From the UHGV virus genome UHGV-2132316: DNA of 34,539 nucleotides. One strand, 5' to 3'. The translations under genes were made by a program, and so were the position numbers. This stretch comes from a virus. Below are positions 1 through 34,539 of the stretch, piece by piece. Numbering within the stretch: position 1 is the stretch's first letter; each line of letters starts with the position of its first letter. The notes under the pieces are model-generated. The model ran no database searches and was not told where the DNA came from. It saw nothing but the letters and a program-made list of their open reading frames with translations.

Positions 1-903
1 TTATGAAAGCATAGACCGTTTACCCTCCCTGGGTACGACGGAACAGGGGTCCTGATGGATAATCACATCCGATCCCGGAAAACGCCGTAAAATAGCCTGC
101 TCTACCTGATCCGCCACCATATGTGCCTGAACCAAAGGCAGAGAGTCTTCCATTTCCAAATGAATCTGAATAAAGCGGGTCGGCCCTGACTGCCGCGTGC
201 GAAGATCGTGAGCGCCGCTAACACCCGGCCAGGAAGTCACGATATCAATAATTTCTTGCCGTTCCTCATCAGGCAATGCGCGATCCAGTAATGACTGTAC
301 CGCCTCATATCCCATGCGTAACGCGCTATATAAAATATAGATGCCGATCCCCAATGCAAACAGAGCATCGGCGCGATGCCAGCCGTACCAGGACAACCCC
401 AGCGCCAGCAGAATTGCGCCGTTCATCATAACATCAGACTGGTAATGTAGCATATCAGCCCGCACCGCCTGGCTTTGCGTCCGGCGCACCACCCAACGCT
501 GAAACGAGACAAGGATAATCGTACAAATTAGCGCCACAATTGTCACGATAACCCCGACGCCTGGATCTGTCATCGGTGTTGGAGATACCAGATGTTGAAT
601 ACCCGTCAAAAACAGGAATAGTGCCGAACCGGAGATAAACATACTTTGCGCCAGCGCCGCGAGGGACTCAGCTTTACCGTGACCAAACGAGTGATTATCG
701 TCGGCAGGTTGCAGGGAATATCGCACCACCAGTAAATTCGTCAACGACGCACCGATATCCACCAGCGAATCCACCAGCGCGGCGAGAATACTCACCGACC
801 CGGTATACCACCATGCAAAAATTTTAATCAGCAATAGCAGCGAAGCCATCGCCGTCGCAGCAATCGCCGCCCGACTGACCAGCCGTCCATAAGATTGATT
901 CAT
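1..903 (-). CDS. fieF: Host cation diffusion facilitator (ferrous iron/zinc efflux pump FieF/YiiP); true start is the ATG at 903, the track ORF carries a 14-codon upstream extension
   Basis: 300-aa product from [36 protein letters not shown]... to ...[12 protein letters not shown] recognised as FieF; multiple hydrophobic TM segments; stop TAA at 1..3. Confidence 0.93.
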
Positions 904-984
904 AAATACTCCCGCTATCAACTGACGGTAGTATAACGGAAGCAAATCATCTGCAATGCATTAAGCAGCAGGCAAATTGAGGAT

Positions 985-1011
985 AAAAAAAACCCCCACA
1001 TCATGTGGGGG
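985..1011 (-). terminator. Rho-independent terminator-like hairpin (stem cccccaca/tgtggggg, 3-nt loop) followed on the minus strand by a U8 tract; positioned to stop leftward read-through from ogr
   Basis: A8 run 985-992 and perfect 8-bp stem 993-1000/1004-1011 read directly. Confidence 0.6.
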
Positions 1012-1128
1012 AAGACAGGGATGGGGAAAAATCTCGCCCTTAACCTTATGGAACAAAAGGATTTATCCTAAACTTCGTCTACATATTGACTACACTTCGA
1101 CAAAAGTGTCCACATAACAATGATAAAG

Positions 1129-1150
1129 CCCCGCATGTTAGTGGGGTTTT
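1129..1150. other. GC hairpin (ccccgc/gtgggg with one G-T wobble) plus T4 tract immediately outside the ogr stop; candidate prophage end (attR core) or ogr terminator
   Basis: Seen in sequence at the host-phage junction; att identity cannot be proven because attL is outside the window. Confidence 0.35.
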
Positions 1151-1151
1151 A

Positions 1152-1400
1152 TCACAATGACAGGCTTAGTTGATCCCTTCCGTAGTGAGACGCCGGAAAG
1201 GCATCGTGGGGTATGAAGTCAGGCGGTAACGGCGCAATACCTGCGCGCTTTGTGACTTCCCTTTCCACGCTATTAAGCGTGGTAAATGACCGGCTACATT
1301 CCAGATTCTGGCACTGGTGATACTGCCTGATTGTCATGTTGGTCATTCTTCGGCTGGTGCGGGTGCGGGCCATAGCGCCGCAGAATGGACATCTGAACAT
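1152..1400 (-). CDS. ogr: Ogr/Delta-family zinc-finger late-gene transcription activator
   Basis: 82 aa; MFRCPFCG...YHQCQNLECSRSF shows the Cys4 pattern of P2 Ogr; located at the prophage end after D as in P2. Confidence 0.85.
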   Translation of the reverse strand: MFRCPFCGAMARTRTSRRMTNMTIRQYHQCQNLECSRSFTTLNSVEREVTKRAGIAPLPPDFIPHDAFPASHYGRDQLSLSL

Positions 1401-1438
1401 AATGATGACTCCCCGTGAGAGTTGAACTCCATTTCATT

Positions 1439-2548
1439 TTATTCAGTTTCCGCTATCCAGTCAGGAATTTTTGCTTCAAGCTCAAGCTGCGTGGTAAAAC
1501 CGCTGTTATCAATGGTGTGCTCGGCCTTTGCAATAATCCAGTCCTGATTGTCGATGTCATTTTTGAAGCCTGTCACCGTGCCATGCATTTCAGGGTAGAG
1601 TTCTGCACGTCCACGCGCCAGCGTGATGGAGAATGATGCGGCTCCGCGTTGTAGCTGCTGCCACTTTGCCGCTGCTGCGCGTCTTGCTGCCTGCTCGTTC
1701 TGATAAGTTTTGCGTAACACAAACACATTGCCTTCCGCGCCTTCCATATAATCACCTTCACGGCTGCTGCTTTTCTCCTTTTTGGGTTTTGGCGGTTTGC
1801 GGCGTTTCACGCTGACTTTTTTCTTTTTCCCGTAATTAAGATCAAGCCAGTAAGCGCGTACCCCCGTATACGCTTCGCGGTCAGCAATGCGGAACTGATG
1901 GCGATCGCCGCTGCTGCGTGTGATGGCGAACGATGGCAACGGCTGGCCCTGTGCGTTCACGCCACCGCCGGGCATGATGAATAACAGATTACCGCTTTTT
2001 ACCGTGGTGATTGCGCCCAGCATTTCCGCCATGCGCGTAAGGAAGGACATGTCGCTTTCTTCAGTCTGGTCGGCGTGGTCGATTTCGATATCCATCAGCA
2101 TTTCGCTGATTTGCGGTTTCAGGCCGTACCGATGAGCGATGGCGGATACCACACGCTCAACGGTCACATCATGCCATGACACCTCACGTTTAACGTTAAA
2201 TTCATCCCGAAAATCTGCGCTTCTGGCTGAAACAGTCAGCCTGTCCGGCGGTCCTTCGTGAGCGATTTCATCAACAATGTAAGTGCCTTTTTCTGTCAGC
2301 GGTTCTCCTTTCCAGCCAATGAGAACCGTCAGGCGCGCGCCCCGTGGCGGTAGCTGCAACTGACCATCCGCATCATCCAGCGTGATGGTGAGCTGGTCCG
2401 CCTCAAATCCCCGGTTGTCGGTCAGTGACAGGCTCATCAGGCGCTCTGCCACGCCTGACAGCGTTTTACCCTCCGCGAGAATATCAAAATCCGGCATTTT
2501 CACGGGGTCTGTGCCCTGACTGAGCAATTGCATGGTGGTGTCGGTCAT
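1439..2548 (-). CDS. D: P2 gpD-like tail protein (late tail gene D)
   Basis: Long ORF with gpD-like sequence; start chosen at ATG 2548 (MTDTTMQLL...) because of strong RBS AGGGAGGG just upstream; track ORF extends 7 codons further to 2569. Confidence 0.88.
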   Translation of the reverse strand: MTDTTMQLLSQGTDPVKMPDFDILAEGKTLSGVAERLMSLSLTDNRGFEADQLTITLDDADGQLQLPPRGARLTVLIGWKGEPLTEKGTYIVDEIAHEGPPDRLTVSARSADFRDEFNVKREVSWHDVTVERVVSAIAHRYGLKPQISEMLMDIEIDHADQTEESDMSFLTRMAEMLGAITTVKSGNLLFIMPGGGVNAQGQPLPSFAITRSSGDRHQFRIADREAYTGVRAYWLDLNYGKKKKVSVKRRKPPKPKKEKSSSREGDYMEGAEGNVFVLRKTYQNEQAARRAAAAKWQQLQRGAASFSITLARGRAELYPEMHGTVTGFKNDIDNQDWIIAKAEHTIDNSGFTTQLELEAKIPDWIAETE

Positions 2549-2704
2549 CTTTCCCTCCCTGTGCGGCATGGTCGCATGTGCGTGCGGAGGGGGTTACTGC
2601 TTTTTGTTGTCGCCGGGTCGGGAGAACGGCGCAGGGGTGAGATTACGCGCGTGGTGGGTGATGATTGTTGCCGAATCATTTAACGGATACAAGGGGCTGA
2701 AGCT
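2549..2704. promoter_or_regulatory. Divergent D / FI intergenic region; must carry the FI-operon late promoter and whatever drives D; contains TTTTGTTGT-N11-GAGAACGG (2602..2629)
   Basis: 156-bp non-coding spacer between divergent starts; element shared with the O/P divergent promoter region (21634..21661). Confidence 0.4.
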
Positions 2705-3889
2705 ATGAGTGAAACTCGTTTTCATGGTGCCCGTGTTACGGAAAATACCGACCTGGTAACAGCGATTAACGATGTTGATTCCAGCGTTATCGGTATCGTG
2801 GCAACGGCGGATGATGCGGACGCGAAGCTGTTCCCGCTGAACAAGCCCACACTGCTGACCCGCGTCAATGACGTGCTGGGAAAATGCGGAACAACGGGGA
2901 CGCTTTATCGTGCGCTTAAGGCCATCGCAGACCAGGTGAGCACAAAGGTGATCGTCGTTCGCGTGGCTGAACACAAAGAAGAAGACGGAAAGACGCAGGA
3001 TCAACTGGTTATCGGTGGTTCTGAGGATGACGGCAGCTATACGGGGATGTATGCGCTGCTTGTTGCAGAGCAGGATGAAAGCATCGGATACCGTCCGCGT
3101 ATTCTGGCCGCGCCGGAGCTGGACACGGAGGCGGTAACAAAATCCCTGTGCGTGATTGCGGGTAAACTGCGCGCGTTTGTGTATGCCACATGTCATGGTT
3201 GTAACACGATGGCTGAGGCGATTACCTACCGCCAGAAATTCAACGAACGTGAGGTGATGCTCTTATGGCCTGACTTCATCGCCTACAACCCGAAAAGTGG
3301 CAAAAACGAAACGTTCCCCGCGCCTGCTTATGCGTGCGGCCTTCGTGCGTACATTGACCATGAGCAGGGCTGGCACAAATCGCTGTCCAACGTTCCGGTT
3401 AAAAATGTGCTGGGAATGTCCAGGCATGTGTTCTGGTCGTTGCAGGCCGAAGACAGTGATGCCAACAGCCTCAATAACAAAGAAATCACGACCATTATTC
3501 GTCGCAACGGGTTCCGCTTCTGGGGCAACCGCACACCGGAAACGAACGCCTACATCTTTGAGGTGTATACCCGAACCGCACAGGTGCTGGCTGATTCAAT
3601 TGCGGAAGCGCAGTTTGAAACCATCGACAGTCCACTGACGCCTGCGAACGTGAAGGATGTTATCAGTGCCATCAGGGCAAAACTGGATTCGCTGGTTACT
3701 GCCGGGAAACTGATTGGTGCGGAGTGCTGGTATGACGTGGTGGATAACGGCACCACGAATTTACGTCAGGGACGTGTGCGTATTCGCTACAAATATACGC
3801 CCGTTCCGCCACTGGAAGACATGGAGCTTTACCAGACGTTTACTGATGAATTCTTTGGTCCCGCATTTGCGGTGCTGGGAGGTGCCTGA
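2705..3889 (+). CDS. FI: Contractile tail sheath protein (P2 gpFI-like)
   Basis: 394 aa; strong similarity to remembered P2 FI (e.g. ...TFPLNKP..., ...WPDF..., GWHKSLSNV, IRRNGFRFWGNRT, YTPVPPLE); RBS AAGGGG upstream. Confidence 0.92.
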   Translation: MSETRFHGARVTENTDLVTAINDVDSSVIGIVATADDADAKLFPLNKPTLLTRVNDVLGKCGTTGTLYRALKAIADQVSTKVIVVRVAEHKEEDGKTQDQLVIGGSEDDGSYTGMYALLVAEQDESIGYRPRILAAPELDTEAVTKSLCVIAGKLRAFVYATCHGCNTMAEAITYRQKFNEREVMLLWPDFIAYNPKSGKNETFPAPAYACGLRAYIDHEQGWHKSLSNVPVKNVLGMSRHVFWSLQAEDSDANSLNNKEITTIIRRNGFRFWGNRTPETNAYIFEVYTRTAQVLADSIAEAQFETIDSPLTPANVKDVISAIRAKLDSLVTAGKLIGAECWYDVVDNGTTNLRQGRVRIRYKYTPVPPLEDMELYQTFTDEFFGPAFAVLGGA

Positions 3890-4401
3890 TGGCTGTACCA
3901 AAACATCTTCGCTTTTTTACGTTGTTTGTGGATGGTGAAAACGAAGTGGGTAAAGTGACATCCGTCACGCCGCCCAAACTGACGCGCAAAACCGACAGCT
4001 ATCGTGGTGGTGGCATGATGGGGGCGGTAAGTATTGATCTCGGTCTGGACGACTCCGCGCTTGATGCGAGTTTTGTTATGGGGGGAGCTGTTCGTGCGCT
4101 GTTCCTTAAATATGGCGGCACGATTGACGGCACGCTGCTGCGTTTTGCGGGTGAATACTACACCGATGCAGAAAGCGATCTGTATGAAATCGAGATGCGC
4201 GGACGTGTGACGGAAATTGATATGGGGGAAGCCAAACAGGGCGAAGCCACATCACACACTTACGCTGTCAAAAACACCTACTACAAGCTGAGCGTTAACG
4301 ATCGCCCGCTGTGGGAAATCGACCTGTTGAACCACATCTACCGGAAGGACGGCAAGGACATTGTGCCTGACCGTATCCGTTCCGCGCTTGGGCTTGGCTG
4401 A
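3889..4401 (+). CDS. FII: Tail tube protein (P2 gpFII-like)
   Basis: 170 aa ORF; start overlaps the FI stop (TGATG); position and size match gpFII. Confidence 0.88.
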   Translation: MAVPKHLRFFTLFVDGENEVGKVTSVTPPKLTRKTDSYRGGGMMGAVSIDLGLDDSALDASFVMGGAVRALFLKYGGTIDGTLLRFAGEYYTDAESDLYEIEMRGRVTEIDMGEAKQGEATSHTYAVKNTYYKLSVNDRPLWEIDLLNHIYRKDGKDIVPDRIRSALGLG

Positions 4402-4456
4402 TAAGTAATATGCAGGCGGCGCAGTGCGTCGCCTCTGACTGAAAAGGAGACAACTG

Positions 4457-4831
4457 ATGAAAGACATCGATACTGAAACCCGGAATAACACCGTGGCGGA
4501 TGATGTGACGGCAGGTGAGGATATGGCTGTCGAACGTGGCGTAAAACTGACCCGACCAATTGAGCGTGGTGGCGAAAAAATCACGTATGTGGAGATCACC
4601 GGGGCTATTGAACAGGCTGGATCCCTGCGTGGTCTGTCGCTGTCTGATGTGCTGAATCTGAAAGCGGATACCATGTTCACGCTGTTGCCTCGCGTGACCT
4701 CGCCACGACTGGATGAAGTGATGATTAAAAAAATGTCGTCACGCGATTTTATTCAGTTGTGCGCTGTGGCTGTAAATTTTATGAGCGAGCCAGACTCTGG
4801 CGCGAAGAGCGTGCAGGAGACGGCGGCGTAA
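4457..4831 (+). CDS. E: Tail assembly chaperone gpE (0-frame product)
   Basis: ATG preceded by AAGGAG RBS; sits between tube and tape-measure genes; overlapping -1 frame ORF follows (E'). Confidence 0.8.
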   Translation: MKDIDTETRNNTVADDVTAGEDMAVERGVKLTRPIERGGEKITYVEITGAIEQAGSLRGLSLSDVLNLKADTMFTLLPRVTSPRLDEVMIKKMSSRDFIQLCAVAVNFMSEPDSGAKSVQETAA

Positions 4832-4995
4832 TCACCCTGGTGTGCTTTGATCACATCGAAGATCTGGTGGCAGATATCGCCGCCATTTTTAACTGGTCGC
4901 CCGCCGAAATCTTCATGATGACGCCCGGCGAAGTGGTTAGCTGGCGTGAGCGGGCGGCACTTCGCAGCGGGAATGCAGACAATGAAGACTCTTGA
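4457..4995 (+). CDS. E+E': gpE+E' fusion produced by -1 programmed ribosomal frameshift (candidate slip sites A7 run 4727..4733 or A_AAT_TTT 4774..4780)
   Basis: -1 frame is open from 4729 (after TAA 4726-4728) to 4995 and overlaps the T start; conserved G/GT-type arrangement in tailed phages. Confidence 0.6.
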
Positions 4996-7789
4996 TATCC
5001 GGGTCGCTTTCAGCGCCGTTGACAGGCTGACCCGACCTGCCGAAAACGCCCGCCGCCTGATGGGGCAGTTTGGTGACTCCATCCAGCGAACGCAGGGGGC
5101 GATCAAAAATCTCGAGCGTCAGGCGCGATCATTTGAGCGCGCCCGCGACGCTGTCAGTAAAGCGGATGCGGGCATCGTGAAAGCACGACGCCAGCTTAAC
5201 GCCCTTAATCAGTTACAACGCACGGGTACAGTGCTCAGCGAAAAACAACAAAAGCTGATGCAGCAGTTAAGCACCCGGCTTGAACGCCTGAATGAATCGC
5301 GTACACGGGAAATTCAGAAAATGCGGGAGCTTGGCGGAGAGCTGAAACGCCACGGCATTTCCCTGACAGGCAGCGATAACACCATCCAGCAGGCCATCAG
5401 ACGCACCGAACAGTACAACAACCAGCTTGAACGCGAACGGCAGGCGCTTGCGCGTGTAACGCGGGCGCGTGAGCGGTATTCGCGCGCGCAGGAAACAGCG
5501 GGAAAACTGAAAACAGGTGGTGCGCTGGCAATTGGTGCGGCAGCGGCGGGCGGCTATGCTGCCGGGCGTTTTTTGCAGCCTGCGATCGGGTTCGGGAAAG
5601 AGATGTCCCGCGTTCAGGCGCTGACGCGAATCGACCAGAACAGCCCACAGTTTAAGGCGCTGCGTGAGCAGGCGTTAAAACTTGGCTCTGAAACGCAGTT
5701 CACCGCTGGAGATGCCGCCAGTGGACAGGCATTTCTTGCAATGGCTGGCTTCACACCACAGGCCATTCAGGCTGCGCTTCCCGGTGTGCTGAGCATGGCA
5801 ACGGCTGGCGGTATGGATCTCGGCGAGACGGCGGATATTGGCTCAAACATCCTGACGCAGTTCGGCCTTTCTGCCGACCAGATGGACCGGGTCGGTGACA
5901 CGCTCACCGCAGCGTTTACCCGTACCAACACTGACCTTCGCGCACTGGGCGAAACCATGAAATATGCAGGTCCGGTGGCGGGCAAGCTGGGAATATCGCT
6001 GGAGCAGGCCGCAGCGATGGCGGGCGTGCTGGCGAATATGGGTATCAGGGGAAGTGATGCCGGGACGGCAATGCGTGCCAGCCTGGCTCGTCTGGCATCA
6101 CCGCCAAAGGCGGCAGCAGAGGCGCTGAAAGAGCTTGGTGTGGCAGTCTCTGACGCGAACGGCAAAATGCGCCCGATGGAGGATGTGCTGGCCGATCTTT
6201 ATAAAGCCACCCGCAAATACGGGGAAGTTGACCGGGTATCGTTCTTTAAGGACATTGCCGGAGAAGAGGCTTTCACATCGTTTATGGCGCTCGTTGATGC
6301 AGCGGGTGACGGTTCCTTACCTAAACTGAGAAAAGAACTTGAAGGCGCACGCGGTGAGGCTGAACGCACAGCAAAGGTTATGGCCAACAACCTTGATGGC
6401 GATCTGAAATCACTCGGCAGTGCATGGGAAGGGTTGCGCATCCGCATTGCAGATCTGATTGACGGTCCGCTGCGTTCTGTCACGCAGTGGCTCACGCGGG
6501 TGGTATCAAGGGTGACGGCGCTGGCGCAGGCCCATCCGGCACTGACGCGCCAGCTACTGATAGCAGGCGGTGCGTTGCTGGCAATGACTGCAACGATTGG
6601 CTCGTTGTCGCTGGTTATTGGCGTGCTTCACGGGAAACTGGCCACGTTACGTCTTGGTTTTTCTCTCCTGACCGGATCAATGAATGTCGTCAGGGTGCTG
6701 CCAGCACTATGGGGAATGGTAACAGGTTCCATCTCGTTGCTGGGTGGCGCTATCGGGGCGCTGTTCAGTCCGGTCGGATTGATTGTTGCCGCGTTTGTGG
6801 CTGCGGCGGTTCTCATCTGGAAATACTGGGAACCCATCAAGGCGTTTTATGCCGGGGTGTTCAGTGGGATTATGGAACGGCTGGCTCCGTTGCGCGAAAC
6901 CTTTGAACGGTTTGGTCCTGTTTTTGATGTCGTGCGCGATGGGATTATTCAGCTCTTTAACTGGTTTAAATCGCTGCTGTCACCGATGGAGTCCAGCAAG
7001 GAAACGCTGGATAAATGCACCAGTGCTGGCGAGATATTCGGTAACGTTCTTGGTGGCGCGCTACAGCTTGTTCTGACGCCTGCAAAAATGCTGCTGGATA
7101 CGCTGGCGTGGATACTTGAAAAACTCGGTGTGCTTCCGGATGAAGCGGAAAGGGCGAGAAAGAAAATCGAAGACGCACAGCGTGCGGCCATTCTTCAGGA
7201 CAAGGTTGCCTTGCTTCAGGGGGACCTGGCGAAAATCAATCCGCCGAAGCCTGTAGAAAATGGCAATGGCACCGGAGGTGATAACCCCAAAGACAATAAA
7301 CCGCTCACAGACAGCAATACTGGTACGCTGCGCAGACTCAGCAAAATTGCTGATAACACAGGTAAGCTGGTTGATGAGACGAAAAAACGCATTGGCCCCG
7401 GCGATATTGTCTTTAAGAACCTGCCCCGCGCACTTGCTGTTCGTGGGGAGTGGCAGGAGCGGAAGATTGCGCAGGTCAGTAAGCCTGCCCCCGCAATTAA
7501 TATCACACCCGTGGTCCCGGCTCCGCTGCCTCCGGCGCTGGTCCCTGTTGTTGCGGCCAGCTCCCGCCCGGTGGCGGAGGCCATACGATCTCCAGTGGCA
7601 TCAGTTCCTGTAACTTCCCGTAACCGGGAGCCTGTTGCCTCAGGATTTGGCGGTGAAATTCATGTTCATCTGCATAACGTCGTTACACAGAATCCCCGCG
7701 AACTGGCGAAACTGGTCGGTGAAATGGTCAGGGCAGAAATGGAACGGCGCGCCCGTGCCGGGCGTGGCAGTTTTTACGATAAAGATTGA
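4946..7789 (+). CDS. T: Tail tape-measure protein (gpT-like); start uncertain (GTG 4946, ATG 4973 or ATG 4982)
   Basis: 947-aa ORF with coiled-coil rich N-terminus, Gly/Ala-rich and hydrophobic central segments typical of tape-measure proteins; position after E/E'. Confidence 0.9.
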   Translation: MSGRHFAAGMQTMKTLDIRVAFSAVDRLTRPAENARRLMGQFGDSIQRTQGAIKNLERQARSFERARDAVSKADAGIVKARRQLNALNQLQRTGTVLSEKQQKLMQQLSTRLERLNESRTREIQKMRELGGELKRHGISLTGSDNTIQQAIRRTEQYNNQLERERQALARVTRARERYSRAQETAGKLKTGGALAIGAAAAGGYAAGRFLQPAIGFGKEMSRVQALTRIDQNSPQFKALREQALKLGSETQFTAGDAASGQAFLAMAGFTPQAIQAALPGVLSMATAGGMDLGETADIGSNILTQFGLSADQMDRVGDTLTAAFTRTNTDLRALGETMKYAGPVAGKLGISLEQAAAMAGVLANMGIRGSDAGTAMRASLARLASPPKAAAEALKELGVAVSDANGKMRPMEDVLADLYKATRKYGEVDRVSFFKDIAGEEAFTSFMALVDAAGDGSLPKLRKELEGARGEAERTAKVMANNLDGDLKSLGSAWEGLRIRIADLIDGPLRSVTQWLTRVVSRVTALAQAHPALTRQLLIAGGALLAMTATIGSLSLVIGVLHGKLATLRLGFSLLTGSMNVVRVLPALWGMVTGSISLLGGAIGALFSPVGLIVAAFVAAAVLIWKYWEPIKAFYAGVFSGIMERLAPLRETFERFGPVFDVVRDGIIQLFNWFKSLLSPMESSKETLDKCTSAGEIFGNVLGGALQLVLTPAKMLLDTLAWILEKLGVLPDEAERARKKIEDAQRAAILQDKVALLQGDLAKINPPKPVENGNGTGGDNPKDNKPLTDSNTGTLRRLSKIADNTGKLVDETKKRIGPGDIVFKNLPRALAVRGEWQERKIAQVSKPAPAINITPVVPAPLPPALVPVVAASSRPVAEAIRSPVASVPVTSRNREPVASGFGGEIHVHLHNVVTQNPRELAKLVGEMVRAEMERRARAGRGSFYDKD

Positions 7790-7801
7790 GGAGTCATGGC
7801 T

Positions 7802-8290
7802 ATGATGATGATCTACGGCATGTTTGTTTTTGAGCTGCGCACGCTGCCGCATCAGCAGTTACAGCAAAACAAAAGCTGGCGGCATGTGAAAAATGAACGC
7901 GTTAACCGTTCAGCAAGCTGGCAGTATATCGGTGCAGGTGATGATCGCATCGTTCTTTCTGGTGTGCTTTATCCTGAAATTACAGGTGGCGAAGTGTCGC
8001 TGTCGCTGCTGACCACGCAGGCGTATACAGGACGACCCTGGCCTTTGATTGATGGCGTCGGGCAGATTTACGGCATGTATGTCCTGACCGGAACGAATAC
8101 GACCCGTTCCGAGTTTGATCGCTACGGTAAGGCGAAAAAGATAGAATTTTCACTGACCCTTGAACGCTGTGATGAGGATTTGCGGGAGCGCCTGCAATCC
8201 TCATCGTTCAGTGATATGCTGTCCGGCTTCAAAGATAAGGTGACATCATCTCTTAACAGCGCGGCCAGTTCAGTTAAAGGGCTGTTCTGA
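7802..8290 (+). CDS. U: Tail protein gpU-like
   Basis: Start placed at ATG 7802 (GAGGAG RBS 8 nt upstream; track start 7796 is only 2 nt from the RBS); P2-U-like sequence. Confidence 0.85.
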   Translation: MMMIYGMFVFELRTLPHQQLQQNKSWRHVKNERVNRSASWQYIGAGDDRIVLSGVLYPEITGGEVSLSLLTTQAYTGRPWPLIDGVGQIYGMYVLTGTNTTRSEFDRYGKAKKIEFSLTLERCDEDLRERLQSSSFSDMLSGFKDKVTSSLNSAASSVKGLF

Positions 8291-8296
8291 TTTAAC

Positions 8297-8337
8297 ACAA
8301 AAACCGCTAATGGTCAGATTAGCGGTTATTTTGTTTT
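8297..8337. terminator. Bidirectional rho-independent terminator between convergent U and invertase genes (stem accgctaat/attagcggt, loop ggtcag, A-run on one side and T-run on the other)
   Basis: Perfect 9-bp stem read directly; the invertase stop codon lies within the 3' arm. Confidence 0.7.
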
Positions 8338-8913
8338 CTGACTCTTCTCTATTGTTCCGCTTGATTCTCCTGCGGGGTGGTAACGATAAATCGTCGATGT
8401 ACCAATGCCGTAAATTATTGCCAGTTGTTTTCTGTCGTGACCGTTTTTAATCAGCCTTGCTATTTGCTCATGCTGTTCTTTTGTCAGCTTCGGTCGACGT
8501 CCGCCTGTGCGCCCCCGTGCGCGCGCTGCCGCCAGTCCGGCCAGTGTACGTTCAACAATTAATTCACGTTCCATTTCAGCCAGGGCACCCATCACGTGGA
8601 AGAAAAAACGCCCCATTGGAGAAGATGTATCTATGCTGTCGGTCAGACTGCGAAAATTAATCCCTCGCTCCCGTAGTTCTCCGACGAGAGAAATCAGATG
8701 TTTCATGCTTCGCCCAAGGCGATCCAGTTTCCAGACAACCAGCGTGTCACCTTTTTGAAGCCGCTTTAAAGCGCGTTTTAATCCCGGTCGGTCTGTCTTT
8801 GTCCCGCTTAATTTATCTTCAAATATTTGTTCACATCCTGCACAAACAAGAGCGTTTCGTTGCAGGTCTGTATTCTGGTCATTTGTTGATACCCTTACAT
8901 AACCAATCAGCAC
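8326..8913 (-). CDS. Serine-recombinase DNA invertase of the Hin/Gin/Cin/Pin family; start at GTG 8913 (GGGAG RBS), track ORF starts at an upstream TTG
   Basis: LIGYVRVSTNDQNTDLQRNAL...GDTLVVWKLDRLGRSMKHL... near-identical in the catalytic domain to remembered Pin; C-terminal HTH region. Confidence 0.92.
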   Translation of the reverse strand: MLIGYVRVSTNDQNTDLQRNALVCAGCEQIFEDKLSGTKTDRPGLKRALKRLQKGDTLVVWKLDRLGRSMKHLISLVGELRERGINFRSLTDSIDTSSPMGRFFFHVMGALAEMERELIVERTLAGLAAARARGRTGGRRPKLTKEQHEQIARLIKNGHDRKQLAIIYGIGTSTIYRYHPAGESSGTIEKSQKTK

Positions 8914-8967
8914 ACTGAATCTCCCGTCCAAAAGCGCAAATCATGCCATGCAGGCCGGAAACGGCCA

Positions 8968-8993
8968 TTATCTAAAACCTCGGTTTACAGGAA
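8968..8993. other. gix/hix-like 26-bp recombination site (left): TTATCTAAAACC-TC-GGTTTACAGGAA
   Basis: Matches the Gin/Hin/Cin/Pin crossover-site consensus; contains the in-frame stop TAA (8973-8975) that closes the silent cassette frame on the outside. Confidence 0.8.
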
Positions 8994-9980
8994 ACGGTAA
9001 ACAGGGCTGGTAACGCCGTGCAAAAAAATGGCGATACCTTGTCCGGTGGGCTTAATTTTGAAAACGACTCAATCCTTGCCTGGATTCGAAATACTGACTG
9101 GGCAAAGATTGGTTTTAAAAATGATGCCGATAGCGATACTGATTCATACATGTGGTTTGAAACAGGCGACAACGGCAATGAATATTTCAAATGGAGAAGT
9201 AAACAAAGCACCACAACAAAAGACCTGATGAATCTTAAATGGGATGCTTTGTCTGTTCTTGTTAAAGCCCTTTTCAGCAGTGAAGTAAAAATATCGACAG
9301 TCAATGCACTGAGGATATTTAATTCATCTTTTGGTGCCATTTTTCGCCGTTCTGAAGAATGCCTGCATATCATCCCTACACGAGAGAATGAGGGAGAAAA
9401 TGGTGATATAGGGCCATTACGCCCCTTTACGATTAACCTTAGAACTGGTCGGATAAGCATGGGGCATGGTCTTGATGTTACAGGGGATATATTTGCAAAC
9501 CGTTTTGCAATTAACAGTAGTACCGGCATGTGGATTCATATGCGTGACCAGAATGTTATTTGGGGACGCAATGCGGTATCCACCGATGGTGCGCAGGCAT
9601 TACTTCGTCAGGACCACGCTGATCGCAAATTTATGATTGGTGGACTGGGGAATAAGCAATTTGGCATCTACATGATTAATAACTCAAGGACAGCCAATGG
9701 TACCGATGGTCAGGCGTACATGGATAATAACGGGAACTGGCTTTGCGGCTCGCAAGTTATTCCCGGCAACTATGGCAATTTTGATTCACGTTATGTGAGA
9801 GATGTCCGACTTGGCACACGTGTTGTTCAGACTATGCAAAAAGGCGTGATGTATGAGAAATCAGGTCATGCAATTACGGGGCTTGGCATTGTCGGTGAAG
9901 TTGATGGCGATGATCCGGCAGTATTCAGACCAATACAAAAATACATCAATGGCACATGGTATAACGTCGCACAGGTGTAA
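8976..9980 (+). CDS. Silent alternative tail-fibre C-terminal (receptor-binding) cassette; no own start, becomes fused to the constant part of H after inversion
   Basis: Frame is open from 8976 through the gix site (NLGLQETVNRAGNAVQKNGDTLSGG...); ends ...YINGTWYNVAQV, parallel to the end of H (...QYCINGTWYNAGSI). Confidence 0.8.
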   Translation, partial: NLGLQETVNRAGNAVQKNGDTLSGGLNFENDSILAWIRNTDWAKIGFKNDADSDTDSYMWFETGDNGNEYFKWRSKQSTTTKDLMNLKWDALSVLVKALFSSEVKISTVNALRIFNSSFGAIFRRSEECLHIIPTRENEGENGDIGPLRPFTINLRTGRISMGHGLDVTGDIFANRFAINSSTGMWIHMRDQNVIWGRNAVSTDGAQALLRQDHADRKFMIGGLGNKQFGIYMINNSRTANGTDGQAYMDNNGNWLCGSQVIPGNYGNFDSRYVRDVRLGTRVVQTMQKGVMYEKSGHAITGLGIVGEVDGDDPAVFRPIQKYINGTWYNVAQV

Positions 9981-9983
9981 TTT

Positions 9984-10511
9984 ATGCAGCATTTAAAAAA
10001 TATTAAGTCTGGAAATCCAAAAACAAAAGAACAATATCAGCTAACAAAGAATTTTGATGTTATCTGGTTATGGTCCGAAGACGGAAAAAACTGGTATGAG
10101 GAAGTGAAAAACTTTCAGCCAGACACAATAAAGATTGTTTACGATGCAAATAATATTATTGTCGCCATCACCAAAGATGCCTCCACGCTTAACCCTGAAG
10201 GTTATAGCGTCGTTGAGGTTCCTGATATTACAGCTAATCGTCGTGCTGATGATTCCGGTAAGTGGATGTTTAAGGACGGAGCTGTGGTTAAACGGATTTA
10301 TACGGCAGACGAGCAACAACAACAGGCCGAATCACAAAAGGCCGCGTTACTTTCCGAAGCAGAAAACGTTATTCAGCCACTGGAACGCGCTGTCAGGCTG
10401 AATATGGCGACGGATGAGGAACGCGCACGACTGGAGTCATGGGAACGCTATAGTGTTCTGGTCAGCCGTGTGGATACGGCAAATCCTGAATGGCCACAAA
10501 AGCCTGAATAA
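9984..10511 (+). CDS. Alternative tail-fibre assembly chaperone (Tfa, gpG/Mu U'-like), silent orientation
   Basis: 175 aa; N-terminus [24 protein letters not shown]... nearly identical to the active gpG N-terminus while the C-terminus differs, as expected for cognate chaperones. Confidence 0.85.
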
Positions 10512-10515
10512 AAAT

Positions 10516-10536
10516 TAAGGCCCGATAGCGGGCCTT
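10516..10536. terminator. Bidirectional terminator hairpin (aaggcccg-atag-cgggcctt) between the two convergent chaperone genes
   Basis: Perfect 8-bp stem read directly, flanked by A/T runs. Confidence 0.6.
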
Positions 10537-10539
10537 GTT

Positions 10540-11073
10540 TCATTCTGGTTGTTCTGGAAACGTTACTGGCAGGCTGGAGGTGTCTGTGGATTCGACCTTC
10601 TGCGCATAGAGCATCCACTCGGTTAATTTTTGTTTATTCTCGTCGGAAATGATACCCAGCCGTAGCTGTGAGTCCCATAGCTGGGTTTTATCCCTGACAA
10701 GTTGCAACAGGCTTTGCTTTTCATTCTCTGCCTGCTGCCTCTGTTCCTCCTCGGTATAAGTTCGCTTTATCACTACGCCATCTTTGAACATCCATTTACC
10801 CGAAATATCAGCCCGGCGATTTGCTGTAATATCAGGTAATTCAACGACGCTTGCGCCTTCCGGATTAATTGCTGAAACATCCTTTTCAATACAAATAATA
10901 ACGCCGTTATGGTCATAGACCATTTTCAAAGTGTCTGGCTGGAAATTCTTTTGTTCCTCATACCAGTTTTTTCCATCATCTGAATAAAGCCATTTGATGT
11001 TAAATTGCTTTGTTAGCTGGTATTGCTCTTTTGTTTTAGGGTTGCCAGCAGTAATATTTTTTAAGTGCATCAT
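10540..11073 (-). CDS. G: Tail-fibre assembly chaperone gpG (currently expressed orientation)
   Basis: 177 aa directly downstream of H; Tfa-family sequence. Confidence 0.85.
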   Translation of the reverse strand: MMHLKNITAGNPKTKEQYQLTKQFNIKWLYSDDGKNWYEEQKNFQPDTLKMVYDHNGVIICIEKDVSAINPEGASVVELPDITANRRADISGKWMFKDGVVIKRTYTEEEQRQQAENEKQSLLQLVRDKTQLWDSQLRLGIISDENKQKLTEWMLYAQKVESTDTSSLPVTFPEQPE

Positions 11074-11075
11074 AA

Positions 11076-13310
11076 TTAAATACTCCCCGCGTTATACCAC
11101 GTTCCATTAATGCAATACTGAATTGGCCTTGCCTGAGTTGTATCAATTAATTCATCACGGTTTCCGTTAACTGAACCAGTAACGACATAACCTGACCTGT
11201 CAGACCAGCCAGGACCATTCCATGTCTGAACAGATGACAGACCGCCAAGGCGAATACCTGTAATAAACCTTGAGTTACATTCTGCCTGCGTATATGCACC
11301 AACATCTCCCGCAGAGGGTTTGCGTGTTGTGGTGTAAAACTCTGACCAGTTAGCTTCAAAGCCATAACCATCACGCGCTGAACGATAAAAGATACCGCCA
11401 TTTCTGTAATTCACGCGGAACTGTACAGCAGGGCAACTCCCCGCATTCATATTAAAGTGGAGGATTAATGTCGATGCGCCACTGATATCTGCATCATAAA
11501 CGCCGCTATTCCAGTTCCAGCCAACAGCTTTATCATTTGCGACCCTGCGTCCTGTTTGCCCTAAAGCAAATGCAGGCTGCTGGTTTTTCGTGTTGTAGTC
11601 TCGTCGCCAGCCAGGAGCGTAAGCATCACCATGATTAATATAAGTGAATTGAGCGTTAGTGATTCCGCCACCGCTGGACGTGCTCGGCGTGGTAACGCGT
11701 ATGGTCATTGCGCCGCGGGTGCCAATAACTTCCACCACAGCACCTGCAAGACAAATATTTCCGCAACCTGTATCTGTAATGACCTTATTATTTGCATAAG
11801 CCCATGAGCCTTTGCACATCCAGTAAGGATGGTTAAATGCCCCCTGACTCTCCAGCCACGAAATGAATTGTGCGGTTGTCCAGACCTGACTATCGCCACC
11901 AATATTCAGCCATGCGCTATATGCGCGGCAGGCCCCAATATTTTTGGTGAAGGTATCTTTCCCCGGAATATCTGCGCCGTTCTGGTTTTTCTGTAATGCG
12001 CCAGAAGCCTGATTTACCGTTTCCTGTAAACCGAGGTATTCGATAACAGCGGCAACGGTCGATTTCGCAAGAATATCCCGCCCGACTTTTGTCAGGGTTG
12101 CCAGGCTGGCGACATCATTCCCCGTAAAATACGGAAACTTGTCTGCCGCAGTAGCAAGCCCGGCCAGCGCCGTCAGGGTGGCATCTTTCGGTTGCTTACC
12201 CGCAAGCGCTTTAGTCATGGTGGTCGCAAAATTCGGGTCGTTTCCCAGCGCCGCCGCTAACTCGTTCAGCGTATTCAGTGCGTCAGGTGACGAATCTACA
12301 AGGGCGGCAATCGCAGCCATAACGAAAGCCGTGCTTGCGATTTGGGTATTATTCGTTCCCTGTCGCGCAGTTGGCGTTGTTGGCGTTCCGGTCAACGCAG
12401 GACTGTTTAAGGGCGCTTTCTTGTTCGTTTCATCCATTACCGCCTTAACCGCTTTCGATGTCGCGGCCAGTGTTTCAGACGTGCTGTTGGTGGCACTACT
12501 GAGCTGGACTATCCCTTTTTGTGCCGTCGTGGCGTCCTGAGCGGTATATTTTGCGTTAGCAAGGTCATACGCGGCCTTTACTGCTTTCGGCGTTGCAGCC
12601 TGCGTTTCAGACGTGCTGTTGGTGGCGCTACTGAGCTGGACAAGGCCTTTTCGTGCCGTCGTGGCGTCCTGAGCGGTATATTTTCCGTTAGCTAGGTCAT
12701 ACGCGGCCTTAACCGCTTTCGGCGTTGCAGCCTGCGTTTCAGACACGCTGTTAGTGGCGCTACTGAGTTGAACAAAGCCTTTTGCGGTCAGCGAGGCGTC
12801 CGGGTGACGTCGTGACTGTTCATGCTCTTTCAGTTTGTCATCCACGTAATCCACTGTGGCCATCACCATGGTGTTATCCACGGTAAGCGCCACGGTGGCC
12901 GTGCTGGATACGGTCAGAATGGTGCGAAATGTTTGTGCACGTCCGGACCCTTCGGCAACGGTTGGTTTGTAACTTTCGGCAGTATTGCCCACCGCGATTA
13001 AATCGCCGTGCTCATCAAATACACCAATTTCCCGGATCCAGAATCCGCCCGTTTCAGGAGGAATAACCAGCTCCGCAATAATGCGGTTCTGATGTGTTGC
13101 GTCCAGGATGACGCGATTAACAGTGTGTCGCCACACCTCATGCACCAGACGGGTCTGCTTACTGTCTGGTGTGGGCAACGTGCCGCCACCGTCGCCCACG
13201 GCCATATGAGTCAGGCGGACAGGCTTACCATCTGGCGCGGCTGCCTGAGCTAATTTTTTGGCACCTGTATCGGTGATAACGGTTTTAAATTTTCGTGTTG
13301 TGGTACTCAT
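11076..13310 (-). CDS. H: Tail fibre protein gpH; N-terminal ~425 aa constant region, C-terminal ~320 aa exchangeable by inversion
   Basis: 744 aa; N-terminal half matches remembered P2 H (..RRHPDASLTAKGF.., LNSPALTGTPTTPTA..); gix site inside the gene. Confidence 0.92.
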   Translation of the reverse strand: MSTTTRKFKTVITDTGAKKLAQAAAPDGKPVRLTHMAVGDGGGTLPTPDSKQTRLVHEVWRHTVNRVILDATHQNRIIAELVIPPETGGFWIREIGVFDEHGDLIAVGNTAESYKPTVAEGSGRAQTFRTILTVSSTATVALTVDNTMVMATVDYVDDKLKEHEQSRRHPDASLTAKGFVQLSSATNSVSETQAATPKAVKAAYDLANGKYTAQDATTARKGLVQLSSATNSTSETQAATPKAVKAAYDLANAKYTAQDATTAQKGIVQLSSATNSTSETLAATSKAVKAVMDETNKKAPLNSPALTGTPTTPTARQGTNNTQIASTAFVMAAIAALVDSSPDALNTLNELAAALGNDPNFATTMTKALAGKQPKDATLTALAGLATAADKFPYFTGNDVASLATLTKVGRDILAKSTVAAVIEYLGLQETVNQASGALQKNQNGADIPGKDTFTKNIGACRAYSAWLNIGGDSQVWTTAQFISWLESQGAFNHPYWMCKGSWAYANNKVITDTGCGNICLAGAVVEVIGTRGAMTIRVTTPSTSSGGGITNAQFTYINHGDAYAPGWRRDYNTKNQQPAFALGQTGRRVANDKAVGWNWNSGVYDADISGASTLILHFNMNAGSCPAVQFRVNYRNGGIFYRSARDGYGFEANWSEFYTTTRKPSAGDVGAYTQAECNSRFITGIRLGGLSSVQTWNGPGWSDRSGYVVTGSVNGNRDELIDTTQARPIQYCINGTWYNAGSI
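12021..12046. other. gix/hix-like 26-bp recombination site (right), inverted copy inside gene H: TTCCTGTAAACC-GA-GGTATTCGATAA
   Basis: 24/26 identical to the reverse complement of the left site; central dinucleotides complementary (TC vs GA); encodes ...IEYLGLQE... in H. Confidence 0.8.
12430..12800 (-). repeat. Tandem 132-bp (44-codon) direct repeats, about 2.8 copies, inside H (peptide unit ...VQLSSATNSTSETQAATPKAVKAAYDLANxKYTAQDATTAxKG)
   Basis: Period measured between 'gtttcagac' occurrences at 12472, 12604 and 12736. Confidence 0.8.
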
Positions 13311-13312
13311 GC

Positions 13313-13843
13313 TTAATCGTCCGGATAAATGGTAATAACTTCACCGTCATAAGTTGCCGCCGCTGCAAAAATATCCCCCGGAATTTCCTGAATGATATTC
13401 AGCCCTGTCATGTGGCGGCTGACCGGACGGGCATCAGCAATCAACCGCTCCATTTCCAGATACATTTCCTCCGTCACGCCACTGTCCAGTGTGCCGACTT
13501 CAACGGTAAATGTTCCCGGTTCTCCGCCGAACTCCCACCACTCAGACACGCGAATGAGGTATCCCAGCGGCTCAATGGCCCTGCGCAGTGCGCTGATGGT
13601 CCCTTTGTGTCGGTGTATCAGCCATGCATCACGAATCACCTGTCGTTTTGTCTCTTCCGGCCAGTTGCGATCCCAACGGTCAACGAAAAATGCCCAGGCG
13701 AGATAAGGCAGCAGGTGCACCGGGCAGGTGTCCGGCGACCACAGCGTGTTGAGGTCTACCGGGATGTCTGTAATGCGCGTTCCGACAGCTTCGGCACAAC
13801 GCATGAAACTGCTGGCTGATGGTGGTAACAGTGAATTACTCAT
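13313..13843 (-). CDS. I: Baseplate assembly protein gpI-like
   Basis: Start chosen at MSNSLLPP... (176 aa); P2-I-like; overlaps the J 3' end by 8 nt. Confidence 0.85.
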   Translation of the reverse strand: MSNSLLPPSASSFMRCAEAVGTRITDIPVDLNTLWSPDTCPVHLLPYLAWAFFVDRWDRNWPEETKRQVIRDAWLIHRHKGTISALRRAIEPLGYLIRVSEWWEFGGEPGTFTVEVGTLDSGVTEEMYLEMERLIADARPVSRHMTGLNIIQEIPGDIFAAAATYDGEVITIYPDD

Positions 13844-14732
13844 TGCGCCCACCTTCGCTGATGGTGAACGACTCACAGCGCGCCGCCTGTATGTCGCTGA
13901 TGGCCATATTCTGTGTGGGTTCGATTATCTCCACGCGTTGCACACCGTGCACATGCAGTGCGGCAGCAATGGCGGACAACGCCACGTCCTGACCGATAAG
14001 CCCCTGCTCAGCCAGCCACTTCCTGAACGACGATTCAGCCGCCGCCAGAATAGGTTCGGATTCCGGGCCGGGGTAAAAGTACAGTTTTGCATTCAGCCGC
14101 CATGTCACGATTCTGGCGCTCTGTACAGTAAGGCGGTCGGCCACCGGGCGGGTATCCTCTGCATTCAGAACGGCGCGAACGGTATTAAGCAACGCCTCCG
14201 TTGCTGTGCCGTCGCCTTCAGTGGACAGGATGGAAACCGTCACATTTGCCGGAGACGGACTGATAGCCCGCGCATCACGCACCAGACCGCTGGCGCTGCG
14301 GGCAAAATACTCGTATGCACCTGACGGGCCAGCAACACTCAGGCCATCGTACGCCCGCTGCGCCCGCAGTCTCAGCGAGGTGTCACTTTCCATCACTGCG
14401 TCGGTGGTATCCGTTGCCGGAGTGATGGTCAGGCGCTTTGTGTTCATATTGCCCGCGAGGTTGTCCAGGTCTGTCCCGGCGCTGTGGCTTAACATGCAGG
14501 CGCGTGCCCCCTCGTTAACCCGCTGGCGTAACAGCATTTCACGAAACGACATGGTTTGAGCGATAACGTTAAGGGGTTCCGATTCCAGCTCCAGCGCGGC
14601 GGAAACGGCTTCACGCTGTTCGGCGGGATAAGCCGCAATCATCATGGCCTTTGTGTCAGCCAGAATTGCCTCAAAGTCAGGCTCCGCGATGATGGCGGGG
14701 TCCGGTAACTGTGAAAGGTCAACGGCGGGCAT
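13836..14732 (-). CDS. J: Baseplate assembly protein gpJ-like
   Basis: 298 aa; MPAVDLSQLPDP...ESEPL...RPVADRLTVQSA... matches remembered P2 J. Confidence 0.9.
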   Translation of the reverse strand: MPAVDLSQLPDPAIIAEPDFEAILADTKAMMIAAYPAEQREAVSAALELESEPLNVIAQTMSFREMLLRQRVNEGARACMLSHSAGTDLDNLAGNMNTKRLTITPATDTTDAVMESDTSLRLRAQRAYDGLSVAGPSGAYEYFARSASGLVRDARAISPSPANVTVSILSTEGDGTATEALLNTVRAVLNAEDTRPVADRLTVQSARIVTWRLNAKLYFYPGPESEPILAAAESSFRKWLAEQGLIGQDVALSAIAAALHVHGVQRVEIIEPTQNMAISDIQAARCESFTISEGGRNE

Positions 14733-14735
14733 GAT

Positions 14736-15086
14736 TTACTCCCTTAGCGTGATGGTTAATTCAACATTCTGCATGGTCTGCATGACAGTGCCCGACAGCG
14801 TCACCCCGGCGCGGCCTCCCGCTTTCCAGACAACGTCGATGGCATCCAGGGCAATGCGGGGTTCCCATCGTGTCAGCGCAATCACGGCAGCACTCATGCA
14901 TTGCAGACGCGTGGTGTTATTCATGGGTTCGTCAATCAAATCAGGCACAAGGCTGCCATATTCCCGTCGCATAACCCGGCTTGCCAGCGGGGTGGTCAGG
15001 ATATCCCTGACTGACTGTTTCAGGTGCTCCATATCGTTCAGGTTTCCCGTCCCGTCCGGATTCATTCCTGTGTAGCGGGTTGTCAC
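14736..15086 (-). CDS. W: Baseplate protein gpW-like
   Basis: 116 aa; MTTRYTGMN...RVMRREYGSL... like P2 W. Confidence 0.85.
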   Translation of the reverse strand: MTTRYTGMNPDGTGNLNDMEHLKQSVRDILTTPLASRVMRREYGSLVPDLIDEPMNNTTRLQCMSAAVIALTRWEPRIALDAIDVVWKAGGRAGVTLSGTVMQTMQNVELTITLRE

Positions 15087-15664
15087 TGCGGGCCTCCTGT
15101 CGAATCGCTGCCGCCTTTCACGCCACCGTGTTTATGCGTATGCACTGTGATGCCGTTTGAGGTGAAGTTGCCGCCGCTGTGCGTGATATTGCCGCTCATC
15201 TTTCCTCCTTTTGTGACGTCAAGCGTCGCCGTTCTCAGAAGGTTTGTGCATTCCACGACGGGCGTATCCAGTTTCACGCTGACGGATGCCTGTAAAGTGG
15301 CCGTTTTCATGCCGCTGGCGCTCAGTGCGCCTGCGTCCGCGTCGTAGCGGAACACCGCGCCATCCGGCGCGCTGACCACGATTTCTTTCAGGCTTTTGCC
15401 GGGTGCCGGACTGGCATCACTCCACAGGCTGCCAATTATCATGGCGGTTTCCGGGTTGCCGCCAATGCAGGCAATTACCACCTGTTCGCCTGGTGATGGC
15501 GGCAGCCACACATTGAAGGCTCCCGCGCGCGTGGTGTTCCAGCGCAACCATCCTGTTTCCAGTTCGCCGCTGCGAACGCGCACGCGCCAGGACTTCTCAT
15601 CAATTTCAGAGATGATCCCGGTGCGGATGATATTGCTCAGCAGTCGCATGAGTTCTGCGCTCAC
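15083..15664 (-). CDS. V: Baseplate spike/assembly protein gpV-like
   Basis: 193 aa; ..IRTGII.E.D...GEQV.I...GG....A...GS....HTHKH.. pattern as in P2 V. Confidence 0.85.
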   Translation of the reverse strand: MSAELMRLLSNIIRTGIISEIDEKSWRVRVRSGELETGWLRWNTTRAGAFNVWLPPSPGEQVVIACIGGNPETAMIIGSLWSDASPAPGKSLKEIVVSAPDGAVFRYDADAGALSASGMKTATLQASVSVKLDTPVVECTNLLRTATLDVTKGGKMSGNITHSGGNFTSNGITVHTHKHGGVKGGSDSTGGPQ

Positions 15665-16305
15665 CGTACAGCCTCCGCAATCCGGCCCAGCATCGTGTTA
15701 TAAATCAGGCGCTCATCTGCCTGGCTGATACCCAGCAGCTCACGTACCGGGTAATCGGTGAAAATGCCCGGCGCAACCTGATCGCGCTCACCGAACTGAT
15801 GAACGCGGGCAATACGTGCGGACACGCCGCTGTAACCCACCGTCACACCGGAAGCATCTGCACGGGCTTTCAGGTAGCGGGCGGTGCGCAGTTTTACGAA
15901 CATGGGGACGCGCTTTGTGCTGTCCTGGTTGATGCGCCGGGTGCGTATTTCCAGAAAACGGTCGATGTCATCCCGGTAAAACGTGCGGATATTGTTTTTA
16001 TCCTCATCCCACCCGGTAATGGTTCGCCCGTATTTCCCCGTGTCGTGATGCCAGTTTTTCAGCGTGCGTGCTTCGTTATTCCAGATAAAGCGAATGCGCT
16101 CCTGTATCCGGGTTACGCGGCGTCTGCGTGGTGTCCACGCGGTCCCGTCCGGCGCTTTCTGTGACCGGATACGCGCCTGCTGGGCGCGGCGTAAATCCTG
16201 TGCCAGCTTTCTGGCGATGTTATTGATGGCCTGCTGATTCAGGCTGTCGCGGATGGCCTCAAAGGTTTCATCCACGCGGGTGAATGCCTTATCCATCGCT
16301 TTCAC
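15661..16305 (-). CDS. S: Tail completion / virion morphogenesis protein gpS-like (longer than I remember P2 S to be)
   Basis: 214 aa; PDGTAWTPR and HQFGERD motifs resemble the gpS family; synteny between R and V. Confidence 0.7.
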   Translation of the reverse strand: MKAMDKAFTRVDETFEAIRDSLNQQAINNIARKLAQDLRRAQQARIRSQKAPDGTAWTPRRRRVTRIQERIRFIWNNEARTLKNWHHDTGKYGRTITGWDEDKNNIRTFYRDDIDRFLEIRTRRINQDSTKRVPMFVKLRTARYLKARADASGVTVGYSGVSARIARVHQFGERDQVAPGIFTDYPVRELLGISQADERLIYNTMLGRIAEAVR

Positions 16306-16756
16306 CCCACGTCACATCCTGGAATACATGCGACCAGTCGCCTTCGGAAGAGGGCAGACGGGGTTTTGGCTCCGGCAGGTGTTCTGCCTGCGGTGTGCCC
16401 TGACTGTTGCGCGTGATGCGAACGCGTTCCCACAGGGGGAGCGTAAACAGGAGGTCGGCGCTGTCATCGTCATTGATAACGGCGGAGAATTTGATGTCCT
16501 GATTACGCTCAGGGTTGAGCAACAACTGTGGCTGATTTTCGGATAACCACGCCAGCAGCGGCAGCGTGAGGTCATCCAGCTCCCCGGCGTAATCCATGAC
16601 AAACATCACCATCTGATAGCGGTAAACAAACGATGGGGTTTCTCCTGTCGTTTCAATGTTGCCGCTCTCCACGAAAATGGTGAATTTTTCCGGGTTGGCC
16701 TGACACCATCGGCATGAACGGGTCATGGCTTCACGCAGGGAATCAGTTTTCAGCAT
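16289..16756 (-). CDS. R: Tail completion protein gpR-like
   Basis: 155 aa; MLKTDSLR...LAWL.ENQP... like P2 R. Confidence 0.8.
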   Translation of the reverse strand: MLKTDSLREAMTRSCRWCQANPEKFTIFVESGNIETTGETPSFVYRYQMVMFVMDYAGELDDLTLPLLAWLSENQPQLLLNPERNQDIKFSAVINDDDSADLLFTLPLWERVRITRNSQGTPQAEHLPEPKPRLPSSEGDWSHVFQDVTWGESDG

Positions 16757-17033
16757 GGTTGTTATCCTCGTTGTTCAGTCGTTGCAGCCTGCGCTGTTCC
16801 AGTAATTCAATGGCCCGTTTATCCGCGTTACAGGTTTCCAGTGCATCCAGAAGGCGGTCGCCCCATATACCGAGATTTCCCCATGTGGGAGTGTCAGGGA
16901 AGGGGGGAGGCGTTACCGGTATGGTCAGCGTCTGCGGTATAAGCCGGACTGACGGCGCTGGCCGTGGCGCGTTCTGCGTGCCTGCGCAACCTGTCAGTAA
17001 AACGAGCGTCAGGCAAAGCGTGGGCGCATTCAT
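16743..17033 (-). CDS. lysC: o-spanin (LysC/Rz1-like outer-membrane lipoprotein), embedded in the 3' part of lysB in another frame and running into R
   Basis: MNAPTLCLTLVLLTGC lipobox signal, Pro-rich mature part (TIPVTPPPFPDTP); start inferred at the internal ATG. Confidence 0.7.
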   Translation of the reverse strand: MNAPTLCLTLVLLTGCAGTQNAPRPAPSVRLIPQTLTIPVTPPPFPDTPTWGNLGIWGDRLLDALETCNADKRAIELLEQRRLQRLNNEDNNHAEN

Positions 17034-17301
17034 CTTTTGCAATATCGTTGCGTAGCTGTTCACGTCTGGCCTCTCCGTCCTGATTTCGCTGTTGATTTTC
17101 CACGCGGAGTTGCGCCAGCACCTGCTGCATATCCTGTACCCCGGCGCTGATGATATTCAGGGTGTCGGCGGTACGTTTCAGGGCGCTGGCCTGCGCTTCG
17201 TTTCTGGCGTTCTCCCGGCCCAGCGACCACGACAGACGCATGGATGTTCCCCATGCGGCAATCAGAAGGAAAGCGACGCCCAGCGTGGGCCAGAGCTTCA
17301 T
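16894..17301 (-). CDS. lysB: i-spanin (LysB/Rz-like)
   Basis: Start at MKLWPTLGVAFLLIAAWG (N-terminal TM) followed by a charged coiled-coil region; track ORF has a 48-codon upstream extension overlapping the endolysin. Confidence 0.7.
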   Translation of the reverse strand: MKLWPTLGVAFLLIAAWGTSMRLSWSLGRENARNEAQASALKRTADTLNIISAGVQDMQQVLAQLRVENQQRNQDGEARREQLRNDIAKDECAHALPDARFTDRLRRHAERATASAVSPAYTADADHTGNASPLP

Positions 17302-17690
17302 GCCGGATAAACTCCGTGTGGTAACTGAAAATGCGGTCCGTCTTTCAGGGTCTTCCAGTCGCCGCCCCATTCCACCGGAATATTCAGTTCCCGGCTGGCC
17401 TGTCTGAATGCTGCTGCGATTTTTTCGTACAGCGGCCATTCCCATGACACCTGGCTGCCGATATAAGCCACAACATCCACGGCATGCCCCGTAAGGTGGC
17501 GACTGTTCATGGTCTGGCTCTTACCCGTGGCCACAAGTTGCTTCTGGCGGTAACGGCTGCGCAACCCTTCGGTGATACCAAAATCCACTTCCGAGATTTC
17601 CAGTGCCCGTCGGGTCACTTTCACCAGATCAGGATTTACGCCCTGCAAATTCTTTTCGCTCCGGCTGCTGAATTTAAATGTGTTGCTCAT
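17298..17690 (-). CDS. Endolysin, peptidase M15 (L-alanyl-D-glutamate peptidase / VanY-like) type
   Basis: 130 aa; SRHLTGHAVDV and DGPHFQL metal-ligand motifs typical of M15 peptidases; located in the lysis cassette. Confidence 0.8.
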   Translation of the reverse strand: MSNTFKFSSRSEKNLQGVNPDLVKVTRRALEISEVDFGITEGLRSRYRQKQLVATGKSQTMNSRHLTGHAVDVVAYIGSQVSWEWPLYEKIAAAFRQASRELNIPVEWGGDWKTLKDGPHFQLPHGVYPA

Positions 17691-18010
17691 TCGTCCTTCT
17701 CCTTCACCCTGCGATTAAAGGCCGCAATAACCTTGTCGCGTGCTTTCTCTGCCCCCATGAAACCGATTGATGCGCCGATAAACGTCACGGCATCTTCAGG
17801 AAAACCGAAGAAGCGCAACGACCCGGCCACGGCCATGGCAAGAACGCCGCACGCCAGCGATCCCGTTACGGTCTGAACCAGTGTTCGTCCGTCATAAAGA
17901 CTCATCAGCGCGGAAATGCTGACCGCCGCGCCTACTGCATACACCGTTGGCAGGTGGTCAAAGAGCCATGCAATAACCTGCTCTGTGATCCCTGTTTGAA
18001 TGGTGCTCAC
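17687..18010 (-). CDS. Putative holin (GTG start at 18010 with GGGGGAG RBS)
   Basis: About 107 aa with two strongly hydrophobic segments and a charged C-terminus (RRVKEKDE); immediately upstream of the endolysin. Confidence 0.55.
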   Translation of the reverse strand: MSTIQTGITEQVIAWLFDHLPTVYAVGAAVSISALMSLYDGRTLVQTVTGSLACGVLAMAVAGSLRFFGFPEDAVTFIGASIGFMGAEKARDKVIAAFNRRVKEKDE

Positions 18011-18012
18011 TG

Positions 18013-18213
18013 CTACTCCCCCCACAACTGAATCATTTCTCGTTTCTTCTTCTCCGGCTCCGGCATCTCCACGTCCTGCCCGGCGTCCAGAAATACCTGC
18101 TGACAGAGTCCGGGGTTGGCATCCAGCACCTTTTCGGTGACGCCCTGCGTCGTGCCGTAGTACCGGAAACAGAGCGAATCCACGGTGTCGCCTTCCAGTG
18201 CCTTCACTTTCAT
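18013..18213 (-). CDS. X: Tail protein gpX-like (LysM-like)
   Basis: 67 aa from MKVKALEGDTVDSLCFRYYG...; resembles remembered P2 X. Confidence 0.8.
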   Translation of the reverse strand: MKVKALEGDTVDSLCFRYYGTTQGVTEKVLDANPGLCQQVFLDAGQDVEMPEPEKKKREMIQLWGE

Positions 18214-18716
18214 CAGCACAATTCCGCAAAGATTCGCGGGCGGCACAGAATGTCAGAGATGGCCCAGCTCACATCGCGCCACAAATCCGATGTCTGTATA
18301 TCCAGTGCGTCCGCCCGGCGGTCGCCCTTGTCCGTTGTGTCCGCATCGCGGTAACGCTCCAGAATCAGGGCGCGCGTGGCGGTATAAACAGCATTGCGCC
18401 AGTGCCAGAGATTGACGCTTTCTCCGTTAATTACGGGTGCCGGAACATCGGCCAGCGTCTGATGGCCAGCTGCCTGCTGTTCCTGCTGCCATGCTTCCAG
18501 CTCGCGGGTAACGTGTGCCACAGCCCCGGTGGCAGTATGCAGCAGGCGGGAGGTGGTCACGCGGCCCGGCAGTCGTACCGCCAGACGCAGCTCGCGCAGC
18601 ACAATATCCGGCCAGAATGCACCCGCTGAAATGCGGGTATCGCCATCATCGGTATCGGTGATGTCGTCCTCTGCGGGTCTGGGTTCAGTTCTGGCAACCA
18701 TACTCATGGGGTTCAC
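18213..18716 (-). CDS. L: Head completion/stabilisation protein gpL-like
   Basis: 167 aa; synteny between M and X. Confidence 0.82.
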   Translation of the reverse strand: MNPMSMVARTEPRPAEDDITDTDDGDTRISAGAFWPDIVLRELRLAVRLPGRVTTSRLLHTATGAVAHVTRELEAWQQEQQAAGHQTLADVPAPVINGESVNLWHWRNAVYTATRALILERYRDADTTDKGDRRADALDIQTSDLWRDVSWAISDILCRPRIFAELC

Positions 18717-18809
18717 TCCTGAAAAAAATCGGGCGGTGGGTGCGCGGTGTAAACGGTCACGGAGTCAAACCGGAACACCGCGCACGCCGCCCGCTGACGG
18801 GGTCAGTCG

Positions 18810-19610
18810 TTAACCGCGCTTCGCCTTCTGCGTCGCGGTGGTTTTTCGTGTTGCAGGCTTCCGCGTTGTCTTTTTACTTTTGCTGCTTTCGTCCTGCGTC
18901 TGCTGTGCGCTGGCGTCTTCTGGTGCGGCTGCGGAATCGGCTTTTTTCAGGGCGCGGGAAAGGGTTGCAATCTCGCGTTTCACACCTGCGTTCGGGTTCA
19001 GGTGCATTGCTTCGCGCAGCAGCTTCAGTGACAGGGCCATGCTGTCCGTATCACTCAGGCCACGGCGGGCAAAGGCGCACGCTTTGCATAATTTGGCGCG
19101 CACTTCGTCCGGCATGTCCTGGTCGGTGACAATCTCCCGGAGGGTGTCCAGTGGTTCGATAAAGGCGGACAAATCCGCGTCGGCATCCGTCCCGGCCCGC
19201 GTCAGTACCGGATTACAGATTTCTTCGGTCAGTACCGTGGCAGCAGTACGTCCAAAGTTATCCGGCATGATGAGGTTGTGACGGACCACATATGCACCAA
19301 TACGCAGCGCCAGCGGAAGATCGCCGCAGTCAATCGCCCAGACCATCAGCGTGGCAATCACTTCATCCTGCTGCCCGCCGTCAGCCTCCAGCGTTCCCTC
19401 AATCCAGCCGGAAAAGTCCGGCAATAACTCTTTTTTGATGGCGGCTTTCGCGCTTCTGGCCTGTACGCCCTTAAGCCGGGCCTGTGCCAGACGCAGACGA
19501 TACAGCACCTCTTCATGCGCGGTACGCGCGGCGTGGTCCACGCCTTCATTCGCCCGGCCTGCGCGCTGTGCCATCACGTTCTGCCAGTGTTGCTGTGCAG
19601 GAGTAATCAT
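18810..19610 (-). CDS. M: Terminase small (endonuclease) subunit gpM-like
   Basis: 266 aa; synteny N-M-L; basic C-terminal tail. Confidence 0.85.
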   Translation of the reverse strand: MITPAQQHWQNVMAQRAGRANEGVDHAARTAHEEVLYRLRLAQARLKGVQARSAKAAIKKELLPDFSGWIEGTLEADGGQQDEVIATLMVWAIDCGDLPLALRIGAYVVRHNLIMPDNFGRTAATVLTEEICNPVLTRAGTDADADLSAFIEPLDTLREIVTDQDMPDEVRAKLCKACAFARRGLSDTDSMALSLKLLREAMHLNPNAGVKREIATLSRALKKADSAAAPEDASAQQTQDESSKSKKTTRKPATRKTTATQKAKRG

Positions 19611-19655
19611 TTTTTCTCTCCGTTACAGGCGGGCATGATGCCCGCCGTGAGGTGA

Positions 19656-20708
19656 TTAGCTGTCGGCGAACTTCAGGCCAGTGACCATCGCGCACTTGCC
19701 ATAGTCTTCAACGACATAAGCGTCATTGATGGACTGGTAGGTGGCGATGCGGTTGTATTCCGGCTCGTCTTTCATCAGGCGACGCATTGTTCCTTTCTGC
19801 CAGTAAATTGACAGGTTGTTGAACGAGGTGATCAGCATCGTTGCATCCGGGAAGAACGGCGCAAGGAATACATCCAGCCCGCCAATGGCGCGCGATGACA
19901 GGATGAGCTGTCCGGCAAGTAATTCCGCATTGGGATTCTGGCCGCTGATGCTGTTCAGCACGGGCAGACGCAGCGAGTTAAACAGGTTGCGCCCCATAAT
20001 CACCACGAGGTCGTCAGCTTCCTTGTGCCATTCATCCAGCAGGGATGAGCGCGCGTCCTGTACCAGTGCATCAGCGTTCGCATATTTACCCGCGTGCGCC
20101 ACGGTGTTGTCCATGTTGCGGGAGGTCAGCGTTACATCATTCATAACGCGCTCGCTGGCGTCGGTTCTGATGTGCTCCAGCCATCCCACGTTAACGTCCT
20201 GAAGCAGCTTGTTAGTGCTGAAGTTGGACTCATCTGCGTGAGACGTGCCGTTGAAACCGATCATGATGCGGTCAAGCGCCACCTGCCGGGCAATCTGTGT
20301 GCTGACGCGGGACTGAAAATCAGGGTGTGCCGCCCAGGCATCAAGCTGCGGATACGAAATAAACGTGTCGTAGTTCACCTGTTCGCACTGGTATTTGCGG
20401 TTTTTCAGATCAACCACGTTATTCGGGTTACGGCGTTTTGTGCCGTCATAACTGGTATTCGTGCGCGCAATCGGCCCGGTGGTGTCCAGGAGGATTTTTT
20501 CGCCTTTCTGGTCAGTCACACCGAACACGTTAATTTTTTTTGTAAATTCAGTGCTCTCCTTTACTGCGTTTTCAAAACGCTGCTGCACCGAGGGTTCTAC
20601 GGTAAATCGCGATACCAGTGCAGATACCGGGATATTGTTAAGCGACGCCTGCTGCGCCATATAGCAACCCAGCTTGTTGCGGGTAATATCTGACATCACC
20701 AGATTCAT
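19656..20708 (-). CDS. N: Major capsid protein gpN-like (start may be an internal ATG)
   Basis: 350 aa; FTVEPSV..., ...DLVVIMGR..., ...LSIYW... resemble P2 N. Confidence 0.9.
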   Translation of the reverse strand: MNLVMSDITRNKLGCYMAQQASLNNIPVSALVSRFTVEPSVQQRFENAVKESTEFTKKINVFGVTDQKGEKILLDTTGPIARTNTSYDGTKRRNPNNVVDLKNRKYQCEQVNYDTFISYPQLDAWAAHPDFQSRVSTQIARQVALDRIMIGFNGTSHADESNFSTNKLLQDVNVGWLEHIRTDASERVMNDVTLTSRNMDNTVAHAGKYANADALVQDARSSLLDEWHKEADDLVVIMGRNLFNSLRLPVLNSISGQNPNAELLAGQLILSSRAIGGLDVFLAPFFPDATMLITSFNNLSIYWQKGTMRRLMKDEPEYNRIATYQSINDAYVVEDYGKCAMVTGLKFADS

Positions 20709-20730
20709 AAAAATTTGCTCCTTTGTCTTA

Positions 20731-21567
20731 TCAGAAGTCAGCCAGCTGGTCGGAGGCTGCGCCCGTTGCGGTGAAGCGGTTCTGCGGATCGCCGTCCTGC
20801 GTGCGCAGTTTTTCCTTCAGTGCTGTCAGCTCTGTGGTCAGTGACGTGATTTTCTGGCGGTCCTGCTGATGGCGGGTTTCCAGCACATTAAAACGGTCGA
20901 TAATGTCGGCCTGTGACGTTGCGACGCCTTCCACCGCTTCCTGAATACGGGAGAAACTGGCGTCATCCGCTTTGCGGCCACGACCAATAATCCCCATTAC
21001 GCGGTTAAACCACTGGGTGCCTTCTTCCTGGCGTTGTTCTGCCATTTCGATGATTTCAGACTCGATGGCTTCGGAAATGAGCGGTGCTTCACCCTGGACA
21101 CTGTTGAACGTCATCACCGCCTGACGTTGCTGTGCCGTGAATTTCAGGCGCTCAGTGCCCAGGCTTGCCGGGGTGTCGGTCATCGCCAGCCCGACCAGAT
21201 AGGCGCGCCCGTTAACGGAGAACTGCGGGTGCAGTTCGATACTGGAATAGATTTTCTTGCCGTCCGCGACAAGCTGCTTCATGCGCTCGGTCGGTTCGAT
21301 TTCTGCATACAGCGCAGTACGTCCGGCCAGCGGACCTTCCGTAATGTCTTCCGTACTCAGTGCGGTGACATCGCCCATTGCGGAAAATTCGCTTGACGGG
21401 CATGGCGAGAGATAGTGCTCAACGTTCACGCGGGCAGCGTAAACATCCGGGTTGAAGTTCTCGGCGGCTTCACGCAGATGCACCGGACTGATTTCACGGC
21501 CATCAACAGTTGATCCGGAGACAGCCACGCGAAACTTTTTGCGGGATGTCTTTTTTTCATTAGCCAT
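20731..21567 (-). CDS. O: Capsid scaffolding protein gpO-like
   Basis: Start at MANEKKTSRKKFRV... (AGAGGGG RBS); ...YLVGLAMTDTPASLGTE... like P2 O. Confidence 0.85.
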   Translation of the reverse strand: MANEKKTSRKKFRVAVSGSTVDGREISPVHLREAAENFNPDVYAARVNVEHYLSPCPSSEFSAMGDVTALSTEDITEGPLAGRTALYAEIEPTERMKQLVADGKKIYSSIELHPQFSVNGRAYLVGLAMTDTPASLGTERLKFTAQQRQAVMTFNSVQGEAPLISEAIESEIIEMAEQRQEEGTQWFNRVMGIIGRGRKADDASFSRIQEAVEGVATSQADIIDRFNVLETRHQQDRQKITSLTTELTALKEKLRTQDGDPQNRFTATGAASDQLADF

Positions 21568-21721
21568 AGTTTTTGCCCCTCTGACTGGTTCTTCAGTCAT
21601 GATGGCAAAGCGTAACAGGCTGATACAAAGGGCTTTTGTTGTAAGAAAACGGCCAGAACAGGGGGTTAAGGAGAACGGTTTCGCGCGCGGGTAATCTTCC
21701 TGTAATTACTCAGGGGGAGCA
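21568..21721. promoter_or_regulatory. Divergent late-promoter region between O and P; contains TTTTGTTGT-N11-CAGAACAG (21634..21661)
   Basis: 154-bp spacer between divergent capsid and terminase operons; shares an element with the D/FI intergenic region. Confidence 0.5.
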
Positions 21722-23473
21722 ATGATTCAGGACGCTTTTGTGCGCCAGCGTGCGCGGCAACTTTACTGGCAGGGTTATCCGCCCGCAGAAATATCACGTC
21801 TGATGGGAATAAACCCGAACACGATTTATGCGTGGAAAAAACGCGACCAGTGGGATGAAACGCCACCCGTGCAGCGTGTCACGCAGTCCATCGATGCGCG
21901 CCTCATCCAGCTTACTGAAAAACAGAATAAAACAGGTGGTGACTTTAAGGAAATAGACCTGCTGACCCGGCAGCTTAAAAAACTGCATGATGGCCAGCCG
22001 GATGCGACGGCCACAGGAAAGAAAGGCCGGGCGAAAAAACTTAAAAATCATTTCACGCCGGAGCAGATTGCCGCACTGCGGGAAAAAATCATCAGCAGGC
22101 TGGAGTGGCATCAGCGGGGCTGGTTTGACTCCCTGACCCTTTGCAGTGAAGCCGGGATACGTAACAGGATGATCCTGAAATCCCGACAGATTGGGGCGAC
22201 CTGGTATTTTGCACAGGAAGCACTGCTGATGGCGCTGCGTGACGATGTGGCACAACCTTACCAGCGTAACCAGATTTTTTTGTCTGCGTCGCGTCGTCAG
22301 GCGTTCCAGTTTAAAAGCATTATTCAGAAGGCCGCGGCTGAAGTTGATGTGGAGCTGAAAGGGGGCGATAAAATCATCCTCTCCAACGGCGCAGAACTGC
22401 ATTTTCTCGGTACTTCTGCTGCGACGGCACAGTCCTACACAGGCAATTTTTATTTTGATGAATTTTTCTGGGTCAGTCGCTTTGCTGAACTGCGCAAGGT
22501 GGCTGGCGCTATGGCAACCCTCAGCGGACTGCGGCGCACCTACTTCTCCACGCCATCAACCGAAACGCACGAGGCATACGTCTACTGGAACGGCGACCGC
22601 TGGAACGAGAAAAAGGCCGCGCATAAACGCCAGCGTTTTTCTGTGGACTGGAAAACGCTGCATAACGGGCTTATCTGCCCCGACCGGACGTGGCGGCAAA
22701 TTGTCACGCTGGAAGATGTGGTTAATCACGGCTGGAAACACACCGATATTGATGAAATTCGTGATGAAAACACCGAAGACGAGTTCCGCAATCTCTATAT
22801 GTGTGAGTTTGTCCGCGAAGGGGAATCGGCATTTAACCTGAATATCCTGATTGGCTGCGGCGTTGACGGATACGACGACTGGAAAGACTGGAAACCTTTT
22901 GCTCCCCGCCCGATGGGAAATCGTCCGGTATGGATTGGGTATGACGCAAACGGCAGCAGTGGCAACGGCGACAGCGGCGCTGTGTCCGTGGTGGTTCCTC
23001 CGGCTGTTCCTGGTGGCCGTTTTCGAACGGTGGAGACGCGACGCGTTCAGGGGCTGGAGTTTGAAGAACAGGCCAGAGTCATTGAAGAGTTCACGTGTCG
23101 CTACAACGTGGAACACATCGGCATTGATGTGACGGGCGGGAACGGGGAGGCTGTTTATCAGATAGTGAAACGGTTTTTCCCTGCTGCTATTCCGTACACC
23201 TTCACGCTGTCATCAAAACGGTCGCTGGTACTGAAAATGCTGCAAATAATGCGTGCCGGGCGGTGGGAATACGATCGCGCCGAACGCGAACTGGTCGCGG
23301 CCTTTAACGCCGTGCGTAAGGTGAAAACACCGGGCGGCTTTATCACTTACGAAACGGACCGCGCGAGGGGGATCAGCCACGGCGACCTTGCGTGGGCGAC
23401 CATGCTTGCTGTCATTAACGAACCGATTGGCGGCGAAGGAGAAAACGAGCGTTTCACGGTTATGGAGTTCTGA
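21722..23473 (+). CDS. P: Terminase large (ATPase) subunit gpP-like
   Basis: 583 aa; divergent from O as in P2. Confidence 0.92.
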   Translation: MIQDAFVRQRARQLYWQGYPPAEISRLMGINPNTIYAWKKRDQWDETPPVQRVTQSIDARLIQLTEKQNKTGGDFKEIDLLTRQLKKLHDGQPDATATGKKGRAKKLKNHFTPEQIAALREKIISRLEWHQRGWFDSLTLCSEAGIRNRMILKSRQIGATWYFAQEALLMALRDDVAQPYQRNQIFLSASRRQAFQFKSIIQKAAAEVDVELKGGDKIILSNGAELHFLGTSAATAQSYTGNFYFDEFFWVSRFAELRKVAGAMATLSGLRRTYFSTPSTETHEAYVYWNGDRWNEKKAAHKRQRFSVDWKTLHNGLICPDRTWRQIVTLEDVVNHGWKHTDIDEIRDENTEDEFRNLYMCEFVREGESAFNLNILIGCGVDGYDDWKDWKPFAPRPMGNRPVWIGYDANGSSGNGDSGAVSVVVPPAVPGGRFRTVETRRVQGLEFEEQARVIEEFTCRYNVEHIGIDVTGGNGEAVYQIVKRFFPAAIPYTFTLSSKRSLVLKMLQIMRAGRWEYDRAERELVAAFNAVRKVKTPGGFITYETDRARGISHGDLAWATMLAVINEPIGGEGENERFTVMEF

Positions 23474-24519
23474 TGAGCAGAAAAAATAAAAAAGTGCGCA
23501 TGAGTTCACGCATTGATCTCGCTGATGCGCTCAGGAAAGAATCATCGCTCAGTGCATTCACATTTGATGGTCCTTATCGCCTGACCGGGCATGACCTGCT
23601 GGACAATATGTACTGTGCTGATAACGGGCGGTGGTATGAAACCCCGGTGGACTGGTACGGTCTGGCAAGAGCTGCCCGGCAAACGTCCTGGCATCAGTCT
23701 GCGCTTTACTTTAAGCGCAATGTATTGCTCGGTTGCTATATTCCTCACCCGCTGCTTTCCCGGCAGGATTTCTCGGCGCTGGCGCTGGACTGGTTTGTGT
23801 TCGGTAACGCATTCCTTGAGCTTCGAAGCAATATGCTCGGTGAACCGCTTAAATTACGGCACGCCCTGGCGAAATACATGCGACGCGGAAGCGATCTTGA
23901 ATCATGGTGGTATGTGCAGGATGGCAAGGACGCGTTCCAGTTTCGCCCTGGCAAAGTGTGCCACCTGATGAATCCGGATATTAACCAGGAAATCTACGGC
24001 ATGCCGGAATATCTTGGCGCATTACTCTCGGCCAGCCTGTCTCATTCGGCGGACATGTTCAGAAAACTGTATTACGACAACGGATCCCACGCCGGGTGCA
24101 TCATCTACATCGGTGCAGCGCAGGTAAACCGCGAAAGCATGGACTCCCTGAAAGAAACGCTACAGGGGGCACGTGGTGGTGGTGCGTTTAAAAACGTGCT
24201 CATTCATGCGCCCAACGGGGGCAAAGAGGGGGTGCAAATTTTGCCGTTCCAGCAGATCACCGCAAAGGATGAGTTCATGAATGTTAAGGCGGCATCCCGT
24301 GATGATGTGCTGGCTGCGCACCGCGTTCCACCGCAACTGATGGGGGCAATGCCGGGCGAAAAAAGTGCGTTTGGTGATGTGGAGAAGGCCGCGCGGGTTT
24401 ACGCAATTAACGAGCTGATGCCCGTCATGGAGGCCATGAAGCACATCAATGACTGGCTTGGCGAAGAGGTGATCCGCTTTAACCCTTACGCACTGTTAGA
24501 CACCCAGCCCACATCCTGA
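23473..24519 (+). CDS. Q: Portal protein gpQ-like
   Basis: 348 aa; start overlaps the P stop (TGATGA); last gene before the cos region. Confidence 0.9.
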   Translation: MSRKNKKVRMSSRIDLADALRKESSLSAFTFDGPYRLTGHDLLDNMYCADNGRWYETPVDWYGLARAARQTSWHQSALYFKRNVLLGCYIPHPLLSRQDFSALALDWFVFGNAFLELRSNMLGEPLKLRHALAKYMRRGSDLESWWYVQDGKDAFQFRPGKVCHLMNPDINQEIYGMPEYLGALLSASLSHSADMFRKLYYDNGSHAGCIIYIGAAQVNRESMDSLKETLQGARGGGAFKNVLIHAPNGGKEGVQILPFQQITAKDEFMNVKAASRDDVLAAHRVPPQLMGAMPGEKSAFGDVEKAARVYAINELMPVMEAMKHINDWLGEEVIRFNPYALLDTQPTS

Positions 24520-24984
24520 CGCGCTTCGCTTGTCTGCTGCTTCGCCGGGGCATAAAAAATTTATGCCCCGACTCTCCAGCTCCTGTATCAGTCAGATAAT
24601 TTCACGACGCTTTCCTGCTGATTGCCATCATCGACAGTCAGACTCTTACGCAATCCCACCGCGTTGACTGCATGTTCTCGCCGTCTCAGTGCGATTTTGA
24701 CGGCCTTACCTTTCACCCCATCAAATCAAAAGCTCTCACGTCTTTTTCACGCTCAGCGTGAGAAATACAGCCATTCTGTTGTATCTCTGCGACATCGTTC
24801 AGGGAATGCTATTTACCCCCTGAAACGCGGGCTGTTCCCCCGTCACCTGCGCGCAGAAAAAACGCGTTTTTTTGTGCACGCACGGATCCCTGACGGATCC
24901 AGCCGCCACGCGGGCCGGAAGGGCAAAAAGTCGTTCAAAAAAATTGTGCAAATTTGTGCACTATTGTGCAGTGTGAAGAGCAAT
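24520..24984. other. Non-coding cos/packaging region between the portal gene and the cargo cassette; exact cohesive-end site not pinned down
   Basis: About 465 bp without a credible ORF, rich in palindromes and phased repeats; position corresponds to cos in the P2 map. Confidence 0.45.
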
Positions 24985-25012
24985 AAAAAAGGGCTTTATT
25001 AGCCCTTAATTT
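24985..25012. terminator. Rho-independent terminator (stem aagggc/gccctt) with an A-run on the plus strand, i.e. U-run for the leftward cargo operon
   Basis: Hairpin directly after the stop of the 25013..25651 gene. Confidence 0.7.
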
Positions 25013-25651
25013 TTACCTTCCCCAGTCCCGATCAGGAAGTCTATCTTTGAAGGCAAGGTAATCGTAAAACTCACGAGTATGGGAAAAAATACATTCGCAC
25101 ATTGCAGCGCCAGCGTTTGAAAGAGCCAATTTCAACATGCCGTCAGGTTTAGGATTGCTCACCAAATTTTCATAAACTTGAGCCTGATCTAAACCGTGGA
25201 CACATAACAAAAGCGAAGACTCAAAGGTAACAACCGCATCCAGTAAACGCTGATGAATCACGGAAAGGGTCGGTTGGTTTGCAACAATTGCAGTCAAACA
25301 GCGGCGATCACCAGTCATAAAAATGGCTTCTGGGTTCTCTATGCACGAGGCAAGCAATAGCTGTTCGCCTACATCAATTCCGGGCACACTCCCCAAAAGC
25401 TCAATAAGCTGGGAGTCCTGAACTTCCGGGATATCCTGTACAGATTCAATGAAGGCTCCCACTTGCTCGTAAACAACTTGGCTACCACACTTCCTGATTG
25501 CTTTATCAGGATTTTTCGGCAGAAGCTGAAAACGAGCAGCAGGGTTAATGAAGATCTGTTCGGGGGGTTGATTAAAAACCACTGGCAGTTGTGATAACAG
25601 ATTGCACTGGGCCAGCTTCAAAATGACATCATTATCAGAAAGAACAATCAC
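25013..25651 (-). CDS. Hypothetical PIN-like (putative nuclease) protein, second gene of the cargo cassette
   Basis: 212 aa; GTG start with GGGGA RBS; N-terminus IVLSDNDVILKL and ...AIFMTGDRRCL... resemble PIN-domain acidic motifs; assignment by eye only. Confidence 0.55.
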   Translation of the reverse strand: MIVLSDNDVILKLAQCNLLSQLPVVFNQPPEQIFINPAARFQLLPKNPDKAIRKCGSQVVYEQVGAFIESVQDIPEVQDSQLIELLGSVPGIDVGEQLLLASCIENPEAIFMTGDRRCLTAIVANQPTLSVIHQRLLDAVVTFESSLLLCVHGLDQAQVYENLVSNPKPDGMLKLALSNAGAAMCECIFSHTREFYDYLAFKDRLPDRDWGR

Positions 25652-25654
25652 TTA

Positions 25655-26653
25655 TTATTCCCCGATTAGATTTTCTAAAACCTTAAGATCATCTTCGTGG
25701 ATATTTTCTAAATCCATCCCGCTTTTCATCATGGCCCTCACAAAATCCTGATCTGAGTCTTCACCAGCGCAGAGTGATTTAACAGCGTTAACAGCAACGC
25801 CCCAGCAGTTCTGCGCGAAACCATAATTTAAAGCGATGTGAGTTGGGTCAATGTGATTATCACTTCCAAACTTTTGAGCTGCGCGAGCCAAGCCTGGCCC
25901 GTTCAACCTGCCAGCGGTAGGAACGATACGTAAAGACTTCTGCCCCGAAATGACCTGGAAGGCGAATTCGTTAGCTTCTTTCTCTACGTTGTCCGTCGAA
26001 GCATTCTCAATTTTTGCGTCAATATGGCACTGCCCGTTTTCTGCGTTCAGATGCCCTCTGGCGATATGGCCTAACTCATGCGCGAGATCAAACAGCATAT
26101 AGCCGTATTTCTGAGGCTGAGTAAGAACAATCACCGGGCGCCCGTGACTCATTAGCGCCAGTCCGGCCATTTTTTTTGCAGCTTGTGGGAAGCATTTTAG
26201 ATAAACAACAGGAATGCCAATCGAATGACAGTATGTTACCAGGCTATCTAGCGACACCCATGATTCCTTAGTAAGGATCTGGGTTCTTATCGCCAAAGGA
26301 TCCAGCACTGCACTAGCATCGTAAGGGACTTTGAAATTAGACGCGACAATACCGGCCGCAGTATAGGCAACAGCAGTAGCGATATCTAAATCGTTCTCGG
26401 CTACATTTTGGCGATGTTTATATTTATGGTTTCCACCAAAATTAAAGCATACCCCTTCGCTACCATCTTTCAGGCTATCCGGGAGAATGCTAAACATACG
26501 CGCAAGGTGCAGGCACGCATACTGGCGCCCTGATGGGGTGTCAGCAAGCTTCTCATCCCACCAATCAGGCAACAACCTGCGGATGTAAGAGAGATTAAAC
26601 CCGGCCCGGCCGAATTTAGAATATATCTGACTCATCTGATTATGGTTCGTCAT
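25655..26653 (-). CDS. ImmA/IrrE-family (DUF955/COG2856) HEXXH metallopeptidase-domain protein with extra N- and C-terminal regions
   Basis: 332 aa; LAHELGHIARGH followed by EKEANEFAFQ is the ImmA/IrrE signature; strong AGGAGG RBS. Confidence 0.75.
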   Translation of the reverse strand: MTNHNQMSQIYSKFGRAGFNLSYIRRLLPDWWDEKLADTPSGRQYACLHLARMFSILPDSLKDGSEGVCFNFGGNHKYKHRQNVAENDLDIATAVAYTAAGIVASNFKVPYDASAVLDPLAIRTQILTKESWVSLDSLVTYCHSIGIPVVYLKCFPQAAKKMAGLALMSHGRPVIVLTQPQKYGYMLFDLAHELGHIARGHLNAENGQCHIDAKIENASTDNVEKEANEFAFQVISGQKSLRIVPTAGRLNGPGLARAAQKFGSDNHIDPTHIALNYGFAQNCWGVAVNAVKSLCAGEDSDQDFVRAMMKSGMDLENIHEDDLKVLENLIGE

Positions 26654-26703
26654 AAGAGCCTCCTAACTGCGTGTGTAAGCGAAATGCCATTTATTATTAG
26701 CTT

Positions 26704-26758
26704 AGTTATGACACAAAAGCGCGCACACTATAAGCATAAAACGGCGAAAGTCATAACT
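26704..26758. promoter_or_regulatory. Inverted repeat AGTTATGAC ... GTCATAACT in the A-rich spacer upstream of the cargo operon
   Basis: 9-bp arms about 37 bp apart, read directly; function inferred. Confidence 0.3.
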
Positions 26759-26811
26759 ATTTCGGTTGTGTGGAAAATGGGTAATTTCTTCTTAGAGCAG
26801 CTTATATCGGC

Positions 26812-29199
26812 TTAGTTCCGCGAAAATGCCGCTTTCATCCTATTCACAAGATCGCTTGTTTTTTGCTTCGCCGCCATCACTTGCGACGGCAGCCTCTCCA
26901 GCCCCGACGCGGCCCGGTTGCGCGATACCAGCCGCCCGTCCTGCACGGTCATAACAAGATCGCCGCACGCCACTGACGCACCGGCCATCATCGATCTGAC
27001 CATTCCGGCGCTGGCATCAATCCCACGTAGCGCCAGCAGTTCACTGATCTGCTGCTCTTTCACGGATAACCCGTCCCCGTCTTTCCGTTCCGGTGGCCGT
27101 TTTTTACGCTTACTGCGCACATCGTCACTAAGCCGCTGCGCCAGTTCTCGCTTTTCCTGCCGGGAAAGCGCATCAAAATTCACCGTCACGCCCTCAGCTG
27201 GTGCAGTCATTTCTGACTGCCCTTTAGCTTCGCTGGCGGCATGTTCAACACCGTCAGCACCTGCCGCGGGATCCCGCGTACAGTTATTGACAGAACTCCG
27301 AGGGGCGGCGCTGCCGCCTGAAAAACCAACGTCAACGGCCACACCGTCAGCGCTCTGGCGCTTCGGCACGATTTTGTATTGAGTGGTGCGGGTGAAGATC
27401 AAAGAGTCATTGCCCGTGATCGGGCAGTAAATACCAGTGATTCGCTGGACGTTATCGCCGTAGGCGTTGCCATTTTCAGTGATTTCATAGTTCAGACGGA
27501 TGCGCAGTTTATCGCGCTCAACCAACGGGCCACCCTGGGCTAATACGTAGTTATCCCATTCACCACCGTTAGCAGCCTGCCGGGCGGTTTCCAGTTCAGG
27601 GTGTAACACCAGTTCGCGATCGCCCAAGCGGCGAAGTTCGCGATATACCGTGACCGGCGCACCGCCGATCTGCTGAAACTGGCGAATAGCCCAGCGCGAT
27701 GCCCACGCGCTAACACGGAGTGACATTTCTTTCAGGTCTTCCCCGGTTTCGTCGTCCTTCTCACCATCCAGCGCGAAGCCGTCGATATTCTTCGAAATGT
27801 ATTTCGCTATGTAGCCGGTTGCGCTGCCGTGGGCATCGTCGATCGGCACAACCTGAAAGCGGTTTTCCTGCGCTCCCGGTTCGTTGCCGTCTTCTTTCAG
27901 GGCATATTTACGGAAGATTTCGCGCGCCTGCTCGACGCATTCCGGGCGCATAAAAAGAAGTAAATGCCAGTGTGGCGTTGCATCGTGGTGCGGTTCGACC
28001 ACGCGGAAACCAAAGACGCGGATCCCTTTTCTCTTCCACGCTGCGCGGGTTCTCGCCCAGACTTTGCAAAGATATTGCTGCGTCTCGCGCGGCGACGCGC
28101 CACAGTATTTATTATTGCGGCGCCCGTTATGCTGCATGGAGTGGTAACGGGAAGGTGCTGTCAGCGTGTAGAAGTCACCGGCCAGCCCTTCCAGCTTCGC
28201 CAGATCTTCAAATCCGCGCATTCTCGTCATGAGTTCGCGGCGACGGTTGGCCGGATTGGCAACACTACCGGCGACTTTATCGATCAGTGAAATGCGCTCG
28301 CCCGTGTCCTGGTCTTCCAGCTCCATAGCCTTAAGGTATTCACGGTTAGCCTTTTTCTGGGCCAGCCATTCCGTAAGGCACGGGGCGCTACTGTATGGGG
28401 AAGATTTTTTCTGGACGTATCCCGCCGCGATCATCAAGTGCTCACGCCATCGGGCATGGATACGGCGCAGGCGGTTTAACCACCATTGCGGTGACTCAAG
28501 ACGGAGAACCGCGCGTAACGCGTCCTCCGCTTCAAGTTCTTCATTGCAATACGCTGTCCAACCTGGGATCGGCGTTTTTAGATGCACCGCCAGCGACGCA
28601 ATACGGCCATAGCCAGAAAGCGCCGCGAACTCAGGATCGCCGGTGCGCGCCAACTGGTAATCGGACTCGCGTATAAACTCGCTCGTAAAGATATCGGCAA
28701 GCGTATAAGCCAGTCTTTTTAACTCTTTTTTCCCTGCCCAAAGCATACGGAAAAGCTGATCGCGGATTGGCAGCAGAATGCCAGGCATCACAGTGTCAGG
28801 CTGGTAAACACTGTTCACGCTATCAATACGTGTTAATACGTGGCGCTCAAAGGTATTAACCAGCCAGTGATCTGCCGCTTTGCGGTCTTTCGCGTCCAGT
28901 GCATCCAGCTTCGCGGCAAAGTGGCGGCGGATATACTGCGGAAGGGAAGCCAGACGGCGACGCAGCAGCTTGCTGCGCTCCGACTTTTCGTCCTCCGCTA
29001 CCAGTTCACTGAACGCAATATGCTTGCGGGTGCCGTCCGGCGTGAGATAGTCGAAACCATCCAGCCCCGTCGCTACATCAACGCCAATCGGCTGGTATGG
29101 TTTGTTCCCGCCATAAGCGTAAGGGGTAGCATTATCAGTGCTACCCGAATACGGTGGAGGTGGAGAAGGGGCGCGACGGCCACGGGTTGCCGTAGTCAT
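26812..29199 (-). CDS. A: Replication initiation endonuclease gpA-like (rolling-circle Rep)
   Basis: 795 aa; YTLTAPSRYH and GYIAKYISKNIDG motifs characteristic of P2 A-type initiators. Confidence 0.9.
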   Translation of the reverse strand: MTTATRGRRAPSPPPPYSGSTDNATPYAYGGNKPYQPIGVDVATGLDGFDYLTPDGTRKHIAFSELVAEDEKSERSKLLRRRLASLPQYIRRHFAAKLDALDAKDRKAADHWLVNTFERHVLTRIDSVNSVYQPDTVMPGILLPIRDQLFRMLWAGKKELKRLAYTLADIFTSEFIRESDYQLARTGDPEFAALSGYGRIASLAVHLKTPIPGWTAYCNEELEAEDALRAVLRLESPQWWLNRLRRIHARWREHLMIAAGYVQKKSSPYSSAPCLTEWLAQKKANREYLKAMELEDQDTGERISLIDKVAGSVANPANRRRELMTRMRGFEDLAKLEGLAGDFYTLTAPSRYHSMQHNGRRNNKYCGASPRETQQYLCKVWARTRAAWKRKGIRVFGFRVVEPHHDATPHWHLLLFMRPECVEQAREIFRKYALKEDGNEPGAQENRFQVVPIDDAHGSATGYIAKYISKNIDGFALDGEKDDETGEDLKEMSLRVSAWASRWAIRQFQQIGGAPVTVYRELRRLGDRELVLHPELETARQAANGGEWDNYVLAQGGPLVERDKLRIRLNYEITENGNAYGDNVQRITGIYCPITGNDSLIFTRTTQYKIVPKRQSADGVAVDVGFSGGSAAPRSSVNNCTRDPAAGADGVEHAASEAKGQSEMTAPAEGVTVNFDALSRQEKRELAQRLSDDVRSKRKKRPPERKDGDGLSVKEQQISELLALRGIDASAGMVRSMMAGASVACGDLVMTVQDGRLVSRNRAASGLERLPSQVMAAKQKTSDLVNRMKAAFSRN

Positions 29200-30110
29200 T
29201 GCGCGATCTCCATGTAGGCTTTTAAGAAAGTAGCGGCTGCATAGATATTTACGGCGTTTCCGCTGGCGCGTAGTTTTCCCACTCTGGAGGGAACCCCATC
29301 AACCAGAGGCTTAAGGCCGGGTTTAACTGGCCTCCACTTTCCATCTCTGCAAAAGAGCCAGTCAGCAGATCCCCAGAATCCGTTAACCGGGCCGGGCCTG
29401 CTATCTGCGCTGTCACATCCAGCGTATCCGTTGACAGCTTCCCGTGCCGCATCCTTCCCCCCTGATACCCGCCCTTTCCATCCCTCGCCGTAGGGGTGGG
29501 CCAGCCCGCAAGACAAGCAAAGTCCTGTAAGTTCGACTGCCGACCAGCCAGCTTCTTGGCGATCACCTTCTCGGCATCCTGATAAGCGTTCTTCGTATTG
29601 CTCGCGGTTGGAGTCGGCCAGCCAGTAAGTACGCTCCCGGATGTGCGGCGCACCGACGCCCGCAGACGGAAACGCCGACGCCCCGAAGGCATAGCCCAAA
29701 CTTTCCATGTCTGTTTGTACAAGGTCGATCCAGACTTCTGCATCTTTGCTTGAAGACTGTTCGCCAAATATAACGACAGGGCGTTGCTGGCCTGCAAGCC
29801 AATGAACGGCGGGCCATAGGTGCCGCTCATCATCAAATTGTTTTCCTTCGCCTGCCTGGCTGAAAGGTTGGCATGGGCAACTTGCTGTCCATACTGGGCG
29901 GTCATCCGGCCATCCTGCAACGCGCAAAGCCCGGGGCCAGCCTCCAAAACCTGCAAACAGGTGGACTTGAGAGAATCCTTTAATGTCATTTGGGGTTACA
30001 TCCTCAACGGAACGAGTATCAACAACGCCGGAAGCGATAAGCCCGGCATCAATGAGGTTGCGCAGGTATTGCGCGGCGAAGGGGTCGATTTCGTTGTAGT
30101 AGGCGGTCAC
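29196..30110 (-). CDS. DNA cytosine-5 methyltransferase-like protein (compact, atypical)
   Basis: LFAGFGGWPRAL (motif I-like), CPCQPFSQAG (motif IV), LGY...GVGAPHIRERTYW (motif VII/VIII), SGNAVNIYAAATFL (motif X). Confidence 0.7.
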   Translation of the reverse strand: MTAYYNEIDPFAAQYLRNLIDAGLIASGVVDTRSVEDVTPNDIKGFSQVHLFAGFGGWPRALRVAGWPDDRPVWTASCPCQPFSQAGEGKQFDDERHLWPAVHWLAGQQRPVVIFGEQSSSKDAEVWIDLVQTDMESLGYAFGASAFPSAGVGAPHIRERTYWLADSNREQYEERLSGCREGDRQEAGWSAVELTGLCLSCGLAHPYGEGWKGRVSGGKDAAREAVNGYAGCDSADSRPGPVNGFWGSADWLFCRDGKWRPVKPGLKPLVDGVPSRVGKLRASGNAVNIYAAATFLKAYMEIAQ

Positions 30111-30427
30111 TGCTGCCCCTCCGCCTTTCGGCTACACCGATCGATTACTTGGTACTGAATTTCTAAACCCAGCTTTTCAGCAAGCGCGTGCTCTGCCTTA
30201 GCTCCCGCAGACTGCTGCCAGCCATCCAGCAAGAAGATCCCGTCAGCACAACGCAACATGGCGAAGCAAATATCCATGTATTCCGCCTGCTCTAATCCGT
30301 CCGGCAAAATCGCCGGATTAAGGGCAACGTTTCCGCGTCGCACTACGTGCCCAGCTGCACGGTTAAAAGCCTGCCGATTGAATCCAGGCAAACCGCTCAT
30401 CGGGCCAGCGATATAGATTTTTGCCAT
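30107..30427 (-). CDS. Hypothetical protein, DUF4406 / nucleoside 2-deoxyribosyltransferase-like
   Basis: 106 aa; MAKIYIAGPMSG N-terminus and GW..S.GA..E..LA..LG.. pattern; start and stop overlap neighbours. Confidence 0.5.
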   Translation of the reverse strand: MAKIYIAGPMSGLPGFNRQAFNRAAGHVVRRGNVALNPAILPDGLEQAEYMDICFAMLRCADGIFLLDGWQQSAGAKAEHALAEKLGLEIQYQVIDRCSRKAEGQQ

Positions 30428-31398
30428 TAAAAAGCCTCCAGATCGCCAAACGTGCCCGCCGCAACCATCGCGTTGTAAGTCGCATCACCCATCACGGCGC
30501 CACAATCAGGGCAACCGCCGCCGTAACGCCCGCAGCAGTCGCAGACAGGCAGCACGCCGATCACTTCTTTGGCCTTCTGTCGGTTGTTTTTGTCAGTGCT
30601 GACGGAACGTTGCACGCTGATTTTGTGCATCTTGAAGGGCTGATAAATCGCGCGGGTGGCTTCGGTGTCGCTGTTGGAAATGACGACCTTCACGCCATGC
30701 TTACGGTTAACTTCCAGCAGTGCCTGGACTAACTGGCGGTGGTTGTCTTCCGTGAATGGTTCGGTGTGGTATTGGGTAAAATCGGCTGTTTTGCTTTCAG
30801 GCAGGTAAGGCGGATCGCAGTAAACGAGAACATCGCCACCCGTGACGACCTGTAGAGAACGCTGGAACGGCGCGCACAGAAATATTGCCTTTGTATCGTT
30901 GGCCTTTTCGGCAAACAGGCGGATTTCATTTTCAGGAAAGTAGACGCTCTTATACTTGCCAAACGGCACGTTAAAGCCAGTCTTCCGGCTGTATCGGCAT
31001 AAGCCGTTATAACCGTGGCGATTCAGATACAGGAATTGAGCAGCGCGCATAATGCACGCCATTTCAGCGCCATAACGCAACCCACCGCTTTTGACCGTAC
31101 CCACCTGCTTATTGAACGCGGCGCGGACTTCGTTGTATCCCTGCGGGCTGTTCTTACTGTTGAACAGTTCACGGGCCGCATCGATCACTAAGTCCGGGTA
31201 ACGGGTGACTTCCCGATACAGGTTAATAAGATCCGGGTTGATATCAGCCAGCACATAGCGGCGGTATTCAGTCGCCAGAAATACCGATGCGCCGCCTACG
31301 AACGGTTCGATCAGGCAGTCGGCTTTAGGAAGATGCGGCAGCAGGTCAGGGAGGACACGGGTTTTTCCCCCTGCCCATTTGATGAACGGGCGGATCAT
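30427..31398 (-). CDS. Dam-like N6-adenine DNA methyltransferase with a Cys-rich C-terminal extension
   Basis: PFIKWAGGK and DPPY motifs; high similarity to remembered E. coli Dam; C-terminal CDCCGRYGGGCPDCG; start at ATG 31398, track ORF is longer. Confidence 0.9.
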   Translation of the reverse strand: MIRPFIKWAGGKTRVLPDLLPHLPKADCLIEPFVGGASVFLATEYRRYVLADINPDLINLYREVTRYPDLVIDAARELFNSKNSPQGYNEVRAAFNKQVGTVKSGGLRYGAEMACIMRAAQFLYLNRHGYNGLCRYSRKTGFNVPFGKYKSVYFPENEIRLFAEKANDTKAIFLCAPFQRSLQVVTGGDVLVYCDPPYLPESKTADFTQYHTEPFTEDNHRQLVQALLEVNRKHGVKVVISNSDTEATRAIYQPFKMHKISVQRSVSTDKNNRQKAKEVIGVLPVCDCCGRYGGGCPDCGAVMGDATYNAMVAAGTFGDLEAF

Positions 31399-31399
31399 T

Positions 31400-31612
31400 T
31401 TACAGGACTCCGTAATGGGAAGCTGGAATAGAAGGGCGCTGCAATTCTTCAATGCAGTGCTGGCGCAGATTGCTTATAAAATTGGTTGCTACAGACCCAC
31501 TGGCAGAAAGGGTTAACTCACCATCACGGCGGGTTTTAATGGTTAACCCTTCATTTTCGATAGCAGGTAAAAGAACATGCAAAATGAAACTATATTGTTC
31601 ACGTCTGGTCAT
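31400..31612 (-). CDS. Hypothetical early protein (70 aa)
   Basis: ATG with GGAGG RBS; tightly packed in the early operon; no recognisable motif. Confidence 0.5.
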   Translation of the reverse strand: MTRREQYSFILHVLLPAIENEGLTIKTRRDGELTLSASGSVATNFISNLRQHCIEELQRPSIPASHYGVL

Positions 31613-31698
31613 AATCTCTTCCTCCAAAAAAGAATGAGTTGAACCGCCGCCACTTAATAAAGGGGCGGAGAAAACAGAGTTGATTTTTTAAAACCGAA

Positions 31699-31929
31699 TT
31701 ACTTAATTAGCTTTTTAAATAACTCAGCCAGAGTAAGCAGGAAGCCTTTATTTATTCTTTGGGTATAAATAAAAGGTTTATTTTTACCTTTGATAAATTG
31801 AACCTTCGCCGGTTCGGGCTTAAAAAATCTTCCGTCCGGCGTTTCCAGCCAGCCGCGTGAGTTCTTGAAGTGTGTGACCTGGCACCCATGCTTAAGCAGG
31901 CTTGCCAGTGATGGGCCTTCATCGTGCAT
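31699..31929 (-). CDS. Hypothetical early protein (76 aa)
   Basis: ATG with AAGGGGG RBS; no recognisable motif. Confidence 0.5.
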   Translation of the reverse strand: MHDEGPSLASLLKHGCQVTHFKNSRGWLETPDGRFFKPEPAKVQFIKGKNKPFIYTQRINKGFLLTLAELFKKLIK

Positions 31930-32164
31930 TACTGCCCCCTTGCTTATACATCTGATCAACCGTGTGCATGGCTTCCGCTAAAGCAAAATCACGCCCGTAA
32001 TAATCGCCATTACTGGAAATACGATAAGAGTGTTTAAATGTAAAAGGATTACGCGGGCATTTCTGAATAGTGAAGCCACGATATAAATACGAGTGACGAC
32101 TTAACTGTATTAATTGCACAGCCACAAAAGCCCCCTCACATTCCCAATTTAAGTAATTCGCCAT
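31919..32164 (-). CDS. Hypothetical early protein (81 aa)
   Basis: ORF overlapping both neighbours, suggesting translational coupling; no clear RBS. Confidence 0.4.
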   Translation of the reverse strand: MANYLNWECEGAFVAVQLIQLSRHSYLYRGFTIQKCPRNPFTFKHSYRISSNGDYYGRDFALAEAMHTVDQMYKQGGSNAR

Positions 32165-32339
32165 CAACATGGCGGGCCACGTCTTTGGTGATTTTCTTAA
32201 TCAGCTTTTTATCCCTGACCATAAACTCGCCTCGATTGGTGCGAATCATGAAGCCCGTTTGCATATCTTTTAAATGGGTGTCCAGAATGTCGTTGCATTC
32301 ACGCACCCGGTTTTCGTGGTTGGCTGTTTTCTGGCTCAT
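32136..32339 (-). CDS. Hypothetical early protein (67 aa) directly after cox
   Basis: ATG with GAGGT RBS; the track ORF extension overlaps cox in another frame and is rejected. Confidence 0.5.
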   Translation of the reverse strand: MSQKTANHENRVRECNDILDTHLKDMQTGFMIRTNRGEFMVRDKKLIKKITKDVARHVDGELLKLGM

Positions 32340-32349
32340 CGCGTTAACC

Positions 32350-32631
32350 TCAAAGACCGATCCACAGCAACCAAGCATCGCGCTGTTCTTTCGGACGGTT
32401 GTAGTAGGCGTCTCGCATTGCGCGGTTGAACTCAGGGATATAGATCCAGTTCTCAGCGCGGGCGCCCAAGCTTTCCGGGTTCTTCCACGGGATGATCGGC
32501 AACTTACCGTCTTCAATCATGCTCTTAACCGTGGCGGGCTTCTTACCGATCAATTCGGCAAATTTTGGGTATGGAACCGCGTCAACAGCGTGACGCACTT
32601 CAATGAACCCCTCTAACTCTTTGTCTGTCAT
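32350..32631 (-). CDS. cox: Cox-like excisionase / early-promoter regulator
   Basis: 93 aa; ...F..LIGK......MI..GKLP.I......S.......W.Y.P.......AY..RPKE.RD.WL.W.GL pattern matching remembered P2 Cox. Confidence 0.8.
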   Translation of the reverse strand: MTDKELEGFIEVRHAVDAVPYPKFAELIGKKPATVKSMIEDGKLPIIPWKNPESLGARAENWIYIPEFNRAMRDAYYNRPKEQRDAWLLWIGL

Positions 32632-32726
32632 AGTGTTTTACCTCTCATTGAAGATAGGCCGGGATTTTTAGCCACGCCCGGCGCGTGGTATTCTGGTGTT
32701 TCCACACAACCAGAAAGGAGATTTTT

Positions 32727-32963
32727 ATGTCTCAGAAAGAAGTACCTATCTACATTCCTGCTGAACTTGAATACCTCGTTGCTAATGACTTGGCTTGCTT
32801 ACGCTTCCACTACCACTTAGCTACACCTACAAAACTGCCCGAAGCTGGTGAGCTGTTTACTGGTTTAACCGTTGAGCAAGCAAAAGACACCGTAACCTTC
32901 CTTCAGCAATACATTGCTAAAGCTGAACTTGCCGCCTCACTGTCCCCGAAGCGGAGCCACTAG
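32727..32963 (+). CDS. Hypothetical 78-aa protein inserted between cox and C
   Basis: ATG with a strong AGGAG RBS at 6-nt spacing; no recognisable motif; track ORF starts at an upstream GTG. Confidence 0.55.
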   Translation: MSQKEVPIYIPAELEYLVANDLACLRFHYHLATPTKLPEAGELFTGLTVEQAKDTVTFLQQYIAKAELAASLSPKRSH

Positions 32964-33135
32964 TTTTAACCGTCCCCGCATAACGTCCATTTGGGAAATA
33001 ACTACGGCGGAATTCAGCAAAATGGATTCCGTCACTTCTGTTGTCCTGCTCAAGTCTTCCACTCATTTGTGCTAATCTCCGCATTAGCGCTAGGCGCTTA
33101 TTTCGGCTTGTAACTGCTTATATTGGCGGTTGCTC

Positions 33136-33180
33136 ATGGTAGAGATTACCACCCTTAAGGAGAATGTTATGGTAGAGATC
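33136..33180. promoter_or_regulatory. Two 12-bp direct repeats ATGGTAGAGAT(T/C) 33 bp apart, the second containing the C start codon; candidate operator half-sites
   Basis: Exact repeat read directly; function inferred from P2-type repressors binding direct repeats. Confidence 0.4.
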
Positions 33181-33489
33181 CCTACCCCGTCAAGCGGCGT
33201 GGGTGAAAAAATCAGAGCTATCAGAGATGCAGAGGGGTTAACAAGGCAGCAATTCTTTGAATTAACTGGAATACCTGCTGGCACGCAGAAGTATTACGAG
33301 ACAGGAAGAGTGGAGAGCATTGGTAGCGATATCTTGCTTAAGATCACTCAGCATTCACGTTTCGCAAAATATACGCTCTGGCTAATGACTGATAAGACCG
33401 CCCCTCAAGCTGGTCAAATCGCACCGGCCCTCGCACACATTGGGCCAGAGTCAACTGGATCAGGCCGCTCAGAGACACAAACTGGCTAA
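33169..33489 (+). CDS. C: Immunity repressor C (P2 C-like, HTH)
   Basis: Start at ATG 33169 with AAGGAG RBS; ...KYTLWLMTDKTAPQAGQIAPALAHIG... closely resembles remembered P2 C. Confidence 0.85.
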   Translation: MVEIPTPSSGVGEKIRAIRDAEGLTRQQFFELTGIPAGTQKYYETGRVESIGSDILLKITQHSRFAKYTLWLMTDKTAPQAGQIAPALAHIGPESTGSGRSETQTG

Positions 33490-33558
33490 CCATCTATAAA
33501 CATTACATTTTCACTATCTATTACCAGGATGGGGAAATAAACGCCGGAGGGCTTTCTT

Positions 33559-34539
33559 ATGTCGATTAAGAAGCTCGAAGGTGGTCAATATGAAGTAGAC
33601 GTATGGCCGCGCGGACGTAACGGAAAACGTATCCGCAGGCGATTTGAGAAGAAACAAGAGGCGGTTCTTTTTGAGCGTTATGTATTAGCCAACGCCGACA
33701 AAAAAGAGTGGCTGGGCGCGAGCGTTGACCGTCGCACCTTAAGCGAGTTGTTAGATACCTGGTGGCTGCTGTACGGACAGACTCAGGAAAATGGCGAGAT
33801 TGAAAAGCGGCACCTGAATAAAACAATCAGGGCACTGGGCGATCCAGCCGTTAACCGACTGAACAAGCGAATGATTGCTCAGCACCGAGGCCAACGGCTG
33901 GAAGACGGTATCAGCGCTGCAACGATCAACCGGGATATTTACCGCTTATCCGGGATGTTCAGCACGTTGATAAAACTGGAAGAGTTCAGGAAGGAAAACC
34001 CCTGCAAGGGTCTAGAACCATTGAAAGAAGCGCCGCCAGCTATGACCTATCTAGCAAAATCAGAGATCAGCAGATTGCTGGATACTCTGACCGGCGACGA
34101 TCGACGTGTAGCACTGCTATGCCTCAGCACCGGCGCACGCTGGGGCGAAGGCAGCACGCTGCGAGGTGAGCAGGTTAATCACGGGCGCGTAACGTTCCTT
34201 AAGACCAAAAACGGAAAAAAGCGCACCGTTCCGATATCGGAAGAACTGGAGAAAGAGATCAAGACCAGCGACACCGGGCCACTGTTCAAAGTTGACTATG
34301 AAAACTTCTGCGAACGACTCAAACAGGTTAAGCCCGATTTACCACGTGGGCAGGCCACACACGTTCTTCGGCATACTTTCGCAAGCTGGTTCATGATGAA
34401 TGGAGGAAACATTATTGCGTTACAGCAAATTCTGGGGCACGCCAGCATACAACAGACGATGGTTTATGCTCACCTTGCCCCCGATTACCTGCAACACGCG
34501 GTAACGTTAAACCCTCTCGGCGGTGGGCTGGCGGTGTGA
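33559..34539 (+). CDS. int: Tyrosine integrase (P2 Int-like); stop codon is the last three bases of the window
   Basis: 326 aa; ...LCLSTGARWGEA..., HVLRHTFAS, ...MVYAHLAPDYL... motifs of P2-type integrases. Confidence 0.92.
   Translation: MSIKKLEGGQYEVDVWPRGRNGKRIRRRFEKKQEAVLFERYVLANADKKEWLGASVDRRTLSELLDTWWLLYGQTQENGEIEKRHLNKTIRALGDPAVNRLNKRMIAQHRGQRLEDGISAATINRDIYRLSGMFSTLIKLEEFRKENPCKGLEPLKEAPPAMTYLAKSEISRLLDTLTGDDRRVALLCLSTGARWGEGSTLRGEQVNHGRVTFLKTKNGKKRTVPISEELEKEIKTSDTGPLFKVDYENFCERLKQVKPDLPRGQATHVLRHTFASWFMMNGGNIIALQQILGHASIQQTMVYAHLAPDYLQHAVTLNPLGGGLAV

Follow-up and report, generated by a model that had tools for sequence, protein, structure and literature searches.

An inverted FI-U tail gene block, fixed in a clade of P2-like phages, with a probable shared activator site between D and FI

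The sheath-to-U block (FI-FII-E/E'-T-U) of the prophage in the window, as the whole stretch of 34,539 nucleotides analysed here is called, is inverted relative to P2. A large clade of P2-like phages, comprising P88 (Xuanwuvirus) and its relatives, has this flipped block as its fixed and normal layout, and one activator site between D and FI probably drives transcription in both directions. The combined reading, a lineage-wide single in-place inversion with one Ogr site serving both the FI promoter (PF) and a D promoter (PD), was given a probability of roughly 0.8. The finding is mainly a correction, in that not every "P2-like" prophage is built on the plan of P2.

Gene layout and identity of the prophage

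ORF calls and Pfam hits agreed in placing FI-FII-E/E'-T-U (2705-8290) on the plus strand and both D (1439-2548) and ogr (1152-1400) on the minus strand, as an earlier note on this DNA had described. The block contained genes encoding the tail sheath FI (2705-3889; Phage_sheath_1, Gp18_domIII_N, and Phage_sheath_1C), the tail tube FII (3889-4401; Phage_tube, 2.1e-45), the tail assembly chaperones E and E' (4457-4995, with E at 4457-4831; a weak Phage_TAC_7 hit, three-frame translation, and the P88 annotation), the tape measure protein T (approximately 4946-7789; PhageMin_Tail, 2.3e-58, and the P88 annotation), and the tail protein U (7796-8290; Phage_P2_GpU, 1.5e-38). In the three-frame translation, the E' frame was entered by a -1 shift at an A7 run (A AAA AAA) near 4727-4733, and translation of T probably begins at an ATG near 4972-4976. 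All ORFs of the block were intact and had family-level Pfam hits. The bidirectional terminator that had been noted at the end of the block was recovered as an intrinsic hairpin at 8302-8327, with a 10-bp stem and T-runs on both strands, which would stop read-through from the H-G-invertase side. Beyond it lies a minus-strand gene for a Gin-like serine invertase (8326-8931; Resolvase and HTH_7), which is 91-96% identical at the nucleotide level to gin of Mu and D108.

On the other side of the block, D encodes the baseplate hub, or late control D protein (Phage_GPD), of 369 aa from the ATG at 2548, with 97-98% aa identity to D of the P88 group and 49% to P2 gpD. The longest ORF extends to 2569; the start at 2548 agrees with the annotated P88 start and is preceded by the Shine-Dalgarno (SD) sequence GGGAGGG (2553-2559), and D thus has the strong ribosome-binding site of its own that had been ascribed to it. 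Directly downstream of D, ogr encodes a late-gene activator of the Ogr/Delta zinc-finger type (Ogr_Delta, 3.4e-17, 62.5 bits); the window therefore supplies a phage-encoded activator of the Ogr/Delta/B class, as P2-type late promoters require. A candidate sigma-70-like ogr promoter (CTGACT-17-TAAAAT, 1436-1464, minus strand), which is a consensus match only, was located within the 3' end of D; the P2 record has an ogr promoter annotated between D and ogr. The divergent D/FI spacer, a putative bidirectional late promoter region, covers 2549-2704, in keeping with the 156 bp given before.

The window is a P88-like prophage (Xuanwuvirus, Peduoviridae) of E. coli 81009, with which it matched at 100%, and is inserted beside fieF, a rare site that is common to three genomes. 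It matched P88, P884B11, Shae_phiSM, 520873, 503458, and 500465-2 collinearly and in one piece at 93-97% nucleotide identity; these single-piece matches covered 87-96% of positions 1100-9000, so that the assignment to Xuanwuvirus refers to the structural genes. The order D(-)/FI FII E T U(+)/invertase(-) was the same as in the annotations of P88 and Shae_phiSM, and the Xuanwuvirus phages shared with the window the collinear D-FI-FII-E-T-U-invertase series and were identical to it in strand arrangement and in the motifs of the D/FI spacer. On the other hand, P88 differed in its ogr allele and in the DNA downstream of D, and the ogr product of the window was 48% identical in amino acids to that of P88 and approximately 90% identical to the Novemvirus type.

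Distribution and stability of the inverted layout

Infectious phages of four Peduoviridae genera carried the same D(-)/FI-U(+) arrangement; 3LV2017, SEN5, and phiT5282H were inverted as in the window, and Kapieceevirus and P2 had the canonical layout. The contiguous D/FI junction was present in 1358 of 5426 complete E. coli genomes, and the P88-type layout thus occurs in about one-quarter of them. A synthetic canonical U-to-D junction found no match in the 1412 E. coli genomes that carry these genes, nor among all 5426. When the species representatives of GTDB were surveyed within Enterobacterales, 59 of 80 loci were inverted, with D identities that were all at least 61%, whereas those of the 21 canonical loci were all at most 54%. 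Furthermore, a single branch of a neighbor-joining tree of D proteins split 61 inverted from 23 canonical loci. This clean division of the D tree on one branch suggests a single ancient in-place inversion. The earlier note had presented the layout as a departure from P2 and its close relatives and had listed a lineage-specific organisation, a genuine and possibly invertase-mediated inversion, and an assembly error as its possible causes. Comparison with close relatives showed that the arrangement is their normal organisation, the very outcome that the note had named as a refutation, so that the layout is no anomaly, and both the relatives and the D tree bear out a lineage-specific organisation that arose by a genuine ancient inversion. 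Annotation pipelines or readers looking for FI-FII-E-T-U-D-ogr on a single strand will mistake the P88-type layout for a rearrangement or an assembly error.

The chance that the block is canonical in the real genome and was misassembled is practically nil. Repeat-bounded inversions do misassemble in principle, but nothing specific to this case was found, the block lacks flanking repeats, and the identical junction recurs in phage genomes that were sequenced independently as well as in the 1358 E. coli genomes, with no canonical junction in the E. coli set. It is extremely improbable that FI-U was flipped recently, or is still being flipped, by the Gin-like invertase in the manner of a tail-fibre segment, even though the invertase gene adjoins the block across the terminator. 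Recombination sites of the gix/hix type have the core AAACC-NN-GGTTT, and gix-like cores occurred only at 8975-8986 and 12028-12039, where they bound the tail-fibre segment; none was present in 2549-2704 or 8291-8337. Inverted repeats across the block junctions were considered as recombination sites and rejected, since they were at chance level (matches of 24-31 nt at 71-77%). SEN5, 3LV2017, and phiT5282H are inverted without an adjacent invertase, a single orientation was seen in the 1412 E. coli genomes, and the bipartition of the D tree is clean. The invertase belongs to the neighbouring tail-fibre switch and not to the FI-U inversion. It is very unlikely that the separation of D from the F operon has left the prophage defective, as the block ORFs are intact and phages with the same layout are inducible, form particles, and lyse their hosts, including P88 (PMC5285337), PhiSM (PMC6456863), and SEN4/5 (PMC5261728).

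The activator site and promoter geometry of the D/FI spacer

P2-type Ogr-dependent late promoters carry a partial dyad, TGT-N12-ACA, centred approximately 55 bp upstream of the start, and their transcription requires Ogr and the alpha subunit of RNA polymerase. It had been remarked that the D/FI spacer contains no TGT-N12-ACA. The exact motif is indeed absent from the spacer, and its three occurrences across the window (24038, 24777, and 31149) are not upstream of late genes; the remark was nevertheless misleading, because the spacer has an Ogr-type dyad, TGT-N12-AGA (2608-2625, centre 2616.5), that aligns with a perfect TGT-N12-ACA in relatives. In P2 itself, the PF and PO sites likewise depart from the motif (TGT-N12-CCA). 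The dyad scored 25.8 bits on a position weight matrix (PWM) built from 41 distinct sites of relatives, for which the shuffle control gave one outlier at 23.9 bits. Across 58 distinct spacers the dyad was conserved and its N12 was freely variable. It lies inside TTTTGTTGT-N12-AGAAC (2602-2627), which occurred exactly twice in the window against a chance expectation of 0.01. The second copy (21634-21659, dyad centre 21648.5), in the O/P divergent spacer, was used as a comparison site with the same activator motif, and scored 17.7 bits on the PWM, from whose training it was left out. An N11 element said to be common to both spacers was thus correct as far as TTTTGTTGT-N12-AGAAC is concerned, but the octamer GAGAACGG stands at N11 in the D/FI spacer only and follows TTTTGTTGT by about 28 nt in the O/P spacer. 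Further late-promoter dyads, such as a PV equivalent, were sought with the PWM and rejected, the best extra hits (10154 and 17207, the latter inside lysB) being only at the shuffle maximum; a separate PV may not exist, S and V being contiguous.

On the FI side of the dyad, the predicted -10 hexamer of PF is GATGAT (2660-2665, plus strand), with a predicted start near 2672 and a geometry that matches P2 PF. On the D side, a mirrored NAnnAT hexamer, GACCAT (2568-2573, minus strand), was predicted as the -10 of a putative D promoter that would start near 2561; the resulting leader would comprise 13 nt before the ATG, CAGGGAGGGAAAG, and would begin at the SD sequence. The -55 position of the dyad was derived from these hexamers, the starts being predicted by geometry. 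Among the 58 spacers of relatives, an NAnnAT hexamer at +43.5 to +48.5 bp from the dyad centre was found on the FI side in 57 and, mirrored in the same 43.5-48.5 bp register, on the D side in 43, compared with at most 5 at any other offset (at most 4 on the D side); the spacers are phylogenetically related, and these counts overstate their independence. Eight of the 15 spacers without a strict NAnnAT on the D side have GATCCT. Canonical PF regions keep the dyad and the FI-side -10 and have no conserved hexamer on the opposite side. A consensus scan detected no sigma-70 promoter in the D/FI spacer, and both of its sides have -10-like hexamers without a consensus -35, as in P2-type Ogr-dependent late promoters. 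In the P2 record, pO and pP share one annotated activator site, and their starts lie 55.5 bp to either side of it. Because the mirrored hexamers copy this shared-site PP/PO geometry, we infer that FI-U and D-ogr are served by a late promoter that works in both directions, with Ogr binding at the dyad, two transcription starts, and Ogr dependence of D.

That D would need a promoter in the D/FI spacer was rightly seen before. It could also be that the inversion is typical of the lineage and that D uses an Ogr-independent or otherwise regulated spacer promoter, or is transcribed from within the 5' end of FI. This is unlikely, but it would accord with the imperfect TGT-N12-AGA of the window, the very short predicted leader (approximately 13 nt), and the roughly one-quarter of relatives that have no strict NAnnAT on the D side. 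Against it, the mirrored -10 is register-specific, conserved across genera, and absent in canonical lineages, and the spacer has no consensus sigma-70 promoter. In addition, D is a structural late protein that is expressed from PF in P2, and a shared site has a precedent in P2 PP/PO.

Proposed origin and comparison with known systems

Under the preferred reading, one shared Ogr site after a single inversion, FI-FII-E/E'-T-U would have been inverted in place once together with its own PF promoter, in an ancestor shared by a large P2-like clade of Enterobacterales, to which Xuanwuvirus, Novemvirus, Reginaelenavirus, Senquatrovirus, and numerous prophages belong. One breakpoint would lie immediately before the activator site of PF and the other where U met D; D and ogr would have retained their ancestral orientation and place beside att. 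The arrangement is fixed and does not switch. Through the inversion, the Ogr-binding site of PF, with its dyad symmetry, would have come to lie directly upstream of D, and with a -10 in the mirror position the single site centred at 2616/2617 may activate both PF and the new promoter PD. PF (-10 at 2660-2665, start near 2672) would transcribe FI to U and end at the 8302-8327 terminator, and PD (-10 at 2573-2568, start near 2561) would transcribe D to ogr from a short leader containing the SD sequence. Where U and D overlap in P2 and are presumably coupled in translation, D here would have gained a strong SD of its own, and PD-D-ogr would preserve the late co-transcription that ogr has with the F operon.

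As to why the inversion persisted, we lean towards the explanation that it was tolerated and then fixed clade-wide because the dyad-symmetric P2-type late-promoter site fires both ways, the flip giving the site to D and the mirror -10 making the PD/PF pair. If so, the clade would provide a clean natural example of a promoter captured through an inversion, and the positive-feedback path of Ogr would be shorter (1.4 kb for PD-D-ogr vs. approximately 6.6 kb). The conserved mirrored geometry suggests how an essential late gene kept Ogr control after the operon was split. In the literature searched, which included the papers on P88 (PMC5285337), SEN4/5 (PMC5261728), and PhiSM (PMC6456863), no description of the inversion or of a PD promoter was found, and no earlier account of promoter capture by inversion; the functional case for PD is one of analogy with PP/PO of P2.

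The Mu G segment with Gin, like P1 Cin and Salmonella Hin, has its counterpart in the neighbouring 3-kb tail-fibre segment of the window (approximately 8980-12034), with its gix-like cores and gin-like invertase; the FI-U block differs in that its ends are without recombination sites and that it occurs in one orientation only. A further comparison is with the P2 F operon (PF-FI-FII-E-E'-T-U-D, then ogr), which agrees with the window in its genes and their internal order, in an Ogr-type dyad approximately 83-88 bp upstream of the FI ATG, and in having ogr directly after D. In contrast to P2, PF-FI...U of the window is inverted in place, so that D diverges from FI; D is equipped with an SD and a predicted promoter of its own, and the proteins are only 42-49% identical. 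The D/FI spacer resembles P2 PP/PO in that one dyad lies between late genes that diverge, the starts being approximately 55.5 bp to each side (annotated in P2, predicted in the window), and the likeness extends to the window's O/P spacer, which has the same TTTTGTTGT-N12-AGAAC motif. The shared-site architecture predicted here would serve D and FI, a pairing that is absent from P2.

Gene map and affiliation of the prophage

A six-frame ORF list and Pfam scans agreed with the gene map and strand layout of the earlier note, in which the tail genes FI to U lie on the strand opposite to D and ogr. The minus strand carried ogr (1152-1400) and D (1439-2548), and the plus strand carried the FI-U block (2705-8290), consisting of FI (sheath, 2705-3889), FII (tube, 3889-4401), E (4457-4831, with the E' frame via a -1 shift at an A7 run), T (tape measure, approximately 4946-7789), and U (7796-8290). 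A serine invertase gene followed on the minus strand (8326-8931). The longest ORF of D began at 2569; the ATG at 2548 has GGGAGGG upstream and equals the annotated start in P88, and with this start the D/FI spacer comprises 156 bp (2549-2704). The U/invertase gap contained a hairpin (8302-8327) with a 10-bp stem and T-runs on both strands, and GC skew changed sign at the block borders, matching the expectation for a strand switch. The ogr gene was located 38 bp downstream of D, with a sigma-70-like promoter candidate within the 3' end of D, comparable to P2, in which ogr has its own promoter and a terminator in common with the F operon.

Positions 1-3000 of the window were a 100% match to E. 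coli strain 81009 (NZ_CP021179), with fieF at the left end. The block matched P88, Xuanwuvirus P884B11, Citrobacter phage Shae_phiSM, and Escherichia phages 520873, 503458, and 500465-2 as a single collinear piece each (93-97% identity); therefore, the window is a P88-like prophage (Xuanwuvirus, Peduoviridae), and the feature belongs to a known group. The right end of the prophage (1100-1445) was mosaic: P88-group homology ended at the D stop codon, and the ogr product shared 48% amino acid identity with that of P88 and approximately 90% with the Novemvirus type of Enterobacter, Pantoea, and Erwinia prophages. Of 5426 E. coli genomes, only 3 had this fieF-ogr-D junction. S (15661-16305) and V (15083-15664) overlapped with no intergenic gap, unlike P2, which has a terminator, orf30, and PV between them; genes O to G may form one long transcription unit in the window.

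Distribution and origin of the inverted layout

The suspicion that the strand layout of FI-U was an anomaly did not hold, as annotations and genome counts indicated that it is normal in a large clade. In the annotated genomes of P88 and Shae_phiSM, D lies on the strand opposite to FI-U and the invertase comes next, and divergent D/FI is also annotated in Klebsiella phage 3LV2017 (Reginaelenavirus), Salmonella phage SEN5 (Senquatrovirus), and Enterobacter phage phiT5282H (Novemvirus). P2 and Kapieceevirus ST512-KPC3phi13.2 have the canonical co-directional FI-FII-E-T-U-D-ogr order. A D-protein alignment, used to scan one genome per GTDB species, yielded 80 loci, whose layout was called by mapping FI, FII, T, U, and ogr of the window. 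FI was divergent from D in 59 of these (D identity 61-98% in all), with hosts including Salmonella, Klebsiella, Enterobacter, Citrobacter, Kosakonia, Serratia, Pantoea, Erwinia, Brenneria, Pectobacterium, Edwardsiella, Xenorhabdus, Photorhabdus, Providencia, Morganella, Yersinia, and Hafnia, among others, and the remaining 21 were canonical (D identity 47-54% in all). A single branch of the neighbour-joining tree of D proteins separated all 61 inverted from all 23 canonical loci. One locus with 97% D identity came from an assembly labelled as a Firmicute ('Vagococcus sp. WN89Y', NZ_JBQPOM010000071.1), which is probably contaminated or mislabelled. The inverted layout is thus lineage-typical, with a probability above 0.95, and is already known in the sense that public annotated records show it. 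Induction of P88 and its lysis of new hosts have been described (PMC5285337), PhiSM was reported to be temperate and fully functional (PMC6456863), and the isolates SEN4 and SEN5 were active phages (PMC5261728); these three papers do not mention the inversion, and no text discussing it was found in the literature.

One ancient inversion that was passed down to the whole clade explains these data. D and ogr have the same orientation as in P2 and still lie between the tail genes and att, and H-G and the remaining late genes are likewise unchanged in orientation and place; only the segment from the FI-operon promoter (PF) through U was flipped, in place, which sets the breakpoints immediately upstream of the activator site of PF and at the U/D junction. 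At the canonical U/D junction, stop and start overlap (in P2, the end of U and the start of D meet at 22791; the Kapieceevirus overlap is 4 nt), and D of the inverted clade has its own Shine-Dalgarno (SD) sequence. The N-terminal 25 or so residues of D were variable and indel-rich in the inverted clade and likewise among canonical proteins. Misassembly was ruled out by junction counts: the D/FI junction (2300-3000) was unbroken in 1358 of 5426 complete E. coli genomes, with at least 95% identity in nearly all of them, and none of the 1412 E. coli genomes with these genes had an uninterrupted match to a synthetic canonical junction (3' end of U fused to 5' end of D). The adjacent invertase was rejected as the cause because gix-type cores (AAACC-NN-GGTTT) occurred only at 8975-8986 and 12028-12039, both within the 61-nt inverted arms flanking a 3-kb tail-fibre segment, because inverted repeats across the block ends did not exceed chance level, and because SEN5, 3LV2017, and phiT5282H have the block inverted but no invertase next to it. 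The block lacked both features tested for an invertase-controlled segment, namely inverted recombination sites at its two ends and occurrence in both orientations.

The tail-fibre segment itself resembled the invertible Mu G segment (approximately 8980-12034; arms 8968-9028 and 11986-12046; gix-like cores AAACCTCGGTTT and AAACCGAGGTAT), with alternative H C-termini and tfa genes on opposite strands, and the invertase gene shared 91-96% nucleotide identity with gin of Mu/D108. The right-hand neighbour of U varied: the U-invertase junction (7950-8650) was unbroken in only 621 E. coli genomes, and approximately 1000 others (e.g., O157:H7 strains) matched only its U half.

A putative activator site in the D/FI spacer

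The earlier note had reported no Ogr dyad in the spacer; this stands for an exact TGT-N12-ACA, which was absent from the 156 bp, but a TGT-N12-AGA dyad is present at 2608-2625 (centre 2616.5), aligned with the perfect site of relatives. PMC3931495 gives a summary of the consensus TGT-N12-ACA and of the four promoters that depend on Ogr, and the annotated PF and PO sites of P2 are likewise imperfect (TGT-N12-CCA). In a spacer alignment of four genera, the perfect TGT-N12-ACA of 3LV2017 and SEN5 fell on this dyad, and TGT-N12-A(C/G)A occupied its position in 59 of 64 spacers examined, with N12 varying freely. The earlier note had proposed an element common to the D/FI and O/P spacers, and this was partly borne out: TTTTGTTGT-N12-AGAAC (14 specified bases), which in the D/FI spacer encloses the dyad, occurred exactly twice in the window, once in each spacer (0.01 expected). 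A weight matrix built from 41 distinct sites of relatives, leaving out the window and near-identical relatives, gave 25.8 bits for the D/FI site and 17.7 bits for the O/P site, which was not in the training set; shuffled sequences reached maxima of 11.8 ± 2.7 bits on average, with a single outlier of 23.9. The O ORF was called mechanically from 21600, and its start is likely the ATG at 21567 (SD GAGGGG; gpO-like N-terminus MANEKKTSRKKF), a codon 81.5 bp away from the centre of the O/P dyad. Within the lysB-like spanin gene, GTCGCTGGGCCGGGAGAACG (17207-17234, minus strand) was identical to the D/FI site core at 18 of 20 positions, with TGG replacing TGT and a chance-level score of 12.8; it may represent a coincidence or a degenerate late promoter inside the gene.

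Predicted divergent transcription of D and FI

Read-through from H-G-invertase must cross the bidirectional terminator and 5.6 kb of antisense FI-U; therefore, D needs a promoter in the spacer. When 58 distinct spacers, which are related rather than independent sequences, were stacked ungapped on the dyad, a -10-like hexamer (NAnnAT) occurred in 57 on the FI side at +43.5 to +48.5 bp and in 43 at the precisely mirrored location on the D side, a quarter of relatives departing from the strict motif there; any other offset from -12 to +12 gave at most 5. In the window, the predicted hexamers are GATGAT (2660-2665, plus strand) for FI and GACCAT (2573 to 2568, minus strand) for D. Among 15 canonical PF regions, that of P2 included, the dyad and the FI-side -10 were also conserved, with zero conservation on the opposite side. 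The alternating CGCGCG tract between the dyad and the D-side -10 (-36.5 to -30.5 from the centre) was conserved across genera, and such tracts also adjoin the FI and P -10 elements (2576-2590, 2645-2653, and 21681-21689 in the window).

In the P2 record, one activator site serves both pO and pP, with starts 55.5 bp on each side of its centre. Applied to the window, this geometry predicts an FI start near 2672 with a 32-nt leader and a D start near 2561 with a short, 13-nt leader (CAGGGAGGGAAAG). Among 46 spacers with a placeable SD and start, the D start codon lay 62.5-79.5 bp from the dyad centre, and 67.5-71.5 bp in 38 of them. From these sequence patterns, we consider it rather likely that a single Ogr site drives a bidirectional promoter, PF for FI and PD for D. 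The only moderately novel point would be that D took over the activator site of PF, and the predicted architecture of the D/FI spacer resembles that of the divergent late promoters PP/PO of P2.

Follow-up and report, generated by a model that had tools for sequence, protein, structure and literature searches.

A P2-like (Xuanwuvirus-type) prophage of E. coli carries, with a probability of about 0.93, a host-range switch of the Mu G type that is flipped by its own invertase. The locus lies in the virus genome UHGV-2132316, and the window is the whole stretch of 34,539 nucleotides that was analysed. The invertible segment contains two convergent cassettes, each made up of a tail-fibre tip and a chaperone (Table 1). 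The switch is real and apparently active. The system is already known, and existing annotations of P2-like Xuanwuvirus phages include it in full.

Table 1. Features of the invertible tail-fibre locus (positions in the window)
Feature	Position	Strand	Basis or remark
Bidirectional terminator-like hairpin, tail gene U (+) / invertase gene (-)	8302..8327	.	Terminator scan, both strands; inverted repeat
Serine DNA invertase, 195 aa, GTG start	8326..8913	-	Pfam Resolvase 1.3e-50, HTH_7 9e-14
Predicted recombinational enhancer (Fis sites), 5' end of invertase gene	8818..8895	-	Homology and motif scan
gix-like crossover site adjoining invertase	8968..8993	-	1 mismatch to Mu gix; central dinucleotide 8980-8981
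Silent start-less tail-fibre C-terminal cassette (Mu Sv / G(+) type)	8976..9980	+	Translation; Pfam Gp34_trimer
Invertible segment, 3,053 bp	8981..12033	.	Homologous to Mu G and P1 C segments
Silent tail-fibre assembly chaperone (Mu U type)	9984..10511	+	Pfam Caudo_TAP 5e-38; 95.4% aa identity to Mu U
Bidirectional terminator-like hairpin separating convergent chaperone genes	10516..10537	.	Terminator scan, both strands
Tail-fibre assembly chaperone, currently expressed (Mu U' type)	10540..11073	-	Pfam Caudo_TAP 6e-37; 97.7% aa identity to Mu U'
H variable C-terminal part, residues 427-744 (Mu Sv' / G(-) type)	11076..12033	-	96.8% aa identity to Mu Sv'
gix-like crossover site within H	12021..12046	+	2 mismatches to Mu gix; central dinucleotide 12033-12034, codon 426
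H constant N-terminal part (P2 type), residues 1-426	12034..13310	-	Pfam Phage_tail_fib N-terminal domain and three Phage_fiber_2 repeats

Crossover sites and the exchanged tail-fibre tips

The segment is bounded by two inverted sites with the architecture used by the Gin, Hin, Cin and Pin invertases, that is, two inverted 26-bp sites with imperfect 12-bp half-sites and a shared 2-bp core. Both 26-mers quoted in the first-pass annotation are present exactly at the positions in Table 1. They are inverted and are reverse-complementary at 24 of 26 positions. Their central dinucleotides, TC next to the invertase and GA within H, are complementary, as had been claimed, and non-palindromic. The proposed match to the Gin/Hin-family consensus also holds, for the Mu gix sequence TTCCTGTAAACCGAGGTTTTGGATAA fits both sites with the few mismatches listed in Table 1. 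In Mu itself it occurs at each of the two annotated ends of the G segment, and matching of gix in shuffled sequence gave 0 matches in 100 shuffles. No third gix site was found: across the 34.5-kb window there is no other 26-mer within 9 mismatches. A shufflon-like system of multiple inversions, such as p15B Min or the three-repeat locus of EPEC, was considered and rejected, and only scattered half-site-like 12-mers are present. The locus is a two-site, two-state switch.

Inversion exchanges the tip of the tail fibre in frame. The crossover points are 3,053 bp apart, in agreement with the 3.05-kb segment proposed earlier. One site lies within H as expected, but the crossover falls in codon 426, between Leu426 and Gly427, and not at about codon 425. 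H reads ...IEYLGLQETVN... from residue 423. The silent cassette lacks a start, and its frame (...AII*NLGLQETVN...) is closed upstream by the TAA stop codon (8973-8975) of the outer half-site, just as the first-pass annotation described. When the segment is inverted in silico, the 744-aa H is replaced by a 758-aa H', and both proteins are joined at Leu426/Gly427. The predicted in-frame swap of the H C-terminus together with its chaperone is thus reproduced.

The invertase and its predicted enhancer

The invertase belongs to the Gin/Pin type of small serine invertases, as first proposed. It has Resolvase and HTH_7 domains, its best solved relative is Mu Gin (E=4e-100), and the Gin structures 4m6f and 3uj3 in PDB match it at E about 1e-100. 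The amino acid identity is 81% to Gin, 78% to PinE, and 72% to Cin. This identity is distributed unevenly. Residues 1-119 differ from Gin at a single residue. In blocks of 60 nt, nucleotides 1-360 of the gene share 88-98% identity with Mu gin, while from nucleotide 361 onward the identity per block is about 36-58%. The enzyme is a Gin-like mosaic with a catalytic domain nearly identical to that of Gin and a divergent DNA-binding domain. Ser9 and Met114 are invariant in an alignment of the window invertase with Gin, Cin, and PinE, and so are Q150, R153, and L154. The roles of the catalytic Ser9 and the E-helix Met114 in Gin (wild-type, Fis-dependent) have been described (PMC3575834), and the Hin residues that contact Fis are Gln151, Arg154, and Leu155 (PMC3798978).

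The gene is located 54 nt outside the nearer crossover site. Its start is most likely the GTG at 8913, which is the same start as in Mu gin and has GGAG 7 nt upstream. The TTG at 8931 that opens the reading frame was set aside in its favour. The behaviour of the family and the inversions found in natural genomes suggest that the enzyme binds these sites. No defence system in PADLOC matched the invertase.

The 5' end of the invertase gene probably contains a recombinational enhancer. Two Fis-like 15-mers are found at 8866-8880 (gene nucleotides 34-48) and 8818-8832 (gene nucleotides 82-96). Their centres are 48 bp apart, and the nearer one is 108 bp from the centre of the crossover site. In the Hin enhancer, two Fis sites are 47 bp apart and about 100 bp from hixL (PMC3798978). 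Nucleotides 13-108 of the gene match Mu gin completely and give a gap-free alignment with nucleotides 19-90 of P1 cin, which are annotated in the P1 record as the Cin enhancer. The enhancer was placed from this curated annotation and from the Hin geometry, which together suggest that the region binds Fis and acts as an enhancer.

The probable steps of inversion can be taken from the well-studied Gin/Hin system. Invertase dimers would bind both crossover sites, and two Fis dimers would bind the enhancer. The two sites and the enhancer would then meet at a branch of the supercoiled DNA, where Ser9 of each subunit would make a cut at the 2-bp core. Rotation of one subunit pair by 180 degrees and rejoining of the ends would leave the segment inverted. 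In this way H, with a tip of the Mu S' type and a chaperone of the U' type, would give way to H', with a tip of the Mu S type and a chaperone of the U type. Slow flipping in the lysogen would result in an induced lysate that contains particles of two receptor specificities.

The uneven similarity to Gin also allows a more speculative reading, which we consider doubtful. The invertase may be a natural chimera, in which a catalytic domain identical to that of Gin, acquired along with the enhancer, the site, and the G-type segment, is fused near codon 120 to a DNA-binding domain from a different lineage. Such an enzyme might have a shifted or broadened site preference and might act in trans. If so, it could act on homologous invertible segments elsewhere, which are present in many E. 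coli genomes (up to 9-11 matching places per genome), and couple the host-range states of several prophages. Cross-complementation among Gin, Cin, Pin, and Hin has long been known, so even this reading would extend what is established and introduce no new principle.

Both orientations in natural genomes

The segment is found in both orientations among complete E. coli genomes, with 89 in the orientation of the window and 66 flipped. The closest comparison is between the sister isolates 2022S01-140 and 2022S01-140-18, a clinical isolate and its derivative. An in-silico flip of 2022S01-140 at the central dinucleotides makes it identical to 2022S01-140-18: a comparison over 10,195 bp shows 0 mismatches. 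The inversion is the sole difference between them, and the breakpoints are exact. In addition, the prophage of strain 81009 has flanks that are 99.98-99.99% identical to the window, with the segment in the opposite orientation.

These comparisons bear on whether the switch is a fossil in this prophage, with parts that look intact, flipping that has been lost, and orientation differences that date from old events. A sigma-70 scan of 8200-13500 with a simple model would fit such a history, since it found no promoter-like site upstream of the invertase; there was also none upstream of the silent cassette, and the scan gave 4 sites, fewer than the 7.6 in shuffles. However, no part of the switch is damaged, neither the invertase nor any of the two sites, two cassettes, and two chaperones. 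The essentially identical prophage in 81009 is found in the other state, and nothing but this inversion separates a clinical isolate from its derivative. Furthermore, 24 of the 26 differences between the window and 81009 are concentrated within the segment, a clustering that is expected if the 81009 culture contained both orientations. A fossil is very improbable.

Even less probable is RecA-dependent homologous recombination between the inverted repeats as the source of the inversions, with no part played by the invertase. The repeat around the sites is 61 nt long at 79% identity and includes a perfect core of 25 nt (8977-9001 and 12013-12037), and the exchange point can be resolved to this core but no finer, which counts in favour of RecA. 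A length of 25 nt, however, lies at the lower limit of what RecA-dependent exchange requires. The core also falls on a canonical gix site that has an intact Gin-like enzyme and a conserved enhancer region next to it, and the similar frequencies of the two orientations across genomes fit an efficient dedicated system. Assembly artefacts at the inverted repeat are a negligible explanation for the orientation differences among public genomes: the 81009 assembly does have 23 single-base gaps within the segment, showing that assemblies of this region can be imperfect, but a repeat of 26-61 nt is easily spanned by reads, the independent genomes of both groups align cleanly and contiguously in one state or the other, and RefSeq annotates corresponding full-length fusion proteins that match each orientation.

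Related systems and practical consequences

The likeness to the invertible segments of other phages is due to direct homology. The first-pass annotation had compared the locus with Mu G, P1 C, and e14 P, and this can be strengthened beyond mere analogy because the segment DNA is 88-96% identical to annotated G and C segments (the invertible segments of Mu, D108, P1, P7, P88, and SfMu). The Mu G/Gin system, also found in D108 and SfMu, has the same order: a constant fibre part, a site, Sv-U and U'-Sv', a second site, and an invertase transcribed away from the segment. Here the segment DNA is 91-96% identical. The homology to Mu breaks off precisely at the outer border of the site, and the constant part of the fibre is of the P2 H type instead of Mu Sc, with a dissimilar N-terminal part (26.8% identity). 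For the silent cassette, the identity to Mu Sv is only 73.3% at the amino acid level, the DNA-binding domain of the invertase is divergent, and a TAA within the outer half-site closes the silent frame. In addition, the host element is a P2-like integrating prophage, while Mu is a transposing phage.

The C/Cin systems of P1 and P7 have homologous cassettes (88-92% nucleotide identity), sites with a 2-bp core, and an invertase with 72% identity, and in P1 the annotated enhancer is also within the 5' end of the invertase gene. However, the C segment of P1 measures 4.2 kb and has long inverted repeats, and cin is directed toward the segment, with cixL overlapping its 3' end, whereas the invertase here is directed away as in Mu. 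The P segment of e14 in E. coli K-12 is about 1.8 kb. Like the locus described here, it adjoins its invertase gene (PinE, 78% identical) and has two tail-fibre C-termini and two chaperones (stfP/tfaP and tfaE/stfE), but e14 is a defective lambdoid element with different cassettes and a shorter segment. Flipping of the e14 P segment has been demonstrated in cultures (PMC4272514). Phase variation of invertible loci has also been shown by sequencing and PCR for P2-like prophages of EPEC E2348/69 (PMC4272514). The likeness to EPEC is at the level of P2-like prophages, and its loci may not be exactly this module; one of them has three repeats and four states, while the locus here has two sites and two states.

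The P2-like phages 503458, 520873, and P88 (Peduoviridae, Xuanwuvirus) share the gene order of this locus, with about 93-95% nucleotide identity. In phage 503458, T and U are followed by the invertase, the silent fibre, two chaperones, and then H, I, J, and W, and the annotation includes 'DNA invertase' and 'tail fiber'. The differences from these relatives are only allelic and concern the length of H (the number of 132-nt repeats), the alleles of the cassettes, and the C-terminal tail of the invertase. The paper on P88 has no description of inversion (PMC5285337).

The relevance of the switch is mainly to annotation and practical work, and no new biological question is opened by it. A start-less 'phage tail protein' pseudogene in such prophages is the silent half of a working switch and not a sign of decay. 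Assemblies of such loci show one of two coexisting states and may contain consensus errors. The mixed receptor specificities expected in lysates from such lysogens are relevant to host-range tests and to the engineering of phages and tailocins.

Crossover sites and the exchange of fibre tips

The window contains two inverted 26-bp sites resembling the gix site of phage Mu, and they bound a segment with two alternative tail-fibre ends. The 26-mers quoted in the first-pass annotation occur letter for letter at their positions, and they are inverted with complementary cores as claimed; 24 of 26 positions are reverse-complementary. The Mu gix sequence, which is present at both annotated G-segment boundaries of Mu, matched only these two sites in the window, with 1 and 2 mismatches, and matched none of 100 shuffles. 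No further crossover site was found within 9 mismatches among the other 26-mers of the window. The inverted repeat reaches inward (61 nt at 79%), and its core is identical throughout 25 nt (8977-9001 and 12013-12037).

Features of the invertible locus
Feature	Position	Strand	Details
Invertase gene	8326-8913	-	195 aa from GTG 8913
Crossover site adjoining invertase	8968-8993		TTATCTAAAACCTCGGTTTACAGGAA; central dinucleotide TC at 8980-8981
Invertible segment	8981-12033		3,053 bp; four units inside
Start-less tail-fibre C-terminal cassette	in frame 8976-9980	+	TAA 8973-8975 closes frame upstream, in outer half-site
Chaperone gene, first	9984-10511	+	
Bidirectional terminator-like hairpin	10516-10537	both	
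Chaperone gene, second	10540-11073	-	followed by 3' part of H
Tail-fibre gene H	11076-13310	-	744 aa; P2-type tail-collar N-terminus and three fibre repeats
Crossover site within H	12021-12046		TTCCTGTAAACCGAGGTATTCGATAA; central dinucleotide GA at 12033-12034

The exchange of C-termini proposed earlier is in frame. When the segment is flipped in silico at the central dinucleotides, H is replaced by a 758-aa fibre, H'. The junction reads ...AVIEYLGLQETVNRAGNAVQKNGDTLSGG... in H' and ...AVIEYLGLQETVNQASGALQKNQNGAD... in H. The silent cassette is closed by the TAA of the outer half-site, also as described. The second site does lie inside H, spanning codons 422-430, but the crossover falls in codon 426 rather than at about codon 425.

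The constant part of H has three tandem 132-nt (44-aa) repeats at 12442-12837, with identities of 100/89/61%, which coincide with Phage_fiber_2 repeats. H has 744 aa in the window, about 700 aa in isolate 2022S01-140, and about 661 aa in RefSeq phage 503458, suggesting that the fibre shaft varies in repeat copy number among related prophages.

Invertase, predicted enhancer and proposed mechanism

The invertase is closely related to Mu Gin. The likely GTG start, preceded at 7 nt by a GGAG, coincides in alignment with that of Mu gin; 54 nt separate it from the first site's outer edge, and the mechanical ORF begins ahead of it at TTG 8931. Resolvase and HTH_7 domains were recognized in the protein, and its closest solved structure is Mu Gin (E about 1e-100). 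Amino acid identity is 81% to Gin, 78% to e14 PinE, and 72% to P1 Cin, and within residues 1-119 the sole change from Gin is Arg38Lys. Ser9, Met114, and Gln150/Arg153/Leu154 are all kept. In Gin, Ser9 is the catalytic nucleophile, and changing Met114 to Val removes the Fis requirement (PMC3575834). The other three are the counterparts of Hin Gln151/Arg154/Leu155, which are invertase-specific and touch Fis (PMC3798978).

Nucleotides 1-360 of the gene have 88-98% DNA identity to Mu gin per 60-nt block, while beyond nt 360 identity falls to 36-58%, indicating that the gene is a mosaic joined where the catalytic domain gives way to the DNA-binding domain. The joint is near window position 8555 (gene nt ~360), and the presumed enhancer is on its Gin-like 5' side. 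The 3' part, for the DNA-binding domain, is not near Cin or PinE either.

We infer that the 5' stretch of the gene is a recombinational enhancer. Nucleotides 13-108 show no differences from Mu gin, and this region forms a gap-free alignment with P1 cin nt 19-90, annotated in the P1 record as the enhancer of Cin-mediated inversion. It includes two Fis-like 15-mers: the one at nt 34-48 fits the consensus strictly, and the one at nt 82-96 is AT-rich and nearly fits it. Centre to centre, these predicted Fis sites are spaced by 48 bp, and 108 bp separate the nearer centre from that of the adjacent crossover site. In the Hin system the two Fis sites of the enhancer have a spacing of 47 bp and lie ~100 bp from hixL (PMC3798978). 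The segment might also be inverted by RecA-mediated recombination within the 25-nt identical core, but this appears unlikely because a canonical site, enzyme, and enhancer are all present.

Sequence comparison shows the components, their arrangement, the in-frame exchange, the homology, and both states in nature. The steps of inversion are taken from the established mechanism of Gin and Hin: invertase dimers would bind both sites, two Fis dimers would bind the enhancer, and together they would form an invertasome on supercoiled DNA. Ser9 would cleave at the core with a 2-nt stagger, and one subunit pair would rotate 180 degrees before religation. The non-palindromic core would make the outcome inversion and not deletion. 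Two fibre tips, each with its matching chaperone, would be present in a population of lysogens and therefore in a lysate induced from it. By analogy with Mu G(+) and G(-), the two tips would bind different lipopolysaccharide cores.

Both orientations occur in nature

The 4.2-kb locus was searched for, in its given form and flipped in silico, in 5,426 complete E. coli genomes, 2,560 of which have at least a partial match. Contiguous single-place matches were found to the given form in 89 genomes and to the flipped form in 66. Opposite orientations are unlikely to be an assembly artefact, since the repeats are merely 26-61 nt and 155 assemblies are clean.

The strongest cases are two comparisons that are close to decisive evidence of flipping. 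Isolate 2022S01-140 and its derivative 2022S01-140-18 have the same prophage. The invertase and the two chaperones have identical protein accessions in both, but the chaperone genes have traded places and strands, and H is a different protein. Flipping the 2022S01-140 locus at the two central dinucleotides gives that of the derivative with 0 mismatches over 10,195 bp. The prophage of strain 81009 matches the window at 99.98-99.99% identity in its flanks (9 kb and 15 kb) but has the segment inverted (15769-18824 of the NZ_CP021179 locus compared with window 8968-12046). The flipped window is co-linear with 81009 for 27.4 kb with 26 differences, of which 24 are in the 3-kb segment. Most are single-base gaps (23 gaps in all), the pattern expected of a consensus that mixes reads from the two orientations. 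RefSeq annotates the 81009 cassettes as frameshifted pseudogenes because of these gaps; the frameshifts are probably consensus errors of a mixed-orientation culture, not true decay. In all flipped loci compared, the outer half-sites remain with the flanks and the inner sequences travel with the segment. The intactness of all parts, together with near-identical genomes that differ in orientation, contradicts a frozen switch. Independently, sequencing and PCR have shown that invertible loci in the P2-like prophages of EPEC E2348/69 undergo phase variation (PMC4272514).

A single E. coli genome can contain as many as 9-11 places with homology to this locus; in strain RM8843-C1 it occupies two chromosomal positions, once in each orientation. 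One cell thus contains several related invertases and segments, making action in trans a possibility.

Relatives of the switch and its prophage setting

Alignments of the segment to known invertible segments begin and stop at the crossover sites, with nucleotide identities of 91-96% to Mu, D108, SfMu, and P88 and 88-92% to P1 and P7. The segment is directly related in sequence to these classical elements. The likeness to Mu G, P1 C, and e14 P had been recognized, and at 88-96% identity to the Mu and P1 types the switch is that system; the earlier description and interpretation of it as a whole were accurate. The plus strand of the window is co-linear with that of Mu. The silent cassette corresponds to Sv of the G(+) type (73.3% amino acid identity), the expressed H C-terminus to Sv' of the G(-) type (96.8%), and the chaperones to U and U' (95.4% and 97.7%). 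Mu Sc shows no relationship to the constant part of H (26.8%), indicating that a Mu-type variable module was grafted onto a P2-type fibre shaft precisely at the site.

RefSeq phage 503458 (Peduoviridae, Xuanwuvirus) has the same gene order with an annotated 'DNA invertase'. The switch, already annotated in P2-like phages, is not a substantive novelty. The mosaic invertase and the exact joining of a Mu module to a P2 fibre at the crossover site are modest points of interest. Horizontal exchange of tail-fibre modules has long been proposed, and both agree with this view.

The window comprises an essentially complete P2-like prophage, with the host gene fieF at one end and a phage integrase at the other, and the neighbouring genes of the locus are P2 U, I, and J. 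It starts in fieF (cation efflux; 1-1400) and ends in the tyrosine integrase (33559-34539); strain 81009 likewise has a P2-like prophage inserted beside fieF. Gene D (1439-2569) is intact in the window and split in the 81009 annotation. The early region has two minus-strand DNA methyltransferase genes (29196-30110 and 30427-31452), of the C5-cytosine and D12-class N6-adenine (Dam-like, orphan) types. A minus-strand cargo of two genes (25013-26653), flanked by the portal gene and replication gene A, may be a module for anti-phage defence or for regulation. One product (212 aa) has no family match, and the other is a 332-aa ImmA/IrrE-type protein (Peptidase_M78) with weak PADLOC matches to PD-Lambda-2_B (9e-10), CapP, and RmrA.

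Follow-up and report, generated by a model that had tools for sequence, protein, structure and literature searches.

An active-looking inversion switch of the G-segment type, with a mosaic silent tail-fibre tip, in a P88-like prophage of Escherichia coli

DNA invertases of the Gin/Hin type act in an invertasome formed by a Fis-bound enhancer and two inverted sites, strand exchange taking place at the central dinucleotide; the Gin enhancer is located in the 5' part of gin. In the G segments of Mu and D108, the constant part of the fibre gene lies outside the invertible DNA and two convergent sets of tip and chaperone genes lie inside, between 26-bp gix sites and next to an invertase gene that carries the enhancer in its 5' end. 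The C segment of P1 and P7 (cin, cix) and the P segment of e14 (pin) use the same recombinase subfamily and obey the same principle. Tail-fibre genes are a recognised target class of programmed inversion (PMC9881135). In Mu, the G(+)/G(-) inversion switches host range (PMC4406740): G(+) particles infect E. coli K-12, and the hosts of G(-) particles are E. coli C, Citrobacter freundii, Shigella sonnei, Enterobacter cloacae, Serratia and Erwinia (PMC4406740; PMC11915804). Inversion of such loci has been demonstrated within clonal cultures for P2-like E. coli prophages (PMC4272514); it is not discussed in the paper on P88 (PMC5285337).

The stretch of DNA analysed here (the window, 34,539 nt) is a complete-looking P2-family prophage of the genus Xuanwuvirus (P88 group), with genes for integration, replication, head, tail and lysis, and it adjoins fieF in E. 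coli. Two inverted 26-bp gix-type crossover sites delimit a 3.08-kb segment (8968-12046) adjoined by the intact gene of a Gin-like serine invertase. Of the two tip cassettes in the segment, one is expressed and the other silent; each is paired with a chaperone gene, and the layout allows the two to be swapped by inversion (Table 1). We conclude, with a probability of roughly 0.93, that it is an intact, active-looking programmed inversion switch of the G-segment type. Both the mechanism and the phage group are known: this is a classic switch of the Mu G / P1 C type, already described. An earlier note, drawn from the sequence alone, had proposed this architecture, i.e. an expressed and a silent tip with chaperones of their own, exchangeable by inversion. 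The crossover sites, an inversion performed in silico and relatives in the flipped orientation bear this out; the Mu G / P1 C-type identity of the module as a whole had been missed.

Table 1. Coordinates of the invertible segment, its parts and its neighbours in the window, with amino acid identities for the three portions of the silent cassette
Feature	Position	Strand	Basis or remark
DNA invertase gene (Gin/Cin/Pin/Hin subfamily serine recombinase), 195 aa	8326-8913	-	Pfam; identity to Gin
Predicted Fis-dependent recombinational enhancer	8828-8895		In the 5' end of the invertase gene; from sequence
Invertase-side crossover site, TTATCTAAAACC-TC-GGTTTACAGGAA	8968-8993	+	1 mismatch to Mu gix; identical to the P88 invertase-side site
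Silent variable tip cassette (Mu Sv / P88-type), 334 codons and stop	8976-9980	+	Identities to P88, P7 and Mu S
Silent cassette, aa 1-96			P2 H 93%, Mu S 98%, P88 98%
Silent cassette, aa 97-262			P2 H 17%, Mu S 63%, P88 96%
Silent cassette, aa 263-334			P2 H 81%, Mu S 57%, P88 82%
Silent tail-fibre assembly chaperone gene (Mu U / P2 G type), 175 aa	9984-10511	+	Pfam Caudo_TAP
G+C-rich hairpin, terminator-like on both strands	10516-10537		Between the two convergent chaperone genes
Expressed chaperone gene (Mu U' type), 177 aa	10540-11073	-	Pfam Caudo_TAP
Tail-fibre gene H, 744 aa	11076-13310	-	Followed by the gene of the 177-aa chaperone
Expressed variable tip of H (Mu Sv' / G(-) type), 320 aa	11076-12038	-	Identity to Mu S'
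H-side crossover site, TTATCGAATACC-TC-GGTTTACAGGAA	12021-12046	-	Identical to the P88 H-side site
Constant part of H, aa 1-424 (baseplate-attachment domain and three fibre repeats)	12039-13310	-	Alignment with P2 H; Pfam

As DNA, the segment as a whole shares 92-96% identity with the Mu and D108 G segments, the P7 C segment and its counterpart in P88. Its ends form a 61-nt inverted repeat that pairs 8968-9028 with 11986-12046. A search of the window with a gix-type pattern returned two matches at up to 3 mismatches, as against 0.00 expected (100 shuffles): the two sites are inverted and share the central dinucleotide TC. Mu gix, whose sequence is the same on both sides of the G segment, differs by 1 base from the invertase-side site and by 3 bases from the H-side site. 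The two window sites differ from each other at 2 of the 26 positions, in the outer half-site, a difference that is evidently tolerated because P88 carries an identical pair. The H-side site falls in the codons ..IEYLGLQE.. of H, and the outer half of the invertase-side site contains an in-frame TAA (8973-8975) that closes the silent cassette upstream. A third crossover site, which would have made the locus a shufflon as in one EPEC P2-like prophage, was rejected: none is present in the window at up to 3 mismatches.

The recombinase encoded beside the segment has the domains of the DNA-invertase subfamily, i.e. a Resolvase domain (E=1.3e-50) and a C-terminal helix-turn-helix (HTH_7, E=9e-14). 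Over 180 aa, among them the YVRVSTNDQ motif of the catalytic serine, it shares 86% identity with Mu Gin, and its GTG start codon aligns with the start of gin. In nucleotide sequence, a single base differs from Mu gin in the first 110 nt of the gene, and nt 19-86, which coincide with the predicted enhancer, are identical, the matching interval being annotated as the Cin enhancer in the P7 record. Judging from these identities, the invertase would be catalytically competent and its activity would depend on Fis bound in cis.

When the segment was inverted in silico, H and the silent cassette fused in frame to give the product ...AAVIEYLGLQETVNRAGNAVQKNGDT...; recombination at the central TC puts the 334 codons of the silent cassette in place of the final 320 of H and keeps the frame (...AAVIEYLGLQETVNRAGNAVQKNGDTLSGGLNFENDS...). 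The constant part of H thus lies outside the segment and the alternative C-terminal parts inside it, in frame both ways, as in Mu G and P1 C. On its own, the silent cassette is an N-terminally open frame: its first codon (8976) directly follows the TAA, it has no start codon of its own at the boundary, and it ends ...YINGTWYNVAQV at 9980. Compared with the expressed tip of P88, it contains no stop or frameshift. Promoter-like sites inside the segment number 4, against 7.6 expected, and none stands out. A promoter proper to the silent cassette was rejected on these grounds, i.e. promoter-like sites below chance and an upstream end closed by the TAA.

The constant part of H aligns with residues 1-379 of P2 H, the two being near-identical from aa 220 of H onward, and matches Phage_tail_fib and three Phage_fiber_2 repeats in Pfam. 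Within it, a 132-nt unit is repeated in tandem at 12442-12837; the three copies (the other two share 89% and 61% identity with the first) encode as many fibre repeats of 44 aa. P2 H is one such unit short, which appears as a 44-aa gap in the alignment. The expressed tip is of the Mu S' type: it shares 309 of 319 residues (97%) with the variable part of Mu S', matches the structure of the Mu S/S' fibre (PDB 8JU3, E=1.5e-215) and ends ...QYCINGTWYNAGSI. The view that the currently expressed tip is not P2-like was thus correct, and the peptides quoted in the earlier note are present where they had been placed.

Each cassette is followed by its own chaperone gene, as had been proposed. The silent chaperone is as close to P2 G as to Mu U (95% identity to either) and does not differ from P88 gp40 (100%); the expressed one is 98% identical to Mu U'. 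Because each is 95-98% identical to its Mu counterpart, their relationship is that of the known U/U' pair. The two are 58% identical overall, with 85 identical residues out of 115 (74%) in positions 1-115 and 18 out of 60 (30%) in positions 116-175, so that their description as near-identical at the N-terminus and divergent at the C-terminus had the right direction but was overstated. The Mu chaperone is reported to remain bound to the distal fibre in the virion (PMC9608196), in keeping with a tip and its chaperone gene travelling together.

Both orientations of the segment are found among relatives. The prophage of E. coli 81009 matches the window at 99.98% and 99.91% identity in the two flanks, between which precisely 8968-12046 is in the reverse orientation. 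P88 likewise has the segment inverted relative to its flanks, and the 12-nt stretches immediately inside the two sites have traded places as compared to the window. We also surveyed complete E. coli genomes with the invertase-side junction at a coverage of at least 80%: the present configuration was found in 228 genomes and the flipped one in 135, and the flipped junction built in silico had a best identity of 99.4% in these genomes. The H-side junction was left out of this survey because invertase-less P2-type phages carry the same contiguous sequence. From these relatives we infer that the segment would also invert in the strain of the window itself. The segment of the 81009 prophage (locus L008, 5239-8294) is 99.09% identical to that of the window, as against 99.9+% for its flanks, and its genes are annotated as frameshifted; this divergence could be an assembly artefact of a mixed-orientation culture, or real decay.

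The comparison with Mu also brings out differences. While the components are closely related (S' 97%, U' 98%, U 95%, Gin 86%), Mu is a transposable phage whose constant fibre part is Mu Sc, whereas the window is a P2-family phage with a constant part resembling P2 H. Furthermore, the invertase gene of the window is transcribed away from the segment and sits on the opposite side relative to the fibre gene, and its S-type tip shares no more than 71% identity with Mu S and departs from it at the distal end (57% over the final 72 aa). P88 and its kin (phage 503458 and the prophages of E. coli 81009, KA0011 and O145 strains) share the genus, gene order, crossover sites and invertase. The silent tip of the window shares 92% identity with the tip expressed by P88, and the chaperones of the two are 100% identical; P88 differs in having been deposited in the opposite orientation and in its host-range stretch HR2, which is P88-type, that of the window being pro147-type (19 of 31 residues identical to P88). 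P2 H and G resemble the window in the constant part of H, in both ends of the silent cassette (the first 96 and last 72 aa) and in the silent chaperone, but P2 lacks both an invertase and a second cassette and has only a fossil site in H, and its sequence is unrelated to the middle 166 aa of the cassette. As for P1/P7 and e14, P7 Sv' and the silent cassette share 87% identity, and the DNA of the segments 88-92%; the constant fibre parts are other ones, the cix sites are more diverged, and the contexts are plasmid-prophage or lambdoid.

The mechanism that we propose is as follows. The Gin-like invertase, together with host Fis on the enhancer inside the invertase gene, would recombine the inverted 26-bp sites at the central TC. 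Since one of the sites lies inside H, the inversion would exchange the last ~320-334 codons of H along with the downstream chaperone gene. As sequenced, H carries a Mu S'-type (G(-)) tip, with a U'-type chaperone; after inversion, it would bear the silent mosaic tip (a shaft module of the Mu S/P2 H kind, a centre of the P88/Mu S type and, distally, an end of the P2 H/pro147 type), which would come with the U/G-type chaperone. Lysates of induced lysogens would probably hold both fibre types, one Mu G(-)-like and the other with a pro147-like distal determinant, i.e. two particle types with different LPS-receptor specificities that would amount to host-range bet-hedging. The parts are intact, fusion is in frame in both directions, near-identical prophages occur in either orientation, and the sequence holds nothing that speaks against a switch. 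The host ranges attributed to the two forms are predictions from tip similarity: the SfMu fibre, in spite of an identity of more than 95% to Mu S', differs from it in host range (PMC4406740), which indicates that host range is not readable from identity, even at 95-97%.

The nature of the silent tip calls for closer consideration, as the earlier note held that it closely resembles the C-terminal part of P2 H and that the prophage could switch to a P2-like receptor-binding domain. The cassette is indeed homologous to a fibre tip along its full length: residues 1-333 match Mu S 169-504 (PDB 5YVQ) with E=6e-150, and its frame is free of stops and frameshifts. Its relatives, however, rank as follows: the P88 gp39 tip (92%), P7 Sv' (87%, by tblastn), SfMu (83%), D108 (77%), P1 (75%), then, lower, Mu S (71%) and P2 H (52%). 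The BLASTP alignment with P2 H comprises 177 identical residues out of 347 (51-53% overall) and 20% gaps, and at least 20 phage records are closer to the cassette than P2 H is. Likeness to P2 H does not run along the whole tip: the close resemblance holds for aa 1-96, for aa 263-334 and for the chaperone, and fails in the central 166 aa, which are of the P88/Mu S type (Table 1). Since Gp34_trimer, the T4 gp34-like trimerisation domain of Pfam, covers aa 42-153 and overlaps the shared N-terminal part, the latter is therefore shaft and not tip. On this sequence comparison, the label 'P2-type' suits only the two ends of a mosaic silent tip and its chaperone.

The distal end deserves separate examination, given that host range in P88 is determined by residues 716-746 (HR2), among which Leu730 and Glu744 are the key ones, and that a swap of the larger variable region HR1 had no effect on host range (PMC5285337). 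In HR2, which corresponds to its aa 286-316, the silent cassette has 29 of 31 residues in common with pro147, 20 with P2 and 19 with P88; it carries Ile and Pro at the two key positions, and at P88 position 744 it differs from both P2 and P88. From this comparison, the distal end belongs to the P2 H / P88 / pro147 tip family and is not a P2 specificity variant. That inversion would join the silent cassette to H stands, but a switch to P2-like specificity cannot be assumed because the centre is of the P88/P7/Mu S type and HR2 of the pro147 type. We therefore consider it rather unlikely, and do not favour the idea, that the flipped prophage would acquire the receptor specificity of P2, in spite of the 81% identity of the last 72 aa to P2 H, the 95% identity of the chaperone to P2 G, and a crossover-site sequence that P2 H has at the same codons.

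The last of these points has a bearing on P2-type fibres themselves. The H genes of P2 (locus L002, 13857-13882) and pro147 (locus L006, 1490-1515) contain a near-perfect crossover site at the codons ..IEYLGLQE.., as the window does at 12021-12046, the P2 version (TTATCGAATATCTCGGTTTACAGGAA) having 1 mismatch to the H-side site of the window. Neither P2 nor pro147 has an invertase or a second cassette: only this fossil site is left in H. The retention of the site sequence in H without an invertase suggests that invertase-less P2-type fibres may be frozen products, or donors, of this switch.

Returning to the reading of the silent tip as a mosaic, we tentatively propose, at somewhat less than even odds, that it is a natural three-part chimera, made up of a Mu S/P2 H shaft module, a centre of the P88/P7 type and a host-range stretch of the pro147 type, and that its chaperone is of the P88/P2 G type; that the prophage alternates between a Mu G(-)-like and a pro147-like range; and that P2-type fibres are frozen products or donors of the switch. 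Such a tip would in essence be the P88 construct with the HR2 of pro147 that was made in the laboratory in order to change host range, and it is for this reason that the prophage would alternate between the two ranges.

A further explanation is that the locus is a relic, the silent cassette being a fossil that is never expressed and the invertase, the enhancer or a site being dead. Relatives do decay: in the prophage of E. coli KA0011, which is 99.97-99.99% identical to the window, IS26 replaces window positions 10165-12188 (locus L005, 21436-22254), removing part of the silent chaperone gene, the expressed chaperone and tip and the H-side site, and thereby leaving a locked, fibre-defective copy. 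In addition, P2 and pro147 keep a fossil site in H without an invertase, and SfMu may be locked by a 1-bp change in its site (PMC4406740). The window, by contrast, has every part intact, including a silent cassette that reads through without stop or frameshift when set against the expressed P88 tip, and a prophage more than 99.9% identical to it exists in the opposite orientation; for these reasons a relic is very improbable. Least credible of all is an inversion that benefits the host, in which one orientation would let the lysogen make a fibre-derived protein that masks receptors against other phages, in the manner of PinQ / e14 StfE2: although E. coli cryptic prophages offer a precedent (PMC12529663), this prophage looks complete, P88-type phages are inducible, H is part of a late tail operon, and the segment is poor in promoter-like sites, with a silent cassette closed by the TAA and devoid of a start at its boundary, so that such a host-defence role finds no support in the window prophage.

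Elsewhere in the window, the sheath-tube-E-T-U operon (2705-8290, + strand) is transcribed towards the fibre/baseplate operon (8326-15664, - strand), unlike in P2, and gene D and ogr are on the other strand, at 1439-2569 and upstream. This departure from the P2 gene order is conserved across Xuanwuvirus (P88, phage 503458 and the E. coli prophages). We rejected the possibility that the inverted FI-FII-E-T-U operon (2705-8290) is a product of the invertase because P88, phage 503458 and the E. coli prophages share the arrangement and the window contains no further sites. Between the portal and replication genes, a pair of low-GC genes (45-49%; 25013-26653) encodes an ImmA/IrrE-like metallopeptidase (Peptidase_M78) and a 212-aa protein without a Pfam match, and two DNA methyltransferases are encoded further on (C5-cytosine, 29196-30110; Dam-like N6-adenine, 30427-31452). 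These genes (25013-26653 and 29196-31452) are possibly accessory or defence cargo of the prophage.

Prophages of this type are widespread in E. coli: 2811 of the 5426 complete genomes match some part of the region, 71 of them nearly over its full length. The locus adds one more well-preserved copy of a textbook host-range switch, and it follows that the annotation of such prophages should report both fibre variants; a host range predicted from one assembly orientation alone is incomplete. Where only the ends of a mosaic fibre match, calling it a 'P2-like tip' can be misleading. If the silent tip does confer the range suggested by its HR2, the prophage would pair a Mu G(-)-like with a pro147-like range, a combination uncharacterised for any studied phage.

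What the first reader, a model, noticed from the sequence alone, without database searches (positions are those of the whole stretch)
25013..26811. Two-gene cargo cassette (ImmA/IrrE-like peptidase plus PIN-like protein) in the old/tin variable locus: candidate uncharacterised anti-phage or toxin-antitoxin-like module
Two co-directional genes separated by 3 nt sit between replication gene A and the cos/portal region, the position where P2 carries its non-essential exclusion genes old and tin. They are flanked by a spacer with an inverted repeat and a strong terminator, and look visibly more AT-rich than neighbouring phage genes. The first product (332 aa) has the ImmA/IrrE HEXXH signature (LAHELGHIARGH ... 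EKEANEFAFQ) with about 190 aa of unassigned N-terminal sequence; the second (212 aa) has PIN-like features (IVLSDNDVIL..., ...FMTGDRR...). I do not recognise this pair as a named defence system, so it is a candidate new module in which a peptidase would control or cooperate with a nuclease effector.
Basis: partly seen in the sequence, partly recalled or inferred. Interest (0 to 1): 0.8.

Follow-up and report, generated by a model that had tools for sequence, protein, structure and literature searches.

The report
Peptidase–PIN nuclease toxin–antitoxin-like prophage cargo
A P2-like prophage carries, in its known defence-gene hotspot, an uncharacterised two-gene unit (a zinc peptidase with a degenerate DNA-binding head, then a PIN-type nuclease) that looks like a toxin–antitoxin-style candidate anti-phage system of an already predicted kind, not a new type.

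Summary
Two intact co-directional genes (26653..25655, 332 aa; 25651..25013, 212 aa; minus strand) lie between replication gene A and cos/portal. They have a promoter-like site, Shine-Dalgarno sequence and terminator, and 45-46% GC against 55-57% nearby.

Gene 1 is an M78 (ImmA/IrrE) peptidase with an invariant HExxH. Its "unassigned" N-terminus is collinear with the Xre HTH of canonical Xre-COG2856 fusions. Gene 2 has a distant PIN (VapC-like) fold with invariant acidic residues, and no Pfam, NCBIfam or PADLOC model matches it.

The pair is strictly conserved across several bacterial phyla. Every intact PIN gene with readable upstream sequence has the peptidase gene upstream; orphans are intact peptidases or truncated PINs. 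That asymmetry fits PIN as toxin and peptidase as antitoxin.

In E. coli the cassette is rare hotspot cargo: 13 of 5,426 complete genomes. Rousset 2022 Table S5 already lists it as "Peptidase_M78 + hypothetical", and I found no sign it was tested.

It belongs to the long-predicted Xre-COG2856 + PIN class, to which the validated RosmerTA systems are related. Verdict: a new, uncharacterised member of a known kind. Toxicity, neutralisation and defence are inferred, not shown. An analogous ImmA + DUF4411 pair gave no defence in one published screen.

The parts
24980..26811 (-). Extent of the variable cargo between the conserved cos-side backbone and the stop codon of gene A
   Evidence: Cassette-less P2-like prophages match the window only up to about 24978, and cassette-bearing genomes with a different cos flank match from about 24938/24980 to 26811. 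GC is 0.45-0.46.
26727..26754 (-). Promoter-like site: -35 ATGACT, 16-nt spacer, -10 TATAGT
   Evidence: Found by the consensus scan. The TATAGT hexamer is invariant in 8 aligned cassette alleles. This is a consensus match only, and the number of such sites in the region equals the chance expectation.
26703..26759 (.). Perfect 10-nt inverted repeat TAGTTATGAC / GTCATAACTA (arms 26703-26712 and 26750-26759) bracketing the promoter-like site; candidate operator
   Evidence: The ~66-bp block containing it is about 94% identical between alleles whose proteins share only 54% identity and whose synonymous sites are saturated. The block is absent from cassette-less prophages.
26659..26664 (-). Shine-Dalgarno sequence AGGAGG, 5 nt upstream of the gene 1 ATG
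   Evidence: Read directly from the sequence. GGAGGCTCT is invariant in the alignment.
25655..26653 (-). Gene 1: 332-aa Xre-like / M78 (ImmA/IrrE, COG2856) zinc metallopeptidase; proposed antitoxin, regulator or sensor
26468..26638 (-). Gene 1 residues ~6-62: five-helix N-terminal domain, a degenerate Xre-type HTH with an invariant LPxWW(D) motif
25925..26254 (-). Gene 1 residues ~134-243: M78 catalytic core. HELGH lies at 26066-26080; H201 and E224 are also conserved.
   Evidence: H192, E193, H196 and H201 are invariant in 59 homologues and in 37 cross-phylum pairs; E224 is invariant in the 59.
25658..25906 (-). Gene 1 residues ~250-332: C-terminal helical domain with no match found; possible toxin-binding or sensor domain (inference)
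   Evidence: The AF2 model shows helices 252-329 with pLDDT above 90. The hhalign match to canonical fusions ends before this region.
25013..25651 (-). Gene 2: 212-aa PIN-like (VapC-fold) protein; proposed nuclease toxin or effector. The PIN core is roughly residues 1-150 (25202-25651), followed by a ~60-aa helical C-terminal extension.
24989..25007 (-). Intrinsic-terminator-like stem-loop (AAGGGCT-aataa-AGCCCTT) followed by TTTTTATT, 6 nt after the gene 2 stop; reads as a terminator on both strands

Best explanation
The cassette is a self-contained, horizontally mobile two-gene module of toxin-antitoxin type, carried as cargo in the A/cos defence hotspot of a P2-like prophage. Gene 2 encodes a PIN-fold metal-dependent nuclease that is the growth-arresting effector, most likely an RNase as in VapC. 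Gene 1 encodes a fusion of a degenerate Xre-like domain, a catalytically competent M78 zinc peptidase and a private C-terminal domain, and this protein keeps the nuclease harmless. Proposed mechanism (inferred): both genes are transcribed from the cassette's own promoter. Translation is coupled, with only a 3-nt gap and a conserved weak GTG start for the toxin, so the peptidase protein is made in excess. The peptidase protein neutralises the PIN protein, either by binding it or by continuously cleaving it. It probably also autoregulates the promoter through the conserved inverted repeat. Phage infection or another stress would switch, inactivate or destroy the peptidase protein and free the nuclease. 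The resulting growth arrest would abort the infection, giving superinfection exclusion that benefits the prophage. It therefore works like RosmerTA (RmrA peptidase antitoxin plus toxin) and like the predicted Xre-COG2856 + PIN systems. Shown here: gene structure, folds, conserved catalytic residues, strict pairing, purifying selection and hotspot location. Inferred: toxicity, neutralisation, autoregulation, trigger and anti-phage effect.
For: Gene 1 is an M78 peptidase with invariant HExxH...H and is collinear with canonical Xre-M78 fusions. Gene 2 has a PIN fold with an invariant acidic set.

Pairing from the peptidase side: 35 of 40 full-length homologues, from Pseudomonadota, Planctomycetota, Cyanobacteriota, Armatimonadota, Bacteroidota and Myxococcota, have the PIN homologue immediately downstream. 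Pairing from the PIN side: 103 of 111 loci are pairs. The other eight are N-terminally truncated PIN fragments (5) or contig ends (3).

Intact orphans are always the peptidase gene (L017, L043; L030 keeps a PIN remnant). That is the asymmetry expected if PIN is toxic on its own.

The two proteins co-diverge (Mantel r 0.90, 0 of 2000 permutations reach it). Both are under purifying selection, with dN/dS 0.03-0.10.

The cassette has its own promoter-like site, Shine-Dalgarno sequence and terminator. The regulatory block with its 10-nt inverted repeat is ~94% conserved while synonymous sites are saturated.

The location is the P2 hotspot shown experimentally to hold many defence systems (PMC9122126). 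The same position is used in E. coli, Citrobacter, Dickeya and Enterobacter P2-like elements. The cassette is rare and always intact in E. coli, 13 of 5,426 genomes.

Precedent: RmrA Zn-peptidase antitoxins cannot be deleted and RosmerTA defends. Associations between COG2856 or ImmA and PIN were noted earlier.
Against: There are no experimental data for this family. PADLOC RmrA models match only the M78 core, weakly (E 5e-6 to 4e-3), and no RmrT or other defence model matches gene 2.

The most similar architecture tested so far, E. coli ImmA/IrrE + DUF4411 ('PIN2'), was scored non-defensive in the DefensePredictor screen.

In PD-lambda-2 the Xre-peptidase protein itself was the toxic component, so the polarity could be reversed here.

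The N-terminal domain has lost every sequence signature of an HTH, so DNA binding is uncertain. The inverted-repeat arms lie 37 nt apart, which is unusual for the operator of a single dimer.

Confidence: 0.6

Rival explanations
1. It is a plain addiction or stabilisation module. The pair is a toxin-antitoxin unit that persists because losing it kills the cell or stabilises the prophage, and it has no role against other phages.
For: All the TA-like evidence applies equally: the pairing asymmetry, coupling and co-divergence. The pair also sits alone among housekeeping genes in some genomes. An analogous ImmA + DUF4411 pair showed no defence.
Against: In Enterobacterales, divergent alleles (54-100% identity) sit repeatedly at exactly the P2 hotspot, where turnover of defence genes is the rule. 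A Pseudomonas copy lies next to an AbiEi-type gene. A peptidase with invariant catalytic residues is more machinery than neutralisation alone needs.
Confidence: 0.2
2. The polarity is reversed or the action is cooperative. The peptidase protein is the toxic or active effector, for example by cleaving a host or phage protein as the Lit protease and PD-lambda-2B do, and the PIN-like protein restrains or assists it.
For: PD-lambda-2B, an Xre-M78 protein, is toxic on its own. It gives the best PADLOC hit to gene 1, E 9e-10. Some gene 1 homologues carry Peptidase_U49 (PF10463) hits in precomputed Pfam. The peptidase catalytic residues are invariant.
Against: Intact orphan peptidase genes exist without a PIN partner (L017, L043), whereas lone PIN genes are only truncated fragments. 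That is the opposite of what a toxic peptidase would predict. The invariant PIN acidic residues point to an active nuclease rather than a mere inhibitor.
Confidence: 0.08
3. It is a prophage regulatory switch. The ImmA-like peptidase acts as an anti-repressor that cleaves the prophage's own repressor, as ImmA/ImmR and IrrE/DdrO do, to control induction, and the PIN protein is accessory.
For: The M78 family includes anti-repressors of mobile elements. The structural neighbours CapP and IrrE cleave XRE repressors.
Against: No XRE substrate gene lies next to the cassette. Only about 1% of prophages with this cos region carry it, so it cannot be core regulation. The same pair occurs in non-phage chromosomal settings and in phyla without P2-like phages. 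The obligate partner is a nuclease, not a repressor.
Confidence: 0.04
4. It is a counter-defence or inter-phage weapon. The peptidase or nuclease would disable a host or rival-element defence or regulator, to the benefit of the P2-like phage during its own infection.
For: Phage variable regions also carry anti-defence genes (PMC9122126 introduction).
Against: The pair is widespread as a chromosomal module in Cyanobacteriota, Planctomycetota and other phyla outside phages. Its own promoter and terminator fit lysogenic moron expression. The TA-like asymmetry is not explained by this reading.
Confidence: 0.04

Closest known systems
RosmerTA (RmrA Zn-peptidase antitoxin + RmrT toxin; Millman 2022; NetFlax node D25, Ernits 2023)
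   Same: A two-gene unit in which an M78/ImmA-type peptidase protein, usually with an N-terminal HTH, is paired with a toxin. It is found on prophages and mobile elements. NetFlax explicitly notes ImmA-type antitoxins associated with PIN-like toxins.
   Different: PADLOC RmrA models match gene 1 only locally and weakly, and no RmrT model matches gene 2. The characterised RmrT toxins are of unknown function or depolarise membranes, whereas this partner is a PIN nuclease. The HTH here is degenerate, carries a family-specific LPxWW(D) motif, and is joined by a private C-terminal domain. RosmerTA partners swap and gene order varies (58% toxin first), whereas this subfamily shows one fixed partner and one fixed order in about 140 loci.
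Predicted Xre-COG2856 (DUF955) + PIN toxin-antitoxin systems (Makarova 2009; Matelska 2017: DUF4411, COG2405, PIN_14, PIN_20, PIN_26)
   Same: An HTH-M78 fusion gene sits upstream of a PIN-like gene with a conserved acidic active site, and such pairs are common in prophages.
   Different: Gene 2 is not DUF4411 or any other Pfam PIN family; 55 members scanned at E<=10 give no hit. It may correspond to the unpublished-model cluster PIN_14, which I could not test. The class has never been explained mechanistically.
VapBC type II toxin-antitoxin systems
   Same: The toxin has a PIN fold with Asp/Glu metal ligands. The antitoxin gene comes first with a tiny intergenic gap, and the promoter carries an inverted repeat.
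   Different: The 'antitoxin' is a 332-aa enzyme rather than a small RHH, AbrB or Phd DNA-binding protein. The PIN protein is about 70 aa longer than VapC because of an insertion and a C-terminal helical extension. There is no sequence-level similarity.
Protease/repressor pairs ImmA/ImmR, IrrE/DdrO and CapP/CapH
   Same: They share the M78 fold and catalytic motif, and CapP and IrrE are the best structural matches to gene 1. They work by signal-activated cleavage of a partner.
   Different: No separate XRE repressor is encoded beside the peptidase gene. The HTH-like domain is fused to the peptidase, and the conserved partner is a nuclease.
PD-lambda-2 (Vassallo 2022)
   Same: It contains an Xre-M78 fusion protein that gives the best PADLOC hit to gene 1 (E 9e-10), and it is a TA-like abortive defence from the E. 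coli accessory genome.
   Different: It has three genes (a HigB-like protein, the Xre-peptidase and a third protein resembling a P4 antitoxin). The peptidase protein is the toxic part, and there is no PIN component.
P2 old and tin (the classical occupants of this locus)
   Same: Same genomic position, and both are non-essential lysogen-expressed exclusion genes.
   Different: There is no homology, since no PADLOC hit appears other than M78-domain matches.

Membership tests
RosmerTA | RmrA: a Zn-peptidase (Peptidase_M78) antitoxin protein, commonly with an N-terminal HTH | tested here: inconclusive
   The domain architecture is met: Pfam PF06114 at 32.2 bits against a cut-off of 22 and an HTH-like N-terminus by hhalign. 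The twelve PADLOC RmrA models, however, match only residues ~134-241, at E 4.6e-6 to 3.7e-3.
RosmerTA | An adjacent RmrT toxin recognised by a RosmerTA toxin model | tested here: not met
   Gene 2 has no PADLOC hit at E<=1.
RosmerTA | The toxin is toxic, the antitoxin neutralises it and cannot be deleted, and the system protects against phage | not testable with these tools
   Only indirect support: intact PIN genes never lack the peptidase gene, while orphan peptidase genes exist.
Xre-COG2856 + PIN predicted TA class | A COG2856/M78 domain with a conserved HEXXH | tested here: met
Xre-COG2856 + PIN predicted TA class | An Xre-type HTH fused to, or encoded next to, the peptidase | tested here: inconclusive
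Xre-COG2856 + PIN predicted TA class | A PIN-like protein with conserved acidic residues in the same operon | tested here: met
DUF4411 (PF14367) PIN-like family | A match to the Pfam model | tested here: not met
   None of 55 family members hits it at E<=10, and 10 distant representatives have no Pfam hit.
VapBC | A PIN-domain toxin of the PF01850 type plus a small DNA-binding antitoxin (RHH, AbrB, Phd or MerR) | tested here: not met
   The fold is PIN-like, but there is no sequence match to PIN families. The upstream partner is a 332-aa peptidase.
ImmA/ImmR - IrrE/DdrO - CapP/CapH protease-repressor modules | A separate XRE-family repressor substrate encoded beside the M78 protease | tested here: not met
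   Only gene A lies upstream and the PIN gene downstream. The same two-gene layout occurs in about 140 loci. One distant Pseudomonas plasmid copy does have an extra 131-aa 'DNA-binding protein' gene upstream.
PD-lambda-2 | Three components: a HigB-like A, an Xre-peptidase B and a C protein resembling a P4 antitoxin | tested here: not met
   Only the B model matches, locally at E 9e-10. No A or C homologue is present in the cassette.
Core P2 genes (replication accessory) | Presence in most P2-like genomes | tested here: not met
   13 of 5,426 E. coli genomes carry the cassette, against 1,156 with the adjacent cos region. It is absent from 50,697 phage records by tblastn.

The most novel reading that the evidence does not exclude
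The peptidase is not a passive antitoxin but a protease-based infection sensor. Its degenerate HTH (invariant LPxWW(D) motif) or its private C-terminal domain would recognise a phage protein or nucleic acid, and the M78 site would then cut the PIN protein (for example its conserved C-terminal extension) or cut itself. That cleavage would convert a latent nuclease into an active one. This would be a proteolytically licensed nuclease immune switch, and a mechanism for the whole unexplained class of M78 'antitoxins'. It would also fit the reported ClpX/ClpP dependence of RosmerTA toxins.
Probability: 0.15. Interest if true: 0.75.

Novelty: new member of a known kind. Interest (0 to 1): 0.45.

Why it matters
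The PIN-like partner belongs to a large family that no Pfam, NCBIfam or PADLOC model matched here: 1,552 clusters at 50% identity across many phyla. It is locked to one peptidase partner. Together they form a clean, compact model, in an E. coli prophage, for a question open since 2009: why M78 "antitoxins" keep an intact protease site, and how they control their toxins. If the cassette protects against phage, it would add a defence system to the roughly 19% of P2-like prophages that currently show no recognisable defence genes. It would also justify new detection models. If it is only an addiction module, it is an ordinary addition to the TA catalogue.

Tried and rejected
- Sequence searches for gene 2 found nothing: Pfam, NCBIfam and PADLOC, 55 members against Pfam at E<=10 and an A1 profile against PDB sequences. 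The PIN assignment therefore rests on fold and motif only. DUF4411 membership is rejected.
- Sequence searches for an HTH in the gene 1 N-terminus (A3 profile against PDB, and Pfam at E<=10) found nothing. Only the profile-profile and fold comparisons support an HTH origin.
- The afdb50 fold library was unavailable, so I obtained no nearest annotated AlphaFold neighbours.
- tblastn of gene 2 found no hit in the isolated-phage collection. It found three records in the plasmid collection, and one of them (pENTAS02) is really a P2-like phage genome.
- Literature: the Zn-peptidase TA of E. coli E101 (Rousset 2021) is a different system, with the toxin gene upstream of the antidote gene. 'Peptidase + TM' (pFR104) in Rousset 2022 Table S2 is a different 160-aa peptidase pair. 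The domain-centric screen (PMC13069673) and the 2026 P2/P4 hotspot paper do not mention M78 or PIN.
- I looked for alternative partners downstream of peptidase homologues, which would indicate partner swapping. None were found; the exceptions are PIN loss or contig ends.
- I rejected the idea that the conserved promoter block is phage backbone, because it is absent from cassette-less prophages.
Full report
**What is there**

The window is a P2-like prophage, identical over this region to E. coli 81009 (NZ_CP021179). Two ORFs lie on the minus strand between the replication endonuclease gene A (29199..26812) and the cos/portal side (portal 23473..24519, plus strand). Gene 1 is 26653..25655 (332 aa, ATG start). 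Gene 2 is 25651..25013 (212 aa, GTG start). A single extra TAA triplet separates them.

The unit has its own apparent expression signals:
- a promoter-like site, ATGACT-16-TATAGT, at 26754..26727
- an AGGAGG Shine-Dalgarno sequence at 26664..26659
- a stem-loop plus T-run terminator at 25007..24989, 6 nt after the gene 2 stop

A perfect 10-nt inverted repeat (26703-26712 / 26750-26759) brackets the promoter-like site. GC is 0.45-0.46 in the cassette and 0.55-0.57 in the flanking phage genes.

**It is cargo, not core**

The cassette DNA occurs in 13 of 5,426 complete E. coli genomes. In each it is full-length, single-copy and chromosomal. The adjacent cos segment occurs in 1,156 genomes. Sequenced phage isolates match only the cos segment, and tblastn of gene 2 finds nothing in 50,697 phage records.

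The same two genes occupy the same A/portal position in other P2-like elements:
- E. coli MS 57-2
- Enterobacter soli pENTAS02, deposited as a plasmid but in fact a 32.6-kb P2-like genome
- Citrobacter, carrying alleles only 54% identical in protein
- Dickeya
- about 29 IMG/VR viral contigs, mostly 30-35 kb

This is the hotspot that Rousset et al. 2022 showed to hold many anti-phage systems (PMC9122126). Their Table S5 already lists "Peptidase_M78 + hypothetical, WP_052929074 + WP_052929073", which are the RefSeq proteins of this window. The parts of their table of evaluated systems that I read (Table S2, parts 3-4) do not include the pair. A word search of the whole table finds only one peptidase entry, 'Peptidase + TM', and that is a different 160-aa protein.

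**Gene 1**

Pfam gives Peptidase_M78 (PF06114) over residues 146-233, at 32.2 bits against a cut-off of 22. PADLOC gives only local M78-core matches: PD-Lambda-2_B at 9e-10, CapP at 1.4e-7 and RmrA models at 5e-6 or weaker.

The N-terminal 112 residues hit no HTH family or solved structure by sequence. To test them another way, I built an alignment of nine canonical fusions recovered in the genome scan. All nine carry HTH_3 and Peptidase_M78 by Pfam. hhalign aligns gene 1 residues 17-240 collinearly with template residues 31-234, at 99% probability and E 6.7e-18. The aligned stretch begins inside the template HTH and runs through the linker, including its FRAxxR / KFKHR motif.

So the "unassigned" N-terminus is a degenerate Xre-type domain, and gene 1 has the Xre-COG2856 architecture. 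It also has a private helical C-terminal domain (residues ~250-332) that matched nothing.

**Gene 2**

No Pfam, NCBIfam or PADLOC model matches it. The same holds for 55 family members scanned at E<=10, so it is not DUF4411. A family profile finds no solved relative by sequence.

The conserved residues sit where PIN active-site acids are expected (this placement rests on general knowledge of PIN domains):
- D6-N7-D8 after strand 1
- G95-E96 at the start of a helix
- T113-G114-D115 after strand 3
- E144 after strand 4

D6, D8 and D115 are conserved in 37 of 37 non-redundant pairs from several phyla, and E96 and E144 in 36 of 37. The protein has an insertion and a ~60-aa helical C-terminal extension compared with VapC.

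The family is large. It has 1,552 clusters at 50% identity with E<=1e-3 and 884 with E<=1e-10. Ten sampled distant members have no Pfam hit.

**The two genes are one unit**

Starting from the peptidase, a scan of one genome per species returned 40 loci with a full-length homologue. They come from Pseudomonadota, Planctomycetota, Cyanobacteriota, Armatimonadota, Bacteroidota and Myxococcota. In 35 of them the PIN homologue lies immediately downstream on the same strand. The exceptions are two contig ends, one locus with a PIN remnant and two orphan peptidases.

Starting from the PIN protein, I scored 111 metagenomic and viral loci. Of these, 100 scored as pairs, and 3 more are pairs that my gap filter missed. 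The remaining eight are five N-terminally truncated PIN fragments that lack D6 and D8, and three contig ends.

No intact PIN gene was seen without the peptidase gene, yet intact peptidase genes occur without PIN. That asymmetry is expected if PIN is toxic and the peptidase protein is its antidote.

Further support for a single functional unit:
- Pairwise identities of the two proteins are tightly correlated (Mantel r 0.90; 0 of 2000 permutations reach it).
- dN/dS is 0.03-0.10 for both genes in unsaturated comparisons.
- The GTG start of the PIN gene is conserved across divergent alleles.
- The ~66-bp promoter and inverted-repeat block is about 94% identical between alleles whose synonymous sites are saturated (pS about 0.8), and it is absent from cassette-less prophages. 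It is therefore a constrained, cassette-specific regulatory element.
- Outside Enterobacterales the pair sits in non-phage contexts: among housekeeping genes in a metagenomic genome, and near an AbiEi-type gene in Pseudomonas sp. ML96.

**How it most likely works**

The best-supported reading is a toxin-antitoxin-type module, with confidence 0.6. The PIN nuclease is the growth-arresting effector. The Xre-like/M78 protein neutralises it and probably autoregulates the operon through the inverted repeat. Infection or stress removes that control and aborts the infection. The prophage carries the module as an exclusion or defence moron.

Gene structure, folds, conserved catalytic residues, strict pairing, selection and location are shown by the analyses above. 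Toxicity, neutralisation, DNA binding, the trigger and protection are inferred.

The invariant protease site suggests that proteolysis is part of the mechanism, whether self-cleavage, cleavage of PIN or cleavage of a phage or host protein. Reports that RosmerTA toxins make ClpX or ClpP essential fit a proteolytic control step.

Rival explanations:
- a pure addiction module with no defence role (0.2)
- reversed polarity, with a toxic peptidase as in PD-lambda-2B (0.08), which the orphan asymmetry argues against
- a prophage anti-repressor switch (0.04), which rarity, the non-phage contexts and the lack of a repressor partner argue against
- counter-defence (0.04)

**Comparison with known systems**

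The architecture was predicted as a TA class by Makarova 2009 (COG2856 fused to an HTH and linked to PIN and RelE toxins). Matelska 2017 extended it to DUF4411, COG2405, PIN_14, PIN_20 and PIN_26 paired with HTH-DUF955. Its validated relative is RosmerTA.

Membership in RosmerTA as currently modelled is not met for the toxin and is inconclusive for the antitoxin. Membership in VapBC, DUF4411, ImmA/ImmR-type modules and PD-lambda-2 fails on defining features.

One caution: the closest tested analogue, E. coli ImmA/IrrE + DUF4411 ('PIN2'), was scored non-defensive in the DefensePredictor screen.

**Verdict**

This is a real, intact, selected and mobile two-gene module in a known defence hotspot. 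I class it as a new, uncharacterised member of a known kind, not a new kind. Interest is moderate at 0.45. The mechanism of M78 "antitoxins" is still open and this pair is a tidy E. coli model for it, but a specialist would not be surprised by its existence, and it is already catalogued in a supplementary table.

Noticed in passing
window 8326-13310: A low-GC segment (0.42-0.45) looks like an invertible tail-fibre host-range switch. It holds a serine invertase (Resolvase + HTH_7, 8326-8931, -), an alternative tail-fibre C-terminal segment (9018-9980, +), two tail-fibre assembly genes in opposite orientations (9984-10511 + and 10540-11073 -) and the 744-aa tail-fibre gene (11076-13310, -).
   Followed up: partly
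window 29196-31452: A second variable region lies upstream of gene A. It has a C5 cytosine methyltransferase (29196-30110, -) and a Dam-type D12 methyltransferase ORF (30427-31452, -; 341 aa with a TTG start). RefSeq marks the latter as a truncated pseudogene. Relatives carry PAPS-reductase-like, TerB, DUF3927 or other genes at this position.
   Followed up: partly
window 26649-26655: A third copy of the inverted-repeat core (TTATGAC on the coding strand) overlaps the gene 1 start codon. It could be a further operator half-site or a chance match.
   Followed up: no
L064 5591-5986 (Pseudomonas koreensis plasmid p1): In a distant copy of the pair (34% identity), an extra 131-aa gene annotated 'DNA-binding protein' overlaps the start of the peptidase gene. 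This branch may therefore keep a separate third component. The gene has no PADLOC hit.
   Followed up: partly
L003 3754-5778 and L064 2732-4761: The two Pseudomonas loci have similarly sized and spaced genes upstream of the pair. In L003 these are a BpsA_C-like methyltransferase, a 191-aa protein and an AAA_18/VakA-like P-loop protein. In L064 they are annotated as a putative methyltransferase and two hypotheticals. I did not compare the sequences. L003 also has an AbiEi-type gene nearby. This may be a small defence or TA island.
   Followed up: partly
L065 and L067 6095-6793 (Citrobacter P2-like prophages): Some hotspots carry an additional 232-aa gene between gene A and the cassette. It matches Type II methyltransferase models (PADLOC MTase_II, E 1e-26), so hotspot cargo can be stacked.
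   Followed up: partly
L111, L112, L117, L149, L165; L030 7012-7284: These loci hold N-terminally truncated or internally deleted PIN remnants. The five truncated ones have no adjacent peptidase hit, while L030 keeps an intact peptidase gene beside its PIN remnant. They appear to be decayed copies of the module.
   Followed up: partly
NC_015969.1 (L063): The Enterobacter soli 'plasmid' pENTAS02 (32,574 bp, circular) encodes P2-type portal, terminase, capsid and replication genes. It appears to be an episomal or mis-binned P2-like phage genome carrying this cassette.
   Followed up: no
window 24520-24978: The ~460-bp non-coding segment next to the portal gene (the cos region) is conserved at 90-99% identity in 1,156 of 5,426 complete E. 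coli genomes. It marks the sharp backbone/cargo boundary at about 24979.
   Followed up: partly

Follow-up and report, generated by a model that had tools for sequence, protein, structure and literature searches.

Two-polypeptide DNA cytosine-5 (C5) methyltransferases are known. The alpha subunit of one of them, M.EcoHK31I (isoschizomer M.EaeI), has 309 amino acids, compared with 304 in the catalytic subunit described here. Its beta subunit is made from internal initiation codons, and activity needs both chains (PMC2836561; PMC3404938). M.AquI is another natural alpha/beta C5 methyltransferase, split inside the variable region (PMC3404938). It resembles the present case in deriving two polypeptides from one C5 methyltransferase, but its small subunit bears both motifs IX and X, whereas here motif X is on alpha. 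The M.AquI genes overlap at their ends only, while beta here is fully nested. Among lambda genes, that for the spanin Rz1 is wholly embedded in the +1 frame of Rz, and the two products form one complex. The Rz/Rz1 spanin genes are mentioned in PMC9409062. One example of a single-chain relative is gp69 of Mycobacterium phage Wachhund, a 473-aa actinophage enzyme whose catalytic core is 34% identical to alpha residues 76-173.

The locus lies in the virus genome UHGV-2132316, the window being the whole stretch of 34,539 nucleotides that was analysed (Table 1). It belongs to the early operon of a P2-like prophage, in the order Dam, DUF4406, alpha/beta, gpA. Upstream, the DUF4406 gene ends in a stop codon that shares bases with the alpha GTG (GTGA, 30107-30110), and the alpha stop overlaps the gpA start (ATGA, 29196-29199). 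The alpha/beta overlap is 741 nt in the window; relatives have overlaps exceeding 1000 nt. The first-pass annotation had described the 304-aa frame and a second open frame, each with methyltransferase-like motifs, and both are present where it placed them. It considered a frameshifted pseudogene, sequencing error or chance, and did not include a reading in which both frames are translated. We think it likely that this is a dual-coding gene for a two-polypeptide C5 methyltransferase.

Table 1. Features of the alpha/beta locus and dN/dS along the alpha codons
Feature	Position	Strand	Description
alpha ORF	29196..30110	-	304 aa, GTG start; assigned as C5 cytosine methyltransferase catalytic subunit
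beta ORF	29249..29989	-	246 aa, ATG start; +1 frame relative to alpha, wholly within alpha ORF
alpha Shine-Dalgarno-like GGAGGGG	30116..30122	-	5 nt upstream of alpha GTG; read from sequence
beta Shine-Dalgarno-like GAGGA	30001..30005	-	within alpha codons E36-D37; 11 nt upstream of beta ATG
beta ATG start codon	29987-29989	-	
alpha residues 1-168	29607..30110	-	Rossmann-type catalytic domain
alpha residues 169-240	29391..29606	-	linker of variable length, without amino-acid constraint
alpha residues 241-304	29199..29390	-	W..ADWL.C.DGKWRPV.PG..PL..G block, then motif X helix (SGNAVNIYAAATFLKAY)
beta residues 37-120	29630..29881	-	family-specific N-terminal module over alpha motifs IV-VIII
beta residues 123-174	29468..29623	-	two GWPTPTA..(D)GKGG modules, putative target-recognition region
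beta residues 221-237	29279..29329	-	QLNPALSLWLMGFPPEW, motif IX-like; LWLMGFPPEW at 228-237
codons 1-38			dN/dS alpha 0.07, beta 1.18
codons 73-168			dN/dS alpha 0.21, beta 0.39 (0.30-0.51)
codons 169-240			dN/dS alpha 1.14 (1.00-1.30), beta 0.51
codons 241-285			dN/dS alpha 0.34, beta 0.32
codons 289-304			dN/dS alpha 0.32, beta 0.82

The predicted fold of alpha is that of a C5 methyltransferase. Its AlphaFold2 model matched the catalytic domains of M.HhaI, DNMT2 and DNMT1 in Foldseek with probability 1.0; pLDDT was mostly 82-96 over residues 1-168, with dips to 49-73 around 81-100, 121-130 and 141-160, and the N-terminal part was a high-confidence strand-helix-strand-helix-strand-helix-strand series. 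The motif strings are YYNEIDPFAAQYLRNL (residues 4-19), DVTPNDI (37-43), LFAGFGG (51-57), PCQPFS (79-84), GVGAPHIRERTYW (151-163) and SGNAVNIYAAATFL (283-296). Cys80 of motif IV aligns with HhaI PCQAFS, E117 of motif VI (FGEQ) with HhaI FMENV, and R158 and R160 of motif VIII with HhaI QKRER; all are invariant among homologues. In HMM alignments, residues 71-168 of the alpha profile fall on M.HhaI 72-173 and residues 37-67 fall weakly (7.3 bits) on the HhaI motif I region.

The motif order is unusual, as had been suspected. In canonical C5 methyltransferases motif I is N-terminal and II and III follow, but in alpha a II-like YYNEIDP (4-10) and a III-like EDV (36-38) precede the I-like LFAGFGG, and IV comes next. 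The order is thus II-III-I-IV, with the motifs present but permuted; hhalign places alpha 2-43 on the motif II-III region of gp69 (25-65) with P 0.054. The description of the protein as compact also stands.

Beyond residue 168 alpha changes character. Residues 172-253 were predicted to be disordered, with pLDDT 25-40 in the linker. Confidence returned in a C-terminal helix (274-303; pLDDT 64-90 at 281-304), which matches the motif X region of gp69 at pattern level (hhalign P 0.014). PF00145 of Pfam covers only alpha residues 74-172 (E 7.7e-11; model positions 65-167 of 324). Alpha does not combine a target-recognition domain, motifs IX and X and a full-length PF00145 match, as a single-polypeptide enzyme would. 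The stretch that separates motif VIII from IX/X is unstructured, so alpha has nothing recognisable for reading DNA sequence.

The second frame is open throughout the family. None of the 88 related loci (44-100% identity) had a stop in it, and 235-362 codons were open, while the +2 frame of the same loci contained 7-26 stops each; the openness holds in a 47% GC rV5-like phage as well. When alpha codons were shuffled in 20000 trials per gene, the +1 run reached 248 codons or more 15 times for this gene, 7 times for the 47% GC homologue and once for phage K1ind1. Selection was measured as an OLGenie-like overlapping-gene dN/dS on 30 independent pairs. Both the alpha and beta frames are under purifying selection, which is absent from the +2 control (dN/dS 0.81-1.74). 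The beta signal begins at about alpha codons 50-85, and the mid-gene stretch is constrained in the beta frame alone; codon-position entropies are consistent with this pattern. The alpha linker was nevertheless open in 85 of 85 sequences, although shuffled beta codons preserve this openness at a median per-locus probability of 0.035.

The motifs seen in the second frame appear to be genuine methyltransferase motifs. Two repeat modules, GWPTPTASNTKN (123-134) and GWPTPTARDGKGG (162-174), lie in beta, and homologues have 2-5 such WPTP modules. Profile comparison shows these repeats to be homologous to the variable region found in a single-chain enzyme: a beta profile of 150 sequences matched gp69 254-364, the (L)LPTP repeats lying between motifs VIII and IX, with an hhalign probability of 90% (E 1.8e-6). 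The motif IX-like string matched gp69 'LAAAFPEWMMGWPAGW' (hhalign P 4.7e-4). Its spacing equals that of the M.HhaI sequence KLHPRECARVMGYPDSY. Beta and gp69 share (L/W)PTP..D..GG modules followed by a '..EW(M/L)MG.P.GW' motif IX, with a 'GN.V' motif X, on alpha in the present locus, completing the order. In gp69, however, everything is in one frame with no long alternative ORF, motifs I-II-III-IV are in canonical order and there is no equivalent of the beta N-terminal module. That module carries the patterns LSARQAK.., GSTLYK.TWK.. and RLRASVRRTS, and is predicted to form a helix (65-86) and a hairpin (91-113) with pLDDT 82-90.

Other searches with beta returned little beyond its own family. 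It matched phrog_31772 (E 9.5e-39) and phrog_1008 (E 2.8e-27). Pfam and NCBIfam scans gave no meaningful family, a Pfam scan of 150 beta-family representatives gave none either (PF00145 in frame in 0 of 150), and profiles of whole beta and of its C-terminal part had no matches among PDB sequences even at E 10. The beta-only AlphaFold2 model was poor (pLDDT 64), and a fold search with it had no match. Neither the C-terminal fragments alone nor an artificial chimera joining alpha(1-163), beta(124-237) and alpha(274-304) extended the PF00145 match, and neither PF00145 nor PDB sequence profiles detected motif IX or X in the alpha frame, the beta frame or the chimera. The IX and X assignments thus derive from hhalign against one single-chain enzyme and from pattern.

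The start signals of beta are conserved. A Shine-Dalgarno-like motif with an in-frame beta ATG at alpha codon 37 or 41 was present in 79 of 85 distinct sequences. The alpha D37 codon was GAT in 74 of the 85, and the R33 codon was AGG in 38%, compared with 8% for Arg codons across the gene. These signals, and the selection on both frames, are indirect indications that beta is translated. Ribosomes starting at the GTG at 30110 would make alpha, with an AdoMet-binding, catalytic Rossmann domain (Cys80 of PCQ, E117, R158/R160), a disordered linker and a C-terminal block whose terminal motif X helix would return to the catalytic domain. Independent initiation at the internal ATG at 29989, using the GAGGA supplied by alpha codons 36-37, would make beta in the +1 frame, comprising 246 aa with the N-terminal module, the WPTP modules in the position of a target-recognition domain, and motif IX. 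By analogy with M.EcoHK31I, for which assembly has been demonstrated by experiment, the two chains would assemble as a heterodimer into the active enzyme, with the WPTP repeats probably contributing to specificity. The putative enzyme would presumably serve as an orphan methyltransferase of phage and host DNA.

This picture fits with published descriptions of M.EcoHK31I in several respects; no match of that name was among the database homologues of alpha or beta. The nested layout is the same, with beta inside alpha on the same strand in another frame, in 88 of 88 loci here. Motifs I-VIII and X fall to alpha and IX to beta in both, although here the matches to IX and X are statistically weak. 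The literature assigns the recognition domain of M.EcoHK31I to alpha, whereas the recognition-type repeats here are in beta and the alpha variable region is unconstrained and disordered (dN/dS 1.14, pLDDT 25-40). Beta is longer than its M.EcoHK31I counterpart and has an additional conserved N-terminal module over alpha motifs IV-VIII. M.EcoHK31I is part of a restriction-modification system, but the present prophage operon has its methyltransferase as an orphan; when plasmids were searched for restriction-linked relatives, only phage-plasmids and prophage-like contexts came up. Our best reading is a two-polypeptide C5 methyltransferase with a precedent in M.EcoHK31I, differing in its recognition repeats, which lie in beta, and with the II-III-I-IV order in alpha.

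It is possible, but unlikely, that both frames are translated while alpha is a self-sufficient mini-methyltransferase and beta is no obligatory subunit but has a function of its own, such as that of a specificity modulator, regulator or anti-restriction factor. Alpha has its own motif IX-like string, DGKWRPVKPGLKPLVDGVP, with canonical R-to-G spacing and motif X next, in a block under alpha-frame purifying selection. As the same nucleotides encode this string and the beta motif IX-like sequence, motif IX cannot be assigned to beta exclusively, and alpha might be active by itself. The lack of a known homologue for the beta N-terminal module also suits such a role. Against this, alpha is unstructured between VIII and IX/X (dN/dS about 1, pLDDT 25-40), the beta repeats fill the variable region of the single-chain relative in identical order with respect to motif IX, and M.EcoHK31I needs both chains.

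Much less likely than a self-sufficient alpha is a single polypeptide made through two programmed ribosomal frameshifts, +1 after motif VIII and -1 back before motif X, which would restore a canonical enzyme, even though the resulting order of alpha (I-VIII), beta (repeats, IX) and alpha (X) resembles gp69. In a frameshifted gene the second frame is constrained only past the shift site, where the first is dispensable. Here the beta frame is already open and under selection far 5' of motif VIII (alpha codons 73-168, dN/dS 0.39), the alpha frame remains open in mid-gene where that model would leave it unread, and the alpha block 241-276 is under selection in its own frame. A conserved Shine-Dalgarno-like motif with an ATG is also in place for beta. 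Finally, the beta motif IX and the residues before alpha motif X lie on the same nucleotides (29279-29293), leaving no room for a shift site.

The suggestion that the second-frame motifs are chance matches in GC-rich DNA, the frame being a non-coding by-product of composition and alpha amino-acid constraints, is less likely again. The GC content is 56%, and several homologues have long spurious ORFs on the opposite strand. We reject chance on three grounds: the frame is open at every locus, one of them at 47% GC; selection is specific to the frame, with beta the sole constrained frame in mid-gene; and the repeats share homology with the gp69 repeats. The conserved start signals of beta point the same way. 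The other early proposal, compensating frameshifts in a pseudogene or sequencing errors, can be set aside with near certainty: it has only the division of motifs between two frames in its favour, whereas homologues of 296-400 aa cover 98-100% of the 304-aa frame colinearly without switching frame, the arrangement is family-wide and under purifying selection, and exactly this sequence is found in a finished E. coli chromosome and in an IMG/VR contig.

The family is large. Alpha is colinear over its full length with phrog_363 and with thousands of proteins annotated as DNA cytosine methyltransferases, which rules out a frameshifted pseudogene. There were 5259 beta homologues in the database, 10718 representative clusters at 50% identity, and 224 phage records with beta-like sequence. 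The dual-open layout was found in P2-like, N15-like, epsilon15-like, Kagunavirus and rV5-like phages, in phages of Rhodobacter, Xanthomonas, Edwardsiella and Burkholderia, and on a Ralstonia megaplasmid. Thousands of phages have the same layout, and genome annotation mostly misses beta. RefSeq PGAP omits it in both E. coli records examined, the entry for the identical alpha ORF being WP_072129282.1, 'DNA cytosine methyltransferase', and in other collections gene callers at times give beta in place of alpha. The beta ORF of phage K1ind1 carries the label 'Mte8-like'. A search of a limited literature collection found no description of the family as dual-coding, which does not prove that none exists.

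Taken together, we lean slightly towards a broader reading, in which the gene stands for a very large family of long genes nested on the same strand, found in proteobacterial phages and essentially without annotation, with more than 10000 clusters at 50% identity and no Pfam model for beta. The gene of the catalytic subunit would also encode, over 230-360 codons of its +1 frame, the small DNA-recognition domain of the C5 methyltransferase as a protein of its own, beta having arisen partly by overprinting on the ancient catalytic core. The alpha linker would stay open, free in sequence, solely to reach motif X, and specificity would evolve through gain and loss of WPTP modules in beta, with alpha openness as a constraint. 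If so, the recognition domain that the literature places on alpha in M.EcoHK31I-type enzymes may have to be reassigned.

To our knowledge, bacteria and their viruses have few long same-strand overlaps for which selection on both frames is proven. The overlap here spans 246-360 codons, compared with about 60 for Rz1, whose function is unrelated, and unlike Rz/Rz1 the arrangement splits one ancestral enzyme fold, by reading frame and not by gene fission. The locus apparently gives the catalytic half and the DNA-recognition half as separate proteins. As annotation omits beta, many phage methylomes may have been assigned to an incomplete enzyme. Targeted methylation already uses naturally heterodimeric methyltransferases as platforms (PMC2836561). 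Should beta carry specificity, phage methylation specificity could be predicted or re-engineered by swapping or editing it.

A nested two-polypeptide cytosine methyltransferase is the best-supported explanation of this locus and, in our judgement, a likely one. Alpha, the C5-methyltransferase-like ORF, and beta, the ORF nested within it, lie in an almost complete P2-like prophage in the order Dam, DUF4406, alpha/beta, gpA. The start/stop overlaps on either side of alpha suggest translational coupling of DUF4406, alpha and gpA along the early operon. Across the alpha gene the DNA matches the chromosome of E. coli 81009 at 100% identity, and of the two ORFs the RefSeq annotation of that chromosome lists alpha only. 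The Dam-like ORF has a Cys-rich C-terminal tail, CDCCGRYGGGCPDCG; in strain 81009, whose identity with the window was established across the alpha gene, the Dam gene at the matching position is partial/pseudo according to PGAP.

Features of the alpha/beta locus and its neighbours (window positions)
Feature	Position	Strand	Remarks
D12-class Dam methylase	30427..31452	(-)	341 aa, TTG start
DUF4406 gene	30107..30427	(-)	between the two methyltransferase genes
GTGA overlap	30107-30110		start/stop overlap of alpha with DUF4406
Alpha ORF	29196..30110	(-)	304 codons, GTG start
Motifs II/III/I-like of alpha	29940..30101	(-)	residues 4-57
GAGGA	30001-30005		11 nt upstream of beta ATG at 29989
Beta ORF	29249..29989	(-)	246 codons, ATG start, +1 frame, wholly within alpha
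Putative beta motif IX	29279-29329		
ATGA overlap	29196-29199		start/stop overlap of alpha with gpA
gpA replication endonuclease	26812..29199	(-)	after alpha/beta in gene order

Both frames are under selection and are therefore both protein-coding. We used an OLGenie-style estimator, which assigns every site and difference to the nonsynonymous or the synonymous class separately for the two frames, on 30 phylogenetically independent pairs with 80-96% nucleotide identity. In a sliding window, constraint on the beta frame set in at about alpha codons 50-85, and the alpha-synonymous rate, 0.81 in the part upstream of beta, dropped to 0.17-0.27 within the overlap. The +2 frame, treated as a control 'gene', gave ratios of 0.81-1.74, never significantly below 1. 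Codon-position entropies from 85 distinct sequences agree with the dN/dS pattern.

Selection on the two frames along alpha (intervals in brackets)
Alpha codons	Alpha dN/dS	Beta dN/dS	Remarks
1-38	0.07	1.18	upstream of beta
41-72	0.11	0.79	beta not significant
73-168	0.21	0.39 (0.30-0.51)	both frames selected
169-240	1.14 (1.00-1.30)	0.51 (0.42-0.60)	beta alone selected
241-285	0.34	0.32 (0.19-0.52)	both frames selected
289-304	0.32	0.82	downstream of beta's stop

The central 38-150 codons of alpha are free of amino-acid constraint but contain no stop in 85/85 sequences. When beta codons were shuffled in this region, alpha stayed open with a median probability of 0.035 per locus. Translation of alpha must extend all the way to its C terminus.

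The first-pass annotation had noticed the two frames and offered two explanations, chance motifs in an unusual mini-methyltransferase, or frameshifts in a pseudogene or sequencing error. Every motif string it quoted is present in the two frames and the observation itself is confirmed, but both explanations are wrong. A second frame open by chance does not fit the 88 related loci recovered (alpha identity 44-100%, GC 0.53-0.66), all of which have a +1 frame without a stop for 235-362 codons and a +2 frame with 7-26 stops. Nor does it fit the beta dN/dS below 1 or the rarity with which shuffling of alpha codons reproduced the observed +1 run: 15/20000 trials for the window gene, 7/20000 for a homologue with 47% GC and 1/20000 for Kagunavirus K1ind1. 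The frameshift idea is refuted because homologues run colinear with full-length alpha, the result that the annotation had itself set against it: annotated DNA cytosine methyltransferases, 296-400 aa long and numbering in the thousands, align over 98-100% of its length, and phrog_363 matches end to end (E 1.8e-78), with alpha 1-303 on positions 9-316 of the profile.

The Pfam C5 DNA methylase match covers alpha residues 74-172 only (E 7.7e-11). In single-chain AlphaFold2 models, alpha residues 1-170 form a mostly confident domain, 172-253 are disordered (pLDDT 25-40), and a C-terminal helix is confident from about residue 281. Foldseek matched the alpha model to the catalytic domains of M.HhaI, DNMT2, DNMT1 and M.HaeIII (probability 1.0, about 170-190 columns). 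The atypical N terminus described in the first-pass annotation, with motifs resembling II and III ahead of one resembling I, proved to be family-wide. YYNEIDP..L and ..EDV align weakly to a canonical enzyme's motifs II and III, and the G-rich LFAGFGG strand and helix come next, directly before motif IV. In this II-III-I-IV order the strands of the Rossmann fold seem to be locally permuted, in a way that Pfam PF00145 does not model.

Beta includes the peptides TSGSVLTGWPTPTASNTK and LSTDTLDVTAQIAGPAR. A Pfam scan recognised no family in it, and no Pfam domains were found in 150/150 beta representatives. It does match two PHROG families, at E 9.5e-39 and 2.8e-27, both of which carry the label DNA methyltransferase. 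The clearest guide to its identity is gp69 of Mycobacterium phage Wachhund, a single-chain C5 methyltransferase of 473 aa that carries motifs I-VIII in one frame, then four (L)LPTP..D..GG modules, motif IX (FPEWMMGWPAGW) and motif X (GNGVVPQQA). A 150-sequence beta profile placed beta residues 124-174 on gp69 254-364 (probability 90%, E 1.8e-6) and the beta C terminus on motif IX (P 4.7e-4), while the alpha core fell on gp69 68-165 (probability 98%) and the alpha C terminus on motif X (P 0.014). These alignments identify beta as the counterpart of the part of an ordinary enzyme that comprises the variable region and motif IX, and alpha as the counterpart of the rest. The assignment of motif IX to beta is not exclusive, because the same nucleotides read in the alpha frame give DGKWRPVKPGLKPLVDGVP, which is motif IX-like too.

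A simple double frameshift of a gp69-like ancestor was considered and rejected: beta's putative motif IX shares nucleotides with the conserved block of alpha just before motif X, and beta residues 1-120 are printed over alpha motifs IV-VIII. The model of beta alone was poor (mean pLDDT 64), with a helix and hairpin at 65-115 as its sole confident part, and no fold match was found for it. This would be consistent with a partner-dependent subunit, but is not evidence for one.

Beta would be translated from its own start. A beta-frame ATG at alpha codon 37 or 41, with GGAG, GAGGA or AAGGA 8-11 nt upstream, is present in 79/85 distinct sequences. These signals are made from the nearly invariant R-S-I-E-D-V / P-N-D codons of alpha, whose codon choice is visibly bent towards them: Asp37 is GAT in 74/85, and Arg33 is AGG in 38% compared with 8% of Arg codons gene-wide.

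The arrangement is widespread. It occurs in phages SI7 and SEN5, a 186-like prophage (where the gene caller picked beta, not alpha), a Klebsiella prophage with a long insertion, a Xanthomonas siphovirus with both ORFs annotated as methyltransferases, Edwardsiella phage eiAU, K1ind1 (ORF29 'C-specific methylase', overlapping ORF28 'Mte8-like'), an rV5-like phage of 47% GC, a Rhodobacter phage and a Ralstonia megaplasmid. A phage collection held beta-like sequence in 224 records and near full-length alpha in 233, including N15 gene 58 and the epsilon15 cytosine methylase. Beta had 5259 homologues in a 90%-clustered protein collection, most of them without a name or called 'hypothetical', and 10718 representative clusters in a 50%-clustered library (E <= 0.001). 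Both ORFs are already in some genome annotations, those of the Xanthomonas siphovirus and K1ind1, and PHROGs labels both families methyltransferase.

In public assemblies beta is often called in place of alpha (for example L003/L004 3001..3828; protein matches P0001-P0120). The window's beta has a 100%-identical entry, P0001, and full-length alpha entries reach at most 82% identity among the matches listed; an exact-sequence look-up returned no entry for either in the submitted form. In eiAU (L007 481..1899, minus strand) no stop codon separates beta from the N6-adenine methyltransferase gene downstream of it, and the beta frame therefore runs on into that gene as a single 472-aa ORF, which could be a real fusion or merely a missing stop. 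On the Ralstonia solanacearum megaplasmid (L092 1546..2487) the alpha/beta gene directly follows, with slight overlap, a PAPS-reductase-family gene, and the two may form a DNA-modification module. One antisense frame also lacks stops along almost all of the gene in several high-GC homologues (L068, 358/358 codons; L070, 340/340; L050, 281; L020, 278), which may be a by-product of stop avoidance in two sense frames.

Natural two-chain enzymes are known. In M.EcoHK31I, alpha has motifs I-VIII and X, beta has motif IX, activity needs both chains, and translation starts at internal Met codons of the beta frame (PMC2836561; PMC3404938); M.AquI is another (PMC3404938). The window gene shares the architecture of M.EcoHK31I, a likeness to its published description rather than to its sequence, and alpha and beta would likewise assemble. 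It differs in that the recognition-type repeats are in beta, whereas the literature puts the M.EcoHK31I TRD in alpha, in the additional conserved N-terminal module of beta, and in the permuted N-terminal motif order of alpha. The repeats may determine specificity, and the enzyme may have an anti-restriction role. A literature search found no description of the phage alpha/beta family as dual-coding. The locus stands out for how long, old and widespread its overlap is, and because beta is largely absent from current annotation.

Follow-up and report, generated by a model that had tools for sequence, protein, structure and literature searches.

The spacer between the cox and C genes of UHGV virus genome UHGV-2132316 is, as judged by comparison with related phages, an inserted cassette of about 430 bp that lies outside the immunity switch proper. 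The cassette contains a 78-codon gene (orf78), which is preceded by a control element related to the sieB leaders of phages lambda and P22. Our preferred explanation, to which we give a somewhat better than even chance, is that this is a horizontally acquired, self-contained moron cassette that would be expressed in the lysogen and antagonised by antisense transcripts from the early lytic promoter Pe. What we infer within this explanation is that the promoter is used, that the antisense RNA exists and has an effect, and which role the protein has. The whole stretch of DNA analysed (34,539 nucleotides, one strand) is referred to below as the window. Its right end is the immunity region of a P2-like (Peduoviridae) prophage, which contains the following genes:

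32350–32631, minus strand: cox, coding for a Cox-like excisionase/repressor, the first recognised early gene (Pfam Phage_Cox, E = 1e-23; PHROG 272, E = 4e-39)
33169–33489, plus strand: gene of the C immunity repressor, 106 aa from an ATG with a strong SD sequence (PHROG 147, E = 4e-36)
33559–34539, plus strand: integrase gene, int (Pfam Int_N and Phage_integrase)

The cox start codon occupies 32629–32631 of the minus strand. The C protein also has weak matches to HTH_31/HTH_3 in Pfam, and its gene most likely starts at 33169, where AAGGAG is found 6 nt upstream; ATG 33136 is the alternative. A preliminary description of this region had pointed to the long gap between cox and C (by our measurement 537 bp from the cox ATG to the C ATG), an ORF of 78 codons with a strong SD sequence within it, and a palindrome (CCACGC-N5-GCGTGG), all of which we found where they had been placed. 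Its premise that this gap is short in relatives held as well: Enterobacter phage phiT5282H, whose cox, C, and int products are 95–99% identical in amino acid sequence to those of the window, has a cox–C gap of 100 bp.

The phiT5282H genome matches the window at 32300–32636 and 33063–33700 (blastn), and the approximately 430 bp between these two segments are extra in the window. The size of the insert is 426 bp plus an ambiguous junction of 8 bp (approximately 434 bp). Salmonella phage SEN5 matches 32300–32697 and 33064–33700 (blastn). SEN4 and SEN5 share the first 61 bp of the insert (32637–32697, palindrome included), after which they carry a different cargo of 744 bp with other small ORFs. 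The G+C content is 0.477 in the cassette, 0.53 in the window, and 0.493 in the whole early region. Features of the insertion and of the adjoining switch block are as follows:

32637–33062, no strand: insertion relative to phiT5282H (blastn boundaries and annotations)
32632–32657, minus strand: replacement cox leader with a new ribosome-binding site, GAGAGG (sequence; alignments to SEN5 and phiT5282H)
33064–33080, minus strand: relic of the original cox ribosome-binding site, GGAG at 33077–33080 (alignments)
33064–33195, no strand: immunity switch block (96% identity to phiT5282H and SEN5; promoter scan; repeats read from the sequence)
33119–33124, plus strand: candidate −10 of Pc, TATATT (sequence)
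33193..33164, minus strand: candidate Pe, TTGACG-N18-TAACAT (promoter scan)
33136 and 33169, no strand: candidate C operators, direct repeats ATGGTAGAGAT (read from the sequence)

The insertion separates the cox ATG from the ribosome-binding site that originally served it. The cox product itself is 98% identical in amino acid sequence to those of phiT5282H and SEN5, and its gene is now approximately 430 bp away from its own promoter. Based on the alignments, a new cox leader and ribosome-binding site arrived with the insertion; the SEN5 stretch matching 32632–32657 is related but divergent, and it is located inside the same 91%-identical BLAST piece. In the alignments, the relic site coincides with the ribosome-binding site of cox in phiT5282H and with that of SEN5_33, and it now precedes only an ATG at 33064–33066, which opens a frame of 49 codons antisense to the 3' end of orf78. 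The candidate Pe, Pc, and C operators were assigned by analogy with P2. The block that contains them (about 33064–33195) is unbroken and follows on the right-hand side of the insertion, so that the earlier placing of the extra ORF inside the switch was misleading.

The cassette consists of a structured element with an extended −10, a C/A-rich leader with an SD sequence, orf78, and a terminator-like hairpin. The individual features, together with the predicted antisense segment, are listed below:

32656–32717, plus strand: conserved control element of approximately 60 nt, a sieB-leader/sas-like module (covariance model, blastn, helix tables)
32658–32663 pairing with 32677–32682, plus strand: helix P1 of the element (helix tables)
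32672–32677 pairing with 32683–32688, plus strand: helix P2 of the element, the palindrome CCACGC - CCGGC - GCGTGG (helix tables)
32691–32699 pairing with 32706–32715, plus strand: helix P3 of the element (helix tables)
32686–32694, plus strand: candidate extended −10 for orf78, TGgTATTCT (TGGTATTCT) (conserved across loci)
32716–32720, plus strand: SD sequence AGGAG, 6 nt before the orf78 ATG (sequence; kept across loci)
32727–32963, plus strand: orf78, 78 codons (homologues, dN/dS)
33006–33043, plus strand: terminator-like hairpin with a weak T tail, ACTTCTGTTG, stem at 33006–33033 (terminator scan)
32650–32735, minus strand: predicted sas-like antisense segment of the Pe transcript (hairpin order as in P22 sas)

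By its pattern of conservation, orf78 is a real gene under purifying selection. Homologues of its product form 18 clusters (90% identity clustering) with 97–54% identity and lengths of approximately 74–87 aa, in Rahnella, Yersinia, Enterobacter, Escherichia, Serratia, Photorhabdus, and Salmonella. The family is conserved over its full length down to approximately 32% identity, 6 columns being invariant and 7 nearly so, and pairwise dN/dS values are 0.05–0.15 with saturated synonymous sites. The SD sequence, preceded by the C/A-rich stretch CCACACAACCAG, is also conserved. A chance open frame in a noncoding cox leader, which the preliminary description would have recognised by a lack of conservation, might be suspected since no Pfam, PHROG, PADLOC, or NCBIfam family passes its threshold with ORF78 and the annotation is hypothetical protein only. 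However, the homologue clusters, the conservation of the protein, and the dN/dS values refute this explanation, and its probability is close to nil.

A profile search of 1.84 billion representatives gave 11 matches, among which those of approximately 41–82 aa look like members of the ORF78 family; three long repetitive proteins were dismissed as low-complexity artefacts. Four apparent relatives in Clostridia, which came from a genome scan, are leucyl-tRNA synthetases sharing FTGLTVEQAK and were treated as chance matches. No match to ORF78 was obtained by tblastn in 50,697 phage records, including lambda and the P22-like sieB phages.

We found orf78 at approximately 40 loci in genomes and IMG/VR, all of which are in early/immunity regions of P2-like phages, always on the int strand and opposite the early genes. 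In the window lineage, Erwinia sp. OLFS4 (99%), Yokenella, and Trabulsiella, the gene is flanked by cox and C; E. coli, Morganella, Photorhabdus, E. tracheiphila, and others have it deeper in the early region. Cassettes that are nearly identical (ORF 96–100% identical) adjoin C alleles of 100%, 86%, and 63% identity. In addition, phages that share cox, C, and int, such as phiT5282H, do not carry the cassette, and orf78 is likewise absent from SEN5, which has the same cox and C. The variable position and the different C alleles argue against a role of orf78 tied to C or Cox. Among 5,426 complete E. coli genomes, two contain the full cassette.

ORF78 is a soluble protein of 78 aa with no internal Met and a conserved C-terminal His. 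A sequence profile search of PDB with ORF78 gave no match. Its AlphaFold model is mediocre (pLDDT 70), with strands at residues 13–19 and 22–28 and a helix at 49–71, and no structural neighbours were found for it. The lead to a possible family came from another cargo of the same control element, which is a bona fide member of the BssS family (PF13991, E = 1e-17). Comparison of the ORF78-family profile with a profile of prophage BssS-like proteins by hhalign gave an end-to-end match over 75 aligned columns (Prob 83.3%, E = 8.6e-6); against single sequences the Prob values were 3–6%, that for K-12 BssS alone being 6%. The Pfam BssS family is also the top subthreshold match for ORF78 (12.6 bits, E = 0.15, against a gathering cutoff of 27), and it matches 6 of 18 members of the ORF78 family, with a best E-value of 0.0025. 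The model of the BssS-like protein (pLDDT 76; strands 12–19, 26–32, and 44–51; helix 53–73) is collinear with the ORF78 model in the hhalign register, as far as predicted secondary structure is concerned. It is therefore rather likely that ORF78 is a remote member of the BssS family with a beta-beta-beta-alpha arrangement. The preliminary description had found no recognisable motif in this ORF, which is right in that no family reaches its threshold and needs to be qualified by the profile–profile link to BssS. This would be the first family assignment for an unannotated family of prophage proteins.

The approximately 65 nt upstream of orf78 are conserved above the level of the coding sequence in all orf78 loci. 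A 72-nt stretch of the window matches intergenic DNA of other temperate phages (blastn), in which the element was found at the following places:

SopEPhi: upstream of an unannotated 91-aa ORF between fil and cII
phiES15: upstream of an unannotated 95-aa ORF
HK639: upstream of an unrelated ORF (intergenic match by blastn, also found with the covariance model)
Rac-SA53: upstream of rac10
HK225: upstream of gp66
Fels-2: upstream of an unrelated ORF (intergenic match by blastn)
SEN5: upstream of SEN5_34
P22-like phage: in the leader of sieB (blastn, E = 1e-8)
lambda: 34395–34454, upstream of sieB (found with the covariance model)

A covariance model was built from 13 short-leader copies, with the sieB leaders left out. 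It detected a single site in the window (32656–32717, 81.7 bits) and recovered the sieB leaders of the P22-like phage (E = 3e-13) and of lambda (E = 1.8e-9), as well as the copies in HK225, SEN5, and HK639 and a second tandem copy in Trabulsiella. On the basis of these matches the orf78 element is homologous to the lambda/P22 sieB leader. Rather than an isolated operator, the palindrome is one helix (P2) of this widespread element, as indicated by both the covariance model and blastn.

The palindrome is retained with compensatory changes in dozens of loci. Variants of P2 include CCATGC/GCATGG, CCAC/GTGG, and CGCGC/GCGCG in place of CCACGC/GCGTGG. In P1, GCCGGG/CCCGGC is replaced by GCCTG/CAGGC, GCCGAGA/TCTCGGC, or CCGAT/ATCGG, and in P3, TTCTGGTGT...ACAC(A)ACCAGAA is replaced by TTTCTCGTGT...ACA(G)CGAGAAA. 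For P2 and P3 together, 88% of the helix cells are paired compared with 35–52% in slid controls, and changes on both sides occur in 11 of 15 pairs, counts that lean towards the model because the alignment was fitted to it. The covariation of P1 rests on an anchored script rather than on a pair-counting tool, since MAFFT misplaces its 5' arm. P1 and P2 are interleaved and hence mutually exclusive; a pseudoknot of the two was rejected because no linker nucleotides separate the arms. Asymmetries between G-U and A-C in the helices are mixed and thus uninformative as to which strand's RNA is selected. A LexA box in P3 was also rejected on account of its wrong spacing, and a weak covariance-model match downstream of K-12 bssS is just the terminator region of that gene. 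No Rfam family was found for the element when the copies of the window, lambda, the P22-like phage, and Rac were searched.

The sas RNA of P22 derives from early pL transcription. In reviews, which cite Ranade and Poteete (1993), it is described as an antisense RNA by which the translation of sieB is shifted from SieB to Esc. Sequencing reads of P22 sas cover 127 nt on the minus strand (P22 11387–11513; PMC13397905, Table 2), and we found that they match the complementary strand of the element and of the sieB start exactly. In the window, the predicted antisense segment would be complementary to the start codon, SD sequence, and leader of orf78, followed by hairpins P3' and P2'/P1'. The predicted fold of the minus strand has the hairpin order of P22 sas, minus one extra 5' hairpin of P22. 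Both the existence and the ends of such an RNA here are predictions. The element is absent from phage ST64B, for whose antisense moron transcription data have been published, and the BTP5 section of the same paper contains no relevant transcript.

The orf78 gene may have its own promoter. The motif TGGTAT(T/A)(C/T)T is kept in short-leader modules, and in long-leader modules the extended −10 is also kept but shifted approximately 8 nt away from P2; conservation in spite of this displacement argues for a promoter, from which transcription may start near 32701. A consensus scan was silent on this candidate promoter because its −35 is weak, and the idea of a sigma-54 or sigma-E promoter was dropped for lack of fit. 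The lambda/P22 form of the element is without the extended −10 motif, implying that parts of the element may work differently in the two forms. At the other end of the gene, the stem ACGGCG(G/A)AA...TTC(C/G)CCGT is homologous across orf78 loci. The T tails of this hairpin vary: 6–9 T in most loci with a convergent next gene, 2–5 T in three lineages where C follows, and 5 T in 10 nt in the window. The weak tails where C follows hint at read-through into C and int, a hint of low weight as it comes from three independent lineages only.

Taken together, the moron explanation would work as follows. In the lysogen, C would repress Pe, and orf78 would be transcribed from its own promoter on the C/int strand and translated efficiently. 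Because of the insertion between the cox ribosome-binding site and the cox ATG, any Pe transcript would cross approximately 525 nt antisense to orf78 before it reaches cox. Upon induction, or in an unrepressed superinfecting relative, such transcripts would run across the cassette towards cox and carry a structured RNA of the sas type, complementary to the ribosome-binding site of orf78. Such an antisense RNA may shut down the synthesis of ORF78 in lytic growth, as in the P22 sas/sieB system, and convergent transcription may add interference to the silencing. ORF78 itself might be involved in BssS-like modulation of the host or in phage exclusion. As a consequence, cox, which commits the phage to lytic growth and excision, would now be read through a long leader that is antisense to a prophage-expressed gene, and convergent transcription and RNA pairing could change induction compared with relatives of the phiT5282H type.

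To see what else the element may serve, we examined one 18-nt variant of P2, which is present in at least 120 IMG/VR viral contigs. Cargo was surveyed in 80 of these, the first downstream ORF with an SD sequence being taken. It falls into approximately 40 clusters, most of which are mutually unrelated and most of 26–190 aa, although some of the shortest ORF calls are probably spurious. Of the 72 surveyed cargo, 6 belong to the orf78 family, and by a crude measure most of the coding sequence in the upstream 1.5 kb is on the opposite strand in 61 of 76 cases. Among the scanned cargo other than SieB and the BssS-like proteins, no known function was recognised, one protein being weakly GhoS-like. 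A tentative generalisation, which we think falls short of an even chance, is that the element is a portable switch, on in the lysogen and off in lytic growth, one strand providing a promoter and leader and the other a structured antisense RNA of the sas type. It would serve dozens of unrelated small accessory proteins in temperate phages of enterobacteria (P2, 186, and lambda types), and a prophage-specific BssS branch would be among these proteins. If this is true, P22 sieB–sas, known since 1993, would be one instance of a general mechanism of moron control.

Several other explanations deserve consideration. ORF78 could be a component of the switch, such as an anti-repressor, a co-repressor, or a modulator of Cox or C, with the palindrome as an operator for ORF78, C, or Cox. 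Its gene is indeed flanked by cox and C in the window, Erwinia, Yokenella, and Trabulsiella and is transcribed towards C and int, where the weak terminator tail could allow read-through to C. However, phiT5282H has the same cox, C, and int (95–99% at the amino acid level) and no orf78, and elsewhere (E. coli, Morganella, Photorhabdus, E. tracheiphila, and others) orf78 is found further into the early region. The same cassette also adjoins C alleles of three degrees of identity (100%, 86%, and 63%), the palindrome-bearing element occurs in lambdoid and 186-like phages with unrelated repressors, and ORF78 is not basic and has no DNA-binding motif. We therefore consider such a role quite improbable. 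Of the options that the preliminary description had left side by side, the moron gains from the insertion relative to phiT5282H, the cassette's own signals, and its orientation on the C/int strand, and the anti-repressor or regulator loses ground through the varied C alleles, the varied positions, and the absences. Most likely, ORF78 acts on the host cell, by a BssS-like modulation of its physiology, or on other phages, and an action on the C/Cox switch is unlikely.

If ORF78 acts on other phages, it might be an exclusion or abortive-infection factor, or else a small toxin, that harms the lytic growth of its own phage and hence requires a lytic silencing element of the sieB type. SieB, the only characterised cargo of the element, is such a factor, and the orientation and prophage-only distribution of orf78 would suit a defence gene. 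On the other hand, no PADLOC defence model matches ORF78, which unlike SieB has no membrane segment; BssS is described as a biofilm/signalling regulator, with no role in phage exclusion reported in the literature searched; and the cargo of the element is very heterogeneous. An exclusion function of this kind is thus unlikely. The element might alternatively be moron punctuation at the level of DNA, that is, a promoter plus an insulating hairpin/terminator, or a recombination hotspot, with no antisense function outside sieB. It is situated exactly at the left boundary of the cassette and is common to unrelated cargo, as a recombination joint would be; P2 followed by T-rich sequence resembles a plus-strand terminator in long-leader forms; and the −10 motif is conserved. 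Nevertheless, P3, which lies at or after the inferred plus-strand start, keeps compensatory changes (for example, U-A in place of G-C in E. coli and a stem swapped completely in the lambda/P22 form), which fits a transcribed minus-strand RNA, and the minus strand of the element accumulates as sas RNA during infection by P22 (PMC13397905). We regard this explanation as doubtful, if somewhat less so than that of an exclusion factor, and retain the moron cassette with antisense control as the preferred one.

The novelty here lies less in the ORF than in the BssS-like family and in the reuse of the sieB/sas element. No description of a prophage-specific BssS-like family, nor of the reuse of this element by many unrelated accessory genes, P2-like phages included, was found in the literature searched. 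A shared, uncurated RNA/promoter element that is absent from Rfam could help to find accessory genes of prophages, several of these genes being without annotation or perhaps assigned to the wrong strand, and the generality of sas-type antisense control becomes directly testable.

Compared with BssS (YceP; PF13991), ORF78 is of similar size (74–84 aa) and has the same predicted order of three strands and a helix, with a C-terminal basic-His ending. It differs in that the identity is approximately 25%, its score is below the Pfam gathering score, and it is confined to P2-like prophages. In E. coli, BssS is described as a small regulator that affects biofilm formation and indole/AI-2 signalling, with no mechanism given in the literature searched; a search for a solved BssS structure found none.

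Like leftward transcription from pE of phage 186 or Pc of P2, transcription of orf78 would run towards repressor and integrase and converge on the early lytic promoter. In contrast to 186 pE, no CII-type activator site was identified at orf78. Being mobile and, in other phages, remote from C, the unit cannot be regarded as a dedicated establishment promoter.

Morons, as defined in HK97 and HK022, are promoter–gene–terminator units expressed from the prophage, with old, tin, and fun(Z) as examples in P2. Like them, the orf78 cassette is present in some genomes and absent at the same place in close relatives, and it has candidate promoter- and terminator-like signals and an orientation suited to expression in the lysogen. 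Its G+C content is lower than that of the window, but so is that of the early region as a whole (0.493). Unlike the usual morons, it sits in the cox 5' leader beside the switch and has a 5' control element in common with many unrelated morons. To our knowledge, the moron/defence hotspots of P2 are located elsewhere than in this leader.

The closest parallel is provided by sieB/esc/sas of P22 and sieB of lambda. In both cases the gene lies opposite the early lytic operon, as does orf78 on the plus strand with cox and the early genes on the minus strand, and the leaders share the homologous element of approximately 60 nt with helices P1, P2, and P3. The cargo here is not SieB: ORF78 is a soluble protein of 78 aa with no similarity to SieB in Pfam, PHROG, or PADLOC. 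Because it has no internal Met, there is no obvious second product that would make a SieB/Esc-type pair, although an internal GTG or TTG start is possible. The orf78 leader is also shorter, being without the second hairpin of P22 and lambda, and has the extended −10 that their form lacks. We know of no case in which sas control of a cargo other than sieB has been shown. The sas antisense RNA of P22 is complementary to the element; in P22 and lambda such transcription comes from pL, whereas in this P2-like phage the predicted antisense RNA would come from Pe.

The control element, a sieB-leader or sas-like module of about 60 nt with helices P1, P2 and P3 and a candidate extended -10, is present in two tandem copies between cox and the repressor gene C in Trabulsiella guamensis:

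2424-2468: first copy, followed by about 1.5 kb of other cargo
3930-3992: second copy, followed by a homologue of orf78, the 78-codon gene between cox and C in the window

This arrangement suggests that morons have been stacked at one site. In other phages, the cargo (the first ORF behind a copy) has been missed or may have been placed on the wrong strand in deposited annotations:

SopEPhi (AY319521) 2569-2844, plus: unannotated 91-aa ORF directly behind a control element copy
phiES15 2567-2854, plus: unannotated 95-aa ORF directly behind a copy
HK639 2603-2824, plus: ORF with a good ribosome-binding site behind the control element, overlapped by minus-strand annotated HK639_45
Fels-2 about 1590-2000, plus: ORF with a good ribosome-binding site behind the control element, overlapped by minus-strand annotated STM2733.1

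The ORFs of SopEPhi and phiES15 fall in gaps of the deposited annotation and match PHROG 10549 and PHROG 8894. The HK639 ORF encodes a 73-aa zinc-ribbon protein and is followed by a terminator on its 3' side. The deposited strand of both HK639_45 and STM2733.1 may be wrong.

The phiES15 cargo protein, for which no match was found in Pfam, is related to that of an IMG/VR contig (L073). The L073 protein has a weak Pfam match to the antitoxin endoribonuclease GhoS (E 7e-4, just below threshold), a hint at a possible link of some cargo to toxin-antitoxin systems. On the minus strand of Rac-SA53, a stretch (1138-1371) directly adjoining the control element and rac10 gave two near-threshold Rfam matches, STnc100 at 43.8 bits and DicF at 41.1 bits, and similar sequence occurs in phiES15. 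Early-left operons seem to be where small-RNA genes and the control element cluster.

Compared with the window, three prophages (L018, L021 and L023) have identical cox, orf78 and int, and their C alleles are just 86% or 63% identical; swapping of immunity type appears to be confined to C. Further features of the window lie in this region:

33136-33154 and 33169-33189: direct repeat pair, ATGGTAGAGAT(T/C)(A/C)CC..., spacing 33 bp
32917-33084, minus: frame of 49-55 codons antisense to the 3' end of orf78

The repeats, which flank the -10 of the candidate early promoter Pe on either side, are likely the C operators. They also overlap both possible start codons of C, leaving its start ambiguous, and relatives are annotated from one or the other ATG. 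The antisense frame, which opens just behind the remnant of the ribosome-binding site that cox originally used (GGAG, 33077-33080), is probably a by-product of the insertion rather than a gene.

Leucyl-tRNA synthetases of Clostridia MAGs contain FTGLTVEQAK(D/E), identical to the helix start of ORF78; they were rejected as relatives, the shared segment being judged a short chance motif.

ORF78 itself is probably a remote BssS-family protein. Upstream of the chromosomal bssS of E. coli K-12 (about 4020-4045 of the locus, minus strand), the promoter region holds TTGGTATACTGAAGTTGCTTCAG, which resembles the extended -10 and P3-like hairpin of the phage control element but lacks its P1 and P2.
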